The notes: generated by a model from the sequence alone, not told the origin. A stretch of 64,000 nt of DNA from an uncultured Alphaproteobacteria bacterium (GCA_963741735.1 CAVUJB010000004.1:167684-231683), one strand, 5' to 3'; numbered from the stretch's first letter, positions 1 through 64,000 are shown. Made by a program: numbers and translations.

Positions 1-1449
1 GAAGCGATAGTGTTCCTTCACCGTGAGAGTGACATCTGCCGGTCCGAAGGGCTCGCAGGCCATAATCGAGTTCAACTTCATGTTCGTGATCGGTCGATTG
101 TCGCAACACTCTTTCAGGTTACCGACGACTTGATTGCAGATGACGAGGCGGGCCTCACCGATGCTGCTTGGACTCACCTGGATCTACGTGACGGTGACGA
201 AATTTCCATCGCGCATGCCGCCCCGATCGAGTCGATGAGCCTTGTGCGCAGCCGAATTTATGGGCGTGAACTTGAAGCGGTGGATTTCGGCGCAATCATT
301 CGGGACATTGTGGACGGGCAATACTCCAATCTCGACATTGGCGCTTTCCTGACAGCATGTGCCAGCCGGCCGCTGGTCGAACAGGAAGTGCTGGCACTGA
401 CACGTTCGATGGTGGATGCGGGCGAACGTCTGGTTTGGCGGGAACCTGTTATTGCCGACAAACACTCGGTCGGCGGTCTGCCCGGCAACAGGACCACGCC
501 GATCATTGTTTCGATCGCTGCGGCCCTTGGGCTGAAGATGCCAAAGACTTCGTCTCGTGCCATTACCTCGCCTTCCGGTACGGCCGACACGATGGAGACC
601 TTGGCACCAATCGATTTAAGCAAGTCAGATATTCATCGCGTCGTTGAGCGCGAGAACGGCTGTATTGTCTGGGGAGGCGCGGTCCGCCTCAGTCCGGCGG
701 ACGATGTCTTGATACGAGTTGAGCGCGCGCTCGATCTGGATACCGAGGGTCAGATGATCGCTTCGGTGCTGTCGAAGAAGATTGCCGCCGGCGCGACACA
801 TCTGATTTTGGACATTCCTGTCGGCGCAACCGCGAAGGTGCGATCGCCCGTGGCCGCAGACGCAATGACATCGGGATTGCTGGCTGTATGTGGCGTCTTT
901 GGCATCCATACGAAAGTGACAATCGGAGATGGCCGCCAGCCAATAGGACGTGGAATAGGTCCGGCCTTGGAAGCGCGCGATGTCTTGGCAGTACTCCAAT
1001 GCCGGCCCGATGCCCCGGTGGACCTGCGAAGCCGCTCCTTGCAATTGGCCGGTGCACTTATTGAATTGGTAGGATTGGCCGCCGCCGGAACTGGCGCTGC
1101 GCTGGCCGAGAAGGTCATAGAGGACGGACGCGCCTGGAAGAAGTTTCAGGGCATCTGTGAAGCGCAAGGTGGTATGCGTGTACCACCTTCATCCACAGAC
1201 AGAAGACCCCTTGTCGCCGACAAGTCCGGCTACCTTGTTGCCGTCGACAATCGCAAGGTCGCCCGTTTGGCCAAACTAGCCGGCGCGCCGGAAGACAAGG
1301 CGGCCGGTGTCGAACTTCACGTTCGATTGGGTGCGCCAATTGCTGTTGGTCAACCGCTTTGTACTATTCATGCCGAGTCGCCCGGCGAGCTCGACTATGC
1401 GCTCGCTTATGCGGCGGCGAACCAAGATATTTTTCTGATTGACGACTGA
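1..1449 (+). CDS. thymidine phosphorylase family protein (~500-aa AMP/putative-thymidine phosphorylase subtype), 5' end outside window
   Basis: Frame 1 is open from nt 1 (EAIVFLHRESDICRSEG...), so the true start lies left of the window. The ORF track begins at internal GTG 10. Motifs DKHSVGGLPGNRTT and SSRAITSPSGTADTMETL match the core of glycosyltransferase-family-3 nucleoside phosphorylases. Confidence 0.85.
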   Translation, partial: EAIVFLHRESDICRSEGLAGHNRVQLHVRDRSIVATLFQVTDDLIADDEAGLTDAAWTHLDLRDGDEISIAHAAPIESMSLVRSRIYGRELEAVDFGAIIRDIVDGQYSNLDIGAFLTACASRPLVEQEVLALTRSMVDAGERLVWREPVIADKHSVGGLPGNRTTPIIVSIAAALGLKMPKTSSRAITSPSGTADTMETLAPIDLSKSDIHRVVERENGCIVWGGAVRLSPADDVLIRVERALDLDTEGQMIASVLSKKIAAGATHLILDIPVGATAKVRSPVAADAMTSGLLAVCGVFGIHTKVTIGDGRQPIGRGIGPALEARDVLAVLQCRPDAPVDLRSRSLQLAGALIELVGLAAAGTGAALAEKVIEDGRAWKKFQGICEAQGGMRVPPSSTDRRPLVADKSGYLVAVDNRKVARLAKLAGAPEDKAAGVELHVRLGAPIAVGQPLCTIHAESPGELDYALAYAAANQDIFLIDD

Positions 1450-1577
1450 TTGCCTACCTCGGTCGCGCACTCTTTTTTCGCCTCGTTGCTCGGCCCAATG
1501 CAGTGTTAGGAATGCGTTTGTCGAGCAAATCGAGAACGGCTCGAAGTCTCGGTAGTGTCCAAATTTGACGGAGCTGG

Positions 1578-1850
1578 TCAGTCCGTCACGACGATGAAGG
1601 CACAATCTTTGTAGCCGTTGGGCCGAGTGCCGTTTCTAGCAACATTGATTGCCGGTCCGTTGCCGTTTTCAGCACCTTGCCAAACTCGCCAGTGATCACC
1701 CTCCAACACCGCCTTCCAGTCCGAAGTCGGCATATCTTTGTCCTCTTCGGCGCAGGCGCGCATACCTATCTCGATTGCCTGCGCCGAAGTGGTTACCGGC
1801 GATGCGCAGCCGCACAGAAGGAGACGGGGTGCGATGGCCACGATCCTCAC
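1578..1850 (-). CDS. hypothetical lipoprotein
   Basis: 90-aa ORF with an N-terminal hydrophobic signal and lipobox-like LLLCGCA. A 4-nt ATGA overlap with upstream ORF 1847..2158 suggests co-translation. No domain recognised. Confidence 0.5.
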   Translation of the reverse strand: MRIVAIAPRLLLCGCASPVTTSAQAIEIGMRACAEEDKDMPTSDWKAVLEGDHWRVWQGAENGNGPAINVARNGTRPNGYKDCAFIVVTD

Positions 1851-2158
1851 TTGGAAGTCCTCGACTCCGCCACAATAGCCGCCCGTACGGCGTCGCGTGG
1901 CGACGTGATCGGCGGCAGGTGCAGCAGGGCGAAGAAACTGCGTTTGCCGTCTGGGCGCTCATAATACCACGCGTAGGCGCACGTTGTGCCGCTCGGACTG
2001 CCCTTCAGATCGAACACATGCACCGTGCCGTTCCAGACGATCTCGCCAGCATGCGTCTCAAGGACGGGAGCTGATTGGACGAACGTCGCCGTGCCGCCGT
2101 GCTGGGACTCGACGGCCTTCTGGAGTTCGGAGGCGGCGACTTCGGTCATAACTTCCAA
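1847..2158 (-). CDS. hypothetical protein
   Basis: 103-aa ORF on the same strand as 1578..1850 and overlapping it. Codon third positions are GC-rich. No domain recognised from sequence. Confidence 0.5.
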   Translation of the reverse strand: MEVMTEVAASELQKAVESQHGGTATFVQSAPVLETHAGEIVWNGTVHVFDLKGSPSGTTCAYAWYYERPDGKRSFFALLHLPPITSPRDAVRAAIVAESRTSK

Positions 2159-2184
2159 ATGTCTAGGGCAATATCTGATAGGCT

Positions 2185-2838
2185 GTGGACGCTAACAGAG
2201 TTGGTGGAACAGACCTCGAAGTGAACCTCTTCCTGAGTGCTCGTCAAATTTGGCTGATCTCACTTATTGCATGCTTTGCCGTTGCGGCATTGTCATTCAC
2301 ATTTTTCGACATGCCGATCGCGCGGTGGTTCTCCCAATTCCTTGGAAGGTTAAGTCCGCTAGGCACTGGTCTTGGGAGCGCTGTCCTTCTGTCGGCTGAA
2401 GCAGCGATCACTCTGACGCTGGTCGCTGTGCGACTATTGCGCGGGCATCTGTCGCCTTTTTGCGAAGCACTCGGACTCGCAAGCCTGACATCCATGTGTG
2501 CCTACGCAGTCAACGACGGTGTTCTGAAACTATTCTTTGGGGTGCCAAACCCCGCGAGCGTCCTGTTGGAGGGTGCGCATCACGCATTTCATCTTCTGGC
2601 TGGCGCCAGTAATAGCAGTTTCCCATCTGGCCATATGGTTCTCGCAGCCTCATTCGGCGGCGTATTCATGAGGCTATATCCGTCCAGCACTTGGCCTCTT
2701 TCAGCCTTGCTCGTATTCGGGGCAGCATTGCTGATTTTCGGCGATTGGCATTTTGCTAGCGACGTGATCGTTGGGGCCTTTGCTGGCGCTTCTGCTGGGC
2801 TGCTGGCAGGCGAGTTGTGGCTGGTCCATTCAAATTAG
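2185..2838 (+). CDS. PAP2 (type 2 phosphatidic acid phosphatase) family membrane protein
   Basis: Several hydrophobic segments. PAP2 motifs SFPSGH and GDWHFASDVIVG (the His...Asp of the C3 motif). Start uncertain (GTG 2185 or an internal ATG). Confidence 0.8.
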   Translation: MDANRVGGTDLEVNLFLSARQIWLISLIACFAVAALSFTFFDMPIARWFSQFLGRLSPLGTGLGSAVLLSAEAAITLTLVAVRLLRGHLSPFCEALGLASLTSMCAYAVNDGVLKLFFGVPNPASVLLEGAHHAFHLLAGASNSSFPSGHMVLAASFGGVFMRLYPSSTWPLSALLVFGAALLIFGDWHFASDVIVGAFAGASAGLLAGELWLVHSN

Positions 2839-2987
2839 GACACTACCCGAGTCTCGCTGGATCGGGATTGGAGGTATCTAATGTCACCATTAACGCGCGG
2901 AAGTATTTGGAGCGATACAGCTCTTCTTTGCCATCCAATCCGAGACAGCAATGCATGCGCACCATCGTCACTAGCCCCCTTTTAACC

Positions 2988-3003
2988 GGCTCCTTTCGGA
3001 GCC
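2988..3003. terminator. short GC hairpin between convergent genes (possible terminator)
   Basis: GGCTCC-TTTC-GGAGCC, a perfect 6-bp stem, lies between the 3' ends of 2185..2838 (+) and 3074..3928 (-). No clear U-tract on either strand. Confidence 0.3.
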
Positions 3004-3073
3004 TAGGTGTCGCCGGTAGTGCTCATGCACTGACGCTCGGCGAAGCATCACTCCACTATGGCTCGAAGCGGGT

Positions 3074-3928
3074 CTAGCGCGTATTCCAGTTGCCGCTGTA
3101 GTCGCGGCATGCCGTTCCGGTCCTTTCGGAGCGCTGGCCGTTGCGGTAGGTAACCATCCGGAAGTCACGGCAGACCTGATCGCCGTCGTGGTATTCGCGG
3201 GTCGAGGTGAAGGTGCCGTAGTTGCTGCCGCGCTGCCAGCTGTAATCGCGACCAACGTCGCCGTTTAGGCTGTGCCCGTAGGCGTCGAAGGCGTAGCGCT
3301 GATCGTCGCAATCGATGTCATGCGACAAGGCGTTGCCGAGAAGACCACCCAGAATGACGCCGCCTGCGACAGCGCCCCCATTTCCATGGCTGGCAGCGCC
3401 ACCAATGAGGCCGCCGGCGATTGCTCCGAAGATCGTACCGGCCGCGGCATTGCCCTGATGGCACGACCTTTCATAGTCGCCTTCTCGATAATAATTGCCC
3501 GGCGGTGAGGAATCGCCGTTGTTCCAACTCGGACCCCGATCTGAGCGCGGTCCTCGGTCATCGTACCAACCATCACCATAAACGTTGCGCGAACCCCAGT
3601 CGGCTTCGCCAACTTGTGTGCCGACGTCGCGGAGCTGTACCGCATAGGTTCGGAAAGTGGCCGGATCGATGCCCTCATTGCTCTCGTAGTAGCTTTGCAG
3701 GACGTGGGCCTCGATGGAATCGAGGCTCTTCTGGATCATCCACGCACGTCGCGGACTTAGTGTGTTGCGGCGAACTCCATCAGCGATGGCATCGTCGAGA
3801 TGCTGTTCCCAGCGCGCGAGCCGAGAATACCCTTCGTCGCTGTCATTGATCGCGACAGGGTCGGCCGTCGCCGTGCCCGCGAACATCAGAGTTGCCGCCG
3901 AGAGCATCAGGGGTATGAGCTTACGCAT
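3074..3928 (-). CDS. secreted glycine-zipper / 17-kDa surface-antigen-like protein
   Basis: Sec signal MRKLIPLMLSAATLMFAGTATA. Glycine zipper GTIFGAIAGGLIGGAASHGNGGAVAGGVILGGLLGNAL. C-terminal Cys-containing surface-antigen-like module (CRDFRMVTY...GTACRDYSGNW). Confidence 0.75.
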   Translation of the reverse strand: MRKLIPLMLSAATLMFAGTATADPVAINDSDEGYSRLARWEQHLDDAIADGVRRNTLSPRRAWMIQKSLDSIEAHVLQSYYESNEGIDPATFRTYAVQLRDVGTQVGEADWGSRNVYGDGWYDDRGPRSDRGPSWNNGDSSPPGNYYREGDYERSCHQGNAAAGTIFGAIAGGLIGGAASHGNGGAVAGGVILGGLLGNALSHDIDCDDQRYAFDAYGHSLNGDVGRDYSWQRGSNYGTFTSTREYHDGDQVCRDFRMVTYRNGQRSERTGTACRDYSGNWNTR

Positions 3929-4462
3929 GTGGGTCTCCTGTTTGCCGTAACTTGAAGCCTGGTTGCGTGGATCGTCTTCTTATGCGCTCCCCAAGCGGTG
4001 AAGTCACCCCGATCCAATAGAGCGCTCCGCGACTCACTCGCATTTAGTAATCGAACAGCGCTTTGCCACGCCGCGATCGCGCACCGAAAGCACCAGCGCA
4101 AATTGCCTGTCCCTGACTGAACTCGTTATGAACCAATTCTGGTGCCTTTGTGGCGGACAATCGCAAGCGAGACTTTGTCCAGAGCCCGCCTCCTACTGTC
4201 GCCGCGCACACAAGTCGCGTCCGATGAGCCTCTCGGTGGCGGCGATATCGTCCTCGGAGAACTCTAAGAGTTCGGCCCGCATAAACCTCTCTGGCCAAGC
4301 GCTAGGGACTGCGGGAATTAAGTTGCTGACCCAAGCAGATAATCGACGCATCGCGTGCGCGCGTGAATTGGGAAGCGCTCCACTTGAAGATTGTTCTAAA
4401 TCAAAATGGAAGTGCCGAAGCCGCCTAAAGTTGTTTCAGATTCTAGAAAGTGGAAGTCGAAC

Positions 4463-5107
4463 ATGAGACGGAAACTACTTGTATCGGCAGCTGTGTTGGT
4501 GTTGGCCTTCACGATGCCTGCAATGGCGGCCCGCGATAAATCGGGTCAGGGTGGAGGTGCCCATGGCCAAGGCACTGGATCGCATAGCCCTGGAACAGGG
4601 CCGCACGGTCGAGGCACCGGCTCAGGCGGTCACCAGGGCGGCGGAACCGGTGGCGGTACTGGCGTCATCAATCCTTTCGGCGGACGCGCAGTCGGTGGCA
4701 GCGGACAGCACGATGGGCGCGGTACGGGTGGCACGCGGCGTGACCATCGCGACTCTCGCAATCCGTTCGATATTTTCGGTCCGTCAGGCCATGGCTTTCG
4801 CCCCGGCGCACATCAGGGCCGCCATAATAACGCCTTCGACGCACTACGCCGTATGTTCAATGCGCCGAGACGTTTCCATCACGGAACGTACCGGCGGCCC
4901 CACGGTTGGTACGCCCACCGTTGGACGTTCGGCGAATTCTTGCCGGGGTTGTTCTTCGCTCAACAGTACTGGATCTCGGATTACTACGGATACGGCCTGT
5001 CTGACCCGCCGCCCGGAACAGTGTGGGTTCGTTACGGCGACGATGCTTTGCTCATCGATCAGGACACTGGTGAAGTCATCCAGGTGATATACGGCATATT
5101 CTACTGA
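4463..5107 (+). CDS. RcnB-family periplasmic protein with Gly/His-rich N-terminal region
   Basis: Start moved to ATG 4463 (GGAAG upstream; signal MRRKLLVSAAVLVLAFTMPAMA). The C-terminus YWISDYYGYGLSDPPPGTVWVRYGDDALLIDQDTGEVIQVI is the RcnB/YohN-type signature. Confidence 0.75.
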   Translation: MRRKLLVSAAVLVLAFTMPAMAARDKSGQGGGAHGQGTGSHSPGTGPHGRGTGSGGHQGGGTGGGTGVINPFGGRAVGGSGQHDGRGTGGTRRDHRDSRNPFDIFGPSGHGFRPGAHQGRHNNAFDALRRMFNAPRRFHHGTYRRPHGWYAHRWTFGEFLPGLFFAQQYWISDYYGYGLSDPPPGTVWVRYGDDALLIDQDTGEVIQVIYGIFY

Positions 5108-5488
5108 GGCTGGGAAGCTCGATGGTCGGACTATCAAGTTGTCCTGACCGTCGGGCTTGCGAGGTGCTACTCGAGCTTTGAAATCTGCGCATTGAATTCG
5201 AGAAGGTGTTGCGCTTCGCCACGTAATCCGCATTAAGTGAAATTATGTTCCAATCGACCCGCTGAGCGGCACGAGGAACCTTGTCCCCGCCGTAAGCAAC
5301 TCTGAGTCTTCACTTTCTGCGGCGCAAACATGACGCTTGTCGGGCTACGCCGCTTTGGCGTCAGCAGCTGTCCACGGCACCATCAAACCGACCGATCGTC
5401 ATAAGGATTTTCCACATTTCAGTTGATATCGGTCAACCACTCGAACCTTCGCGATCGTACTTTTTGACCTTTAAAGAGGAGTTCTGTC

Positions 5489-5797
5489 ATGAAGTTTCTA
5501 TTGGGAGCAACGCTCGCTGCGGGCCTCCTATTCGTCGGTACCTCGCCTTCATTGGCAATGATTGTATCGGCACCTCCTGCACCCCATGCTCAGGCCTCAG
5601 GCGTTATTGAAGTCAGAGACGGTTGTGGGCGTGGCTGGTATCGCCATCACGGACGTTGCCGCCCTGAACGTGGTTGGGGTTGGGGCGGTCACCACGGAGG
5701 CCGTGGCGGCTGGGGTGGTCGTGACCACCGTGGCGACCACGGTGGACGGGATGGTCGCGGCGATAACGGTCGCGATGGAGGACGTCACGGCCATTAG
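5489..5797 (+). CDS. small secreted GCG_CRPN-prefix Gly/His/Arg-repeat protein
   Basis: AAAGAGGAG RBS just upstream and a signal peptide. GCGRGWYRHHGRCRPE matches the GCG...CRPN prefix motif. It is followed by GG(H/R/D) low-complexity repeats. Confidence 0.7.
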   Translation: MKFLLGATLAAGLLFVGTSPSLAMIVSAPPAPHAQASGVIEVRDGCGRGWYRHHGRCRPERGWGWGGHHGGRGGWGGRDHRGDHGGRDGRGDNGRDGGRHGH

Positions 5798-5829
5798 TGA
5801 CAACGCGGCTTGCTGAAGCGGTAGCCAAA

Positions 5830-5851
5830 GAGGCCCGAGCGATCGGGCCTC
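5830..5851 (+). terminator. rho-independent terminator-like hairpin
   Basis: GAGGCCCGA-GCGA-TCGGGCCTC is a perfect 9-bp GC-rich stem followed by TCCTTTCGCTTC, 33 nt after the stop of 5489..5797. It could also serve the convergent HlyD gene. Confidence 0.6.
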
Positions 5852-6026
5852 TCCTTTCGCTTCAACTTACGACAATCGTCTCCACGTCGCCGAAACCTAG
5901 CAATAACGGCAATTCATTGTCGCGAGCGCCCCTCACTTCCCGCCCACTGCGAAGTGTACGGGGGAAATTCCCCAATCAGAAGTGCTGAGTTTCCCTTCGA
6001 GTAGCCGGCCGGCACGCGCGATTGGG

Positions 6027-7235
6027 CTATGGCGTGCGCGTTGTTACGCGAGCGTTATTGGCTATGCGATCGCTTGGATGCGCAATCACGTGGTCGCCGT
6101 CTCGGAGTCCGCCGAGGACCTCTGCTACCTCGTCATTGCTTCTTCCAATGCGTATGGGAGTTAGAAGCGCTCGACCATCGCGCGCGGCGAAGACGGCCCA
6201 ACCGTCTCCATGACGAAACATCGCGGAAGAGGGCACCCGAAGGACGCTCGCCCTTTGCCAGACCGTGATGTGGGCGACAACACGAAAGCTATCAGCAATT
6301 GTGATCCATTTCTCCGGCGCATCTGTAAAATCTAAAAGAACGTTGACGCGTTGCTCCTCGACACCCAGGGCGGAAATCTTTGCAAATCCGGATGGCTCGA
6401 CGCGGCGCACGCGCGCATTCAATATACCGGTGCCGCCCCAATCTGTGATCGTTGCAGAATCTCCCACACGCACCTTGACGGCGTCCTCGGATATCAACTC
6501 GGCCACAATCTCGAGCTTTTGTGGGTCGCCAATTTCCAGTATTGGCGTTCCCGTCGCGAGTGCGGATTCGCTCTCGTGCAAGACGCGAAGCACGCGACCC
6601 GATACGGGCGCAATGATCGGAATACCGGCTTGTAGGTTTCGACCGGCCGTCCCTGTCGGATCGATCAACAATGCTCTTGCGGTCTGGAGGTCGTGGTCCT
6701 TCACCTTGAGCGCCGCTTGCGCAGTCGCAAGCTGTGCAGCAGCAGTTTTGTAGGCTAACTGCGCGCGCTCGAGATTGGCGCGCGAAATCGCGTCGGACTG
6801 GACGAGGATCGTCGCCCGTTTGAGATCGGAGGCGGCGAAGGCGAGCTCGGCCTGTGCCCGCGCGACCTCCGCCGCCGCCAGATTGCGCGCGTCCTCGGCG
6901 GACTTGATTGCGGACTCGGCTTGCGCCCGGGTGCGAATGTCCAAAAAGCTTGGGGCGATGGGGAGCAGTTCCGCAACCTTTGTCTTGCCACCGTCCACCA
7001 TATCGCCGGGGTGAACCTCCACCCGCAATAGACGCCCGTTAACCGGTGCCGAAAGTTGATAGATTTCGCGCACGCGGGTGCGCCCTTCGTCCGACACATC
7101 AACACGCATCGGACCGCGCGTGACCGCGACGATTTCGACCGCAATCGCTCTCGGCCAGAAGCTCCAGACCAGCCCCGCCAAGATGACGAGTCCGAGGACG
7201 GTCGCAGCAAGAGTACGGCGCACAGTTGGTGTCAT
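6027..7235 (-). CDS. HlyD-family efflux periplasmic adaptor (membrane fusion protein)
   Basis: N-terminal TM anchor, a long Ala/Gln/Glu-rich coiled coil (AQAESAIKSAEDARNLAAAEVARAQAELAFAASDLKRA...) and a beta-rich C-terminus. Last gene of the ATPase-permease-adaptor operon. Confidence 0.85.
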   Translation of the reverse strand: MTPTVRRTLAATVLGLVILAGLVWSFWPRAIAVEIVAVTRGPMRVDVSDEGRTRVREIYQLSAPVNGRLLRVEVHPGDMVDGGKTKVAELLPIAPSFLDIRTRAQAESAIKSAEDARNLAAAEVARAQAELAFAASDLKRATILVQSDAISRANLERAQLAYKTAAAQLATAQAALKVKDHDLQTARALLIDPTGTAGRNLQAGIPIIAPVSGRVLRVLHESESALATGTPILEIGDPQKLEIVAELISEDAVKVRVGDSATITDWGGTGILNARVRRVEPSGFAKISALGVEEQRVNVLLDFTDAPEKWITIADSFRVVAHITVWQRASVLRVPSSAMFRHGDGWAVFAARDGRALLTPIRIGRSNDEVAEVLGGLRDGDHVIAHPSDRIANNARVTTRTP

Positions 7236-7238
7236 CTG

Positions 7239-9608
7239 CTATTCCCGGGTCTTGAGGACGGCAATCAGATCGAGTCGATTGATGCGCCATGCCACCGCTA
7301 GCGCCGAGGCGCCGGCCGACAACAATGTGATCGATATGGCTATACCGTATGTGGCAGGCATCAATACGAACGGCACGCGAAACAACTTGGTCTCCATAGC
7401 CTGGCTCATCAGCCAGCCCAGCCAATAGCCCAACACGCAGCCCACCGGGAGCGCAGCCGCAACGAGGAGCGCGAGCTCACCTAGCAGAATGTAACTCACC
7501 TCGCCCTTTGTGAATCCCAATACCCTGAGGCTCGCAAGTTCGCGCCCGCGCTCGGACAGTGATATCCGCGCGGCATTGTAAACAACGCCGAATGCGATGA
7601 TCGCGCCGAGCCCAATGTAGAAATTGATGACAATCGTCATGCTCTTGGCCATGATTTCGCGTAGCGACGTGACCGCCTGTTCTCGGGTCGAAATCGTTGC
7701 CACTGCGGGGATCTCCTTAAGGCGCCGCATGAGTTCAGCCTGCTCGGCGCGATCGACCATGGCCTGGACCGCCGTAAGCGCGCCTGATTGGCCGGTCAGC
7801 GTGGCCAGGGCGCCTTGATCCATATAGGCCGAAAGTCCGACATGCTCGGAAGTGACGCCCGCAACGTTGACCATTGCGCTTTCCCTCGCACCTTCGAGAA
7901 TATCGACCCTGGCGCGGTCGCCGATGTGAAGGTCCAGCAGGCTCGCAAGCTTGTTGGAGAGAACGATGCCCCGTTCGGGAATGGTGAAGCTTCTGCCGGA
8001 AGAATCGTAAAAGATCCGAAAGTGCGTACCATGTCGGAGGCCGGAGATTCCAAGCCGCTGGGTGAGGTGGCCATTGGAGAGCCGAGCGGCCACTTCCAGC
8101 ACCGGCTCTGCTGCGCGTACACCCGGCAAACGAGCGATGTCGAAACGTGAGCGGTCGCCGCGTTGATCCACCAGTCCAATGACGATGTCCTGCCGGTTCG
8201 CCTTGAAATAGAAGCTGTCCACCAACTCATCGATCGCGTCAAAAAAGAAGAAGAGACTAACGAGCAACATCACTGCCATGGCAGTGCCGGCGGTTGTGAG
8301 CAGCGCGCGCAGCGGCCATCGTTCGATGTGCCGAAGAATCATCTGCGTCGGCATCGAAATTCGACAGTCGAGACCCAGGCGATCGACGATCGTGCGCCGG
8401 TAGATCGATGGCGCGGGCGGCAACATTGCCGCAGCTGGCGCAAGGCGGACGGCGCGAATGACGGCGCTCCAGGTTCCCGCTATGGCTGCACCGAAGGAAA
8501 CGAATATCGCCGCTGAAAAGACTGCGCGATCCATCTGATACTCCAGGAATGGGAAGTGAAAATATCTCTGGTACATGCCCGTCATCCACTGTCCCAGCCA
8601 CAGCCCTCCGATGCAGCCGGCCGCGACGCCGACGGCGGTTAGAAGCAGAGAGAACTTCAGATAGTGACGGCCGACTTCCCAGTTCGAATAGCCGAACGAT
8701 TTTAGTAGCCCAATCGACTCGCGTTCGGTGTCGATAAGTCGCGAAAGCACCATGTGAAGCAGAAATGCCGCGACAGCCAGGAAGATCGGCGGTATCACGA
8801 CGGCCATGGTTTTCAGCTGATCGAGTTCCTGATCGATGAAGGCGTTGCTCATTTGATCGGCACGTCCATAGGCCGCCGTGCCGCCATAGCGTGTCAGGAT
8901 GTGATCGAGCCGCTGAATGACGTCGGGCTCGGAAGCGCCGGGCGCCAGGAGCACGCTCACGTCGTTGAAAGCGCCGTCCAGATCGTAACCGGCCGCCATG
9001 ATCGAATGACCGATCCATAGGATGCCGAAGGCCTTGTCGTCCGGCATCAATTGACCGGGAGCGAGCACATAGACAAATTCCGGTGACAGCGCGATACCGA
9101 CGATCGTAAAGCCGCGCTTGCGTCCGTTGAGGACCACCACAATTTTTTGTCCGGGGCTATACCCAAGTGCCTGAGCCATGCTCTCGCTCATGACCAATTC
9201 GTCGCGACCCCGGATAGGCAAGCGACCTTCTCGCAGGGCAATCCTATTGAGCTTTGCCTCGCCGGAGTCGGGCAGCGAGACGAGCAAAGCCGCCGCAGGA
9301 CGCTGCAGCCCGGGAATATCCAAGGCAGCATAGTGCGTAATGCGGGTCTCCAAAGCGGCGACCCCCGGTATCTCTCCGATTTGGCTTGCAACTCGTAGCG
9401 GCGCCCGCCGCAACTGTGAAAACACGTCCGCGAAGCGATAACGCTCGTAATAGGCATCCCGCGTCTCGCGCAGCGATGTCATGGCGCCAAAGGTCATGAC
9501 GACAATAGCGACACCACAAGCGATCACAGCTGCAATCGCAAGCGCTTGGCCCTTTACGTGCCAGAGATCGCGCAGCAGCTTGCGGTCTAGCGCGCGCATG
9601 GTCACCAC
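7239..9608 (-). CDS. ABC transporter permease, double FtsX-domain (MacB/YbbP architecture)
   Basis: 789 aa with two FtsX-type TM modules, each preceded by a large extracytoplasmic domain. It overlaps the ATPase gene by 7 nt and ends 3 nt before the adaptor start. Confidence 0.85.
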
Positions 9609-10333
9609 CGCAGAGACTGCGCCGGCTGCCGCGCGGCATTCGTTACAACCCGCACGACGCGACCATTAGCAAAGGACGCGACGCGATTTCCCATTTCCGC
9701 GATCGCCACATTATGCGTGATGATGACGGAAGTCGTGCCAAGCTCGGCATTGATCCGTTCGATCGCCTGCAGAACGATGATGCCTGTCGGAGAGTCGAGT
9801 GCGCCCGTGGGCTCATCGCACAGCAGGATTTCGGGTCGCTTTGCGATCGCGCGCGCGATGGCGACGCGCTGCTGTTCGCCGCCCGACAGTTGGGCCGGAA
9901 AGTGATCGAGGCGTTCCTGCAATCCGACGATGGCGAGTGCGTCCTCCGGCTTCATGGGCTTGGCCGCGATCTCGGTCACCAGCGCGACATTTTCGCGTGC
10001 CGTCAAACTCGGAATGAGGTTGTAGAATTGGAATACGAAGCCGACATGATCGCGCCGATAGAGCGTCAATTCACGGTCGCTCATCAACGTCAGATTGTGA
10101 TCGCGGAAGAGGGCTTCTCCCCTGGTCGGCCGGTCCAATCCACCTAGAATATTTAGAAACGTAGACTTGCCCGAGCCGGATGGTCCGAGCAGCACAAGAA
10201 CTTCCGACTCGAAAATGTCGAGGTCAAGCCCGCGAAGCGCCTGCACATCGACTTCGCCCGAGCGATAGGTTTTGGTCAGACCGTGGACGTGAAACACCAC
10301 GGGCGCTGGGGGGCGTTCCGGTGACTCTTTCAT
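9602..10333 (-). CDS. ABC transporter ATP-binding protein (MacB/LolD type)
   Basis: Walker [10 protein letters not shown], signature [14 protein letters not shown], Walker [14 protein letters not shown]-loop ITHN. Confidence 0.92.
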
Positions 10334-11071
10334 GTTGGAAGTTGTTGCAATCCGGACCTGCCTTGTCCTTGACCAATTGGGCGATACGTCGGGGATTTTC
10401 GGACCGCAACAAACCCCCGCGGTGACGAAAAGTTTTCACTCGCGAGCCCATTTCTACTAACTTGACCCCACAAAAGCACCAAGGCATCGTCAAAAGTTGA
10501 TCCGCGTCAAAGAAAACCGCTGTATGCGTGGCCAGATTGTACGCATTATAGGCAACGATCGTCCTCGCGAATGATAGCGGTACGAGGATTGCCTTGATCA
10601 CTGTCGGCTCCGGCACAAGCAATGTCACTATTCTGAGAGTAAGTAACCGTGACATTGAAATGGATCATCAACCGTCTTGAGTGCATTTGCAGAGGTTTTG
10701 TCATTGTGAGGGTGAGAGCCGAGCCACGCGCGGTGCCAAATTCGACTATCGAGCAAGAGAGATGACAATCGGACCGCCGTCGCCAGCCCAAAGGCACTCG
10801 TAGTTCTAATCGGTCGGCGACGCCGAATCGCCCACGAGAGATCAATGGCGGCCGCCTTGTGGTAGTCAGCGAAGGTGACCGAGTGCCTGTTGACGGAATA
10901 GTGGTTGAGAGCAACGCATCTGGGTATCCGCGCCAACTCAAGATTTGGGCCGAAGCGGTGAATGACTTGATTCAGATCAATTCGCTCGTGTGGCAATCTG
11001 GTTGCATGCTCAGTTAAATTCGAAGCCGGGTTGGTCTGGCGCGCGGATTTTTGCAACAGAACGGGGCCGTC

Positions 11072-12127
11072 ATGGTCAGGAACTTCTCCATCCTAATGAA
11101 AGGCGCAATCCTCGTTCTGGCCTGTACGCCCTGCCTGGCCGCGCCGCCCTCACAAGACAGTCTGATGGCTGCCGCACGGCAACAGTTCTCGCCAATTCCA
11201 TCAAAGCCGCCTGTACTGAAAAACAACCCAGCCACTCAGGCGAAGATCACGCTTGGAAAGATGCTTTACTTTGACCCACGTCTTTCAGCCAGCCACGCGA
11301 TAAGTTGCAATTCCTGCCACATCGTCGGCTTCGGCGGAGCCGACGGACAATCGACGTCGCTTGGGCATCGCTGGCAGCATGGTGGTCGGAACGCTCCGAC
11401 CGTATTCAATTCCGTATTCAACATTGCGCAATTCTGGGATGGACGTGCCAAGGATCTGGAAGTGCAGGCCGGCGGTCCGATGATCAATCCGGTCGAGATG
11501 GCCTCACCTCAGCCGCATGTGGCCGAACAGCTTAAGGCCATTCCCGGTTATCGTGCACCTTTTGCATTGGCCTTTCCCGGTGAAAAGGACCCGATCACGC
11601 TAGCGAATGTGCAAAAGGCAATTGCGGTCTTCGAAGCTACGTTGATCACACCAAACGCGCCTTTTGATCGTTTTCTCAAGGGTCAGGTTAACGCCCTCTC
11701 GCCCTCACAGAAGGAAGGCCTGTCGTTGTTTATGAACAAGGGGTGCTCCAGCTGTCACAACGGCATCAACGTTGGCGGTGGCATGTACGCGCCGTTCGGT
11801 GTGGCTGCAAAGCCCGGTGCCAATCTTCTTCCCCCCGGCGACCTGGGACGGTTCACCGTGACCAACACGACGAGTGATAAGTATGTGTACAAGGTGCCGA
11901 CGCTCCGGAACATCGCACTGACCGCTCCGTACTTCCACACGGGCAGTGTTTGGGATCTTCGCCAGGCCGTCGCGGTGATGGGCACAAGCCAACTTGGGGC
12001 TCAGTTGACAAGTGTGGAGGTCGACAGGATTACCGACTTTCTCAATAGCCTAACCGGCGAGCAGCCGCAGATTGTCTATCCGATCCTTCCGCCGAACGTG
12101 GCCACGACGTCGCGCCCTCAGCCGTGA
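11072..12127 (+). CDS. di-haem cytochrome c peroxidase (CCP/MauG family)
   Basis: Two haem-c motifs, CNSCH and CSSCH, at the spacing typical of bacterial CCP, plus an N-terminal signal. ATG 11072 (or 11096) preferred over the TTG 11051 used by the ORF track. Confidence 0.88.
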   Translation: MVRNFSILMKGAILVLACTPCLAAPPSQDSLMAAARQQFSPIPSKPPVLKNNPATQAKITLGKMLYFDPRLSASHAISCNSCHIVGFGGADGQSTSLGHRWQHGGRNAPTVFNSVFNIAQFWDGRAKDLEVQAGGPMINPVEMASPQPHVAEQLKAIPGYRAPFALAFPGEKDPITLANVQKAIAVFEATLITPNAPFDRFLKGQVNALSPSQKEGLSLFMNKGCSSCHNGINVGGGMYAPFGVAAKPGANLLPPGDLGRFTVTNTTSDKYVYKVPTLRNIALTAPYFHTGSVWDLRQAVAVMGTSQLGAQLTSVEVDRITDFLNSLTGEQPQIVYPILPPNVATTSRPQP

Positions 12128-12410
12128 ATGCGCCGCAACGTCCCTCAAGGTACTCTCGTTCCTAGTACATAGGGGACTTGTGATCGGTCAGGCTGCGACG
12201 GAATCGCTACCCGAGGAGTGCAATGTTCGAGTACGAGCTGCCGCGCCCAGCGCGACGTGATAGCGATCTAACTCAACAACCCATCGAATAAGGTAGATGA
12301 GTGACCAGCCTACATTCAGTGGTCCGTATACAAAGTTTGTTCAGAGACGGCGCTTGTGAGGTAGCCCCCACCTCTTATGACGCTGGTACAAAGGAGCCGT
12401 CAGGCCAGCC

Positions 12411-12993
12411 CTAGTAGCGGTCCTGCTTGGGTGGATATGCCGGCGGGACATACGTCTCTGGCACCACGGGCGGCGCCGGCGGCGGCGGCATTCGAACGCC
12501 TCCAGCGACCACGTTGACGTTCGGGATTTCCGGGCTTGGTACATATATCGGCGGAATCTCTGAAGTCTGAGGTGGCGTCGGTGTGGGTGTCGGCGTTGGC
12601 GTCGGTGTCGGCGTCGGCAGGAGTCGGCGTGGGCGTCGGTGTGGGTGTCGGCGTCGGTGTAGGGGTCGGCGTTGGTGTTGGTGTTGGTGTGGGCGTCGGG
12701 GTTGGCGTCGGCGTCGGCGTTGGTGTTGGCGTCGGGGTCGGCGTTGGTGTGGGCGTCGGGGTTGGCGACGGCGTCGGTGTTGGTGTCGGTGTGGGTGTTG
12801 GCGTTGGCGTCGGGGTTGGTGTTGGTGTTGGTGTTGGTGTCGGTGTCGGTGTCGGTGTTGGTGTCGGTGTTGGTGTCGGTGTCGGTGTTGGCGTCGGTGT
12901 GGGTGTCGGCGTCGGTGTCGGCGCAGGAGTCGGCGTGGGCGTCGGTGTTGGTGTTGGTCCAGCGCCGGTTGGCCTTCGGCCCATCGCCGGCAT
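12411..12993 (-). pseudogene. (Thr-Pro)n repeat protein gene, apparently frameshifted inside the repeat
   Basis: The TP frame starts at ATG 12993 ([17 protein letters not shown]...). The plus-strand block GTCGGCGTCGGC--AGGAGTCGGCGTGGGCGTCGGTGT (12606-12643) lacks 2 nt relative to its near-identical copy GTCGGTGTCGGCGCAGGAGTCGGCGTGGGCGTCGGTGT (12911-12948). This throws the TP frame out of register. The Pro-rich tail (..[37 protein letters not shown], stop at 12411) is in the other frame. No signal peptide seen. Confidence 0.45.
12575..12958. repeat. imperfect hexanucleotide (ACN-CCN)n tract encoding (Thr-Pro)n on the minus strand
   Basis: About 380 bp of GGYGTY-type repeats on the plus strand. 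All six frames are open through it, which produces the six overlapping ORFs in the track (TP, HR/RR, TD/TN, GV, WC/RR, LV frames). Confidence 0.9.
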
Positions 12994-13159
12994 GAGTTCT
13001 TCCGACGATTACGCGAATTCGATGCTTCAAAAATTCGTCGATCTGACCATGGTAGGACGTCGGGCATCTGCCTCAGTGGTACCGCGCAGAGGAATACTCA
13101 GTTCCTAGAGGCTGACGACTTAGGCTTGTTCTCCCCGAGAAATTGTAGCGCGGCTTCGA

Positions 13160-13492
13160 CTATCGCCTACTGCGCTCAAGCCAAATTCGGGTGAGATATT
13201 CGAGATCTTTCGAAGGCAGCTTCGCCAGGTCGAAGACCGAAACGAACTTGAGCCCGACTGAACCCGGCTTTCGCCACGCGACAATCGCGGCGTAGGCCCG
13301 TTTGTCGGTCATGGAAATCAGATGCAGCGTGTCAGGAAGTGCGGCAGAGGCGGCCACCTGCACACCTGCGCCCGTCGTCGAGATATCGGATATCGTGCAC
13401 TTGAGTTGTCGCTGGCCACTTTCGAAAACGACAACACCATCACGTGCCACGCCCTTGCGCAGGGCGCGGCGATTTTCACTGGATGGAGCCAT
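13160..13492 (-). CDS. PilZ domain protein (single-domain c-di-GMP receptor)
   Basis: RxxxR (RRALR) and DxSxxG (DISTTGAG) motifs at canonical spacing in a 110-aa protein. Confidence 0.8.
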   Translation of the reverse strand: MAPSSENRRALRKGVARDGVVVFESGQRQLKCTISDISTTGAGVQVAASAALPDTLHLISMTDKRAYAAIVAWRKPGSVGLKFVSVFDLAKLPSKDLEYLTRIWLERSRR

Positions 13493-13776
13493 AACCTGAT
13501 TTTGCCTTACGCTACGTCAAAATCAATCTGGGATACGCCACTTTATAGCAGCACTGCTGCCAGCCTTGGTAACTTTCTTGCAACCTTCCAAATAGGCCGG
13601 ATTCCCGCGCACTCTTGGTGTCAGGGAAGCCGTGCAGACTCGCCATAACCGATTTCGCCAGGCGCCCACCTAAAGGTGAATGGCTGTTTTGGGTCGCAAG
13701 CAGTCATTCAGATAGCCGGTCCCGGCCACTCGGCGCGAACGACCGCAATGGGTGGAAAGCGGACAACCAAAATTGG

Positions 13777-14295
13777 TCATGCGATCTTGGCGAGGTTCGC
13801 CTGAAGCCTGGTCGACGGAGAAGTGCCTTGGGCAATCGGCGTAGTGCGAATTATGTCGTCGATCTGCGCTCGAAAGCCCGGTGAGGACTGGCTCCGAACC
13901 ATGGGCCATAGGGCACGGGGCACCTTCCCGCTAAAGAGCTCCACCATTAAATCGTGAGCCGCATTGGCTGTGCCGACGTCCACAAGGGACAGCTCGCGCT
14001 CGATGTGTACCGCCTCCATAGTATTGAGAACCACCGAAAGCATGTTCATCAATTGAATAACTTCAGTGTCGGTGAAGGCTGTGTCACCAGCAATCATGCG
14101 GCGCTGCAGGTCGGCGTATTGCGGTTCGATTAACTTCAAAAACCAGTCATTGATGAGATTGCTCGTCTCGCAGACCAACAAAGCCTTCTGGCTCTTGTCA
14201 GCCTGTCTGATCTGCAATCCGAGGAAGAGGAAGGAGAAAACGACGGCAATTCCACCTATAAAGCTGCCGAGCGATGCAAGATCGGAGAGTGACAT
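13777..14295 (-). CDS. hypothetical membrane-anchored protein
   Basis: 172-aa ORF with one N-terminal TM helix (LGSFIGGIAVVFSFLFLGLQI). No domain recognised. Confidence 0.5.
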   Translation of the reverse strand: MSLSDLASLGSFIGGIAVVFSFLFLGLQIRQADKSQKALLVCETSNLINDWFLKLIEPQYADLQRRMIAGDTAFTDTEVIQLMNMLSVVLNTMEAVHIERELSLVDVGTANAAHDLMVELFSGKVPRALWPMVRSQSSPGFRAQIDDIIRTTPIAQGTSPSTRLQANLAKIA

Positions 14296-15005
14296 GAGTG
14301 CCCCTGAATGAGTTCACGGCGAACGATAACCAATTTCGCCCAGCAGCCCAGTCAAGAGTGGGAGTCCGTTTCGGGTCGAAAGCAGTCAGTCGAATCTCAA
14401 GACATCCTGCATCCGCACTCGCACGACGTGTCCAAGTTTTGTCTAATGGAGTGGAATATCATGGGCTTCCACCCGCAACGTGGCTTTGATCAGACAAGCT
14501 ATCGAAGCACGCGATCCCGATCTGCAGCTTGAAAATCGGCTGCCGGCACGTACTGCGGCTTGCTTGTACGTCGCCGATCGGTCCCTGTTCGCCCGACCGG
14601 GATCGCTGTTAAGCGAACGAAAATCCCTGATGCCGCGAAGAAATTCCTGATCCGGAGCAAGCCAATAGGCGAGGGCGGAGCAGGAAAGCACAGGTACTAA
14701 GCGATTTTCGAGCTGCTATCGGTGAGTGAGCGCCAATCTGGGCATCCGCTTTTCCCTGGTGATCCCTGTATTGGGCAACTCGCTGGCTGAAGACGCTGCC
14801 CAATTCTTCATGGCCCGTGGAAGCGGAGCGTCGTCCGACGGTTTCTCTGACGCCCCGTCAGAAAGAGAATATCCCTCAAACCTCATCCTGGGGCCGAGCG
14901 ACGTACGGGGGCATGGAGAATGACTGGGGATTAGAACCCGGGGTTATGCGGGCCGGAACCCAACCGCCCCCGTCATTTTCGTCGGCGCCACAACTACAAT
15001 TTTGA

Positions 15006-16502
15006 TCAGTTTTTGGTCGGATGCCGACGATCGCGATTATCGAGCACGCGCGAAAGGTTTGCGACCGTTGTGCTCAAAGAAGTCTGGTCCCAGCCGGCAT
15101 AACCCAGGAGGAATCCGCTTCGGCGCGGCGCGCGGAGATAATGCGCGGACAGAGCGTGCACATTGATGGCATTCTCAGCGGCACGTCTTGCCAATGCGGA
15201 ATCGCTTCGACCGCAATCGTTTAGCGCGACGGTAAGATGCATTCCCACTTCTTGCGGCAGGATAGCAAGGTGGTCGATCATTTTTTCCTGGAGCGCCACT
15301 ATCAATGAGGCGCGCCGGGTCCCGAGTTGGCGCCGAAGCGTACGCAGGTGCTTTGCAAACATACCGCATTCGATGAACTCGGCTAGCGCTGGTTGCGCGG
15401 TAGTGGCCACCGGAACACCCGTGAGAGCCCGCGCCGCCGCAAGGCGCGCAATTAAGTGATGCGAGCCGACGATGTAGCCAAGCCTCAGTCCGGAAAATGT
15501 GAGCTTTGAGAAACTTCCTAGGGACAGAGCGTCGACATCAGGATCCAAGCTGACTATCGACGCGATGGGGCGACCGGTAAAACGCACCTCGGTGTCGTAG
15601 TCATCCTCAACAATGATTGCGCCCTTTTCCCGCGCCCACTTCGCCAACATAATTCGCCTCGGTAGCGACAGAGGCATGCCGAGCGGAAATTGCCTGGAAG
15701 GTGTCACCAGTGCCATGCGAGCATTTGGAGCGATTCGCCACCCGGCCTCGACATCCATTCCGAATTCGTCAACCGAAACGGGCACGAGGCGAACGCCTCT
15801 CTGTGAGAGCACCTGGCGGGCGCCGATATGACCCGGATTTTCCACCCACGCGCCCGCCTTCCTGTCGGCCGCGGCAGGAAGTAATGCATCGGCGATGAGT
15901 TGCAAGGCGTCTGTGTTGCCAGACGTAATCAGGACTTGATCTGGTGCGCACTCGATACCGCGCAGCGAAAAGACATACCGCGCGATCGCGGCGCGCAAGC
16001 TTGATAAGCCTGACCAATTCGCTGACGATACCGCTGCTCGTCCGTCCCTGCGCCAACTGCGACCCAGCAAGGTGGTCCAGGAAGCCTGGGGGAAGAGATG
16101 TTCAAATTGGGACCATGGATCGAATGGCCTTCCATCGAGAGCTGTCGTGACATTGCCGCTCGAATTGTCGGTGCGGCGGCGAACGGTCCGCCTGGCGGAG
16201 GTTTCGGTGCCGAGCATCAGTCGGACGTATTGGCCGGAGCCTCTCCGCGATTCGATGTATCCTTCGCTGGACAGCTGACCATAAGCGGTTAGCGTTATGG
16301 TCCGTGAGACGTTCAGTTCGTCCGCCAGTGCGCGCGTCGAAGGTAGGCGAGCGCCGGAAGTCAGCCGACCGCTTCGAATGTGCTCGCTGATCTCCAAGTA
16401 GAGCTGCCGGACGAGCGGCAGTCGAGAATTGCGATCGAGCGTGAGAGTCAACAACGCCGCGTCGTTGGACCTCGGGGACATTCGGGCTCTCAAAGTGGCC
16501 AT
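15006..16502 (-). CDS. MocR-family (GntR wHTH + aminotransferase-fold) PLP-dependent transcriptional regulator
   Basis: Start set to ATG 16502 (MATLRARMSPRS...); the 677-aa ORF in the track is an unsupported upstream extension. wHTH LPSTRALADELNVSRTITLTAYGQLSSEGYI. Fold-type-I aminotransferase domain with PLP-lysine motif SFSK. Confidence 0.88.
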   Translation of the reverse strand: MATLRARMSPRSNDAALLTLTLDRNSRLPLVRQLYLEISEHIRSGRLTSGARLPSTRALADELNVSRTITLTAYGQLSSEGYIESRRGSGQYVRLMLGTETSARRTVRRRTDNSSGNVTTALDGRPFDPWSQFEHLFPQASWTTLLGRSWRRDGRAAVSSANWSGLSSLRAAIARYVFSLRGIECAPDQVLITSGNTDALQLIADALLPAAADRKAGAWVENPGHIGARQVLSQRGVRLVPVSVDEFGMDVEAGWRIAPNARMALVTPSRQFPLGMPLSLPRRIMLAKWAREKGAIIVEDDYDTEVRFTGRPIASIVSLDPDVDALSLGSFSKLTFSGLRLGYIVGSHHLIARLAAARALTGVPVATTAQPALAEFIECGMFAKHLRTLRRQLGTRRASLIVALQEKMIDHLAILPQEVGMHLTVALNDCGRSDSALARRAAENAINVHALSAHYLRAPRRSGFLLGYAGWDQTSLSTTVANLSRVLDNRDRRHPTKN

Positions 16503-16516
16503 CAAATTTCTTTCAG

Positions 16517-16541
16517 AAGTGGGTATATGATCATACCACTT
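16517..16541. promoter_or_regulatory. inverted repeat, candidate MocR operator
   Basis: AAGTGG-g-TATGATCATA-CCACTT: a 10-bp perfect palindrome flanked by complementary hexamers. It lies in the 69-bp divergent intergenic region between the MocR and PNPOx-like genes. Confidence 0.45.
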
Positions 16542-16571
16542 TTCCGGCGAAACTGAGCAGCAAGTTCGAGG

Positions 16572-17315
16572 ATGACGGTGATCGCGCGCGTCAGCCATAT
16601 TCCATCGCAACGCGTACGCGTGCAGCGCCAGCGAGCGCGCGGCTCCTACGACCGGACCGTCATCGACTCGATCCTGGACGAAGGACTGCTTTGCCATCTC
16701 GGTTTCGTCTTCGAGGGCTACCCTGTCGTGTTGCCGACGCTCTATTGGAGGGATCGCGATCGGCTTTATTGGCACGGCTCGACGACAAGCCGAATGATGC
16801 GCGCGGTTGATGGCCGGCAGGTTTGTATTTCTGTTACTCATTTCGATGGCCTCGTCCTGGCACGCTCGGCCTTCAATCATTCCGCCAACTACCGCTCCGT
16901 GACCGTTTTTGGTTTCGCGAAGGCGGTCGAGAGTGTCGACGAGAAGATCGCGCAGCTCGAGAACATGTCGGAGTCCATCTTTCCAGGCCGATGGAAATCT
17001 TTGCGGCCCCTCAAGAACGCAGAACTCAACTCGACACAACTGCTGTGGATCGGCATCGATGAGGCTTCAGCCAAGATCCGCCAAGGACCGCCGAACGACA
17101 TCAAAGATTTCGGTTGGCCGGTTTGGGCGGGGGTCATTCCGCTTTCGTTGATGACGGCGCAACCCGTGTGCGACGGCAAAGGTAAAAGCGCCAGCTTTGC
17201 CGCACCATCTGCTCTGCGGCCACATCTATCTTCACTTGCGGGAACGGACCTGTTCAGACCGCGAGATGAGGCGAAGTTACACGTGCAAAAAAGAAACTCG
17301 ACCGACGACTTTTGA
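16572..17315 (+). CDS. pyridoxamine 5'-phosphate oxidase-like FMN-binding protein
   Basis: RVQRQRARGSYDRTVIDSILDEGLLCHLGF...LYWHGS...SANYRSVTVFG matches the Pyridox_ox_2 split-barrel family. This family is the classic divergent partner of MocR regulators. The start may be GTG 16578. Confidence 0.8.
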   Translation: MTVIARVSHIPSQRVRVQRQRARGSYDRTVIDSILDEGLLCHLGFVFEGYPVVLPTLYWRDRDRLYWHGSTTSRMMRAVDGRQVCISVTHFDGLVLARSAFNHSANYRSVTVFGFAKAVESVDEKIAQLENMSESIFPGRWKSLRPLKNAELNSTQLLWIGIDEASAKIRQGPPNDIKDFGWPVWAGVIPLSLMTAQPVCDGKGKSASFAAPSALRPHLSSLAGTDLFRPRDEAKLHVQKRNSTDDF

Positions 17316-17325
17316 GGTGACAACC

Positions 17326-18138
17326 ATGTCGATACGTCCGCTTGTTGTTCTGGGCTCGCTAATTGCGCTGTGCAGTTCGGCAATCGCCCAGACCGTTCCC
17401 ATCATTGGCGATCATCAGCCAGATGCCGCCCTTACGATTAAGCTTGGGGACGGAGCGATTAGCGGCAAGCGTATTGAACCGAGCCAGATGGCTTGGAGCG
17501 GCACCTTCTATCCAGACAACGGGCCATCCTACACGGCGGGAATATGGACAACAGAGATACGCCTGATGGAACTAGATGGCCGCAAGGTGCTCGTGCGCAC
17601 GGCCGGCGCGGTCGTCTTCAGCCACGCCACAGCCAAGATTCTTGGCTACAACGGTGTCACTACCGTGGTCGATGCAGAGACGCTCGCACCAATCTGGAGC
17701 GAGAATCGCAATTTCGATGGAACCAGCGAGAAATGGATCGTCGATGGCGTACACGTCGAGCAACATGAAACCGGCGCCGGGCCTGGGGCCAAGGATGTGG
17801 TGCAAAAATTCGACACGCCCGTGCCCGCCTACAATTTTGAAGGGCCGCTGTTCCCCTTCTATTTGAAGGCCTTGCCGCTGAAGGTCGGGTATTCAGGCGT
17901 AATTCCGGCTATCGGCGATGTCGGCCATCCGCTACGCGGTGTGAAGTTCAGAGTTGTGCGGCGCGAAAAAATCCAGTCCGGAGCCAGGGGGGTGCTGGAC
18001 ACCTGGGTCGTCGAATGTCCGGACCCGACGACAGGATTACTGACTTTCTGGTTCAGCGACAAGTACTCGTTTCCTATCCGCATGGAACTTCCCGCCATGC
18101 CCGGTACTCCTAAAGTCGTCTTCAACATGATCGGGTAA
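17326..18138 (+). CDS. secreted protein of unknown function, paralog 1 of 3
   Basis: Start ATG 17326 (GAGGTG 6 nt upstream; signal MSIRPLVVLGSLIALCSSAIA). Shares LGDGAISG, ETLAPI, DTWVVE and FWFSDKYSFPIRM blocks with 18142..18978 and 19817..20584. Confidence 0.75.
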   Translation: MSIRPLVVLGSLIALCSSAIAQTVPIIGDHQPDAALTIKLGDGAISGKRIEPSQMAWSGTFYPDNGPSYTAGIWTTEIRLMELDGRKVLVRTAGAVVFSHATAKILGYNGVTTVVDAETLAPIWSENRNFDGTSEKWIVDGVHVEQHETGAGPGAKDVVQKFDTPVPAYNFEGPLFPFYLKALPLKVGYSGVIPAIGDVGHPLRGVKFRVVRREKIQSGARGVLDTWVVECPDPTTGLLTFWFSDKYSFPIRMELPAMPGTPKVVFNMIG

Positions 18139-18141
18139 ATC

Positions 18142-18978
18142 ATGGCGCGTTTTCGGGCACGTTGGAGCCGACTCGCCATTGTCGTCTTGAAATACGCCGG
18201 TCCCGTTTGGTTTGTTGCGCTCGCTGCCTCGATCGCGCAAACGAACGAAGTGGTGCCAAGCGAACATGTCGTGCGAGTAGGGGACGGCACGATCAACGGC
18301 GCTCGCTTGCTGCCCTACGACAATGCCTTCGTCATCACGCGAATATTCAAAGATGGCCATGTTGATCAGCCCGGCATTTGGACCGATCACCTACGCTTGA
18401 GGGAAGTCGACGGTCGCAAAGCATTCGTCCGCTCCCAGAGCCTCACCTATGAGGACGGCACTTCATTGGTGAGCATCAATGTCTTCGATCCAATCACGCT
18501 GGCCCCAATAAGTGATTTTCAACGCACGTCGACTGGACGCGTCGAAAAGTGGACCGTGAACGGTAGACATGTCGAGGGTGACTTGGCGTCCGGCAAACCC
18601 GGTGACGTGCAAGAGGTCAAGATATTCGATACCGAGGTCGCGGCCTACGATCTTAATTGTTGCATGCGCAGTCTGATTCCTGCGGCGCTACCGCTGCGGA
18701 ACGATTATTCTGCGACGCTTCCGGCAATTCCGATGACTTCGGATGATCCCGCGACGGCAATTACCTACAAAGTCGTCGGCCGCGACCGGATCAAAGTCAG
18801 GACCCAGGGCTTCGTCGATGCGTGGATTGTCGAAACCCTACAACACTCCGTACAGTTTGGAGATGTAGACATCCGTTTCTGGCTCTCAGAAAAACCGCCC
18901 TTCGTCCTTCGCATGACGCTTTCGGACGGGACAACGGGAAAGCTGGGCTATTCACGGTCGTTCGATCTGCTCAATTAA
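18142..18978 (+). CDS. secreted protein of unknown function, paralog 2 of 3
   Basis: Starts 3 nt after the paralog 1 stop and has an N-terminal hydrophobic signal. Blocks: RVGDGTINGARLLPYDNAF, GIWTDH, FDPITLAPI, DAWIVE, FWLSEKPPFVLRM. Confidence 0.75.
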   Translation: MARFRARWSRLAIVVLKYAGPVWFVALAASIAQTNEVVPSEHVVRVGDGTINGARLLPYDNAFVITRIFKDGHVDQPGIWTDHLRLREVDGRKAFVRSQSLTYEDGTSLVSINVFDPITLAPISDFQRTSTGRVEKWTVNGRHVEGDLASGKPGDVQEVKIFDTEVAAYDLNCCMRSLIPAALPLRNDYSATLPAIPMTSDDPATAITYKVVGRDRIKVRTQGFVDAWIVETLQHSVQFGDVDIRFWLSEKPPFVLRMTLSDGTTGKLGYSRSFDLLN

Positions 18979-19021
18979 GCGCTGCGGCGAACGCATCTGT
19001 CGTGAGCGCCTTCCGAGCGTG

Positions 19022-19756
19022 CTACTCGGCAAACCGAGCTGCGGCGATTTCTTGTTCTGTTGTAGTCGTAAAAGCGCCTGGGGTGTGTTCGCGGCATAGG
19101 CCTTCGAGCCATGTGCCGCGTTGCGAGTCGGGTTTGCGCAAGCAGTGATCGATTGCAAGCTGGGTGAAGCGCTTCTTGAATTGCAGGCGCGGAAACGCCA
19201 TGACGATCTCGGAAATTTGTTCCCTCGTAATGTCGTCACCCGGACCGTCCACGTCGGCGCCGGCCCCGGCTGAGACAAGCATGGCATCGGGACCCTGCCT
19301 CTGTGTGATCGCCCAGCGTCCGTCGTGGAATACTATTGCGTGCCAGATTTGGTCCGCGTCCGTCACGGTCACCCCCTGTTCCAGCGCAAATGTTTCGGCC
19401 GCGTTGGCGCCGTCGATCTCAAATGAGGCGCGGGGACTCTCGAACGCCGCGAGCAGTCCCAGATCGTGCAACGCCGCCGCCGTGAAGGCGCGATCGGCGT
19501 TGTAGGTCAGGCCGAGCTTTTTCATCGATAGTGCGCCGAAAAGGAATGTACGGATGCAATGATTGAACAGATAGTCGGGACAGGCCTTGCGCGCATAGGC
19601 CACGGCCTTCAGCGCGAGTGAGGAGCAAGGTATGGCGACACCTGCAATTTCGCTCGGCAGTGCGGCACCGGCGTATGCAGGCAAACCGGGCAGGAGCGCC
19701 AGCGCTGCGCCGCTTCGCAGGACGCGCCTCCGTGTCTGGAGCTGTGGGCAGGCCAT
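19022..19756 (-). CDS. HD-domain protein with twin-arginine (Tat) signal
   Basis: Start ATG 19756 (GGAGGTG 6 nt upstream). Tat motif QTRRRVLRSGAALALLPGLPAYAGA. HD signature AAALHDLGLL with an upstream His (NHCIRTF). Resembles the cyanamide-hydratase-like HD subgroup. Confidence 0.75.
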   Translation of the reverse strand: MACPQLQTRRRVLRSGAALALLPGLPAYAGAALPSEIAGVAIPCSSLALKAVAYARKACPDYLFNHCIRTFLFGALSMKKLGLTYNADRAFTAAALHDLGLLAAFESPRASFEIDGANAAETFALEQGVTVTDADQIWHAIVFHDGRWAITQRQGPDAMLVSAGAGADVDGPGDDITREQISEIVMAFPRLQFKKRFTQLAIDHCLRKPDSQRGTWLEGLCREHTPGAFTTTTEQEIAAARFAE

Positions 19757-19816
19757 CGTCGTCACCTCCAAAATGAAGCCGGAATCGGTCAGGCCGGTTC
19801 GCTCGCACGCTTGATG

Positions 19817-20584
19817 CTAAATCATCTCCCATGTGAGCACCCGCTTGTGCGTCTCATCGGTCATGACGAGCCTGATTATGTAAGGCGGCTTCTTCTGGAG
19901 CCAAAAGCGCATTGTGTAATTTCCGGGCTTGGCACTGTCGACGACCCACGCCTTCACTACTCCTCGGGCGCCGGCAGACACCATTTCCCGCCTAAGCACC
20001 TCAAAAGGCTCTCTGGTTAGCGTGCCGTCGTCTTCGGCAACCGCCGGCAATGTGCCTCTCAGCCCTACCTTGAGAGGAAGGGAAGCAAGCAGGATTCCAT
20101 ACATGCCCCCATTGAAATCGTACACCGCCTGCGGAAGATCGACCGCGTCCGGCGTCTTGTCGTCCTTGGCGTTCGCGAGCGTGACCGAGGTCACATGCGT
20201 ACCGTCGAAAGTACGCTTGAAAATTGTTCCGTCTATGCGATGTGCCTCGGATTTGACGGGAGCCAGAGTCTTCGGATCGAAAATGTTGATGAGAACATCT
20301 GACACGCCAGAAATGTAGCTTGTTCCCTGGACCCGCAGCATCTCCTGCTTGCCGTCAACGACGGTCCATTGCATATGGTCGCTCCAGATCCCCTGGGGGG
20401 AGACGCGGCCATCGCTCAGTTTGGCGCTGTAGAACCAAGCATTATCGTACGGCTTCAAGAAGGACCCATCGAGCGTTCCATCTCCGACGCGAACTGTCAA
20501 AGTTGGCGCTCGGCCGGTACCGGCGGCGCAAGGCGTCTGCAATGCGCAAAAAAATATGATCGCGGTCGTGAGTTGGATTCGCAC
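19817..20584 (-). CDS. secreted protein of unknown function, paralog 3 of 3
   Basis: Preferred start GTG 20584 (GGGGGA 5 nt upstream; signal VRIQLTTAIIFFCALQTPCAA); the ORF track extends to 20647. Blocks: RVGDGTLDGSFLKPYDNAW, GIWSDH, FDPKTLAPV, KAWVVD, FWLQKKPPYIIRL. Confidence 0.75.
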   Translation of the reverse strand: MRIQLTTAIIFFCALQTPCAAGTGRAPTLTVRVGDGTLDGSFLKPYDNAWFYSAKLSDGRVSPQGIWSDHMQWTVVDGKQEMLRVQGTSYISGVSDVLINIFDPKTLAPVKSEAHRIDGTIFKRTFDGTHVTSVTLANAKDDKTPDAVDLPQAVYDFNGGMYGILLASLPLKVGLRGTLPAVAEDDGTLTREPFEVLRREMVSAGARGVVKAWVVDSAKPGNYTMRFWLQKKPPYIIRLVMTDETHKRVLTWEMI

Positions 20585-21121
20585 CTCGCTCCCCCTGCGC
20601 GTTAGCTCACCTGCAAGAAACCCGACACCGATTGTCGAGCTATGCATTTCCCGCGATGGGATGCCAGCAGACCGACGTCGTACTCGCGCGGAAGTGAACG
20701 CTCTCCTGCGATGGAGGCGACAAAGTGGTCATTCCCGACGTCGAAAAAATGGATATCCATTCGGACCCGGCGGCTACTTTGCCGCCTGCGTTCTAGGGCC
20801 GGGTTGCTCGAAATTCTGGGTCATTCATATGCCGCTTACAGAGGTTCGGCATCATCAGCTTGCGAGCGTGTATTCGGGTCAAGGGAGCGCACGCCCAAAG
20901 GCGTGCAAATGCGTCCACAAGCGATTGCTGGTCTGCATTCAGGCGCGACGAATAACTCTCGCGGAACCGCTTCGCCTGCTTCGTGAGCCGATGCAAACTG
21001 CGACGGCTTCGATTGTTTCGCATCATGACAGTCTCGACGGCGATATCGAGCACATACAAAAGGGACCAGCGACTTGCGCCGATGAAATTCCCTTCGTGTT
21101 CTGGTTCATGTTTCCAGCGAA

Positions 21122-21397
21122 TTATTCCCGAAAAGGAATGTTCGAACCTCGAAGAACAGAGAAAGCCCAGAAGCCGCGCGGCCGGTAGCAGCGGACGAGC
21201 CGCGCGGGCGCAAATGCATGGCTACAGTCAGCCTGTTCTAATGCTGTGCTGTAACCATGCAGATCCATGCAATGCACGATCTCAGCGTCCGATTGGGCGT
21301 GAACCGAGCACGCAGCGAGTTGCTGACTTTTGTGCGACGCGCATGCCATTAAAGGCAGACACAGTGCAGCAACGACAACTCCGCCATGCAAACTCAT
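21122..21397 (-). CDS. possible small lipoprotein
   Basis: 91-aa ORF with signal plus lipobox-like VVVAALCLPLMAC. It sits in a stretch with poor coding signal, so this is weak. Confidence 0.3.
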   Translation of the reverse strand: MSLHGGVVVAALCLPLMACASHKSQQLAACSVHAQSDAEIVHCMDLHGYSTALEQADCSHAFAPARLVRCYRPRGFWAFSVLRGSNIPFRE

Positions 21398-21912
21398 TGT
21401 CGCGCACGTTGCTCCGTTGTCGATCTGCTCGTTTTACTCAAGGGTAAGGCCCATCGAACTCGATGCCTCCGTGCTCAATCGCCAAGTGAACCTCATTTCG
21501 GCGACATGATGAGCCACTCAACCAATGAAGTCCGGATCAATAAAGCCAACAACGACAACGAACAATAGCACCAACACAATCAGCCAGAAAACCAACGATG
21601 CAAGCCAACGTTGCGGCGTCGGCTCGAGTTCAGGAAGCCGGTTCCGCCGCGTTCTCCCGGTCACCCGACTGCTCTTGGTCCTGGACGCGCGTCATGCGCT
21701 AACAAGCGATCGATAGACTGCACGACGCCACCACATAAGTGCCAACAAGTTCGAAGCCGATCAGTATCGCAAGCCAAAAGAAGATCATCGGGGAGCGTCG
21801 CTGAAGCGGCTGCGGTTGCTCCATTTTGAGTTTGTCGGTGCCTGCTAACTTGCTGCCTCCGTGGAGATGTCTTCGCGAATGATCTTGATGGCCATCGGTC
21901 AGACACCGCCTT

Positions 21913-22377
21913 CTAGAGCCCGGAACGAAGATGGACGACAATTTCGCTCGATCCGGATGCGACGCTGAACTTTGCTGCATCGAAGTTCGGTTGATCGAGC
22001 AGGGGGAGAGCATCGTTGGAAAAGCCGAAGGGCTCCTCGGGCAAGCCGAGCTTGCTGGTCAGGAATGTGCCCGTCCGATGGACATCTTGAAACATCTTGA
22101 CCGCATAGATGCCAAACGGGACACCCGACAATTTGACGATTGTCTCCGGGGATCGCGCCTCGACTTCGGTGGCGAGTACTGGTTTCTGGCCGTGGCCGGC
22201 ATAGGTTGCGCGATCATAAAGCGCGACGCGGACCAGACCTCCGTTGCTCGAGACGTTCTCAATCCTAATTATCAACGTTGACGCTTCCCGCTCGGCTGCT
22301 TTGACGGGAAGCGAACCGCAGACAAGCGAGCAGCAAAGCAGGATCGCTGCTTTAGCGTTCAAAAGTGGCTTCGGCAT
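21913..22377 (-). CDS. DUF2141 domain-containing secreted protein
   Basis: Signal peptide. GGLVRVALYD...GIYAVKMFQDVHRTGTFLTSKLGLPEEPFGFSND matches the DUF2141 signature (..D.N..g.ld.n.lG.P.E.yGFSN). Confidence 0.8.
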   Translation of the reverse strand: MPKPLLNAKAAILLCCSLVCGSLPVKAAEREASTLIIRIENVSSNGGLVRVALYDRATYAGHGQKPVLATEVEARSPETIVKLSGVPFGIYAVKMFQDVHRTGTFLTSKLGLPEEPFGFSNDALPLLDQPNFDAAKFSVASGSSEIVVHLRSGL

Positions 22378-22561
22378 TTTCTATTGCTCTTGATCTGGCG
22401 TCCCACTGCGCGGCCAGCGGCACGTCATCGGCATTTGCCAGACGAATTGTATCGAATTGTCGTCAGCGATCTGGTAACGTCAAATTAAAATCTCCCAACA
22501 ACGGCGTGCGCATTTAGGAATTGGGAGAAAGAACCAGTTATCGCGAGAATGGCCAGGTAAA

Positions 22562-22792
22562 ATGCGGACTAAACGCTCTTCGAAGCTGAGGATCCCGGAA
22601 GTTCGAACGGTCGAAAAGATCGCCGCACGCTGGCGCGTCGAGTACGGCGAAAATGTCGGATGGTACCTTTCGGCCAAGATTAGACAGCTTGAGTATTGGG
22701 GCGACGCGGACGGGGCCCTCAGATATGAGCGCGTGCTCACGCTCGTTCATGCAACGTCTGTCAAACCGTCTCGGAATCCGAATCCGGCGTAG
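22562..22792 (+). CDS. hypothetical small protein
   Basis: 76-aa ORF with a helical-looking sequence (AARWRVEYGENVGWYLSAKIRQLEYWGDADGALRYERVL). No domain or RBS recognised. Confidence 0.3.
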   Translation: MRTKRSSKLRIPEVRTVEKIAARWRVEYGENVGWYLSAKIRQLEYWGDADGALRYERVLTLVHATSVKPSRNPNPA

Positions 22793-22881
22793 ACTAGGGT
22801 TCTGTCGTCGCTCTCAGAATGCCAACACCCCGAGGCGCCCGTAATCGTTGAGCATGCGATAGGGCCGCCAGTCACCTGTCA

Positions 22882-23967
22882 TCACTCAGTGGAGAACACC
22901 GCGATTCTGGGAGCGACAAATAGGCTCGCATAGCCGACGAAGATTTGGTGCGAGGCCGGATCAACCGCTAGCGTATGGGCTCCAAAATGGGTCGATATGC
23001 GATCGATGACCCGGTAGGAATTCTCATTTTCTTGTTGAACTATCGTTAGCGCTCCATCCAAGCCGGTTGAATATATTCGATGGAGAACCGGATCAAGCGC
23101 CACCGAGTCGGCGCCCGAACCGATCTCCAGCGATGCAATGATCTTCTGATCATCCAGGTCGAAAACGATCATCATCGAATTTCGCGAGCAGACCGAGAAA
23201 AGGCGACGAGACTGGCCGTCGATCGCGACGCCGGTTGGTCCCTGACACGGAAAGATCGACCACCGACCGACAACTGTCCGCTTCACAAGATCAATTGCGA
23301 CCAGCGCGTTTGTATCTTCGATGTTCTGGTACAGCAGACCAGATTTTGGGTCCATCGCGGCAAATTCTGGCTTTCCCTCCAACTTGATTGTCGCAACCAC
23401 CGCTCCCCTTTCCGGATCAATCAGCGTGGCGGTACGTGCGTCCCCGCTCGCCACATAGACAATGCTGCTCCGTCGGTCATAGAGGATCGCGTCGGGATCT
23501 TCTGCGACGCGAATACGACCAAGCGGCTTCAGATTGGACGGGTCGAATATGTCCACGCTGTCTTCACCGCTTCTCGTCACAAACGCGACCTTAAGAGACG
23601 GCACCAATGCAACGCCATGAACACGAGGCTCGCCTCGCCATTCAGAGACCTTGCTGTTGCTCAGCGGCCGACTGGGATCGAGTGCGATTTTGAACACGCT
23701 GCCCGACGAAGCACCCGTTACGAACAACGTTCGATCAACGAGCGTCAAATAGTCGAGAACATTGAGCGCCCCATGCCGAGGTAGCAAAATGTAGCCATCA
23801 AAACGGGCGTACCGCGATGAGGAGGGTTCGCCAGGATAGGCCAGATACCCCAGTGCGATTGCGAGCAACGTCGCAAGCGCGAGTCCAACTGCGAAAAGTA
23901 CTCGCATAACGACGCGGAACGCCGATGACGGCTTCAAGTGTGGCTTGTTGGGTGACATTTCGCTCAA
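22882..23967 (-). CDS. membrane-anchored YVTN/YncE-like beta-propeller repeat protein
   Basis: N-terminal TM (VVMRVLFAVGLALATLLAIALGYL) followed by repeated ~40-aa units (..VYVASGDARTATLIDPERGAVVATI.., ..LFSVCSRNSMMIVFDLDDQKIIASL.., ..IYSTGLDGALTIV..). Its ATG overlaps the stop of 23964..24686 (ATGA). Confidence 0.75.
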   Translation of the reverse strand: MSEMSPNKPHLKPSSAFRVVMRVLFAVGLALATLLAIALGYLAYPGEPSSSRYARFDGYILLPRHGALNVLDYLTLVDRTLFVTGASSGSVFKIALDPSRPLSNSKVSEWRGEPRVHGVALVPSLKVAFVTRSGEDSVDIFDPSNLKPLGRIRVAEDPDAILYDRRSSIVYVASGDARTATLIDPERGAVVATIKLEGKPEFAAMDPKSGLLYQNIEDTNALVAIDLVKRTVVGRWSIFPCQGPTGVAIDGQSRRLFSVCSRNSMMIVFDLDDQKIIASLEIGSGADSVALDPVLHRIYSTGLDGALTIVQQENENSYRVIDRISTHFGAHTLAVDPASHQIFVGYASLFVAPRIAVFSTE

Positions 23968-24686
23968 ACCCGTGAAGCGTTGAAATTGGAGGTCATGTTC
24001 CTAGTTTGTCGAGTGGGAAGCTCGATGACCACCTTCAGGCCCGGGCCATTGTCTTCGAGCGTGAGAGAGGCATTGTGATAGGCTGCGATTGCAGCGGTGA
24101 GCGACAGGCCCAAGCCGGCTCCAGGCCGCGAACGGGCGCTCTCTAGCCGATAGAACCGACGCAATACCTTCTCGCGCTCGCCGACCGGCACTCCCGGTCC
24201 CGTGTCACTCACAATTGCTACCGGATTACCTGCCAACGTCTTCAGTTCAACCAAAATCAATGTTCCCTTTGGTGTGTGCGCCATGGCGTTTTCGATCAGG
24301 TTCGCGAGCATTTGCATCAGAAGCTCGCGATCTCCTTGCACCACAATCGATGGGTCGACCGAAGCTTTCAAAATGTATCCCGTATCTTCGGCAGCCGGTT
24401 GGTACACCTCCACAAGCTGTTCGAGAAGGGCAGATAGGCTAAGGTCCGATAAGGCTGGATGATCGGATCGACCCTCGATTTGTCCAATGCGAAGAAGTGC
24501 AGAAAAGACAGACAGGATATTGTCACTGTCGGAAATCGCGCGATCAACGGCGCTGGCATAGGTGCTCGCAAGAACGTGTCCTTGCTCTCCGCTCCGCGCG
24601 CGTTCGACCGAATGTCCCTCCTTGCGCAGGGAGCGGGCTACGTAGTTGGCCGTTTCATCGTCGTCTTCAATCAGCAAGATCTTCAA
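23964..24686 (-). pseudogene. in-frame chimera: 5' end of an OmpR-type response regulator fused to the 3' (HATPase) part of a sensor histidine kinase
   Basis: Residues 1-43 (MKILLIEDDDETANYVARSLRKEGHSVERARSGEQGHVLASTY) are a receiver-domain N-terminus that stops before the phospho-acceptor Asp. The rest starts after the H-box. It carries the N box (LANLIENAMAHTP), G1 (VSDTGPGVP) and G2 (GAGLGLSL). The receiver Asp, DNA-binding domain, sensor/TM region and phospho-His are all absent. Junction near 24555. Confidence 0.7.
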
Positions 24687-24847
24687 GACCGTTGAACCTC
24701 GGGTCTATCCGATGACCAGTTTATAGTAGCGCCATCATCCCATTCGGCGAATACATTGGCAAAAGACAATCGATGCGGCCACGTGCTTCGAAGCCAACGC
24801 GTGCTATGCGTTCGCCTGAGCCGGGGATAATCAACTCAGAGGCTGAA

Positions 24848-25162
24848 ATGCGAAAGATAATTTATACTTTAGCGGCGATGGGCTTTGCGGGCGCTGTCAT
24901 TTATCCGGGTGCAGCACTTGCCTGGACGGGAGAGAAATACGCTCCGCAGGCAACAATCACCATGGAGCAGGCTACCGCTATTGCTCTCAAGGAACGCCCG
25001 GGAACTGTCACTGACCGCGAACTTGAACGCGAACACGGCGGCAGCGGCCTTCGCTATTCCTTCGACATCAAAGGTACTGACGGCGTCGTCTATGAAGTCG
25101 GCGTCGACGCCAAAACTGGCAAAGTGCTTGAAGATTCGAAGGAAGGCCCGAATCCCGACTAA
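24848..25162 (+). CDS. PepSY domain-containing periplasmic protein
   Basis: Start ATG 24848 with a signal peptide. TMEQATAIALKERPGTVTDRELEREHGGSGLRYSFDIKGTDGVVYEVGVDAKTGKVL is the PepSY pattern. Confidence 0.8.
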   Translation: MRKIIYTLAAMGFAGAVIYPGAALAWTGEKYAPQATITMEQATAIALKERPGTVTDRELEREHGGSGLRYSFDIKGTDGVVYEVGVDAKTGKVLEDSKEGPNPD

Positions 25163-25404
25163 TGAAGTACTGCCGCCCTCTGAGCCGCTGAGTCGGCCCG
25201 GAGGGCGGCATGGCCTTCGCGGGGTCGAGTCACCGCTGCGTTCACGAGTCTGTGAATTTGGTGGAACGATTCGGCGCCGAACCGCTGAGTCATCTTCTGA
25301 GCCCATGACTCCGCTTCTTTTAACTTATGACCTAGTCCGAAGCATGCCAGCAGCTATTGATCGATCGCACCACTCGGGGTCAAGGAACCAGCGAAGGCGA
25401 TCTC

Positions 25405-26203
25405 ATGAACCATGAAGGAACGACCGCGTCATCGGCCTCAGCGTCGGCAGTCTTGAGCAAGGTCCCAGCAGTCACACTGGGATTTTGGATCATCAAGATA
25501 CTTGCCACTACGCTGGGCGAGACCGGCGGCGACGCCGTGTCAATGACGATGAATTTGGGATATCTGACGAGCACGGCAATTTTTTTGTCGCTGCTGGCAG
25601 CGTTGGTGGTTCTGCAGATCGTGGCCAAGAAGTTTCACCCATTCCTGTACTGGGCAACGATCATTGCCTCGACGACCGCCGGCACGACGATGGCTGACTT
25701 CGCCGACCGTTCCCTCGGGATCGGATACACGGGCGGTTCGTCGGTGTTGTTTCATCTGCGTGATGGCTGTTCTCGGCCTGTGGTATTGGTCGCAGGGAAC
25801 CATCGCCGTCGAAACGGTCAGCAAGCCCAAGGTCGAAGCCTTCTACTGGGCAACGATCACATTCTCCCAAACCCTCGGAACGGCGTTGGGCGACTGGATG
25901 GCGGACACATCGGGACTCGGGTTTTTCGGGGCTGCGCTTGTTTTCACGGCGGCATTGGCAGTCGTTGCTGCGCTCTACTATCGGACCGGTGTATCTCGCG
26001 TACTGCTGTTCTGGGCGGCGTTCATCTTGACCCGACCACTCGGAGCTACGGTCGGAGACTTCCTGGATAAACCGCTGGACCATGGCGGGCTCAACTTCAG
26101 TCGCCCGCTGGCGACGGCCATCATCGCGGTCTTGATCGTCGCCGGCATCGTTTTCATTCCGCAGCGTCCAGGGCTGCATCCGGAGGCGGCGAGGGCAGCG
26201 TGA
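25405..26203 (+). pseudogene. COG4705-type membrane-anchored protein, frameshifted (or 1-nt assembly error)
   Basis: N-terminal part in frame 1 (MNHEG...KVPAVTLGFWIIKILATTLGETGGDAVSMT...GYTGGSSVLF). The continuation is in frame 2 (ICVMAVLGLWYWSQGTIAVE...FILTRPLGATVGDFLDKP...). Deleting one T from TTT at 25750-25752 restores a single 266-codon ORF. Span length is 3n+1. Confidence 0.75.
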
Positions 26204-26335
26204 GCCCGTCCCCGCGCGTCAATCTCGGAGAACCATCCGCCACAGTTTGCGACAACTTTCGCGGTTATAGCGACACTCTCGGGACGTAGCCCTGAGATCG
26301 TATGAGTGGGGGGCCACATCAATGAAGGTCACCCT

Positions 26336-26890
26336 ATGCCCAATTACAAGTTGATCGTCCCGGCTGTTGCCGTTGTAGTTCTGGGAGCAACGATTGCAGT
26401 GGCCGAGGTCGTCCGTGACCGACACGATCATGGCGGTCGGTTCGACGACGCGGACTCCGGGGCGTGGCGCCAGGAAATGTGCGCAGACCGATATGCGCAC
26501 GATGTCGGCAGGATCGCCTATCTGGAGTCCCGCCTCGCACTGTCGGACGCCCAGCGTCCTGCGTTTGAAACCTGGAAGTCGGCGGTCCTAGCGGCAGCAA
26601 ATTCCCAGAAGGACAACTGTGCGGCGCATACTGCGGACGCCGGGCATCCGCCGACAATTCTGGACCGCGAAGCGAGACAAGAGCTGATGCTCAAGGCGCG
26701 GCTGGCCGCACTCGACGCGGAGCTACCAAGCCTGAAATCGCTCTATCAAGTTCTGACGCCGGAACAGAAGGCCGTGTTCGACCGACCGAGACACGGACAC
26801 GAAGGACATGACCGCCGTGGCGAAGACGGCTGGGGTCACCATGACCACAATTCACCGGACGACGGTTCAAGGGCCGATCACGACGACTAG
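26336..26890 (+). CDS. Spy/CpxP-family (LTxxQ) periplasmic protein with His-rich termini
   Basis: Start ATG 26336 with an N-terminal hydrophobic segment. Two LTxxQ-type motifs (LSDAQRPAF, LTPEQKAVF). His/Asp-rich stretches DRHDHGG and RHGHEGHDRRGEDGWGHHDHN. Confidence 0.7.
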   Translation: MPNYKLIVPAVAVVVLGATIAVAEVVRDRHDHGGRFDDADSGAWRQEMCADRYAHDVGRIAYLESRLALSDAQRPAFETWKSAVLAAANSQKDNCAAHTADAGHPPTILDREARQELMLKARLAALDAELPSLKSLYQVLTPEQKAVFDRPRHGHEGHDRRGEDGWGHHDHNSPDDGSRADHDD

Positions 26891-26899
26891 GCGCGGGGG

Positions 26900-27330
26900 C
26901 GGCCTCTCGGACGTGACCGGATGGCCGCCGCCGATACACATCGTCTAGAGACGATAGCGGCCATCGCGCCGAACGAGTTCGCATGTCAGATTCGCAAAAT
27001 CCGGCCGCCGGTCCCACCGGTCGGGTGGCCGAGTGAAATCCCCGAGCCGTTGACGTTCAGGATGCCCATGCGGCTGGGATCGGAGCCGCCCAGGAATGAC
27101 ACCAGGCGATGGGCTCCAACCCGAGCTCTTCCCGCTTGTGCTCGGCAACGACGTGACAGGCGGCGCCATCGTTCTGCTGGCGCGCGTTGCCCGCAGTGAC
27201 GACGGCGCCCATCACACGTCTCGCCAGCATTCCGCGCCGTGCGCCGTATTTGCGGTCGCGCGCGGAATCTCCAGAGACGGTCGCGCGTTCAGAACAGGGA
27301 AAATCCGCGCCCTATTCGCCGCGATCTCCA
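26900..27330 (-). pseudogene. degraded thiolase (acetyl-CoA C-acyltransferase) C-terminal remnant
   Basis: Minus-strand translation, switching frames, gives the C-terminal thiolase motifs in correct order. They are GAVVTAGNA..NDGAA, ELGLEPIAW, GGSDPSRMGI, NVNGSGISLGHPTGGTGGRIL, LTCELVRRDGRYRL and TMCIGGGH. At least 3 frameshifts or deletions are present, and the N-terminal catalytic-Cys half is missing. Confidence 0.7.
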
Positions 27331-27494
27331 CGGAGTGGTTGCGCGGAAACCTCACTCATTTGAAGAAGGCAAAAGAAGATCACCAAGACGAAAATTGCAC
27401 AAAGGCCGTGTGGAATATATCGGGTCGATCACAAATCGATTGTTACTGATCCTGATCAATCGGCCGCTCGGTGCGCGGCTTAGCCTCTTTTCGC

Positions 27495-27715
27495 ATGAGG
27501 GATTATCGGGCGCGCTTTTTGAACCACAACGGCGACGTGTTTAACGCCGCCATTTTAGGGCCGAGCATGACGACGCGGCCATTTCACATGCGCGAAGAGT
27601 GTTCCGCTCCGGTATCGGCAAGGGATTTGAGATTTGGCATGATGATCGGCTCTTGCATTCAGAGGCACTCAATTATCCGAATGTGGAAGTTGAACGCCAT
27701 GGTGGGGAAGACTGA
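27495..27715 (+). pseudogene. small conserved hypothetical protein (MRDYRA... family), frameshifted (or 1-nt assembly error)
   Basis: MRDYRARFLNHNGDVFNAA in frame 0 continues sensibly only in frame -1 (HFRAEHDDAAISHARRVFRSGIGKGFEIWHDDRLLHSEA..., stop 27713-27715). One C appears to be missing from the CC run at 27550-27551. Span length is 3n+2. An intact paralog is at 42211..42405. Confidence 0.55.
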
Positions 27716-27744
27716 GAATTGGGGGCGTTAGTCCGGAGGCTGAA

Positions 27745-28014
27745 GTGGAAGCATTATTCGGGTTTTTGTTCGCAGGGATAATCGTTGTCTGCACTTGGGC
27801 GTGGCTAAGAACCTCTAAAGTCTACAAGAGCGACGTGACCGCCGCGTACAACGCTTATGAGGCGACATCGGACCAAGGCGTGGCCGGCCTTAACGAGCTG
27901 CGAGATCGCGAGGTCTCACGCCTCTTGTGGAGCAGGATAGGAACCTGCGTTCTTTACGCCCCACTAGGAGCCATCGGGGGGTTCTTTGCATGGGCGATCT
28001 GGCGGTTCATTTGA
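27745..28014 (+). CDS. hypothetical small membrane protein
   Basis: GTG start, 89 aa, two hydrophobic helices (FGFLFAGIIVVCTWAWL; VLYAPLGAIGGFFAWAIW). Confidence 0.4.
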   Translation: MEALFGFLFAGIIVVCTWAWLRTSKVYKSDVTAAYNAYEATSDQGVAGLNELRDREVSRLLWSRIGTCVLYAPLGAIGGFFAWAIWRFI

Positions 28015-28433
28015 GGCGCTCAAAAATCCACTGCCGGCGAAACCAAAGAAAGGACGTCACGCGGTCCTCGACCATTCGAAGGTAGAGCGCAAAGTTGCGC
28101 TCGACGGAATGAGCCGTCTCCTATTGAAATTGTCGACCTGCGCCATGCGCGGCTGTTGACATACGTCAAAGTCGAAGAGCCCAGCTCCACGAAATTAGTC
28201 GCGATATTGCTGGGGAGTTTCACAGTGAATCCGATTTCGCTCACGCTTGCTTCGCTCGTCGTTCTGGCAGCAGCATCGCCTGCCGCCGCTGAGGGATACT
28301 GGAAGCTCGACCGTAAAGAGTTCTCCACCGATACCGGGACGCTGGAATGGCTTGGCCAGGGAGGCGAGACGAAATTAGGGGCGCCTATGGCGAAAGCCGT
28401 CGATATCTGGCCGACGATCACGATGACGATTGG

Positions 28434-30263
28434 TCAGCCGAACTGCAATCCCGTCATGTCGCCTTGCGCGCGCCATTTGCGCACCAGGTCAAAGAATGCA
28501 ATTGAGCCGCCGCCGAATTGCTCATCTGCCAGTCCGTTACCGTCGCCCGGACGGCCCTCGTTGTTGTAGTAGCCGGGTGTGCAGGCTTCCAGGAATTCGC
28601 GATTTGGAAGGGCCTTGTTTCGAATGGTCGATACCCATTCGGCCTCCGCTTCCGCGGTCGGCTCGAGACAGTGCGCCTGGCGGGCCTTGGTGCGTTGAAT
28701 GAGTTCAGCCACATGCACGGCCTGCTCGTCCAACATGTGCGGGAAATTTGGCGTGATCGTGCCTTGGGTGATGCCGAGGTGAAAGCAGTTCGGAAAATTG
28801 TGACTGTAGAAGCCGTGAAGCGTCTTTAGCCCATGGTTCCAATGTTCGGACAGCGAGATACCGCCACGACCAAATATCTCAAACCCGGCCCGCCGCGTAT
28901 ACGCCGTTCCGACTTCAAATCCTGTCGCGAAGATGATGCAATCGACCGGGTATTCGACGCCGTCGAAGACCAATCCTCTTTCCGTGATGCGATCTACGCC
29001 GCGCCCCATCGTGTCTACGAGGGTCACGTTCGAACGGTTGAACGTCGGCAGATAGTCGTCATTGAATGTCGGCCGCTTGCAGAATTGCCTGTACCAGGGC
29101 TTTAAGGCTTCCGCCGTCTTCTTGTCCCGCACCGTCGAGTCAACGCGCGCCCGGATCTGATTCATCTTCTTGAAGTCGGCAAGCTCCATCACCTTTGCGA
29201 CGTCTTCCAGCGACACATTTGCGTCTGTTTGTCTTGGCATAAAAGCAGCCAGATTGCGGATGATGTCGGTCCACCCGTCGCTGACCAAGTCCTCCTGTTG
29301 GGGTACGCCCGAGACGAGGGCATTGAAGTTTTCCATCCGCTCCTTGTGCCAGCCAGGCTTCAGGGATTTCGTCCACTCGGGATCGGTTGGTCGATTGCCG
29401 CGCATGTCGACAGACGAGGGCGTGCGTTGGAAAACATAGAGGTGCGCCGCGTGCTTCCCGAGATGCGGAACGCATTGAATTGCGGTCGCGCCGGTTCCAA
29501 TGATGGCCACACGCTTGTCGCCGAGCTTGTCGAGGTTTCCAGTCGTATTTCCACCGGTGTAATCATAGTCCCAGCGGCTGGTGTGGAAGGTGTGGCCCTC
29601 AAAGCTGTCGATCCCCGGAATAGCAGGCAGCTTTGGTCTGTTTAGCGGTCCATTCGACATAATGACAAACCGCGCGCGCATGCGATCGTCGCGGTTTGTC
29701 GTGATGAGCCACTTCTTCTCGTCCTCGAGCCAGCGCAGCTCGTTGATTTCCGTCTGGAAGCAAGCATCCCGGTACAGGTCGTAATGCTCGCCAATCCGCC
29801 TTGCGTGCGCGCGAATCTCAGGCCCGAACGAATATTTCTCCTTGGGAATGTAATTCGTTTCTTCCAGCAACGGCAGGTAGATGTAGGACTCGATATCGCA
29901 TTGCGCGCCGGGATATCGATTCCAATACCAAGTTCCGCCGAAGTCGCCGCCCTTTTCGATGATCCGAATATCTTGAAATCCTGCCTCTCTGAGACGCGCG
30001 CCTGCAATGAGCCCGCCGAAGCCACCGCCGATGACGACGACTTCGACCTCATCGCGCTTGGGGTCGCGACTGAAGTCTGGCGCAACATAGGGATCGTCGA
30101 CGTACCGGCTGAAGTCGCCCTTTACTTCCACATATTGCTTGTTGCCGTCCGACCGAAGTCTCTTGTCACGCTCTTGGCGGTACTTGTCGCGCAATGCATC
30201 GGGATCGAATCCCAGGTCGAGACGCTGTTCGTTGGCCGATAGGGGTTCATTCGCGAGACTCAT
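28434..30263 (-). CDS. type I Baeyer-Villiger monooxygenase (flavin/NADPH-dependent)
   Basis: BVMO fingerprint FxGxxxHxxxW[P/D] is present as FEGHTFHTSRWD. Two Rossmann motifs: VVIGGGFGGL (FAD) and IIGTGATAIQ (NADPH). 609 aa. Confidence 0.88.
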   Translation of the reverse strand: MSLANEPLSANEQRLDLGFDPDALRDKYRQERDKRLRSDGNKQYVEVKGDFSRYVDDPYVAPDFSRDPKRDEVEVVVIGGGFGGLIAGARLREAGFQDIRIIEKGGDFGGTWYWNRYPGAQCDIESYIYLPLLEETNYIPKEKYSFGPEIRAHARRIGEHYDLYRDACFQTEINELRWLEDEKKWLITTNRDDRMRARFVIMSNGPLNRPKLPAIPGIDSFEGHTFHTSRWDYDYTGGNTTGNLDKLGDKRVAIIGTGATAIQCVPHLGKHAAHLYVFQRTPSSVDMRGNRPTDPEWTKSLKPGWHKERMENFNALVSGVPQQEDLVSDGWTDIIRNLAAFMPRQTDANVSLEDVAKVMELADFKKMNQIRARVDSTVRDKKTAEALKPWYRQFCKRPTFNDDYLPTFNRSNVTLVDTMGRGVDRITERGLVFDGVEYPVDCIIFATGFEVGTAYTRRAGFEIFGRGGISLSEHWNHGLKTLHGFYSHNFPNCFHLGITQGTITPNFPHMLDEQAVHVAELIQRTKARQAHCLEPTAEAEAEWVSTIRNKALPNREFLEACTPGYYNNEGRPGDGNGLADEQFGGGSIAFFDLVRKWRAQGDMTGLQFG

Positions 30264-30357
30264 GGCGCTTACCTCTTCCTCTGTTCCGGATTTCGCTTAA
30301 TCCATGTCTTTAACTTGTTCGTTCTCCTGGTGGCGCAGAACGCGTCCCTTTGCGGTA

Positions 30358-31581
30358 TCAGACACGCAAGCCATAGATCGCGAGTGTAGCCAGCTCATCC
30401 GCGACCCGCGCGCGTTCCTCCAGCGACATGACTTTCAGGTTCGACACCCAAGAAAATACTCCCGGCAAACCGGACAAGATCTGATCGTGAGGCAGACGTC
30501 GAATGCTGCGCTCGGCCTCGCCCGCGATCAGTATCCGCTCGTAACCGTTGAATAGGCGCCGGGCGTAAGCGGTCGCCTTCTTGCGCCCGGCGGGGCCAAG
30601 CTGCCCAAAGCCGACATACGGCACGAGCACGGCACTCTTGGGATCATTGGTGATTTCAATCACGTCTCGGAGCGCGCCATACATCGCGTCCAGCCGCGAG
30701 CAGCTCGAATGCTCCGCAACATCCATAACGTTCAGGTAGAACCCATAGGCACGATCGACGCTGGCCTCGACCACGGCGTGCTTTTGGCCAATGAGGTGAT
30801 AGATGGCGCGCTTATTGAGATCGAGAACCGCGGCAATATCCTCGACGCGAGTCGCACCAACGCCCTTTCTGTTGAACAGGCCGGAGGCAGCTACAAGAAT
30901 TGCCTCGCGCTTGGCGCTCTCCAGCGAGCGGCGATCAAAGGGGTCGATGTTCGAGGCTCTCGGCCGAGCGAAGCATTCTGGCTTTTTCAGTGGGATGTTG
31001 TGGTTGAACGCGATACCGCGGAAGAGGATTTCCTCCATCCCGGCTGTACTCAGGACGAGGTTTGCCTTGGCGCCCCAGCGGCGTTCCAGCACAGTCCAAT
31101 TGGCCATTCCAACGATTGCATTTGACACGATGATCGGGTCGACGCGTCTAAACTTGCCGCTATCAATTCCGCGTTTTACGATTGTTGAGATCCTCGACAC
31201 GATCTGATCGCGCCGATCGCGAATGACATTCTGCTTTTCCAGCGCCAGCGCATCGATCTCGCAAAGAACGGCGGCTTCTGGACCTGCGCCGGAATTGGTC
31301 AGACTGAGAAACGTGCTGATCGTGGCTTCGGGGCCGCGCGAACGCGTCGCGCGGTCCAACGCTGTTTCAAGCATTTCGCAGGTGCGAATGTAACACTTGT
31401 ATTGGAGTTCTCCGCGCTCGCGGACGTAGTTGTAGAGCGCGGGCCTGGTGATTCCGAGGTCGGCTGCAATTTCGCCAAACCACTCCATCGAGACGCCCAT
31501 CGTATTCAAATGGGCGGACGCGACGGTGATCAGGTCTTCGGTGCGCTTTCGCGCCTCCACATTGGCTTGAACCAGGCCCAA
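30358..31581 (-). CDS. tandem (double) TetR/AcrR-family transcriptional regulator
   Basis: 407 aa with two TetR HTH modules: MEWFGEIAADLGITRPALYNYV (N-terminal) and ATRVEDIAAVLDLNKRAIYHLIGQK (around residue 240). Each is followed by a helical ligand-domain-sized region. Confidence 0.8.
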   Translation of the reverse strand: MGLVQANVEARKRTEDLITVASAHLNTMGVSMEWFGEIAADLGITRPALYNYVRERGELQYKCYIRTCEMLETALDRATRSRGPEATISTFLSLTNSGAGPEAAVLCEIDALALEKQNVIRDRRDQIVSRISTIVKRGIDSGKFRRVDPIIVSNAIVGMANWTVLERRWGAKANLVLSTAGMEEILFRGIAFNHNIPLKKPECFARPRASNIDPFDRRSLESAKREAILVAASGLFNRKGVGATRVEDIAAVLDLNKRAIYHLIGQKHAVVEASVDRAYGFYLNVMDVAEHSSCSRLDAMYGALRDVIEITNDPKSAVLVPYVGFGQLGPAGRKKATAYARRLFNGYERILIAGEAERSIRRLPHDQILSGLPGVFSWVSNLKVMSLEERARVADELATLAIYGLRV

Positions 31582-31727
31582 GAAACTTGCCCTTCGAATT
31601 CGACCGATGGCTCTCCAGCCATCGATACACCATTACGCTTGACAAGCATATAACGTTTGGATGAACTTCTGCACCAAAACGTCAGACGCGGGCCGCACGA
31701 TCTTCGGCGACGCTATCGGGGGGAAAC

Positions 31728-33921
31728 ATGGCATTGGTTCGAAGCGCACTGCTGTCGGTGTCGACGCTCGCCGCATTTGCGGTGGGAGCGCCGGCTCTAG
31801 CTCAGGGCCAAACACCTGCCTCGCAGATCGAGACGGTCGTCGTCACCGCCGAGAAGCGCTTGGAAACGGTTCAGAGCGTGCCGGCGGCGATATCGGCAGT
31901 ATCGGGGGACCAGCTCCGAGCGCGAGGCATCGATACCGTCAACGAATTGCAATTCGCCGTGCCCAGTCTCCACGCCGGCACGTTAACCGGGTCCACGGGC
32001 CTGACCATTCGCGGCGTTGGTGCGACCAGCGTAGGCTCGTCGGGAACTGCCGGCGTCGCCGTGAACATCGATGGCGTATATCAACCGGAAACAAGCACCG
32101 TTGATCTTGCCCAAGTAGATCTTGAGCGGGTCGAAGTGCTCAGGGGTCCCCAGGGTACGCTCTACGGCCGCAACGCAACCGGCGGCGCAGTCAATTTCAT
32201 TACAAAGGCGCCAACCGATAGCTTTGAGGCCGTCGCATTGGCGGGCTTCGCGACTTACAACGAATATCACCTCCAGGGAATCGTGAACGAACCGCTGTTC
32301 GACGACCATGTTCGTACGCGGCTGGTAGTCGACTACCGGGACCGTGAAGACGGCTTCGTGAAGAACATCGTTCCTGGAGGAAAGGATCTCGCGAAGGGCC
32401 AAGATCTGTCGGGGAGATTCCGACTGGCTGCCGATATCGCGGACAATCTGACCTTCGATCTTGGGGTGACGGCGTTCCACAGCACCGGACCTTGGCAATA
32501 TTTGACCAACTACGGTCCGCCCGTGCCGCTGGCCTTTGTCATCAATCCATTTCTCGCCGGTGCAACCTTCGTTGCTGCTCCGCGCAAGACCAATGACAAT
32601 GATCCGGTTGGCGGAAGCCGCGACTATCAGAGCATCAGCGGCACCTTCACCTGGCAGCTTCCGTTTGCGACGTTGAAATCGATCAGCGCCTACCAGAGCT
32701 ATCTCTACACCTACGCAAACGACGGCGATGGTACAAACCTGAGCGTAGCGCCTTACACGGGCAAGAACTCGAATCGTACCTTCACGCAGGAGTTCGATCT
32801 GTCTGGTCAGACCGATCGGCTGGATTGGGTCTTGGGGGCCTTCTATCTCACCGAGCAGGATTCCAATCGGCTGGGCTATATCTTCGATTACGGACTTTCG
32901 GGGCTTCCGCCAAGCAGCTACCTCGACTTCCTGGAGCCGGGATACGGCACGAACTCCTACGCAGGTTTCGCCGACGTCACGTACCACATTACCGACGACC
33001 TAAAATTGATCGGCGGTCTGCGTTATTCCGAAGACTATCAGACTGCCACCTACGGTAACTTCTTTGGCGTGATCGTCGGCGGTACGAAGATCCCGATCGC
33101 ACCGTTCTGTCCCACCGAAACGGACAACATCAAATCGAGCTCGTTCACTCCGCGCGTCGGCTTTCAGTACAATATCGATCCCTCGATGATGATCTACTTC
33201 ACCTACTCGAAAGGATACAAAGCGGGCGGCGCGAACATCTATTCCTGCCACGACGACTACACACCAGAGAAGATCACGTCTTACGAGGTTGGCTACAAGA
33301 GCCAGTGGTTGGACAACACCCTGACGCTCAACGCATCAGCCTTCCACTATGATTACTCGGATTTCCAGGTCAGCCAGATCGTGGGCTTATCGCTCGACGT
33401 CACGAATGCTGCTGGCGCACAGGTTGATGGACTGGAGCTCGAAAGTGCGTGGTCACCAGACAACCATTGGTCCCTCAACGCCAATCTTTCCTACATCAAC
33501 GCCTACTACACGAACTTCTTCAATACGGACGGACTGAACTCTGCGGCCGGCTTGCAGAATCTTCAGGGCAATCTGCTCAACGACTCGCCGCGAGTGTCTG
33601 CCAATGCCGGTATCGCATATAGCACCGACCCCTTCACCTGGGGCCATCTCACAGCGATCGTGAACGCAAGCTACCGCTCACGGACCTATTTCCGTGAATT
33701 CAATGCGCTGCGGGACTTCTCAAGAGCCGTACGGACTGCTCAATCTGAATCTGCTCTGGGACAGTCCCGACGGCAAGTACAGCGGCCGTATCTATGCGAA
33801 CAACCTGCTCAACCAATCGTACATTCAGGCGATGGGAGACTCGACGAGCATCGGCACGCGATACGTTACATGGGGCACGCCTCAGCAGATCGGCTTCGAA
33901 CTAAGAGTTCAGTTCGAGTAA
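31728..33921 (+). pseudogene. TonB-dependent outer-membrane receptor, frameshifted near the 3' end (or 1-nt assembly error)
   Basis: Signal peptide, then plug (ETVVVTAEKRLETVQSVPAAISAVSGDQL...VEVLRGPQGTLYGRNATGGAVN) and barrel. Frame 0 loses TBDR character after ..YFREFNALRD. Frame +1 carries the expected last strands (SQEPYGLLNLNLLWDSPDGKYSGRIYANNLLNQSY...GTPQQIGFELRVQFE*). Removing one T at about 33717-33718 joins them. Span length is 3n+1. Confidence 0.8.
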
Positions 33922-34014
33922 GGACATGCTGAGGGCGATAGTCGACTCAGACCCGCGGCGTAGTCTCCAAGTAGGATCGGGAGCTCCACTTTCGAACGCG
34001 CTTGAGGCATCCCA

Positions 34015-35220
34015 ATGTCGGTGAGCAATTCAGAAATTAGCACATTCCAGCGCGTTCTTTCGCACGAGCATCGCGCCAACCCCTATCCGCTATATGAGTT
34101 GCTACGCGCCGAGCCAATTCGGCAGGAATCAGACGGAAGCTTCGTCGTCAGCACTTACGATACGGTTTCGACGCTTCTTAAGGAGCCGCGACTGAGTTCG
34201 GATCCCGAACATTCCAACCGGGGTGGCACTAAGCTCAGCATCCTCAATATGGATCCACCCGAGCATGATCGCATTCGTCGGATCGTGATGCGGTGCCTTC
34301 TGCCGCCAGGAAGTCACGGGGGCTTTGGCGCCTTGGCGCCGAATCTGCGCGCGATCGTGACGGACTTAATCGACGGTCTGGCAGGACGAAGCGAGATCGA
34401 TGTCGTCGCCGATATCGCCTATCCATTTCCCGTCACCGTCGTCACTGACCTCCTGGGAGTTCCCAGATCCGACGAGCCAAAGTTCAGAATTTGGGCCGAC
34501 GCGATCGTTCAAGCAACAGATCGTGATCCTCGCGAGGTTGGCGTTACCTCGCCCGGCGCCCAACGCGCAGTGGCCGAGCTTGGCGGTTACCTCTTTGGCC
34601 TGATCGAAGCGCGCCGCGCCGCGCCAAAAAACGATTTGATATCTCGTCTCGTCCACTATTCGGGGGACGAAGGCACGATCGCTGCTCCCGACATGACGGC
34701 CCTCGCAATTTTGCTGCTTCTGGCTGGCCACGAAACGACCGTGAATCTCATTTCCAACGGCATGCTAACGCTGTTGCGGAACCCCGACCTGTTCACGCTT
34801 CTTGAGACGAAACCGGAATTGGCACCGATGTTCGTCGAAGAAGTCCTGCGATATGAACCGCCGGTTCACTTCACATTTCGGACGGCGACTGACGACATAC
34901 AGATCAATGAGACCCATATCCCGAAGGGCTCGACTGTGTACCTTCTTCTGGCGGCCGCAAATCGCGACGGGCAGCGGTTTAGCGATCCCGATTCCTTTGT
35001 CGTGAAGCGCCCCGACAACAGGCATCTCGCGTTCGGGGCGGGCATCCACAACTGTCTTGGTGCACCGCTTGCACGCCTGGAGGGTCAAATCGCGCTGCAA
35101 GAGCTGGCGCGACGACTGCGAGAGCCTCGATCGCTTCAAGATCCGCCACCCTATCGTGTCAATCCCTCGCTGCGCGGTCCAAAGCAGCTCTTGGTCGCAA
35201 TCAATGGAATTGGTCGGTGA
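34015..35220 (+). CDS. cytochrome P450
   Basis: Haem-thiolate loop FGAGIHNCLGAPLA, I-helix AGHETT, ExxR (EEVLRYEPP). 401 aa. Confidence 0.92.
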   Translation: MSVSNSEISTFQRVLSHEHRANPYPLYELLRAEPIRQESDGSFVVSTYDTVSTLLKEPRLSSDPEHSNRGGTKLSILNMDPPEHDRIRRIVMRCLLPPGSHGGFGALAPNLRAIVTDLIDGLAGRSEIDVVADIAYPFPVTVVTDLLGVPRSDEPKFRIWADAIVQATDRDPREVGVTSPGAQRAVAELGGYLFGLIEARRAAPKNDLISRLVHYSGDEGTIAAPDMTALAILLLLAGHETTVNLISNGMLTLLRNPDLFTLLETKPELAPMFVEEVLRYEPPVHFTFRTATDDIQINETHIPKGSTVYLLLAAANRDGQRFSDPDSFVVKRPDNRHLAFGAGIHNCLGAPLARLEGQIALQELARRLREPRSLQDPPPYRVNPSLRGPKQLLVAINGIGR

Positions 35221-35248
35221 TCTTACGATTTGGTCCGCACCGACGGCT

Positions 35249-35273
35249 GCGGGCGGGAAGCGGTGCCGCCCGC
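35249..35273 (+). terminator. GC-rich hairpin downstream of the P450 gene (possible terminator)
   Basis: GCGGGCGG-gaagcggtg-CCGCCCGC, an 8-bp perfect stem, 29 nt after the P450 stop. No U-tract. Confidence 0.3.
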
Positions 35274-35510
35274 GCGGCACGAACACGCGTCCCTGTCATT
35301 GCGAAGCGGATTGGATTGTGCGCATAGCATTTGGGAGCAGAATTCTAAGCCTCCGCACGGCGACGAACGGTGACGATCTCTACACTGTCGTTCCGAATTC
35401 GCGCGTAAGCTAATTTGTCCTTGAGCATTCCCCTGGCTTGCGCCTTGGCGTCGGAATTACCGACTGCTTTCGCAGAGGAGCGCGCAAAGCACGGGAGTGA
35501 GACCGGCGCG

Positions 35511-36206
35511 TCAGACTGTGGCAAGACTTTCAGCTGCCAGCGCCATGCGCCCCCGCACGAAGCGGATCGTCCAGACCAGCAAGATCAAATTGACCGCCGT
35601 ATTCACGATGTTGTTGACGAGAAGATAGGTGGCCGGGGGCAGGGTGAATGCGAGACCCAACGACATGGAACCGAGCAGAGCAATCGCGCACGCCCAGACC
35701 ATCGTCGCTATGAAGAAAGTGCGCCCTCGATCCGCTTGATCGACGGCGGCGAATCGCGTCCGTCGTGCCAAGTCGTTGCCGGCCACGAATTGCCGTACCA
35801 TGAAGAACATAATCGGCCGACGAATGAGCGCCGACGCAAGAAACACTCCCGCGATCAGAAATCCCTGCGTGGAGCCGAGGATCAGGGCGAGTTTGACTTC
35901 GCCGGCCAGGAGAGTCGTGGCTACGCTATAGACAATTCCGAACAGAGCGAAGATCGCGATCGCGTCGACAACGCGCGTGCGGACCAATCCGACGATCAGC
36001 CCGATGACTGGAAATGCGCTGGCGTAGAGAAGCGGCATCACGCTGCCGGACGGAAAGTAGGGCACAAGGATCTTGTAGAGCGCGAACGGGAGAACGCCGT
36101 TTACAAGGATGCTGATGCCGACCGACCGCATCGCGGATTTGGGGTCGAACGCCTGGTCATGGCTGACAATCGCTTCTTCCGCGGCCGGCAGCAAAACTTC
36201 ACTCAT
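35511..36206 (-). CDS. polytopic inner-membrane protein (VC0807/DUF3159-like; uncertain)
   Basis: Start ATG 36206 (GGAGGAGAG upstream). About 6 hydrophobic helices (e.g. GISILVNGVLPFALYKILVPYF). Divergent from the TetR gene at 36338. Confidence 0.6.
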   Translation of the reverse strand: MSEVLLPAAEEAIVSHDQAFDPKSAMRSVGISILVNGVLPFALYKILVPYFPSGSVMPLLYASAFPVIGLIVGLVRTRVVDAIAIFALFGIVYSVATTLLAGEVKLALILGSTQGFLIAGVFLASALIRRPIMFFMVRQFVAGNDLARRTRFAAVDQADRGRTFFIATMVWACAIALLGSMSLGLAFTLPPATYLLVNNIVNTAVNLILLVWTIRFVRGRMALAAESLATV

Positions 36207-36337
36207 GCCGAACTCTCCTCCCGCAGCCATCGAGATATCAGGATTGCGCCGGCCGATATCAAGGCCCGTGGCAGTTCGGGGACCGCACAATGGCTCTGCA
36301 AGGTTCTTCTTGACTTGCCGGATCGGTCGAGTCAGTA

Positions 36338-36991
36338 ATGACCGACCAGTCGGTCACTAGATATGGCACGATCATTCGACCCAATGCCGCCAAGCGCGTC
36401 CAGATTGTGGAGGCCGCGGCGGCCCAGTTTGCCCGAGCGGGGTACGAAGCGACTCTCATGGACGATGTCGCGGCGGCGGCTGGCGTCAGCAAGGGATCGC
36501 TCTACGACTATTTCAAGAACAAGGAAGATCTCTTCTACGCGGTCTTCGAATGGTTCCAGGGACAACTGCTTCAAGCCAGCGTCGCCGAAGTGGCTCAGAG
36601 CGCGAACGCCCAGGACCGGATCATCGCCTTTACGCAGGCCGCGATCGGCGCGTTCGTGGGGCACATCGAATTCTATCCCGTCACATTGGAAGTTTGGGCG
36701 GCGGCCGCCAAGAAGGGAACTCGCAAGCGCTTCGCGGGCGCTATGCGATCGCTGTACGCCGATTATCGGCGCGAGGTTTCCGCACTGATCCGCGCGGCGC
36801 AAACGAGCGGCGAGATAAGGTCCGACGCCGACGCGGATATTCTGGCGTCGGTCCTGATCGGTGCGGTGGACGGCGTTCTTCTCCAGTACTGGCTCGATCC
36901 TTCGTTCGACGCCAAGGCCTGGGTGCGCGAATTCCTGTTGAATTTGTTCGAAGGGATCAGGACCCGCAAGGCGGGAAAGGCGGCCAAATGA
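36338..36991 (+). CDS. TetR/AcrR-family transcriptional regulator
   Basis: HTH FARAGYEATLMDDVAAAAGVSKGSLYDYFKNKEDLF. First gene of the six-gene plus-strand operon. Confidence 0.9.
   Translation: MTDQSVTRYGTIIRPNAAKRVQIVEAAAAQFARAGYEATLMDDVAAAAGVSKGSLYDYFKNKEDLFYAVFEWFQGQLLQASVAEVAQSANAQDRIIAFTQAAIGAFVGHIEFYPVTLEVWAAAAKKGTRKRFAGAMRSLYADYRREVSALIRAAQTSGEIRSDADADILASVLIGAVDGVLLQYWLDPSFDAKAWVREFLLNLFEGIRTRKAGKAAK
36340..36355. promoter_or_regulatory. perfect 7-2-7 inverted repeat overlapping the TetR start codon (candidate operator)
   Basis: GACCGAC-CA-GTCGGTC at 36340-36355, directly after ATG 36338. A related imperfect repeat, GGTCGAGTCA..TGACCGACC, lies just upstream. Confidence 0.3.
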
Positions 36992-37743
36992 GCATGAGAT
37001 ACTCCGCTATCGCGATCGGCCTTTTCTGCCTTGGTTTATCGCCGGCGCTGGCGGCACCCTCTGCGGATGCTCTACTCAGAGCAGCCTTCGACAATTGGCG
37101 TGCGAAGACATCCAACACCGAAGTGACCATGACGGTACACCGCTCCGATTGGGAGCGTTCGCTTCGCATGAAAGCGTGGACGCAAGGTGACGATGACGCG
37201 CTCGTGCGTTTCGTCGCGCCCGCGCAGGATGCCGGCAACGCCACACTGAAGCTGGGCGATGACACCTGGGTGTTCAATCCGAAGCTCAATCAGGTGATCC
37301 GGCTGCCTGCCAGTATGATGGCGCAATCCTGGATGGGCTCCGATTTTTCCTACGACGATCTTTCGAAGGCCAACGACGTTCTGACCAAATACACGCATCG
37401 GCTTGTCGGGACCGCGCAGGACGGCGGCCACGCGATCTACACGATCGAGGCAATTCCCAAGCCGGCGGCGCCTGTCGTGTGGGGGAAGCAGGTGATCAAG
37501 GTCCGCGACGATGGAGTCATGGTCGCGGAGACATTCTACGACCAGGACATGAAGCCCGTCCGTTCCATGACGACCGATGTGATCGCAATATTGGGCGGAC
37601 GGCCCTATCCGAAAGTCATGACCATGCGGCCGTCCGACGATCCCGGCAAATGGACCCGCATCGAAACGCTGTCGGGCGAATTTGACTCTTCCATACCAGG
37701 CTATCTCTTCACGCTTTCCAATCTGCAGAATCCCAGGAACTGA
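36988..37743 (+). CDS. LolA-like 'outer-membrane lipoprotein-sorting' family periplasmic protein
   Basis: ATG 36988 overlaps the TetR stop (ATGA). Signal MSMRYSAIAIGLFCLGLSPALA. The WMGSDFSYDDL motif and overall beta-rich pattern fit the LolA_like family. The 397-aa ORF in the track is an upstream extension. Confidence 0.75.
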   Translation: MSMRYSAIAIGLFCLGLSPALAAPSADALLRAAFDNWRAKTSNTEVTMTVHRSDWERSLRMKAWTQGDDDALVRFVAPAQDAGNATLKLGDDTWVFNPKLNQVIRLPASMMAQSWMGSDFSYDDLSKANDVLTKYTHRLVGTAQDGGHAIYTIEAIPKPAAPVVWGKQVIKVRDDGVMVAETFYDQDMKPVRSMTTDVIAILGGRPYPKVMTMRPSDDPGKWTRIETLSGEFDSSIPGYLFTLSNLQNPRN

Positions 37744-37746
37744 TCG

Positions 37747-38967
37747 ATGCTGCTCGGGCTTGCCTGGCGAAACATCTGGCGGCAACCGCATCGCACCGTG
37801 CTGAGCCTGACCTCGATCGCGCTGGCGGCGGCGATCACGGTGTTCCTGCTGTCCTTGCAGCGCGGCGCTTATGGCACGATGAAAGAGAGTGTCCTGCGAT
37901 TGATGGACGGTTTCGCGCAGGCCCAGCCCGTGGGCTACAGCGACGATCCGGATCTGCGCAAATCGATCGCCGATCCCGATGCGCTGGTGGCGCGCCTCGC
38001 CGGTTTAGCGTCCGTCACCGCGGCGGCGCCGCGTGCGGAGACCTATGTGATCCTTTCCGACGGCGCGCGCAGCTACGGCGCAGCCTTGCTCGGCATCGAT
38101 CCGTTACGGGAACAGGAGGTGACGACTCTCGGCACGACAATCATTGAGGGCCGTTACCTGAGCGCAACCGATCGGGCAGCCGTCGTCGTGGGCGCGGGGC
38201 TTGCGCGAAATCTCAAGCTGTCCGTCGGGAGCAAGCTGACGATGCTCGGCGCGGCGCGGGATGGCACCGTGGCCGCCGACGTCCTGACCGTCCGGGGAAT
38301 TTTCGCCACGGGCTCGCCGGAGATCGACCGTGAGATCGTCGAACTTCCTCTCGCGCAGTTCCAAGCGGACTTCGAAATGGGAAGCCGCGTCAACGTCATT
38401 GCGATCGGTGGACGGCACCTGGGTGACATCGGTTCGGCGCTGCCGGAGATGCGCGCCGTCGCGCGGCGTAGCGGCCTTGTCGTTCGCGATTGGGCCCAAT
38501 TGGAGCCCGCGCTGAACGACATCATTCTGCTCGATGCGAGCTTTTCGCTTCTCATCTATGTCAGCCTGGTCGTCATCGCCGTATTCATCATCCTGAACAC
38601 GCTGCTGATGTCCGTCCTGGAGCGCACGCACGAGTTCGGCATGCTGATGGCGATCGGCATGCGTCCGAGCCAGATCGGCCGGATGATCTGGATCGAGCTG
38701 TTGCTTTTGGCGATCATCGGCGCGGCGCTGGGTATCGCCGTTGGCGGAGCCGCGACCGCCTGGACCGCGGTGCACGGAATTCCGTTTCCCAGCGCCGAAG
38801 CCCTCTTTTCGCAATGGCACATGCCGTCCACGCTCTACCCGCAACTAGACGCGATCGGCGTGTTCAGTGGACCGCTCTCCATTGTGCTTGCCATCCTCGT
38901 TGCCGGGATCGTGCCCTATGCGCGGGTGCGGCGCCTCAAGCCGGTGCCGGCCATGAGGGCCGAGTGA
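37747..38967 (+). CDS. ABC transporter permease, FtsX/LolCE type (1 of 2)
   Basis: N-terminal TM, a periplasmic domain of about 220 aa, and three C-terminal TMs with the FtsX signature region (LMSVLERTHEFGMLMAIGMRPSQI). Confidence 0.85.
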   Translation: MLLGLAWRNIWRQPHRTVLSLTSIALAAAITVFLLSLQRGAYGTMKESVLRLMDGFAQAQPVGYSDDPDLRKSIADPDALVARLAGLASVTAAAPRAETYVILSDGARSYGAALLGIDPLREQEVTTLGTTIIEGRYLSATDRAAVVVGAGLARNLKLSVGSKLTMLGAARDGTVAADVLTVRGIFATGSPEIDREIVELPLAQFQADFEMGSRVNVIAIGGRHLGDIGSALPEMRAVARRSGLVVRDWAQLEPALNDIILLDASFSLLIYVSLVVIAVFIILNTLLMSVLERTHEFGMLMAIGMRPSQIGRMIWIELLLLAIIGAALGIAVGGAATAWTAVHGIPFPSAEALFSQWHMPSTLYPQLDAIGVFSGPLSIVLAILVAGIVPYARVRRLKPVPAMRAE

Positions 38968-40196
38968 TGGCGTCCTTCTGGCTTCTCCTGCCCCTTGCCT
39001 GGCGCAACCTGTGGCGCAATCCGCGGCGTACGGTCATCACACTATTGGTCGTAAGCGTCGGACTATGGTCCATCCTGACGTTTTCGGTGCTGTTGAAGGC
39101 CTGGTCGCAGAGCAGCCGCGACACGACGCTCAAACTGGTCACCGGACAGGCCGAGATTCATGCGAAAGGGTATCTCGACGATCCTTCGGCCGACCATCGC
39201 ATGCCGCCGCCTCACGGCGGGCTGGCTGGCCTCCTGGACAGCCGTACCGTCATCGCTCATGCCGCTCGCGTCCGCATAAGTGCCATTGTCCAAAGCGAAT
39301 ACAAGACGTTGCCGATCACGCTGATGGGCGTGTCCCCGGATCAGGAACGGGCGATGTCGGTGATCCCGTCTCAGATCGCGCGGGGTCGATATCTTGCGGC
39401 GCCCGACGATGCCGGCATCGTGCTGGGACGCAATCTCTCCGTGCGATTGAAAACCAGAATCGGCAAACGCGTGGTCGTCATGGCGCAGGACGCGAGCGGC
39501 CATCTGGCGGAGCGTGCATTTCCCATCGTCGGAATTTACGCGGCCCCCGAACAGACGGAGGACGAATTCGCGTTCACCGGGATCAAGACCGCGCAGGCGC
39601 TGACCGGAGTTGGGAACGACATCACCGAAATCGCCTTCATCGCCGAAAGCGATGCGGTGCTTCCCGGTCTGATCGCGGACATGCGCAAGGCAGCGCCGGA
39701 TTTGGACATCCAGACCTGGGCAACGCTGGCGCCGTTGGCCTATGCCGTCAGTTCGTTCTTCAACGATTTCGTCCTCATGTGGCTGTGGACGATGTTTGCG
39801 CTGATGGCGATCGGCATCGTGAACACCCAGCTCATGGCGGTGTTCGAACGCACGCGGGAGTTCGGGCTCCTGCAGGCATTGGGCATGCGGCCCCGACTCG
39901 TAATGTACGAAGTCGCGTTGGAATCGGTGTTGCTGATCGGCGCGGGTGTGGCGATCGGGATCGCCTTGTCGGTGGCGAGCGTACAGGCGTTTCCGCGCGG
40001 GCTGGATCTCGGGTTTCTGGCACGCGGCGCCGAATTGGTGGGTGCGGGACGCGTACTCTATCTGCGCGTCGATGCGGGCGACTTCGCGCTCTACAGCCTG
40101 ATCGTGTGGACATTTGGCGTACTGGCGACGCTGTGGCCGGCGCGGCGCGCCTCCAAGGTCAGCCCGGTCGAGGCGATGATCCGGGGCACAATGTGA
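38967..40196 (+). CDS. ABC transporter permease, FtsX/LolCE type (2 of 2)
   Basis: ATG 38967 overlaps the previous stop (TGATG). Same architecture as 37747..38967 (LMAVFERTREFGLLQALGMRPRLV). The 568-aa ORF in the track is an upstream extension. Confidence 0.85.
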   Translation: MASFWLLLPLAWRNLWRNPRRTVITLLVVSVGLWSILTFSVLLKAWSQSSRDTTLKLVTGQAEIHAKGYLDDPSADHRMPPPHGGLAGLLDSRTVIAHAARVRISAIVQSEYKTLPITLMGVSPDQERAMSVIPSQIARGRYLAAPDDAGIVLGRNLSVRLKTRIGKRVVVMAQDASGHLAERAFPIVGIYAAPEQTEDEFAFTGIKTAQALTGVGNDITEIAFIAESDAVLPGLIADMRKAAPDLDIQTWATLAPLAYAVSSFFNDFVLMWLWTMFALMAIGIVNTQLMAVFERTREFGLLQALGMRPRLVMYEVALESVLLIGAGVAIGIALSVASVQAFPRGLDLGFLARGAELVGAGRVLYLRVDAGDFALYSLIVWTFGVLATLWPARRASKVSPVEAMIRGTM

Positions 40197-40206
40197 GAAG
40201 AGAAGC

Positions 40207-40911
40207 ATGACTGCAATCGTCGAATGCCGAGGCGTAACAAAGCACTATCGACAAGGCGCGATTGACGTGCCGGCTCTGCGCGGGATCGATCTTGCGATCG
40301 AGAAGGGCGACTTCGCTTCGCTGGCTGGTCCCTCCGGTTCCGGCAAGACGACTTTGCTTAACGTCATCGGCGGGCTCGACCAGCCGTCTAAGGGAAGTAT
40401 CAAGATCGATGGGGAGGAGATCACGGCGCTCAGCGGCAATGCGCTCGCGGACCTGCGCCTGCGCAAGATCGGGTTCGTCTTCCAAGCCTACAATCTCATT
40501 CCCGTTCTGTCGGCGATTGAGAATGTCGAATTCATCCTGCAACTGTCCGGCGTGGACCGCGCGGAGCGCCGCGCGCGCGCCAGGGAAGTTCTGCACGAAG
40601 TGGCACTGGATGGACTGGAGAACCGCCGTCCCGCGCGACTTTCCGGCGGGCAGCAGCAGCGCGTGGCGGTGGCGCGCGCCCTGTCGAGCCGGCCGGCCAT
40701 CGTGCTCGCGGATGAGCCCACGGCCAATCTCGATACCAAAACGGCCGAAGATCTGATCACGCTGATGTCGCATCTCAACGAGCGACTTGGCATAACTTTC
40801 CTGATGGCGACGCACGATGCGCGCGTCATCGAGCGAACGCGCCGCCACATGGTCATCACGGATGGACGGATCACGGCGGACGAACGGCGCAACCAGGCCC
40901 AAGCCGGGTGA
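40207..40911 (+). CDS. ABC transporter ATP-binding protein (LolD/MacB type)
   Basis: Walker A GPSGSGKTT, signature LSGGQQQRVAVARA, Walker B IVLADEPTANLD, H-loop ATHD. Confidence 0.92.
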   Translation: MTAIVECRGVTKHYRQGAIDVPALRGIDLAIEKGDFASLAGPSGSGKTTLLNVIGGLDQPSKGSIKIDGEEITALSGNALADLRLRKIGFVFQAYNLIPVLSAIENVEFILQLSGVDRAERRARAREVLHEVALDGLENRRPARLSGGQQQRVAVARALSSRPAIVLADEPTANLDTKTAEDLITLMSHLNERLGITFLMATHDARVIERTRRHMVITDGRITADERRNQAQAG

Positions 40912-40914
40912 GCC

Positions 40915-42159
40915 ATGAAATGGTCGGGCACCTCTGCGGCGTTCTCGATTGCAGTGTTGCTTGCATCGCCAGGGTTGGCCGCGGGACTTCATGGGCGTGT
41001 CGAGTTGGGAGATCAGGCCGCGTTCGAAGATACCCGGAGCATTTCGGCAGCGGTTGGCGAGCAATCCCGCAACGATATTGTCGGCGACCTGCGTTTGATA
41101 TGGGAGCCCCGCTCGGGCTCCTGGGATTTCGCATTCGCCTATGAATTGACAGCCGATGCGGGTGGTACGCCGGCTCTCACCGTGCGGCGCGATGCGCTCG
41201 GAATTTTTCCGCCGCCGCCGCCGGCAACGTGGTGGAACCTCAGCAACAATTTTCTCGACGGCGAACATCTCTCCGCGACACAGCGCATCGATCGGCTGTC
41301 GGTGGGCTACTCCAGCGCAAACCTCGTGTTGCGCGCCGGCCGCCAGGCGCTGACCTGGGGGAGCGGCTTGGTGTTTCATCCGATGGATCTGTTCGATCCT
41401 TTCGCGCCGAGCGCCGTGGACACCGAATACAAGCCGGGAACCGACATGATTTACGGGCAATGGCTGTTCGCTGACGGCGCGGACCTGCAATTCGTGGCCG
41501 TTCCGCGCCCTCAAAAAAAGGGAGGCGAGCCGACATCGAACGCCAGCTCCTATGCACTCCATTTTCACACCGCAATCGGACCGCTTCAGACAACCTGGCT
41601 CGTCGCACGCGACCACCGCGACTGGGTGGCTGCCGTTGGCGTCAATGGACCGCTTGGCGGTGCCACCTGGAACGCCGAAGTCGTTCCCACTTTTGTGCAC
41701 GACGGGCCTGTTCTGACGTCGGCACTCGTGAACATCTCAGACGCGACCACGCTGCTCGACCGCGACGCCACACTGTTCGCGGAGTATTACCGAAACGGCT
41801 TCGGCCTTTCGGCAAGACATTACGCCGTTGATGCGTTGCCTTCGCCTTTGGTCGACCGGCTCCTGCGCGGACAAGTGTTCAACACCGGCCGCGACTATCT
41901 GGCCGCAGGGGCGACGCTGCAGTGGACGCCGTTGTTGCAGATCAGTCCGACTCTGATCGCCAATCTCGACGACGGAAGCGTTTATGCCATCGCGCAGGCG
42001 ACCTATTCCCTGCAGCAGGACTTGAATCTCGTCGCCGGCGTCCAGACTCCCTTTGGGCCTTCGCGATCGGAGTTCGGCGGCATTCCGCTCACAGGCGCGA
42101 GCCCGCCGCTATTCGAGCAGCCGAGTGTCATCTACGTGCAGCTTCGGCAATATTACTGA
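40915..42159 (+). CDS. putative outer-membrane beta-barrel protein
   Basis: Signal peptide (AAFSIAVLLASPGLAA), alternating amphipathic strands and a C-terminal aromatic terminus (..VIYVQLRQYY*). Last gene of the operon. Family not recognised. Confidence 0.6.
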   Translation: MKWSGTSAAFSIAVLLASPGLAAGLHGRVELGDQAAFEDTRSISAAVGEQSRNDIVGDLRLIWEPRSGSWDFAFAYELTADAGGTPALTVRRDALGIFPPPPPATWWNLSNNFLDGEHLSATQRIDRLSVGYSSANLVLRAGRQALTWGSGLVFHPMDLFDPFAPSAVDTEYKPGTDMIYGQWLFADGADLQFVAVPRPQKKGGEPTSNASSYALHFHTAIGPLQTTWLVARDHRDWVAAVGVNGPLGGATWNAEVVPTFVHDGPVLTSALVNISDATTLLDRDATLFAEYYRNGFGLSARHYAVDALPSPLVDRLLRGQVFNTGRDYLAAGATLQWTPLLQISPTLIANLDDGSVYAIAQATYSLQQDLNLVAGVQTPFGPSRSEFGGIPLTGASPPLFEQPSVIYVQLRQYY

Positions 42160-42210
42160 TTTCGGAAACGGAAGCCGGATGACCACTGCCGCGATAGAGT
42201 ACCAATCGCT

Positions 42211-42405
42211 CTAGTGCAGCGTGGGCCGGACGCGATTTAATTCCAGATGAACGTGCCGATCTTCCTGCCAAATGTCGTAGCCACCTTCGTTGCCGAGAAA
42301 TATCCGGGCTCGGCAAATGGCGGCTCGATCGTCGGGGGCGCGAAACTCATCGAGGCCGAAAATGTGGCCGCCACTGTCGATAAAGAATATCCTGAACACT
42401 TCCAT
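42211..42405 (-). CDS. small conserved hypothetical protein (same family as 27495..27715)
   Basis: 64 aa from ATG 42405: MEVFRIFFIDSGGHIFGLDEFRAPDDRAAICRARIFLGNEGGYDIWQEDRHVHLE.. It aligns block by block with MRDYRARFLNHNGDVF..AEHDDAAISHARRVF..GKGFEIWHDDRLLHSE. The 180-aa ORF in the track is an extension. Confidence 0.55.
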   Translation of the reverse strand: MEVFRIFFIDSGGHIFGLDEFRAPDDRAAICRARIFLGNEGGYDIWQEDRHVHLELNRVRPTLH

Positions 42406-42667
42406 GCCAGCAGAGTGCCGGAAGTCCTGGCTGGCGACTTTGATTTGGCGCAATCCATTACCGTCCGCGTGTTCCCGCCCATCTTGGGTGTCGGGCGCGC
42501 CGGGCCCACAAGTGGGGTCGGCTCGCCTGCCGCAGACGCGTTCGCTGCTGTTCAACGCTTTCTGTTTCGCTCGATCATGCTCGCTGTTTTGCGCAGAAAT
42601 TTCCCTGATAGTCCCTGTAAAGCGCCAGCTCCGGACCGCGATGGTGCCCGGCGCGGCATTCGAACCG

Positions 42668-45600
42668 CTAAGGGCGGAATTGCAGAGCGCGCGAACCGAG
42701 GAAGCTTGGTTGCGACACGATGCGGTGGGCGTTTTCCACCCACTCGCATACATAGCGACGCGTGTCGCGAGGATCGATCATCTCCTCCATCTGGAATTTG
42801 TTGAGCGGACCGATCGGGCCGCGCGCGCTTTCGATGCGTGCGTTGATCTCGGCACGCAGGGCGACGGGATCGGCGGCTTCCGCAAGCTGGCGCTTGTAGG
42901 CCGCTTCGATGCCGCCCTCCGGCGGGATGCCGCCGACGTCGGCCGCCGGCCACACGACACGTGCGCTCGCGTGCCCTTTGGGCGTCGCATAGTTATTGCC
43001 GGCGACGCCAAAGCTGCGACGCAAGATGACGGTAAAGACCGGCACCTTCACCTGCGCGAAGGCGATCATCCACTCGCCCCCCTTGCGAATGGTGCCTGCG
43101 ATCTCGTGTTCGAGGCCGACGGCGAAGCCGGGATTGTCGTTGAGGTTTAACAGGGGAATGTGGAACAGGTCGCAGAGATCGAGATGGCGGCGCAGCTTGT
43201 CACAGCCATCCGCCGTCAGGGCACCACCGTTGACGTGACGGCTGTCGGAGGCGATGACGCCGACGGGATAGCCGCCGAAGCGCGCGAAGCCCGTGACCTG
43301 ATCGGTGCCCCAGAGCGGGCCGATCTCGAAGAAGGAGCCCTTGTCCGCCATCAGGCGGATGGCGCGGCGTACGTCGAAGGTGGTGGTGCGCTTTCTCGGG
43401 ATAATGGTGAATAGCTCTTCCTCGCGCCGATCGGTGGGGTCGTTGCTTGTGATAACCGGCATCGGTTCGAAGACGCTCGACGGCAGATAGGAGAGGAAGC
43501 GACGCGTCTGCTCCATCGCGTCCTCTTCGGTTTCGGCGAGATTGTCGACCGAACCGTTACGGCAATGGATGTGCCAGCCGCCGAGATCTTCCTTGGTGAT
43601 GTCGTAACCCATGGCGTGACTGACGACTGGCGGCCCCGCGACGAAAAGCTGCGCGATGTCGCGCACCATCACCGAGAAGTGGCCGAGGACCGCCTTGGCG
43701 GCGCCAATGCCGACGACGCTACCGAGCAACACGTTGACCACCGGCACTTCGGAGAGCTGCCGCGCGTACATTGCGCTGCCGAGATGGCCGGGCAGCATCG
43801 AACCTCCGCTGCCCGAGACGCGCGGGCGGCCGGCAGTGATCGCACCAGAGCTTTCTTTCGCCGCGCTTTCGCCCTCGTGCTGCTGTTTTGGCACCATCGC
43901 CGCAACGCTCCCACCGCCGGACGAACCGTCGAGCAAACGGATCGACGGGCAGCGCAAATCGAGCGACAGCTCGTCGAGATAGCGGCTCTTCTGGCCGATC
44001 GCGCCATCGGCATGCCCCCCACGGGACGTGAAGTCGTCGGCGCAGACGATGGCGGTGCGGCCTTTGATCTTGCCCCATCCGCCGACGTGATTGGCGGGCG
44101 TGAAGTCCGAGATGACGCCATCGGCATCGTAGCTTGCGAAGCCTGCGAGACTACCGACCTCGCGAAAGCTGTCCTCGTCGAGCAGAAGATCGATGCGCTC
44201 GCGGCAGGTCAGCTTGCCGCGATTGCGCTGGCGCACGACACCAGGGTCTTTGGAGTCCGGCGCGAACCGGCGGTGTGCGAGGTCCTGGAGCGTGTGAACT
44301 TCCTTTAGGACCGGCGCCCAACTCTCGGGGCCGTATTCGCGTGATTTGGCATCTGCGGTACGGGCGCTCGGAGTGATGGTGGCCACAATCTGACCTGCGG
44401 CGACCGTGTCGCCCTTGGCGAGCGGTTGAAGCTCACGGATCGTCCCAGCGCAGGGTGCAGTGACGGTTGTCTCCATTTTCATGGCACTTATGACCATCAG
44501 TGTGTCGCCGGCGTTCACGGTCTCGCCAGCTTTGACCGGCACCTCAACGATCGAGCCGCCCATAGGTGACTCGGCGGCTTCGTCGCCTTCACGCACGGCG
44601 AGCGATGGCGCCGATAACACAGGAAGCGCCATCGGCGCGGCAGCGCGGCTGAGCGCGCGCGCCTGTTGCTCGAACAGCGACAGCGAGTTCGATGCCTTGC
44701 TCGCGGTCGAAGCGAGATCGGGATGTTCGCTGAGTAGACTTGTCCGCGCGTCGCCGGCGCGGACCTCCGGTCGCGAGAGAATGGCTCGCAGCTGATGAAG
44801 ATTCGTCGAGAGACCTGAGATGTGAAATTCGTCCAGTGCACGCAGTGACCGGCCGATTGCTGAGGCATAGCTCTGTGTCGAGTTTGACCAGCATATGAGT
44901 TTGCCGAACATCGGATCGAACTGCGGCGGCGGCGCGTAGCCGAGATAGCCGCAGGAATCGACACGGATGCCGGGCCCCGCCGGTTCCTTGTACGCCGTGA
45001 ACGCGCCAACTCCCTTAGCGATGATGCGGCACTGGATGGCGAAGCCGCGGGGCTCGCGAACTGCGGACTGTTCGCCCAACCCGAGCGATTTGAGCGTCGC
45101 GCCCGCTGCGATCGCGAATTGCGCTTCGACGAGATCGACGTCAGTGACCTGTTCGGTGACGGTGTGCTCGACTTGAATGCGCGGGTTGCACTCGATGAAG
45201 TAGTAGGTGCCGCGATCGGGATCGACGAGGAATTCGACCGTTCCGACATTCACATACTTCGATGCGTGTGCGAGCTTAACTGCGTCGGCTAGAATGCGCT
45301 CGCGCAAGCTTGCCTCAAGGTTCGGCGCGGGCGCGATCTCGATCATTTTTTGGTTGTGCAGCTGCACCGAACAGTCACGTTCGTAGAGATGAACGACATG
45401 GCCGTGTATATCCGCCAGGATTTGCACTTCGATGTGACGCGGGCGCGCGATCAATTTTTCGACGAACACCGCGCCGTTGCCGAACGCGGCTTCGGCTTCG
45501 CTTTGGCAGCGGGCGAATGCTGCTGGGAGCTCGTCGGCGGATGACACCGCGCGCATGCCGCGTCCGCCACCACCTGCTGCGGCTTTCAGCATGACGGGAT

Positions 45601-46060
45601 AGCCGATGTCCTTAGCTGTCGCGGCGGCATCTTCGGCGGTCTTCAATATGTTCTGGCTGCCGGGGACAATCGGGATCCCGAGGGACTTCGCCAGCTCTCG
45701 CGCTTTTGTCTTGTCGCCGAACAACGCCAACGTCTCGGGGCGCGGGCCGATGAAGACAATGTTCTCCTCGGCGCAGCGCCGGGCGAAGGTCGCGTTCTCC
45801 GCCAGGAAGCCATAGCCGGGATGGATGCAATCGCAGGCGGTAGCCTTCGCGGCCGCGATCAGACCTTCGATGTCGAGATAGGCGCGCACCGGATCACTCG
45901 TCGCGGCTAGGGCATGCGCATGGGACGTGACGCGGGTGTGGAGGGATAGAGCGTCCGCTGGGGCGTAGACGCCAACCTGCTCGATGCCGAGGGCGGCCGC
46001 GGCGCGCGCGATGCGGATGGCGATCTCGCCGCGATTGGCAATCAGGACACGTTTGAACAA
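42668..46060 (-). CDS. single-chain biotin-dependent acyl-CoA carboxylase (BC + BCCP + carboxyltransferase fused)
   Basis: N-terminal biotin carboxylase (FKRVLIANRGEIAIRIARAA.., ATP-grasp), biotinyl domain with AMKME, and a C-terminal acyl-CoA carboxyltransferase domain of about 530 aa. Preferred start is TTG 46060 (GGAGAG upstream, giving MFKRVLIANRGE). The ORF track extends to ATG 46132. Confidence 0.88.
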   Translation of the reverse strand: MFKRVLIANRGEIAIRIARAAAALGIEQVGVYAPADALSLHTRVTSHAHALAATSDPVRAYLDIEGLIAAAKATACDCIHPGYGFLAENATFARRCAEENIVFIGPRPETLALFGDKTKARELAKSLGIPIVPGSQNILKTAEDAAATAKDIGYPVMLKAAAGGGGRGMRAVSSADELPAAFARCQSEAEAAFGNGAVFVEKLIARPRHIEVQILADIHGHVVHLYERDCSVQLHNQKMIEIAPAPNLEASLRERILADAVKLAHASKYVNVGTVEFLVDPDRGTYYFIECNPRIQVEHTVTEQVTDVDLVEAQFAIAAGATLKSLGLGEQSAVREPRGFAIQCRIIAKGVGAFTAYKEPAGPGIRVDSCGYLGYAPPPQFDPMFGKLICWSNSTQSYASAIGRSLRALDEFHISGLSTNLHQLRAILSRPEVRAGDARTSLLSEHPDLASTASKASNSLSLFEQQARALSRAAAPMALPVLSAPSLAVREGDEAAESPMGGSIVEVPVKAGETVNAGDTLMVISAMKMETTVTAPCAGTIRELQPLAKGDTVAAGQIVATITPSARTADAKSREYGPESWAPVLKEVHTLQDLAHRRFAPDSKDPGVVRQRNRGKLTCRERIDLLLDEDSFREVGSLAGFASYDADGVISDFTPANHVGGWGKIKGRTAIVCADDFTSRGGHADGAIGQKSRYLDELSLDLRCPSIRLLDGSSGGGSVAAMVPKQQHEGESAAKESSGAITAGRPRVSGSGGSMLPGHLGSAMYARQLSEVPVVNVLLGSVVGIGAAKAVLGHFSVMVRDIAQLFVAGPPVVSHAMGYDITKEDLGGWHIHCRNGSVDNLAETEEDAMEQTRRFLSYLPSSVFEPMPVITSNDPTDRREEELFTIIPRKRTTTFDVRRAIRLMADKGSFFEIGPLWGTDQVTGFARFGGYPVGVIASDSRHVNGGALTADGCDKLRRHLDLCDLFHIPLLNLNDNPGFAVGLEHEIAGTIRKGGEWMIAFAQVKVPVFTVILRRSFGVAGNNYATPKGHASARVVWPAADVGGIPPEGGIEAAYKRQLAEAADPVALRAEINARIESARGPIGPLNKFQMEEMIDPRDTRRYVCEWVENAHRIVSQPSFLGSRALQFRP

Positions 46061-46751
46061 GAGGCTCTCCGGCGTTGCTGGCCGGCGCCGATTGTGCCGG
46101 GGCTTACCGGGCAAGTGCAAATTGGACGGCAAGGCGCCCGATCCGGCTCGGGCGCCACCTATCGCTGCGACACGCGAGGCAATCGGACCAGCTTCTCATC
46201 GGCCGCCGCGCCTGCAAACGACGCCAGAACCGGCTGATGAGCGACAGCGCCGTGTCGGCAAGCTACTCGTGCGATTCCAATGGCCGGCGCGCCGCCAAGA
46301 GGGTGCTGGGCGCACCAACCAACTTCCCGCACGACGGCGACAGCAAGATCGCCGAATATGGTGCCGGTCGCGACCTGGTCCGGTCCGCGCGTCACTGAGT
46401 CCGCACAATCCCTATCGAAGACCTTGCCCGCCTGAATTTCTCGGTCACACGAGCCCAGCGTGCGATGGACGCTTCGAAGGCGCTCTTCGTCGATGCCCTA
46501 TGTGCACGCAGAAGGCCCAGCAGAATGTCGATGATCGGGTAGACCACCGGGGCCATGGCTGCAGTTCTCACGGGTGGACGGTCTCGAAAAAGGGATCTGC
46601 CCGCGAAATTGGCGACTGAGAGGCTCCATTATGTTGAATTTGCCCGTGTTAGGTATTTGAAAACGCAGAATAAAACGCGAGATGTCGCTGCGTCGCCGCG
46701 TCTGCGAAGGAACCGTGGCGGCCATTTCGCAACTGCGGCAAAGTGCATGGA

Positions 46752-49700
46752 ATGAGCATCCAAGTCGCCCTCCGGCATTCCACCCGCTACCGCTATGACC
46801 GCCCAATAAATCTTGGCCCCCAGATCGTGCGGCTGCGGCCGGCACCGCATTGCCGGACACCGATTCTTTCGTACGGGCTGGCGATCAGCCCCGGTGAACA
46901 CTTCCTCAACTGGCAGCAGGACCCACAGTCCAACTGGCTAGGGCGCGTGGTGGTGCCAGAGAAGACGGAATATCTCACCGTGACGGTCGATTTGACGGCC
47001 GAGCTTAACGTCATCAATCCGTTCGACTTTTTTCTTGAGCCCGAAGCGGAGGTCTTTCCATTCAAATACCCCGCCGAGCTGCTCGAAGATCTCAGCCCAT
47101 TTTTCCAGAAGGCGAAAGCCGGTGAGCGCTTCGATGCTTATCTCGCCTCGGTGCCGAGGATCGAAAAGCCGACCACCGGATTCTTGTTCGATCTGAACGC
47201 GAAGCTTCAAGACGACATCAGCTATCTCATCCGCATGGAGCCCGGCATCCAGACGCCGGACGAGACTTTGGAGAGCCGCGCCGGTTCGTGCCGCGACTCT
47301 GCGTGGCTGCTGGTGCAGTTGCTGCGGCATCTGGGATTGGCCGCGCGATTTGCCTCCGGCTATCTCGTTCAGTTGAAGCCGGATCAGAAATCGCTCGATG
47401 GTCCGTCGGGTGCGGAGCAGGATTTCACCGATTTGCACGCATGGTGCGAAGTCTATCTGCCGGGCGCAGGCTGGGTCGGTCTCGATCCGACCTCTGGCCT
47501 GTTCGCGGGCGAGGGGCATATTCCACTTGCCTGTACCGCGAACCCGACGAACGCCGCACCTATCACCGGCTCGCTGGATGAGTGCGAGGTGTCGTTCGAA
47601 TTCGAGATGTCGATCACCCGCGTGGCCGAACCTCCGCGCGTCACCAAACCCTATAGCGACGAACAATGGCGCGCGATCGACAAGCTCGGCGACCATATCG
47701 ATAGGTTGCTGCACGAAGGCGATGTGCGGCTCACTATGGGCGGCGAGCCGACTTTCGTTTCGATCAGCGACATGGATGGCGCGGAGTGGACCACCGCGGC
47801 AGTCGGCCCTGACAAGCGCGGTCTCGCCGATACGCTCATCCGCCGTTTGCAGAAGCGCTTCGCGCCTGGTGGCTTGCTGCATTACGGCCAGGGCAAATGG
47901 TATCCGGGCGAGAGCCTGCCGCGCTGGGCGTTCGGACTCTATTGGCGCGGCGATGGCCTGCCGCTGTGGCGCGATGTGGACCGCATCGCGCGCGAGCGCG
48001 ACGACCACAAGCCGACAACGGAAGACGCAAGCAATCTGGTGCGCGGTATCGCGCGGCGGCTCGACATCCATCCCGACTACGCGATGCCGGCCTATGAAGA
48101 CGTGTGGCACTATCTCGCCCAGGAGCGAGGGCTGCCCATCAATGTCGATCCGCTGAACTCCAAGCTCGATGATCCCGAGATACGGTCTCGTATCGCGCGT
48201 GTGTTCGAGCGTGGCTTGAACAAGGTCGTCGGTTATGTGCTGCCCGTGCAGCGTTGGAACGCGCCGGACAGGCGGCGCTGGCGCTCCGACCGCTGGGTGA
48301 CACGCGCGGAACGCCTGCAGTTGATCCCCGGCGATTTACCGGTTGGATTTCGTTTGCCGATGGGTGCATTGCCTTGGCTCCCCGAAACGGCGCGGCCATA
48401 TATTCCGCCACCTGATCCATTCGACAAATTTCCACCGCTGCCCGAGCGCGATTCCTATCGCCAGCCCTATCTTTCGGGACATATCCGCGACGCGGCATGG
48501 GAAGCGCGCAAGGCGCGCGTCGAACAGGAACAGCCAGTCGAGAACGCGCCGGTGCGCACGGCGCTCACGGTCGAACCGCGTGCTGGGCGTCTCAGCGTGT
48601 TCATGCCACCGACGGAAAATGCGGCCGACTATCTCGATCTGTTGGCCGCGATAGAAGATGCGTCGGCGGAAATCGGGGTCGCGGTTCATATCGAAGGCTA
48701 TCCGCCGCCCTACGATCCGCACATCAACGTCATCAAGGTCACACCCGATCCCGGCGTAATCGAAGTGAACATCCATCCCGCGCGCAATTGGCGCGAGCAG
48801 GTGGCGATCACCGAAGCGATCTACGAGGAAGCGCGGCAATCACGGCTTGGCACCGAGAAGTTCATGCTCGACGGCCGCCACACCGGAACCGGCGGCGGTA
48901 ATCACATCGTGCTGGGCGCGGCGACGCCGGCGGATAGTCCATTCCTGCGACGTCCCGATTTGCTGCGCAGCCTTGTCGCCTTTTGGCAGAACCATCCGTC
49001 GCTGTCCTATCTGTTCTCCGGCATGTTTATCGGACCGACGAGCCAAGCGCCGCGTATCGATGAGGCGCGCCTGGATTCTCTGTACGAAATGGAGATCGCG
49101 TTTGACGAGGTACCCGATCCGGCGAATGGCAACATTCCGCCGTGGCTGGTGGACCGTATCTTCCGCAATCTTCTGATCGACGTCAGCGGCAACACGCATC
49201 GCACCGAAATCTGCATCGACAAACTCTATTCGCCGGACGGTCCAACCGGGCGGCTTGGTCTTGTCGAATTTCGCGGATTCGAAATGCCGCCGCATCCGGA
49301 GATGAGTCTCGCGCAGGGACTTTTGCTGCGCGCGCTGGTCGCGCGATTCTGGCGCGAGCCTTACAAGCCAAAATTGGTACGCTGGGGAACGGCGTTGCAC
49401 GACATGTTCATGCTACCGCATTTCGTGTGGGCGGATTTCCTCGACGTCATTTCGGATCTCAACGCACACGGCTTCGCTTTCGATGTCGAGTGGTTTCGGC
49501 CTCATTGGGCGTTCCGTTTTCCGCTCGCAGGGAAGGTTCAATATGGCGGCGTCGCTCTTGAACTGCGCCAGGCGCTCGAACCTTGGAACGTTATGGGCGA
49601 GGAGGGCGCAGTCGGTGGCACCGTGCGCTTCGTCGATAGTTCGGTCGAACGACTGGAAGTGAAGGCTTCGGGTCTCGTCGCCGGTCGGCACAAGATACTG

Positions 49701-50063
49701 GTAAACGGCCGTAATGTGCCGTTGAAACCCATCTCGCTTGGCGATGCGGTCGGCGGCGTGCGCTTTCGCACATGGCTGCCCGCGAGTACGCTGCATCCGA
49801 CGATTCCATCGCATGCGCCGCTCATCTGCGAAGTGTGGGACGGTTGGCGCAAGCGGTCGCTGGGAGGCTGCACCTATCATGTCGCGCATCCGGGGGGCCG
49901 CAACTACGTGACGTTTCCCGTCAACGCCTACGAGGCTGAGGGCCGGCGTCTCGCGCGGTTCGAGCCATTCGGGTTCACCGGCGGTGTCTTCGAGCCACCG
50001 GCGGAAGACGCGCATCCCGATTTTCCGCATACGCTCGATCTTCGGCGCGCGCCCAACAAATGA
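46752..50063 (+). CDS. large transglutaminase-like protein (Bact_transglu_N + transglutaminase core + DUF2126-type C-terminal region)
   Basis: ATG 46752 (MSIQVALRHSTRYRYDRP..). Cys-His-Asp triad context GSCRDSAWLL.. / DLHAWCEVYLPGAGWVGLDPT. A conserved extension of about 800 aa, giving a protein of about 1100 aa. Confidence 0.85.
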   Translation: MSIQVALRHSTRYRYDRPINLGPQIVRLRPAPHCRTPILSYGLAISPGEHFLNWQQDPQSNWLGRVVVPEKTEYLTVTVDLTAELNVINPFDFFLEPEAEVFPFKYPAELLEDLSPFFQKAKAGERFDAYLASVPRIEKPTTGFLFDLNAKLQDDISYLIRMEPGIQTPDETLESRAGSCRDSAWLLVQLLRHLGLAARFASGYLVQLKPDQKSLDGPSGAEQDFTDLHAWCEVYLPGAGWVGLDPTSGLFAGEGHIPLACTANPTNAAPITGSLDECEVSFEFEMSITRVAEPPRVTKPYSDEQWRAIDKLGDHIDRLLHEGDVRLTMGGEPTFVSISDMDGAEWTTAAVGPDKRGLADTLIRRLQKRFAPGGLLHYGQGKWYPGESLPRWAFGLYWRGDGLPLWRDVDRIARERDDHKPTTEDASNLVRGIARRLDIHPDYAMPAYEDVWHYLAQERGLPINVDPLNSKLDDPEIRSRIARVFERGLNKVVGYVLPVQRWNAPDRRRWRSDRWVTRAERLQLIPGDLPVGFRLPMGALPWLPETARPYIPPPDPFDKFPPLPERDSYRQPYLSGHIRDAAWEARKARVEQEQPVENAPVRTALTVEPRAGRLSVFMPPTENAADYLDLLAAIEDASAEIGVAVHIEGYPPPYDPHINVIKVTPDPGVIEVNIHPARNWREQVAITEAIYEEARQSRLGTEKFMLDGRHTGTGGGNHIVLGAATPADSPFLRRPDLLRSLVAFWQNHPSLSYLFSGMFIGPTSQAPRIDEARLDSLYEMEIAFDEVPDPANGNIPPWLVDRIFRNLLIDVSGNTHRTEICIDKLYSPDGPTGRLGLVEFRGFEMPPHPEMSLAQGLLLRALVARFWREPYKPKLVRWGTALHDMFMLPHFVWADFLDVISDLNAHGFAFDVEWFRPHWAFRFPLAGKVQYGGVALELRQALEPWNVMGEEGAVGGTVRFVDSSVERLEVKASGLVAGRHKILVNGRNVPLKPISLGDAVGGVRFRTWLPASTLHPTIPSHAPLICEVWDGWRKRSLGGCTYHVAHPGGRNYVTFPVNAYEAEGRRLARFEPFGFTGGVFEPPAEDAHPDFPHTLDLRRAPNK

Positions 50064-52603
50064 GCCAGTCGGACATCACATCCGAACCTGCATGGCGCGA
50101 CATGCTGCGGCTGGCGCGCTACGACGAATTGCGCGACGCAAAGGGCCATGTTCGCGCCGCATGGAAGCCGTTGGCCGACGTCGTCACTTCCATGCCGGTC
50201 GAGGAATATGCCCGCCGCGCCGCGGCCGCACAGGCGGCGATCAGCGAGAACGGCGTTACGTACAATGTGTATGACGATGCCGAAGGGCAGGCGCGGCTCT
50301 GGCAGCTCGATATCCTGCCGTTTGTGATCGGCGCCTCCGATTGGGCGGCGATTGAAGCGGGTATCGTTCAGCGCGCACATCTTTCCAATGCCGTGCTGCA
50401 GGACATATACGGTCCGCAACGCCTGATAGCCGATCGATTGTTACCGCCGCATCTGGTGCTCGGCCATCCGCAGTTTCTCAGGCCGCTGGTTGGCATCACG
50501 CCACCGCAGGGCGTGCACATCCACCTCTATTCCGCCGACTTGGCGCGGATGCCGGATGGCTCATGGAAGGTCCTGGCGAGCCGCGCCGACGCACCCAGCG
50601 GCATTGGATATGCGCTCGAAAACCGGATCGTGACAGGCGGCACGTTCCCCGATCTCTTCAACGATATGCGTGTGCGGCGGCTTGCATCGTTCTTCAGCAC
50701 GCTGCGCGAGAGCGTGTTGTCCCTGGCCCACAAACGCAACGGCCGCATGGTTCTGCTGACCTCGGGCCCGCACAACGAGACCTATTTCGAGCACGCTTAC
50801 CTCGCACACTATCTGGGTCTTACGCTGGTCGAAGGTGACGATCTGACCGTGCGCGATGGGCAGGTGTTTCTCAAGACGCTGCTGGGTCTGGAGCGCATTG
50901 CGGTCATATTCCGCCGCGTCGACTCCGACTACTGCGATCCATTGGAATTTCGTGGCGATTCCGCGCTCGGTGTCCCGGGCCTCACGGACGCGGCGCGCGC
51001 CGGCGGCGTTGTCCTCGCCAATGCACTTGGCGGTGGCGTGATGGAGTCGCCCGCCATGGACGCGTTCCTGCCTGGCTTGTGCCGTGCCCTGCTCGGGGAA
51101 GAATTGAAAATTCCCGACATTCCCACCGTGTGGTGCGGAACGGAGTGGGGCCGCAAGGAAGCTTTCGCACGGCTGGATCGCGTTGTGGTACGCGACGCAT
51201 TCGATGCGCGGCCTCTGTTTTCGCGGCAGTCCTCCGCGCGTCTCGGAAGCGAGCTTTCGATGAGCCAGATCGAAGTGCTAAAGGAACGCATCGCGCGCCG
51301 AGGCGCCACCGTGGTGACGCAGGATGCGGTGCCGCTCGGCCTGGCGCCGATCTATCAGAGTGGAAGATTCGGGACGAAGCCCGTCAACCTTCGCGTGTTC
51401 GCCGCTTGGACGTCGCAAGGCTATATCGTCATGCCAGGCGGCTTGGTGCGCGTCGCACCTGACGATCACGCACGCACGCTATCGATTCAATCGGGCGCGA
51501 CCAGCAAGGACGCATGGGTTCGCGGCGAGGGGCCGGCCGACACGTTCAGCCTCCTGCGGCCCAGCGCACGCGAGCCGGAAATCCGCCGCACTGGCGAAGC
51601 GCCGCCGAGCCGGGCGATGGATAATCTATTTTGGCTCGGTCGCTATATCGAGCGTGCCGAGAATCTCGTCCGCGTGTTGCGTGCCGTGACGGAGCGGCTA
51701 GGCGAAGACCCAGCCTTCGTAAGCGACATCGCCGACCGATTTCTGTTCCGCAATGCCAAAGTGCAATCGCAGATGAACCGTGAGGTCGCGGCCGGAGATG
51801 ATGCCACGCTTCTGTCTGGGTTGCGCGCGCTTATCTATGACCGCAAACAGCCGCAAGGCCTTCAGCAACTCCTCACCCGGGCGCGCCAAACAGGATGGTC
51901 CGCGCGCGACCGGCTATCGCTGGACACGTGGCGCGTGATCCAACTCATGACGGAGCGCGCCCAGGCACCGGAATCTGTAACGCTGCTCGACACCAGTCAG
52001 GCGCAGGCCTACCTCGACCAGCTCGTACGGCGCGCGGCCGCCTTTTCCGGCTTGTGCGCCGAGAATATGACGCGAGGTCCGAACTGGCTGTTCGTCGATC
52101 TGGGCCGGCGTATTGAGCGCGCCGCGCATTTAAGTTGGCTCGTCGGCGAGGCGGTGGGAACTGTTTCGGAAGTCGAGGTTCAGCACATTCGCGCCATACT
52201 CGAAATCGCCGACAGCGCGATGACCTATCGCTCGCGAAACCTGAACCTGTTCGATGTCCCGCCGCTCATCGATCTTCTGCTTCTCGATGAAAGCAATCCG
52301 CGCAGCACGGCGTTTCAGCTTGCGGCGATCGAGCGCAATCTCAAGGAATTGCCGCGCATCACGCCGGCACAGCGGCACGGAGGTGCCTTCAATATCGCGA
52401 GCGATGCACGCTTCGCCGCAATGCGCGCCAATTCCCTGAGTTTGGCCGAGGCCTCCGAAAGCGGTAAGCGGACCGAGCTGGTGCAATTCACCGACAGGAT
52501 CGCAGACGCGATGTCGCATGTCTCGGATGCGATAACCGATGCCTATTTTCAGCATTCCATCCGCTTGCGCACCGGCGCAGCGCCGGCGCGTGAGGTGCAG
52601 TGA
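50060..52603 (+). CDS. circularly permuted type-2 ATP-grasp protein fused to an alpha-E domain
   Basis: ATGA overlap with the upstream gene. The N-terminal ~480 aa match the COG2308-type pattern (..GVTYNVY.D..G..R.W.LD.LP.. ; ..FRRVD.D.CDPLE.R.DS.LGVPGL). The C-terminal ~330 aa match the alpha-E/COG2307 pattern (SRAMDNLFWLGRYIERAENLVRVLR). Confidence 0.85.
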   Translation: MSQSDITSEPAWRDMLRLARYDELRDAKGHVRAAWKPLADVVTSMPVEEYARRAAAAQAAISENGVTYNVYDDAEGQARLWQLDILPFVIGASDWAAIEAGIVQRAHLSNAVLQDIYGPQRLIADRLLPPHLVLGHPQFLRPLVGITPPQGVHIHLYSADLARMPDGSWKVLASRADAPSGIGYALENRIVTGGTFPDLFNDMRVRRLASFFSTLRESVLSLAHKRNGRMVLLTSGPHNETYFEHAYLAHYLGLTLVEGDDLTVRDGQVFLKTLLGLERIAVIFRRVDSDYCDPLEFRGDSALGVPGLTDAARAGGVVLANALGGGVMESPAMDAFLPGLCRALLGEELKIPDIPTVWCGTEWGRKEAFARLDRVVVRDAFDARPLFSRQSSARLGSELSMSQIEVLKERIARRGATVVTQDAVPLGLAPIYQSGRFGTKPVNLRVFAAWTSQGYIVMPGGLVRVAPDDHARTLSIQSGATSKDAWVRGEGPADTFSLLRPSAREPEIRRTGEAPPSRAMDNLFWLGRYIERAENLVRVLRAVTERLGEDPAFVSDIADRFLFRNAKVQSQMNREVAAGDDATLLSGLRALIYDRKQPQGLQQLLTRARQTGWSARDRLSLDTWRVIQLMTERAQAPESVTLLDTSQAQAYLDQLVRRAAAFSGLCAENMTRGPNWLFVDLGRRIERAAHLSWLVGEAVGTVSEVEVQHIRAILEIADSAMTYRSRNLNLFDVPPLIDLLLLDESNPRSTAFQLAAIERNLKELPRITPAQRHGGAFNIASDARFAAMRANSLSLAEASESGKRTELVQFTDRIADAMSHVSDAITDAYFQHSIRLRTGAAPAREVQ

Positions 52604-53484
52604 TGGAATACGGAGTCCGTCACCGCACGTTGTATCGCTATGCGCAGAATGTCTCATATTCCTGCCATTTGGCCCATCTGACGCCGCGCGACACGCCGGT
52701 GCAGCGCGTCGAGGAAGCAGGCATCCGTATCTCGGTGCCCGTCGCCCAGCGGCATGCGATCACGGACTTTTTCGGCAACGCAGCGGAATGGTTTGCGATC
52801 GAACAGCAGCACACCGTGCTGGAGATCGTTTCCTATAGCCGCGTGCATGTAGCGCCGCCTTGGACGCTCGCCGCCGAACAATCGCTGTCGTGGGAGCAGG
52901 TTCACGCCCAGATGGAACAGGATCACGACCCTGAGGCGCGAGATGTCGTTCAATATCTATTTGACTCGCCGCTTGGTACGCCGACAGCGGCCATGACGGC
53001 CTATGCCGTGAAAAGCTTTCCGCCCAGGTGCCCTGTCCTCGTCGGTGCGCTTGATCTGATGCATCGTATCCATAAGGACTTTCGCTACGACACAACAGTG
53101 ACCGACGCGACGACACCGGTCGATCGCGTGTTTGAGATGCGCTCGGGCGTGTGTCAGGATCTCGCGCATATGGGGATCGCGAGCCTGCGCGCGCTGGGCC
53201 TGCCGGGACGTTATGTCAGCGGATATCTTCTGACCGAACCGCCGCCCGGCAAACCGCGCCTGCTCGGTGCCGATGCCAGTCATGCGTGGTTCTCGGTGTG
53301 GGCGCCGCCCTTCGGCTGGGTCGATCTCGATGCGACGAACGACATGCGTCCGGGCGACGGCCATGTAACTTTGGCATGGGGCCGCGATTACAGCGACGTA
53401 GCGCCGATCAATGGCGTCATCACCGGCGGCGGCGATCACGTCGTGGAAGTCGGCGTTGATGTTGTGCCGGTGGAAATGGGATGA
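52603..53484 (+). CDS. transglutaminase-family protein (Bact_transglu_N + core)
   Basis: The start overlaps the upstream stop (GTGATG; GTG 52600 or ATG 52603). Catalytic context GVCQDLAHMG.. / ASHAWFSVWAPPFGWVDLDATN. Confidence 0.88.
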   Translation: MEYGVRHRTLYRYAQNVSYSCHLAHLTPRDTPVQRVEEAGIRISVPVAQRHAITDFFGNAAEWFAIEQQHTVLEIVSYSRVHVAPPWTLAAEQSLSWEQVHAQMEQDHDPEARDVVQYLFDSPLGTPTAAMTAYAVKSFPPRCPVLVGALDLMHRIHKDFRYDTTVTDATTPVDRVFEMRSGVCQDLAHMGIASLRALGLPGRYVSGYLLTEPPPGKPRLLGADASHAWFSVWAPPFGWVDLDATNDMRPGDGHVTLAWGRDYSDVAPINGVITGGGDHVVEVGVDVVPVEMG

Positions 53485-53774
53485 TGAAGGCGAATTTTCG
53501 CCGTCCTCCGCGCGCACAATTGGTGCATTCGCTGCTCCATTCCCGCTGCAGCTATTAAGCAGAGATCGGACCGACGACACGCGGTACCAGTTCGATAGAT
53601 GGAGCTCGTCGCGCGGCGGATAGCAGTTCTTCTTCGTCCGCGCCGTCTGTCCGTCGAACATTCGGCTTGCCGCGAAGGCAGCGAACGGGGAGGCCGATAT
53701 TCCTTAGAGTCCTATCTAGTCCGCCGACAGGCGCGGTGGTATGGTGTCTTGGGAACTATTGGAGGAGCGTCACC

Positions 53775-54362
53775 ATGTCCGCCACGACGAACAGGGTTTT
53801 CGATTTCAAGGGGCTGAACCATCTGGCTCTGGTCTGCAAGGACATGGCCCGGACGGTCGACTTTTACAGCAACGTCCTTGGCATGCCGTTGATCAAGACG
53901 ATCGATCTTCCCAATGGCATGGGCCAGCACTTCTTTTTCGACATCGGCAACGGCGATTCTTTGGCCTTCTTCTGGTTCCCCAATGCACCTGAAGCGACCC
54001 CAGGCGTCGCCGCAGCGGGCAACCTTCCTGGTAGCGGCAAGTCCATCGCGTCGGGCCATGGCTCCATGAACCATGTTGCCTTCAACGTCCCTGCCGAGAA
54101 GATCGACGAATATCATGAAAAGCTGGTCGCCCGCGGCGTCGAATGCACGAAGGTGGTCAATCACGACGACTCGCCGCGACAGATCAGCGAGGACGTCTCG
54201 TCCAGTACCTTTGTGCGGTCGATCTATTTCTTCGATCCCGACGGGATCTGCCTGGAGATTGCGACCTGGACGCGCGTTCTCGACCCGAAAGTCGAAGTTC
54301 GTCATGAGCCGGTTGACGCCCTCGGGCACAAGAAGGCGGTGGCCCTGGAGCCTGCGGAATAA
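53775..54362 (+). CDS. VOC (glyoxalase/bleomycin-resistance/extradiol dioxygenase fold) family protein
   Basis: ATG 53775 (GGAGGAG upstream). GLNHLALVCKDMARTVDFYSNVLGMPL and MNHVAFNV...IYFFDPDGICLEI form paired beta-alpha-beta-beta-beta modules. Confidence 0.8.
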   Translation: MSATTNRVFDFKGLNHLALVCKDMARTVDFYSNVLGMPLIKTIDLPNGMGQHFFFDIGNGDSLAFFWFPNAPEATPGVAAAGNLPGSGKSIASGHGSMNHVAFNVPAEKIDEYHEKLVARGVECTKVVNHDDSPRQISEDVSSSTFVRSIYFFDPDGICLEIATWTRVLDPKVEVRHEPVDALGHKKAVALEPAE

Positions 54363-54510
54363 CGCAAGCGAGCTATCGGCAAAGCTTGCCCGCGATACAT
54401 TCGCGGTGGCAAGAGTGTCGTGCTTCACGCCGCTGCGCCTCACAGTGCATGAGTTCACCTCGACCGTGAAGACCCACAACGACGGCGCATTCGCGACACC
54501 CGTGGACCAG

Positions 54511-55497
54511 ATGACGGCAGCGCTTCGCGAAGCCGGCATTTTGGCGAACGGCAGCATTGCCAGGCTTGTGCCGCTGACGGGCGGTGTGTCGTCGGCAATC
54601 TTTCGCGTCGATCTGCCGGGTGGTCCGATCTGCATCAAGCAGGCGTTGGAAACGCTCAGGGTGGCGGCCGAGTGGCATGCGCCCGTGGAGCGATCGGCCA
54701 GCGAAGTCGCGTGGATTCGTGAGGTTGCGAGCATCGATGACTCGCTCGTGCCCCACATCTTGTTCGCGGACGATCGGCGCCATCTCTTCGCGATGGCGTA
54801 TCTCGAACCCGACACGCATCCCTGTTGGAAGCCGCTTCTTGCGGGCGGCACTGCGAACTCCGGGTTCGCCGGCAAGGTCGGAGATGCGCTCGGTCGCATT
54901 CATGCCAGCACCGCCTCATCCGCCGCATTGGCAAGGCAATTCGCGCATGCCGCGCTGTTTGAAGCCCTGCGCATCGACCCCTATCTCGTGCATGCGGCCA
55001 AGCTGCATCAGGATCTCGCGCCGCAACTGCATATGATCGCCGACGGCCTCCGCGCCTCTCGCCGCGCGCTCGTGCATGGAGATGTCAGTCCGAAGAACAT
55101 CCTGTGTGGACCGCGCGGACCGGTTTTCCTCGACGCCGAATGCGCCTGTTTCGGCGAGCCGGCATTCGATCTGTCCTTCTGCCTTTGTCATCTTCTTCTG
55201 AAGGGGGTCTGGCATCCCGAGCACGGCGCCGGGTACGCGCGCTGTGCCGACGCGCTCATTGCGCGCTATCGTCCGCATGTCGACTGGGAGGACTGGACGG
55301 ATTTCGAGCCGCGCGGTTCGCGTCTTCTGGCAGCTCTGCTTCTGGCGCGTGTGGACGGCAAGTCGCCGGTCGAATATCTGACGGACGACGGACGAAAGTC
55401 ATTCGTGCGCGACTTTGCGCGAAGCAGGCTCGCGGGCCAGACTCTCAGCCTCGACGATCTGCGGAAGCAGTGGTGGGAAGGGACCAGCCTGTTGTGA
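54511..55497 (+). CDS. aminoglycoside-phosphotransferase-fold (APH/choline-kinase-like) small-molecule kinase
   Basis: Catalytic loop HGDVSPKNIL and metal-binding FLDAE. N-lobe ..SSAIFRVDLPGGPICIKQA. The start could be ATG 54511 or an upstream GTG. The stop overlaps the next gene's start. Confidence 0.75.
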   Translation: MTAALREAGILANGSIARLVPLTGGVSSAIFRVDLPGGPICIKQALETLRVAAEWHAPVERSASEVAWIREVASIDDSLVPHILFADDRRHLFAMAYLEPDTHPCWKPLLAGGTANSGFAGKVGDALGRIHASTASSAALARQFAHAALFEALRIDPYLVHAAKLHQDLAPQLHMIADGLRASRRALVHGDVSPKNILCGPRGPVFLDAECACFGEPAFDLSFCLCHLLLKGVWHPEHGAGYARCADALIARYRPHVDWEDWTDFEPRGSRLLAALLLARVDGKSPVEYLTDDGRKSFVRDFARSRLAGQTLSLDDLRKQWWEGTSLL

Positions 55498-56801
55498 GAA
55501 CTCGCATTGCTCGCATCAAGGGGCGTCAGATCTGGGATTCGCGCGGCCGGCCGACGGTCGAGGTCGATGTCACGCTCGCCTGCGGCGCTCTGGGCCGGGC
55601 CGCTGCGCCCGCCGGTGCGTCGCGCGGCCGCTTCGAGGCCATCGACCTGCGCGACGGTGGCACGCGATTTGGCGGGTTCGGCGTCGAGAATGCGGTCGCC
55701 CATGTGAGGGGCGACATTGCAGCCGCTTTGACGGGAATGGATGCAGCCGATCAGACGGCGATCGACGCGCAGCTTGCGGCGCTGGACGGTACCGCGAATT
55801 TCTCCCGGCTTGGCGGCAACGCTTGCGTCGCGGTTTCGCTGGCGGTGCTGCACGCCGCGGCGGCGGCCGAATCCCTGCCGTTATGGCGCTACCTCGCCGG
55901 CAACACCAAACCGCGCATCCCTCTTCCGGAAATCCAGATCTTCGGCGGTGGGGCGCATGCGGGGCGGCGCATCGACATTCAGGACCTGATGATCATGGTA
56001 CCTGGCGTCGACAGCGCGCGGGAGGCTTTGGAAGTCACCGGCGATGTATATCGCGCAGCCGGCCGGTTGATGGAAGAAAGCGGCAATCTGGCGGGTACGG
56101 CGGATGAAGGCGGCTGGTGGCCGGTCTTCGGAACCAATGAAGAGGCGCTGGAAACCCTCGTTCGCGCGATCGAGGCGGGGGGGCATCGCCCGGGCGAGGA
56201 CGTGTTCATTTCGCTCGACATCGCGGCCAGCGAGTTTCACAAGGACGGCCGATATCACCTGGCGCTGGACCGGTCCGAGCTCACGTCCGACGAGCTGGCG
56301 GCGCTGGTCGAAGGCTGGTCGCGGCGCTTTCCGATCCTGTCGATCGAGGATCCGGCAGGTCAGGATGACGCGGCAACCATGCAAAAGATCACGGCCGAAC
56401 TCGCCTCGCGATGCCAGATCATTGGCGACGATTTTCTGGTGACCGATGCCTCACGCGTCGACGCCGCGGCTGCAAATGGCGCCTGCACTGCCGTGCTGGT
56501 GAAGGTCAATCAGGCCGGCACCGTCACGCGGGCGTGCGCTGCCTTGCAGGCGGCGCGGCGCTACGGTTGGGCATCGATCGTCTCCGCCCGATCGGGAGAG
56601 ACGGAAGATACCTCGATCGTCGATCTCGCGGTGGGATGGGACGCCGGCCAGCTCAAGGTCGGATCCTTCGCCCGTTCCGAGCGCATGGCGAAGTGGAATG
56701 CATTGCTGCGCATCGAGGAAGAAATGGGCGCAGACGCCCGGTTTGCGGGCTGGGACGCATTCCCCGACACGCTGCAACGGCCAACAGCTCGCACCTCATG
56801 A
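55494..56801 (+). CDS. enolase-family protein (divergent paralog with active-site substitutions)
   Basis: GTG 55494 overlaps the kinase stop (GTGA). Enolase motifs are present: DSRGRPTVEV, ADEGGW, LDIAASEF, LSIEDP, IGDDFLVTD, VKVNQAGT, SGETED, RSERMAKWNALLRIEEE. Canonical QEFMI is QDLMI here, and SHRSGETED is SARSGETED. Confidence 0.85.
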   Translation: MRTRIARIKGRQIWDSRGRPTVEVDVTLACGALGRAAAPAGASRGRFEAIDLRDGGTRFGGFGVENAVAHVRGDIAAALTGMDAADQTAIDAQLAALDGTANFSRLGGNACVAVSLAVLHAAAAAESLPLWRYLAGNTKPRIPLPEIQIFGGGAHAGRRIDIQDLMIMVPGVDSAREALEVTGDVYRAAGRLMEESGNLAGTADEGGWWPVFGTNEEALETLVRAIEAGGHRPGEDVFISLDIAASEFHKDGRYHLALDRSELTSDELAALVEGWSRRFPILSIEDPAGQDDAATMQKITAELASRCQIIGDDFLVTDASRVDAAAANGACTAVLVKVNQAGTVTRACAALQAARRYGWASIVSARSGETEDTSIVDLAVGWDAGQLKVGSFARSERMAKWNALLRIEEEMGADARFAGWDAFPDTLQRPTARTS

Positions 56802-57743
56802 ACGTCGTCCTGCATTACCGCGCCAGCGATGGTTTTCGGCGCCAGATCGAAGCCGTGCGCGGCCCGGACATCGACGTCATCATCGTCGACGAGGCCGACG
56901 ATGACGCGTTCCGGGCGGCGATGCGCGACGCCGAAGTCCTGTTGCACGTCCTGCGGCCCGTCCGTGCGGAAGATATTGCGGGGGCGCCTCGTCTGAAGCT
57001 GATCCAGAAGATCGGTGTCGGCGTGAACACGATCGATCTCGAGGCTGCGAAGGCGCGCGGCATTGCGGTCTGCAACATGCCGGGCAGCAACAGCCAGGCG
57101 GTAGCCGAGATGGCCCTGATGCTCATGCTCGCTGCTTTGCGCCGCACGAATGTCTTCGACCCGGCGACGCGCCAGGGCAGGGGTTGGCGGCCGGATCTCG
57201 CGGAACTCGATAAAACCGGTGAGATCGGCGGCCGCACGGTGGGCCTCGTTGGATACGGTGCTGTCGCGGCGAGGCTTGCCGTCGTCTTGCGCGCACTGGG
57301 GGCGACCGTAATCTACACCGCGCGTACGCCGCGACAGGATGCGGCCGGCGACTTCGTGGTGCTGGACGAGTTGCTGGCGCGATCGGACATCGTATCGCTC
57401 CATGTTCCTTTGACGCCCGAGACGCGCGGACTGATCGGCCGCGCCGCCATCGGCCGGATGAAGTCAGGCGCGATTATCGTCAATACCGCGCGCGGCGACC
57501 TGGTCGACGAAGCCGCGCTCGTGGACGCCTTGCGGTCTGGTCATATTGCAGCGGCCGGTCTGGACGTCTTCGCACGCGAGCCCGCCAATTCAGCCAATCC
57601 GCTGTTCGGTATTTCCGAGTGTTATCGCGATGCCGCACATTGCGTGGCTGACACCCGAGACGTTGATGCGCAGTCTTGCGATCGCGATGGAGAACTGCCG
57701 CCGCGTGGCTCGGGGCGAAGCCCTCTTGCACAGGGTGATTTGA
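56798..57743 (+). pseudogene. D-isomer-specific 2-hydroxyacid dehydrogenase, frameshifted near the 3' end (or 1-nt assembly error)
   Basis: ATGA overlap with the enolase stop. NAD motif GLVGYGAVAARLA, then ..NTARGDLVDE..AGLDVFAREP..NPLFGI in frame. The conserved end SVIAMPHIAWLTPETL...GEALLHRVI* is in the +1 frame. Removing one T from TTT 57612-57614 restores it. Span length is 3n+1. Confidence 0.8.
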
Positions 57744-57744
57744 A

Positions 57745-58452
57745 ATGTCCGGTGCACGCCCGCCTGTCGTTTTGATCGGCGGCCAGCTCTGTACGGAACG
57801 GCTGTGGCAGGGTCAGCTGCCGGCCCTGCGCGCCCTCGGAGATGTGATCGTCGCCGTCCTGGGGGACGACGACACGATCACAGCGATGGCCCAGCGGCTT
57901 CTGCATCAGCTGCCGCCGCGATTTTCGGTGATCGCCCACGCCATGGGCGGGTTCGTTGCATTCGAAATGCTGCGGCAGGCGCCGGAACGAATGCATTGCC
58001 TTGCACTGCTCAGCACACTCGCACCGGCGGACACCGCTGTTCAGACTGCACGGCGCGAAGGGTATCTACGTCTTGTCGAGGCAGGGAATTTCGCCGGCGT
58101 GGTCGAGGAGCGTATCCCGATCCTGCTTCACCCCGACCGGCGCGGCGATAGTGCTCTTGTGGACGTTGTTCGCTCCATGGCCGCCAGCACGGGAGCCGAC
58201 GCGTTTTTGCACCAACAGCGTGCGATCATGACGCGCCCGGATAGCAGGCCCGGTCTTCCTGCGATTGCCTGTCCGACGCTCATCGTGTTTGCGCGCCAGG
58301 ATGGCATCGTGACGCGCGAGCACCAGGAGGAAATGCTTTGCGCTATCCCCGGTGCGCGGCTCGAGATCGTCGAGGATTGCGGCCACATGATGACCTTGGA
58401 ACAGCCGGAGCGCGTTGCGAACCTGCTTGCCGGCTGGATTGCCGCCAACTAG
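57745..58452 (+). CDS. alpha/beta-hydrolase-fold protein lacking the nucleophile serine
   Basis: Typical fold pattern (PPVVLIGG.., ..DCGHMMTLEQP). The nucleophile elbow reads AHAMGG instead of GHSMGG. Starts 1 nt after the restored dehydrogenase stop. Confidence 0.75.
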   Translation: MSGARPPVVLIGGQLCTERLWQGQLPALRALGDVIVAVLGDDDTITAMAQRLLHQLPPRFSVIAHAMGGFVAFEMLRQAPERMHCLALLSTLAPADTAVQTARREGYLRLVEAGNFAGVVEERIPILLHPDRRGDSALVDVVRSMAASTGADAFLHQQRAIMTRPDSRPGLPAIACPTLIVFARQDGIVTREHQEEMLCAIPGARLEIVEDCGHMMTLEQPERVANLLAGWIAAN

Positions 58453-59498
58453 CCGATCTCGGCTCGCACGATGCGCGCGCCGTCGGCCATGGCCTTGAGC
58501 TTGGCGAATGCCGTTTCGCGCGAAAGATATTTCATGCCGCAATCGGGTGCGACCATCAGCCGGTCTGCGCTCACATAGGGTAGGGCGGCGCGAATGCGCG
58601 CGGCGACGGTCTCCGCCGTTTCGACGCTCGGATCGTTCAGATCGAGAACACCCAGCATGATTGTCTTCGTGCGCAGGTCGCGCAGAACGGAAGGATCGAG
58701 TCTGGGTTGCGCCGCTTCCAGTGAGATGATGTCGATCGCGGAATCCTCCAGCGCCGAAAGATACGAGTAGCCGCTCGGTTTGGCCGCGCCCTTGTGGACA
58801 TGGGCGTACCCGAAGCAGATGTGAAGGGCCGTCTTTCCCTTGACGCCGTCAACGGCGCGATTCAAGGCCTTGATGGCATATTTGCTGGCCTGTTCGGCCC
58901 GCGCCTGAAGATAAGGCTCGTCCAGCTGCACGATGTCCACGCCGGCGGCGAACAGGTCATTGATCTCGGCGTTCACGGCATCGGCATAGTCGAGCGCCAG
59001 CGCTTCGTCCGTCGGGTAATGGTCGTTCTGCGCCTGCTGGGTCATCGTGAACGGACCAGGGATCGTGATCTTGATCGGAAGGTTGGTGTAGCGCTTCACA
59101 AGAGCGACATCCTGTGCCTCGATCGACTCTCTTCGGCGAATGGGCCCGGCGACCCGCGGAACGGGGTTCGATGCGCCGGTGCGGTCCATCGCGGTACCTG
59201 GCCGGTCGATGTCGATGCCGCTAAGCGCGTTGGCAAGGCGGTTGGAGTAGCTTTCGCGCCGCATCTCGCCATCGCCGATGATATCGATTCCGGCGAGCAT
59301 CTGGTCGGTCACAGCGACGATGGTGGCGTCGTCCTGCGCCTGTTGCAGTTGGGCCGGAGGCACGCGCCACAGCTCCTGGGCGCGTACCCGCGGCGGGAGT
59401 CGGCTCTTCAACCGCTCGCGATCGATCAACCATTCCGGCTGCGGGTAGCTGCCCACAATCGCAGTCGGGAGAAGCGGAAGCTGCATGAGGATGTCCAA
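58449..59498 (-). CDS. cobalamin-independent methionine synthase (MetE) C-terminal-domain-like family protein
   Basis: About 345 aa of single-domain MetE-like TIM barrel: LPTAIVGSYPQP.W, ..DGEMRRESY.., HICFGY, VAPDCGMKYL (Zn-ligand Cys context). The start may be the internal ATG at MQLPLL. Confidence 0.75.
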   Translation of the reverse strand: MDILMQLPLLPTAIVGSYPQPEWLIDRERLKSRLPPRVRAQELWRVPPAQLQQAQDDATIVAVTDQMLAGIDIIGDGEMRRESYSNRLANALSGIDIDRPGTAMDRTGASNPVPRVAGPIRRRESIEAQDVALVKRYTNLPIKITIPGPFTMTQQAQNDHYPTDEALALDYADAVNAEINDLFAAGVDIVQLDEPYLQARAEQASKYAIKALNRAVDGVKGKTALHICFGYAHVHKGAAKPSGYSYLSALEDSAIDIISLEAAQPRLDPSVLRDLRTKTIMLGVLDLNDPSVETAETVAARIRAALPYVSADRLMVAPDCGMKYLSRETAFAKLKAMADGARIVRAEIG

Positions 59499-59548
59499 GG
59501 GGCGGTGGCAATTGCACTTTTTTGGTTTTTCCGGGATTTGTCAATTTG

Positions 59549-59560
59549 GTTAGATATCTA
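59549..59560. promoter_or_regulatory. palindrome TAGATATCTA (candidate MarR operator, site 1)
   Basis: gtTAGATATCTA: a perfect 10-bp palindrome in the divergent region between the MetE-like gene and the MarR gene. The core GTTAGATATC recurs at 61341-61350. Confidence 0.4.
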
Positions 59561-60162
59561 TGGATTTATCGGGTTTCGTGGGCGTGGCGTTTGAAGTTTT
59601 CGGTGCATCGGGTCATATGGCTGTGCCACACCCCACCTTGAAGCCCATGGCTCAACGCAAGCCGCTATCCACTGCGAAGCAATATGAGGATCCACTTAAC
59701 AGCTTCGGTTATCTGTTCCGGATCGCATTTCGTTCATTCTCCAGAGCGCTCGAGCGTCGCACGCTGCCCTTCGGGGTCAGCAGCGGGCAATGGCGCTTCC
59801 TCCGCGTGCTTTGGAATGAAGACGGCTTGACTCAAATCGAGCTGAGCCGACGCGTGGGCATGCGCGAACCCACCACCGTAGCCGCCGTGAACGGATTGGA
59901 GCGTGCCGGATATGTGGAACGACGCAAAAGCGCGACGGACCGCAGGAAGATTCATATTCATCTGACCGCCCGCGCCCGCCGCCTCAAGGACAAACTCATG
60001 CCCTACGTGGCGGAGGTGAACGAAATCGGGATGAAGGGGCTGACGCCGCAGGAAACGGCGCTCATCCGCCAGGCTCTCCTGAAGGTGATCGACAATCTCG
60101 GCCTCGACGACGGAGATTCTTATCAGGATGCGCGTGTGCGCAGCGGCTATGCCGAAGAGTGA
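59560..60162 (+). CDS. MarR-family transcriptional regulator
   Basis: wHTH GLTQIELSRRVGMREPTTVAAVNGLERAGYVERRKSATDRRKIHIHLT. The true start is probably an internal ATG (59617 or 59647, MAQRKPLS..). Confidence 0.85.
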   Translation: MDLSGFVGVAFEVFGASGHMAVPHPTLKPMAQRKPLSTAKQYEDPLNSFGYLFRIAFRSFSRALERRTLPFGVSSGQWRFLRVLWNEDGLTQIELSRRVGMREPTTVAAVNGLERAGYVERRKSATDRRKIHIHLTARARRLKDKLMPYVAEVNEIGMKGLTPQETALIRQALLKVIDNLGLDDGDSYQDARVRSGYAEE

Positions 60163-60165
60163 CGA

Positions 60166-61296
60166 TCAGCTCTTGGCCGAAATCCAGGCTGCCATCAAAT
60201 CCACCGCCCCTTCGCGGTTCCGTTCGGAGTCTTCGAAATAGTGTGCTCCGGGCACGAGCTCGAGTTTCTTGTCCTTCGCTCCGATGAAATCGAAGATCTT
60301 GCGAGCGTCGGACGGGAAGACGCCCTGATCGGCGGTACCCTGGACGACGAGAGCGGGCGCCGTGAACTTCGCCAGATGGCTCTGGCCCTGGCACTTTGAG
60401 GTCTCCAGACTCCACATCGAGAGCCACGTCTTCAACGTGTTCATTCTTCCAATGCCGGGGAAGCGGTTTGCCTGGGCAGGGTGACCCCGGTAGCAGCCGG
60501 GACAAATTCGGTCCGAAGGATCGATTGCCGGATCCATGCATCGCAAGTCGCCCCATGTGCGATAGAGCGGAAAGAGGATATCCGGGACGCCGGCCGCATT
60601 GACCCGGGCGAGCTCGTTCTTCGCCCAGTCCGTGATGCGCTGATTGCGGGCGCGCTGTGCCGCCCGGTAGCGCTCGGTAAACGCGGCGGAGTAGGGCGGG
60701 CCGTTGTCGGGATTGAACGGGTTGAGGGATTCGTCTGTTTTGGTCGGGTCGAACTCGTCGACCACCGAGGCATCCATCCAGTCCGTAAGCACTTCAGGGC
60801 GCCCTTGATGCGCGTTGAGCGAGATATAGAAATCGGCGCGAACAAGCGCGCCGAGAGCGTCCCGCGCTGCCCCGCTTGTGTCATTTGTGAGCGTGGGAGC
60901 GATGGCTTCCGCCTGGTACGCGCCCATCAGCGAGCCGCCTCCCGAATTTCCCAGAATGACAATGGTATCGACCCCGGCTTCGTCCTTCAGCCAGCGCATG
61001 CCGACGCCGATGTCGATCAACGCATGCTCGAGGAGGAATTGGTCCTCGGCACCGCGGTAACGCGTGTTCCATCCGAGAAAGCCGAGACCGCGCGCCGCAA
61101 AATATGGCGCAATATAATGCTCCGCGAAGTCCACGTTGTAATGGGTCGCGATCAACGCGACGCGCGGGCGCTTGCCCTTGGGCGTCCAGTAGATGCCTTG
61201 GCAGGGATGGCCGCCGGCCTGGATGCGCGGCGCCGTTGGCGAAACCTTGCCGATGAAAACGCGATCGACGGCCGACAGCAAATCCGATTGCGCCAT
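60166..61296 (-). CDS. alpha/beta hydrolase
   Basis: Nucleophile elbow GNSGGG within an alpha/beta pattern. 376 aa. The stop lies 3 nt from the MarR stop (convergent). Confidence 0.75.
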   Translation of the reverse strand: MAQSDLLSAVDRVFIGKVSPTAPRIQAGGHPCQGIYWTPKGKRPRVALIATHYNVDFAEHYIAPYFAARGLGFLGWNTRYRGAEDQFLLEHALIDIGVGMRWLKDEAGVDTIVILGNSGGGSLMGAYQAEAIAPTLTNDTSGAARDALGALVRADFYISLNAHQGRPEVLTDWMDASVVDEFDPTKTDESLNPFNPDNGPPYSAAFTERYRAAQRARNQRITDWAKNELARVNAAGVPDILFPLYRTWGDLRCMDPAIDPSDRICPGCYRGHPAQANRFPGIGRMNTLKTWLSMWSLETSKCQGQSHLAKFTAPALVVQGTADQGVFPSDARKIFDFIGAKDKKLELVPGAHYFEDSERNREGAVDLMAAWISAKS

Positions 61297-61340
61297 GGTT
61301 TTCGTTCCGGTCTTGGCGGGCGGTTAGGCCCGCAGAGAAA

Positions 61341-61350
61341 GTTAGATATC
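61341..61350. promoter_or_regulatory. GTTAGATATC motif (candidate MarR operator, site 2)
   Basis: aaaGTTAGATATCGAag lies 45 nt upstream of the hydrolase start (61296). It matches site 1 at 10/10 positions of GTTAGATATC and 9/10 positions of the palindrome. Confidence 0.35.
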
Positions 61351-61459
61351 GAAGAAATACTATTCTCGCCGTTCGCACGGAGTCCAGCCGAACGGCGAGG
61401 AACAAAGGACACGGACGCCGGCACGCGAAGTTCAGTCGTCGCAGGCGCCCGCCATTTCC

Positions 61460-62098
61460 TCAGCGGCTGGAGGTGTCCAGGAAGTCATTGCCGCCGAAAT
61501 TCTCGGGTGCCCTGACTTCGACGATCGGATCGTCACGGTCGTCGAACTCAAGCCGCAATGCCTTCGTCATGACCGCATGCATGTCGTAAAGGCAGGTGAT
61601 GTATGTCAGTTCGAGGATCTCCTCGTCGGACAGAAATGACTTTAACACCGTCATCACTTCTTCCGGCACCCGTCCCCCGGCAAGAACCAGGCAGTCGGTA
61701 TAGGCCAGAACCGCGCGCTCCTGCTCGTTGAACAGCTTCGAGACGGCCCAATGTGGAATCGCGGCAATTCGCTCTTCCGATACTTTAAGTCCGCGCAGGG
61801 ATTTGCAGTGTTGCGAGAAAACGAACTGGCAGCCTCGTGCCCAACCGGCCCGAGTTTGACCGAGCTCGCGTAGAACCGGATCGAGTTTGCGCACCGGCGC
61901 GCGGTACAACGCAAAACCAGAAACCGCATGCTCGAAGATGTCCGGGACGAGCGCAAAAACGGTCCACCAATCGCCCCGTGTGCCCGTCGCCGTGCCGGGT
62001 TGCGTGACCGGATCGCGCGAGCCGAACAGGCGGTCATAGTAGGTGAGGATCGTCTTGTTCGTCGCCTGGCTGCGCGTCACTTGTTTCAGTCTCGGCAT
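61460..62098 (-). CDS. carboxymuconolactone decarboxylase (AhpD-like) family protein
   Basis: ATG 62098 (GGAGGAAGA upstream). ..LRELGQTRAGWARGCQFVFSQHCK..LTYITCLYDMHA.. fits the CMD/AhpD-like helical family. Confidence 0.65.
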   Translation of the reverse strand: MPRLKQVTRSQATNKTILTYYDRLFGSRDPVTQPGTATGTRGDWWTVFALVPDIFEHAVSGFALYRAPVRKLDPVLRELGQTRAGWARGCQFVFSQHCKSLRGLKVSEERIAAIPHWAVSKLFNEQERAVLAYTDCLVLAGGRVPEEVMTVLKSFLSDEEILELTYITCLYDMHAVMTKALRLEFDDRDDPIVEVRAPENFGGNDFLDTSSR

Positions 62099-62152
62099 TT
62101 TCTTCCTCCGTTGTTGGCTGTCTTGCGCCGTGCGCCCGCGCAAATCTGATTG

Positions 62153-62653
62153 TTAGGTAAGCTCGAATATCCAGTGACGGATGCCCCAGCTCATTCTCTG
62201 ACCGCAGCCGACCGCAAGCACTCCGTTCAGCCACTCGTAACGCGGGTCGCTGGTTTCAAACACGAGGGCAATGCGGATGTAATATTGGGAGGGATGCACA
62301 TCCCGTCCTGACGGATCGCGAAATTGCGCCGCCACAGCGTCGCTGATGACGCTTCGGCCGGTGTAAGTCAGATAGACAGATGCTCCATCATGCGTTCTCC
62401 AGACCGCGCGCGCATCGAATGTCCCATAAGTCTTGTTGCCTTCGCCCCGGCCGTTGGTTGGCCAGTTGCCGCCGCCGGGCAGGATTTCTCCCGACAGTCT
62501 CTCCCCGCGAAATTCGCCGCCGGTGACGTAGCCGACGCGGCGCTCGGTGAAGGGTGACCGGCCCAGCGACATGATCGCACCCTCGACCCTGAAGTCGGCA
62601 ACGCAAAGCGGCTGCGAGCCCAATTGCGTCCACGTAAATTCCGCTTCGCTCAT
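62153..62653 (-). CDS. DUF3237 (UPF0311) family protein
   Basis: ..RRVGYVTGGEFRGERLSGEILPGGGNWPT....FDARAVWRTHDGASVYLTYTGR.. matches the DUF3237 beta-barrel signature. Confidence 0.75.
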   Translation of the reverse strand: MSEAEFTWTQLGSQPLCVADFRVEGAIMSLGRSPFTERRVGYVTGGEFRGERLSGEILPGGGNWPTNGRGEGNKTYGTFDARAVWRTHDGASVYLTYTGRSVISDAVAAQFRDPSGRDVHPSQYYIRIALVFETSDPRYEWLNGVLAVGCGQRMSWGIRHWIFELT

Positions 62654-62817
62654 CCGGATTCCCAGTTGCCACGAACCTGCGTCGAAGGGTCGGGATCGTG
62701 CCGGCGCGAACCTTAGAATTCAAAGTTCAGCGAAAGCAATCGATTTGCCTCGCCACCACGCTCAGCAGGTGTTTTCGCCGCGACCGCCGATGCAAGGGTG
62801 CGTCGACACGATGAGGC

Positions 62818-63759
62818 TCAGGCGGTGACCTCGGCATCTGCGGCCGGTAAACCCAGCTCGCGGCGTATCCAGCAGCGGAACGTTCGGACCAGCGGTGCGT
62901 CCGGCTGGCCCGATCGCGTCACCAGCCAGTACGACGATTTGCTCGGAATGCGGAGATTGAAGGGCTCAACCAGCAGACCCGCGTTGAGATAGAGGTCGAT
63001 GAGCGGCCTTCGACCGATGACGACGCCCATGCCCTCGATGGCCGCAGTCGTGGCCATCTGGATCGTGTCGAACTTGCGGCCATGGTGCGGATCGACGTCG
63101 GCCGCAAGCTCGCCATTCGGGCTCGCAGCATCGAGCCATTCCGGCCAGCCTTCCGGCCGCCGCGACACGATCAGTAGCGTATGCGCCGCCAAATCCCGGG
63201 GTCCGCGCAGCGGAGACGGGCCGGTCAGAAGCGACGGTGCACACACGGGGAACATCTCCTCATGCACCAGCTCCTCGCATGTGAGTCCGGGCCACTGGGG
63301 CGCGCTGAGCCCGACGCGGATTGCCACCGAATTGGCGGTTCGCGCCACCGTTGCCGGATATCCGAGATCCCCGACTGTGTTGATCTCAACTTCGACGTCC
63401 GGGTTCTCCGCATAAAAGCTGGAGAGGCGCGGAACGAGCCAGCAGCTCGCGAAGCTGGGGAGGCTGTCGATCGACAACACCCTTTTTCCCGCGCCTTCCT
63501 TGATGCGCCGGGTGGTCGTATCGATCGCGGCGAAGGCGGCGGCAACCGTTTCGAGAAGCTCTTCGCCTGCTTTGGTGAGCGTCAGGGCTTTTGCTGCCCG
63601 ATTGATGAGATCGGTCCGCAGCTCCTCCTCAAGAAGGCGCAGTTGGTGCGACACCGCGGCGGGTGTGACCCCAAGTTCCTGCGCGGCGGCCTTGATGCTT
63701 CCAAGACGCCCGACGGATTCAAACGTGCGCAGCGCCGTAAGGGAAGGTATGCGGTACAT
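62818..63759 (-). CDS. LysR-family transcriptional regulator (GcvA-like)
   Basis: HTH LTALRTFESVGRLGSIKAAAQELGVTPAAVSHQLRLLEEEL plus a LysR substrate-binding domain. Confidence 0.9.
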   Translation of the reverse strand: MYRIPSLTALRTFESVGRLGSIKAAAQELGVTPAAVSHQLRLLEEELRTDLINRAAKALTLTKAGEELLETVAAAFAAIDTTTRRIKEGAGKRVLSIDSLPSFASCWLVPRLSSFYAENPDVEVEINTVGDLGYPATVARTANSVAIRVGLSAPQWPGLTCEELVHEEMFPVCAPSLLTGPSPLRGPRDLAAHTLLIVSRRPEGWPEWLDAASPNGELAADVDPHHGRKFDTIQMATTAAIEGMGVVIGRRPLIDLYLNAGLLVEPFNLRIPSKSSYWLVTRSGQPDAPLVRTFRCWIRRELGLPAADAEVTA

Positions 63760-64000
63760 CAGCCAAGTCTCCCGCAGCGGTTGCGAGCGTACACCAGACT
63801 GCTGTCCTCAAAAACCGGAGCTTATACCTACAGATCGCCGTGGTTCCCGAAAGCGACTGCAGGGCGTTCCGATCATCTCGCAGCGCAGCAGACCAATTCG
63901 ATTTGCTTGGCGGCAAAAATCTTTTCCGTTGCAGTGTAACACTTAGGACCCTTAGGATTCTTGGCAACAGGCGGATAACGCCAAAAAAGCGAGTGATTCC

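Follow-up and report, generated by a model that had tools for sequence, protein, structure and literature searches.

A conserved kinase-enolase pair with an altered enolase C3 pocket, and its possible role in the conversion of hydroxy acids to enol phosphates

The glycerate segment of the serine cycle in Methylobacterium consists of the hydroxypyruvate reductase HprA, the glycerate 2-kinase GckA, Eno and Ppc. Enzyme pairs that phosphorylate and then eliminate are also known, as in LvaAB and LvaC of levulinate catabolism and in the kinase-dehydrogenase fusions ACAD10/11, and PhpH is an enolase homologue of phosphinothricin biosynthesis that belongs to the pathway to carboxyphosphonoenolpyruvate in Streptomyces. 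Here we analyze a locus from an uncultured alphaproteobacterium, lying in a stretch of 64,000 nucleotides (the window), in which an enolase-family gene stands between the gene for a kinase of the aminoglycoside phosphotransferase (APH) fold and that for a D-2-hydroxyacid dehydrogenase. In formal chemistry and order (reductase of the D-2-hydroxyacid dehydrogenase family, kinase, enolase) it resembles the serine-cycle segment, as does the presence in Rhizobium of a PEP carboxylase gene in the dehydrogenase-kinase operon. Unlike that segment, the module has a kinase whose fold is not related to any of the three known glycerate kinase classes (Pfam matched the APH family alone) and a dedicated, modified enolase, and it may act on a substrate other than glycerate. 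The literature that we searched contained no description of a kinase-linked enolase module.

The sequence-only reading of this DNA had placed five same-strand genes between 53775 and 58452, and both the ORF listing and direct reading reproduce this arrangement and each of the junctions that it named. All five folds are assigned by Pfam and NCBIfam (Table 1). The kinase stop and the enolase start overlap in GTGA (55494-55497), the enolase stop and the dehydrogenase start overlap in ATGA (56798-56801), and the dehydrogenase TGA (57741-57743) is separated by a single A (57744) from the ATG of the alpha/beta-fold gene at 57745. Because overlapping or abutting genes recur in homologous loci (L001, L002, L003, L085 and L102), the 4-nt overlaps are not due to chance. 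VOC adjoins the kinase but is not translationally coupled to it, as the two are separated by 148 nt. The module is embedded in a larger MarR-linked catabolic island that runs to about 62650.

Table 1. Genes of the module and of the surrounding island, in window coordinates.
Feature	Position	Strand	Basis
VOC protein, 195 aa	53775..54362	+	Pfam PF00903
APH-fold small-molecule kinase (probable start)	54511..55497	+	Pfam APH (PF01636)
Enolase-family protein, 435 aa, GTG start	55494..56801	+	Pfam Enolase_N + Enolase_C
D-isomer-specific 2-hydroxyacid dehydrogenase, frameshifted	56798..57743	+	Pfam 2-Hacid_dh (PF00389) + 2-Hacid_dh_C (PF02826)
Alpha/beta-hydrolase-fold protein	57745..58452	+	Pfam Abhydrolase_6/1
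Short MetE-like protein	58449..59498	-	Pfam Meth_synt_2
MarR-family regulator	59560..60162	+	Pfam MarR
376-aa protein, weak alpha/beta-hydrolase similarity, island accessory	60166..61296	-	Weak Hydrolase_4 + Peptidase_S9 matches
Carboxymuconolactone-decarboxylase (AhpD-like) family protein, island accessory	61460..62143	-	Pfam CMD
DUF3237 protein, island accessory	62153..62653	-	Pfam DUF3237

Conservation of kinase, enolase and dehydrogenase across genera had been proposed as the mark of a real pathway, and it is clearly present. Of the 72 genome loci with enough sequence to judge, 54 have an enolase gene immediately after the kinase, 4 have one at some other place in the locus, and 14 have none near the kinase; an orthologous dehydrogenase (at least 50% identity) is found in 23, about a third. 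The kinase-linked loci are not limited to close relatives: they span Alpha- and Betaproteobacteria, Acidobacteriota, Methylomirabilales and Actinomycetes, at least four phyla in all. Distances between kinase and enolase, extrapolated from tblastn alignments, range from -30 to +36 nt in 49 of the 54 directly downstream cases and cluster from -16 to -2 nt. Named replicons that carry the pair belong to Methylobacterium, Burkholderia, Caballeronia, Paracoccus, Roseibium, Azospirillum and Rhodococcus. In Rhizobium and Cupriavidus a distance of about 4-6 kb separates the two genes, which are on opposite strands, and in Rhizomicrobium-like genomes the kinase is unlinked from an enolase-dehydrogenase unit. 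More distant relatives of the dehydrogenase adjoin the kinase in Rhizobium, Cupriavidus and Rhodococcus. In two distant lineages the proteins are joined as full kinase::enolase fusions (P0245 and P0291), with kinase halves that are orthologues of the window kinase. For each gene compared with its counterpart in L003, the nearest relative, dN/dS lies between 0.03 and 0.17. The conserved core is the kinase and the enolase, with or without the dehydrogenase, and is smaller than the five-gene operon described earlier; VOC and the alpha/beta-fold protein are lineage-specific.

The kinase reading frame is open upstream as far as 54073, and the start is probably the ATG at 54511: homologues are about 333 aa long and their alignment begins at MTAALREAG. 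The protein has the hallmarks of the APH fold, namely the PF01636 domain, the catalytic loop HxDxxxxN, a metal-binding Asp and an N-lobe Lys. The catalytic motif HGDVSPKN, LDAE and K43 are invariant among 29 homologues, and so are the motif LARVDGKSPVEYL and numerous Arg and Lys positions. An AlphaFold2 model (pLDDT 91.7) finds its best Foldseek matches among 5-methylthioribose (MTR) kinases (TM about 0.8, 14-17% identity), with PsiK, corramycin phosphotransferase and LxmK as further matches, so that the predicted structure is that of a small-molecule kinase resembling MTR kinase. Identity with MtnK was rejected, because the TIGR01767 MTRK model gives 50.8 bits against an equivalog cut-off of 275 and matches the N-lobe only. 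MtnK is the closest solved structure and shares weak N-lobe sequence similarity, but the module kinase is about 70 residues shorter, and no other methionine-salvage genes were found linked to it among the neighbours surveyed. Glycerate kinase classes I-III were likewise ruled out, the Pfam scan having returned APH without any Gly_kinase or MOFRL/DUF4147 match.

The window enolase contains Enolase_N (PF03952, 2e-48) and Enolase_C (PF00113, 6e-83), scores 462.5 bits on the NCBI eno equivalog TIGR01060 (cut-off 300), and shows 46.6% identity to the best PDB enolase in the alignment. In yeast numbering, the window protein retains Ser39, Glu211, Asp246, Glu295, Asp320, Lys345, Arg374, Ser375 and Lys396, and so do 57-58 of 58 kinase-linked homologues; His159 and Gln167 are retained as well, and the 8 copies from named replicons keep the whole set. 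These residues include the metal ligands (Asp246, Glu295, Asp320 and Ser39), the general base (Lys345) and the phosphate site (Arg374 and Ser375), and the carboxylate-binding residues are retained too. In fold, domain pair and these residues the protein resembles canonical enolase (EC 4.2.1.11). It differs in that Glu168 is replaced by Asp and His373 by Ala in all 66 kinase-linked enolases examined (58 from related loci and 8 from named replicons). The group corresponding to the C3 hydroxyl of 2-PGA forms hydrogen bonds with Glu167 and His369 of E. coli enolase (PMC6863902); the equivalent contacting pair, Glu168/His373, is absent from the window enolase. Further changes in the C3 pocket are NGG to GGG, GDEGG to ADEGG and KTG to KVG, with an Ala to Trp change in the window's subclade. 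On its sequence, the window enolase is placed in a large kinase-linked D168/A373 clade. The substitutions had been raised as possible signs of decay; they prove to be an invariant trait of this clade, and the window gene has a dN/dS of 0.10 relative to L003. As the protein passes the eno equivalog model, plain 2-phosphoglycerate activity may nevertheless be retained. B. pseudomallei, Rhizobium, Rhodococcus and Methylobacterium carry homologues on accessory plasmids, which implies a second enolase copy there; the chromosomes of these species carry a housekeeping eno. Linkage or fusion to the kinase, together with the plasmid location in several species, argues that the D168/A373 enolase is not the housekeeping copy. 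Within the 64-kb window the ORF listing contains no second enolase.

The dehydrogenase has both catalytic and NAD-binding domains, and its nearest solved relatives are D-3-phosphoglycerate dehydrogenases and glycerate dehydrogenase/glyoxylate reductase. The frameshift noted earlier lies in this gene and is real as read: DNA alignment with L003 and L103, which are intact at this site, reveals one extra base within 57610-57614 (tattt). This +1 shift lies just upstream of the catalytic-His motif MPHIAW, which is put out of frame, and the C-terminal 44 codons run on in another frame to the TGA. On either side of the shift the gene is about 81% identical to L003 (downstream of it in the correct frame), and the N-terminal part has a dN/dS of 0.14. 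The shift is either a recent mutation or an assembly error; if real, the three-step scheme is incomplete in the window.

VOC, a protein of the glyoxalase/bleomycin-resistance/dioxygenase fold (PF00903, E=8e-20), was rejected as a member of the fosfomycin-resistance or glyoxalase I families, for which its best scores are weak and sub-threshold (30-42 bits, with cut-offs of 120-250). In 10 other loci an orthologue (56-89% identity) adjoins the kinase, its orientation varying between loci, and dN/dS is 0.06 relative to L003. The alpha/beta-fold protein lacks the nucleophile Ser of the G-x-S-x-G elbow (AHAMGG) and retains the His and Asp of the triad. This change too had been suspected as decay and is instead a family trait: the position is Ala or Gly in 7 of 7 aligned orthologues, with a dN/dS of 0.12 relative to L003. 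The gene is confined to the closest lineages (8 loci), and both it and VOC are lineage-specific accessories of the MarR-linked island. The MetE-like gene is convergent with the alpha/beta-fold gene, with overlapping stops, and encodes only the catalytic domain of cobalamin-independent methionine synthase (PRK09121, 257 bits; cut-off 392). Its position is conserved in six loci (L001, L002, L003, L025, L102 and L103), and a copy on the opposite strand is linked in L038. The MarR gene stays beside it in the same loci, and its product probably regulates the island. Orthologues of the 376-aa protein (54-92% identity) occur in 6 related loci, with a dN/dS of 0.03, while the CMD protein recurs in L025, L038, L085 and L103 and the DUF3237 protein in L025, L085, L102 and L103.

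The surroundings of the module in other genomes point to acid substrates and a PEP-type product. In Rhizobium the arrangement is ppc-DH-kinase beside a LysR gene, with ppc next to the dehydrogenase, and in Cupriavidus it is MFS-FAH-DH-kinase. The operons that contain the pair in B. pseudomallei, Paracoccus and Roseibium also encode SDR dehydrogenases, an SMP-30 lactonase, a sugar ABC transporter and an FAH-family hydrolase. These neighbours resemble those of the non-phosphorylative L-rhamnose/L-fucose diketo-hydrolase pathway (LRA5/LRA6 type); however, with the model for 2,4-didehydro-3-deoxy-L-rhamnonate hydrolase the FAH-family enzymes reach 352-426 bits, below the cut-off of 500, and the known route ends in pyruvate and lactate without a kinase or an enolase. 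Elsewhere, acid-type MFS, TRAP and TTT transporters and LacI, GntR, LysR and MarR regulators adjoin the module, and TonB receptor, MFS, ABC and TRAP uptake systems are linked to it. The immediate flanking genes are so diverse (152 Pfam families in 103 neighbours) that no single upstream pathway can be inferred. The B. pseudomallei cluster already carries two UxuA-type dehydratases, which argues against a general sugar-acid dehydratase role.

Our reading, for which we consider the case evenly balanced, is that the widely conserved core of the locus may be a functional metabolic module, distinct from housekeeping glycolysis, that converts a hydroxy acid to a 2-phospho-hydroxy acid and then to an enol phosphate. 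We infer the order of steps, the phosphorylation site, the substrate and the product as follows. A D-2-hydroxy carboxylic acid with a leaving group or hydroxyl at C3, of which glycerate is the minimal candidate, would be supplied by the dehydrogenase from a 3-hydroxy-2-oxo acid or, in other genomes, by neighbouring C-C cleaving enzymes. The MTR-kinase-like kinase would phosphorylate its 2-hydroxyl. The specialised enolase would bind the resulting 2-phospho-carboxylate in the canonical manner, the conserved Lys would abstract the C2 proton, and elimination of the C3 group would yield an enol phosphate, PEP or a 3-substituted PEP, to feed central metabolism. This reduce-phosphorylate-eliminate chemistry with a kinase fold foreign to glycerate kinases, suggested by the sequence-only reading, agrees with every context found, including ppc in Rhizobium; in the window, the dehydrogenase carries a frameshift. 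Counting against the reading are the 14 loci with no enolase near the kinase and the unlinked genes of Rhizomicrobium-like genomes. In LvaAB/LvaC, ACAD10/11 and the class V lanthipeptide pair LxmK/LxmY an APH-fold kinase likewise activates a hydroxyl and an adjacent or fused partner eliminates. There, however, the phosphate itself leaves, whereas the partner in the module is an enolase that has kept its phosphate-binding site, so that the phosphate is probably retained and an enol phosphate formed. PhpH, compared by description only, is a precedent for enolase-family dehydration of a 2-substituted glycerate other than 2-PG, although it belongs to a Streptomyces secondary-metabolite cluster with a mutase homologue and no APH kinase.

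The same genes could instead form an ordinary glycerate funnel like HprA-GckA-Eno-Ppc, in which hydroxypyruvate is reduced to D-glycerate, a non-orthologous glycerate 2-kinase acts and an extra enolase isozyme makes PEP from 2-phospho-D-glycerate. The relatives of the dehydrogenase among phosphoglycerate, glycerate and glyoxylate reductases, the Rhizobium ppc, and the retained phosphate-, carboxylate- and metal-binding residues of an enolase that passes TIGR01060 all suit this scheme, and the L-rhamnonate diketo-hydrolase-like neighbours would free a C3 hydroxy acid from hexose-derived substrates. We nevertheless judge it unlikely, for a housekeeping enolase would suffice for normal 2-PG, yet 75% of loci have a special enolase next to the kinase, two lineages have the two as a fusion, and both of its C3-OH-contacting residues are invariantly replaced. 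In yeast enolase, E168 variants are about five orders of magnitude less active, which also counts against the funnel. Decay of a paralogue set, the competing suggestion of the sequence-only reading, has in its favour the single dehydrogenase frameshift just before the catalytic His; apart from this it fails, since the enolase substitutions and the missing serine are family traits invariant across orthologues and all genes have dN/dS values of 0.03-0.17. The in-frame identity of the post-shift segment to L003 and the intact state of the relatives' loci, which are not uniformly pseudogenised, further make this largely refuted account scarcely credible.

Two other explanations retain the genes as functional. 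Antibiotic modification is a classic role of both APH-fold kinases and VOC proteins, and VOC is weakly Fos-like; under MarR control from the adjacent gene, the two might inactivate an enolase-directed toxin such as an SF2312-like phosphonate, while an insensitive enolase replaces the housekeeping one. The frequent plasmid location in variable contexts would fit such a cassette, and since the hydroxyl of SF2312 is bound by Glu167 and His369 of E. coli enolase (PMC6863902), the D/A changes could reduce inhibitor affinity. We consider this highly improbable: the module is tied to a dehydrogenase, uptake systems, catabolic hydrolases and regulators of the usual catabolic types (LacI, GntR and LysR), VOC and MarR are lineage-specific, and no conserved efflux pump or biosynthetic cluster was found among the neighbours surveyed. 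Very unlikely, too, is a regulatory or non-catalytic coupling, in which the kinase would phosphorylate a protein, the enolase-like one or some other, or the partners would have separate substrates and be inherited together for a different reason. Protein kinases do exist within the APH fold, and in 14 of the 72 loci the kinase has no enolase nearby. On the other hand, the nearest structural relatives (MTR kinase, PsiK and corramycin phosphotransferase) are small-molecule kinases, the complete catalytic metal and base set of the enolase is under strong purifying selection, and a two-enzyme fusion usually marks consecutive steps.

Returning to the conversion of a hydroxy acid to an enol phosphate, the replacement of both enolase residues that bond the C3 hydroxyl, in an enolase kept beside or fused to the kinase across phyla, indicates that the kinase probably makes, instead of ordinary 2-phospho-D-glycerate, an analogue that the housekeeping enolase cannot process. 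It is tempting to propose, somewhat short of an even balance of belief, that the D168/A373 enolases with their dedicated kinase constitute a new phospho-dehydratase/lyase activity that does not act on 2-phospho-D-glycerate. One candidate reaction would release a non-hydroxyl group by beta-elimination from a 2-phospho-3-X-propanoate and so form PEP, as would be the case in the conversion of 3-sulfolactate to PEP and sulfite, the reverse of the ComA reaction. Another candidate substrate is the L-enantiomer of 2-phosphoglycerate, derived from L-sugar diketo-hydrolase routes. In a third candidate reaction, longer 2,3-dihydroxy or sugar acids would undergo ATP-activated dehydration to 3-substituted PEP analogues, a step that would fill the missing dehydratase slot of the Paracoccus and Roseibium operons. 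If the proposal is correct, it would add a new activity to an enolase family that is generally treated as having essentially one function.

Five genes had been claimed on the plus strand of the window at 53775-58452, and both the ORF listing and direct reading confirm them, together with the proposed junctions GTGA, ATGA and TGA-A-ATG, which lie exactly at the gene boundaries listed below. The kinase ORF is open upstream as far as 54073, and a 148-nt gap (54363-54510) separates the VOC gene from the kinase. In L001 and L085, two Phenylobacterium-like loci related to this one, a SnoaL-like gene that is missing in the window lies between VOC and kinase. An Rfam scan of the window gave no match, and scans for promoters and terminators gave nothing exceeding the shuffled expectation. 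When the locus was searched against plasmids for near-identical DNA, the sole match was one of 119 bp inside the kinase gene, and the locus is therefore not a known plasmid segment. At its downstream end the alpha/beta-fold gene converges with a MetE-like gene on the minus strand. The overlap of the two stops spans 4 nt (58449-58452), so that there is no space for a terminator between the genes.

Features of the window and of related loci (L numbers), with coordinates in each sequence
Feature	Position	Strand	Remarks
Flavin monooxygenase-like, TetR-like, TonB-dependent receptor and cytochrome P450 cluster	28434-35220		TetR-like ORF of double length (407 aa)
Fused acyl-CoA carboxylase	42668-46132	-	1,154-aa single chain: biotin carboxylase, biotin carrier, carboxyltransferase domains
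Transglutaminase-like + DUF2126 protein	within 46743-53484	+	1,106 aa
Circularly permuted ATP-grasp + Alpha-E protein	within 46743-53484	+	847 aa
Transglutaminase-like protein	within 46743-53484	+	294 aa
VOC-fold protein	53775-54362	+	Pfam/NCBIfam fold
APH-fold kinase	54511-55497	+	ATG 54511 start backed by homologues; Pfam/NCBIfam fold
Enolase-family gene	55494-56801	+	GTG start; Pfam/NCBIfam fold
D-2-hydroxyacid dehydrogenase	56798-57743	+	ATG start, TGA 57741-57743; Pfam/NCBIfam fold
Alpha/beta-fold protein	57745-58452	+	Pfam/NCBIfam fold
CMD, DUF3237 and 376-aa hydrolase-like genes	60166-62653		window's share of the island extras
3-Hydroxybutyryl-CoA/acyl-CoA dehydrogenase flank, L092	1-1985
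3-Hydroxybutyryl-CoA/acyl-CoA dehydrogenase flank, L097	1-1901
3-Hydroxybutyryl-CoA/acyl-CoA dehydrogenase flank, L093	9197-11318

The pairing of kinase and enolase recurs far beyond this genome. At least 8,000 proteins match the kinase in a protein search (E <= 0.001), and among the 120 matches listed most are about 333 aa long. With one genome scanned per species, 80 kinase loci were obtained, in Alpha- and Betaproteobacteria, Acidobacteriota, Methylomirabilales and one actinomycete. An enolase homologue lies immediately downstream of the kinase in 54 of the 72 loci with sufficient sequence on that side, and in 4 further loci it is found elsewhere in the locus; the junctions, by extrapolation, overlap or abut in most loci. 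Twenty-three loci contain an orthologous dehydrogenase (at least 50% identity). Among 1.84 billion cluster representatives, searched exhaustively, were two full-length kinase::enolase fusions, P0245 (770 aa) and P0291 (745 aa), and a third, truncated case. The fused kinases of the full-length pair are orthologous to that of the window (35-38% identical) and keep the LARVDGKSPVEYL motif. Outside the larger MarR-linked island the flanks are hypervariable: the 103 nearest neighbours of the pair fall into 152 Pfam families, none of which occurs in more than 7 loci, which argues against a single conserved upstream pathway. Taken with the recurrent pairing, this variability shows that selection acts on kinase and enolase as a unit, which often includes the dehydrogenase. 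The five-gene operon put forward by the sequence-only reading is thus conserved in its core, but its VOC and alpha/beta-fold members are limited to the closest lineages. Full-text literature searches found no account of a kinase-linked enolase paralogue.

What distinguishes these enolases became apparent on comparison with a solved canonical enolase. In all 58 kinase-linked copies of the related loci, including that of the window, Asp replaces Glu168 and Ala replaces His373 (yeast numbering; hereafter D/A). Further consistent changes convert NGG to GGG, GDEGG to ADEGG and KTG to KVG, and an Ala to Trp change is restricted to the window's subclade. All metal ligands are kept, as are Ser39, His159, Gln167, Glu211, Lys345, Arg374, Ser375 and Lys396. 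Glu167 and His369 of E. coli enolase form hydrogen bonds to the group equivalent to the C3 hydroxyl of 2-PGA (PMC6863902). In the D/A clade the leaving-group side of the pocket has therefore changed, with the machinery for phosphate, carboxylate, metals and base kept. An argument for an extra anion from Arg159 and Arg160 was weakened, since conservation of both is limited to the window's subclade and does not extend to the D/A clade as a whole. The D/A pair also occurs in eight enolase copies on named replicons, among which Methylobacterium nodulans and Rhodococcus represent a second subclade with the order enolase-kinase. Among the nearest 150 representatives of 50%-identity clusters, the canonical pair (Glu, His) is found in 86, D/A in 37 and another non-canonical pair in about 25, so that some 40% depart from the canon at one or both positions. 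Wherever context is visible, a set apart from those 37 representatives, the D/A clade is tied to this specific kinase in several phyla. Enolase is usually regarded as a single-function glycolytic enzyme, and pipelines label all members "eno, glycolysis". The window enolase scores 462 bits on the curated eno model, and NCBI annotates its D/A homologues in loci L091-L097 as "phosphopyruvate hydratase (eno), glycolytic process". These data point to a large over-annotated radiation of non-canonical enolases.

The kinase yields a confident AlphaFold2 model (pLDDT 91.7), whose best structural matches are 5-methylthioribose (MTR) kinases (TM about 0.8, 14-17% identity); other small-molecule kinases rank next. 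A Pfam search gives no match to a glycerate-kinase family, which bears out the earlier remark that the fold is unlike that of glycerate kinases. Many Arg and Lys residues are invariant, a pattern that would be compatible with an anionic substrate. Methionine salvage was considered, given an MTR kinase-like protein beside a MetE-like protein, a cupin and a CtBP-like dehydrogenase. This reading is rejected because the kinase falls well short of the MTR-kinase model, because the MtnA, MtnB and MtnC genes are all unlinked, and because enolase chemistry needs an alpha-carboxylate. A link to thiamine was also weighed. Stand-alone kinase orthologues directly follow a divergent thiC in L004, L013, L022, L024, L049, and L089/L090 (Rhizomicrobium-like; the L089 kinase at about 7001-8023), and thiaminase II (tenA) adjoins the enolase-kinase pair on M. 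nodulans plasmid pMNOD02 (L091, 4012-7927). According to Rfam, the TPP riboswitches near the stand-alone kinases are on the thiC strand and belong to thiC, and the connection, which may be plain synteny, was set aside. A VOC gene follows the kinase on the minus strand in four loci (L013, L022, L049 and L007).

Gene contexts elsewhere are diverse. The VOC, alpha/beta-fold, convergent MetE-like and MarR genes are confined to Phenylobacterium-, Caulobacter- and Rhizomicrobium-like lineages, where the island adds a CMD-family protein, DUF3237, a 376-aa hydrolase-like protein, FMN reductase, CoA ligases, an MFS transporter and a TonB-dependent receptor. A Rhizomicrobium-like contig carries VOC, MFS, CoA transferase, HMG-CoA-lyase-like, enolase, dehydrogenase and alpha/beta-fold genes without a kinase, which in such genomes is located elsewhere, beside thiC and VOC. 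In Rhizobium sp. CIAT894 and R. indicum, a LysR gene borders PEP carboxylase-dehydrogenase-kinase, and the D/A enolase lies about 4 kb away, adjoining a two-domain VOC protein and a cupin. Cupriavidus necator has MFS-FAH hydrolase-dehydrogenase-kinase, and the VOC, cupin and enolase set seen in Rhizobium lies opposite; Rhodococcus has FAH-dehydrogenase-enolase-kinase-FAH. Upstream of the pair in Azospirillum brasilense Sp7 are a TRAP transporter, a PEP-mutase-superfamily protein and GntR. A B. pseudomallei plasmid combines SDR, two UxuA-type dehydratases, SMP-30 lactonase, FAH, kinase, enolase and a sugar ABC transporter. In Paracoccus seriniphilus and Roseibium aggregatum, LacI borders kinase-enolase-FAH-SDR(s)-sugar ABC transporter, and a classical dehydratase is absent from these operons. 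Against the model for 2,4-didehydro-3-deoxy-L-rhamnonate hydrolase (cut-off 500), the sugar-cluster FAH proteins reach 352-426 bits, which marks them as probable diketo-acid hydrolases that would yield pyruvate and a 2-hydroxy acid.

Several other features were observed. Genes for 3-hydroxybutyryl-CoA dehydrogenase and acyl-CoA dehydrogenase flank the module in Rhizobium and Rhodococcus, members of different phyla, and in M. nodulans acyl-CoA dehydrogenase and PaaI thioesterase genes lie about 6 kb from it. In the window, the three transglutaminase-like/ATP-grasp genes directly upstream of the VOC gene are translationally coupled and appear unrelated to the module. The cluster that includes cytochrome P450 looks like another accessory catabolic set.

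The most economical account of these data, to which we give an even chance, is a general scheme of reduction, phosphorylation and elimination. The dehydrogenase would reduce a 3-hydroxy (or 3-X)-2-oxo acid, or a neighbouring C-C hydrolase or lyase would release the 2-hydroxy acid instead; the kinase would phosphorylate the 2-hydroxyl; the enolase would take the C2 proton and eliminate the C3 group, so that PEP or a substituted form of it results; and PEP carboxylase or pyruvate kinase would consume the product. Each part of the module has a known family, and the chemistry proposed for it is conventional. The simplest substrate, glycerate, agrees with every context, but we consider the plain-glycerate version of the scheme unlikely. 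We think that the true intermediate differs from 2-phospho-D-glycerate, because the kinase retains a dedicated enolase beside it or fused to it and because the C3-side residues of that enolase are invariantly changed. That the module hides a new enolase-family reaction is a serious possibility, held with slightly less than even confidence. Sulfolactate is retained only within the new-reaction case and not as the main reading, since neither a sulfite exporter nor a sulfite oxidase was seen among 25 window ORFs (28-64 kb) or the nearest neighbours.

A cassette conferring resistance to an enolase inhibitor and a regulatory coupling of kinase and enolase are both less likely, as is the decay of a paralogue set, for which the sequence-only reading had cited three signs. 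One of these is real: the dehydrogenase contains one extra base within 57610-57614, where the related loci L003 and L103 are intact, just preceding MPHIAW, the motif bearing the catalytic histidine. Past the shift, the segment is 81% identical to L003 in the correct frame, and dN/dS is 0.03-0.17 across all nine genes compared with L003, the nearest relative; the frameshift is therefore either recent or an error of assembly in a short run of T. Uninterrupted neighbouring ORFs of 1,154, 1,106 and 847 aa argue against a generally error-rich assembly. The other two signs, the enolase substitutions and a Ser to Ala change in the alpha/beta-fold protein, speak against decay, being shared by all orthologues compared. 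The nucleophile serine is replaced by Ala or Gly in 7 of 7 aligned orthologues, with His and Asp kept, and its loss is a family trait. These sequences suggest a non-hydrolytic role; serine-less alpha/beta-fold enzymes with non-hydrolytic activity are known, and by analogy one possibility is a decarboxylase or lyase.

If the substrate of the reduce, phosphorylate and eliminate scheme is other than 2-phosphoglycerate, the module would provide a new route into PEP from hydroxy or sugar acids, one that could also start from sulfonated or other 3-substituted lactates. A widespread mis-annotation would be corrected, and kinase plus enolase would represent an added way to remove a poor leaving group.
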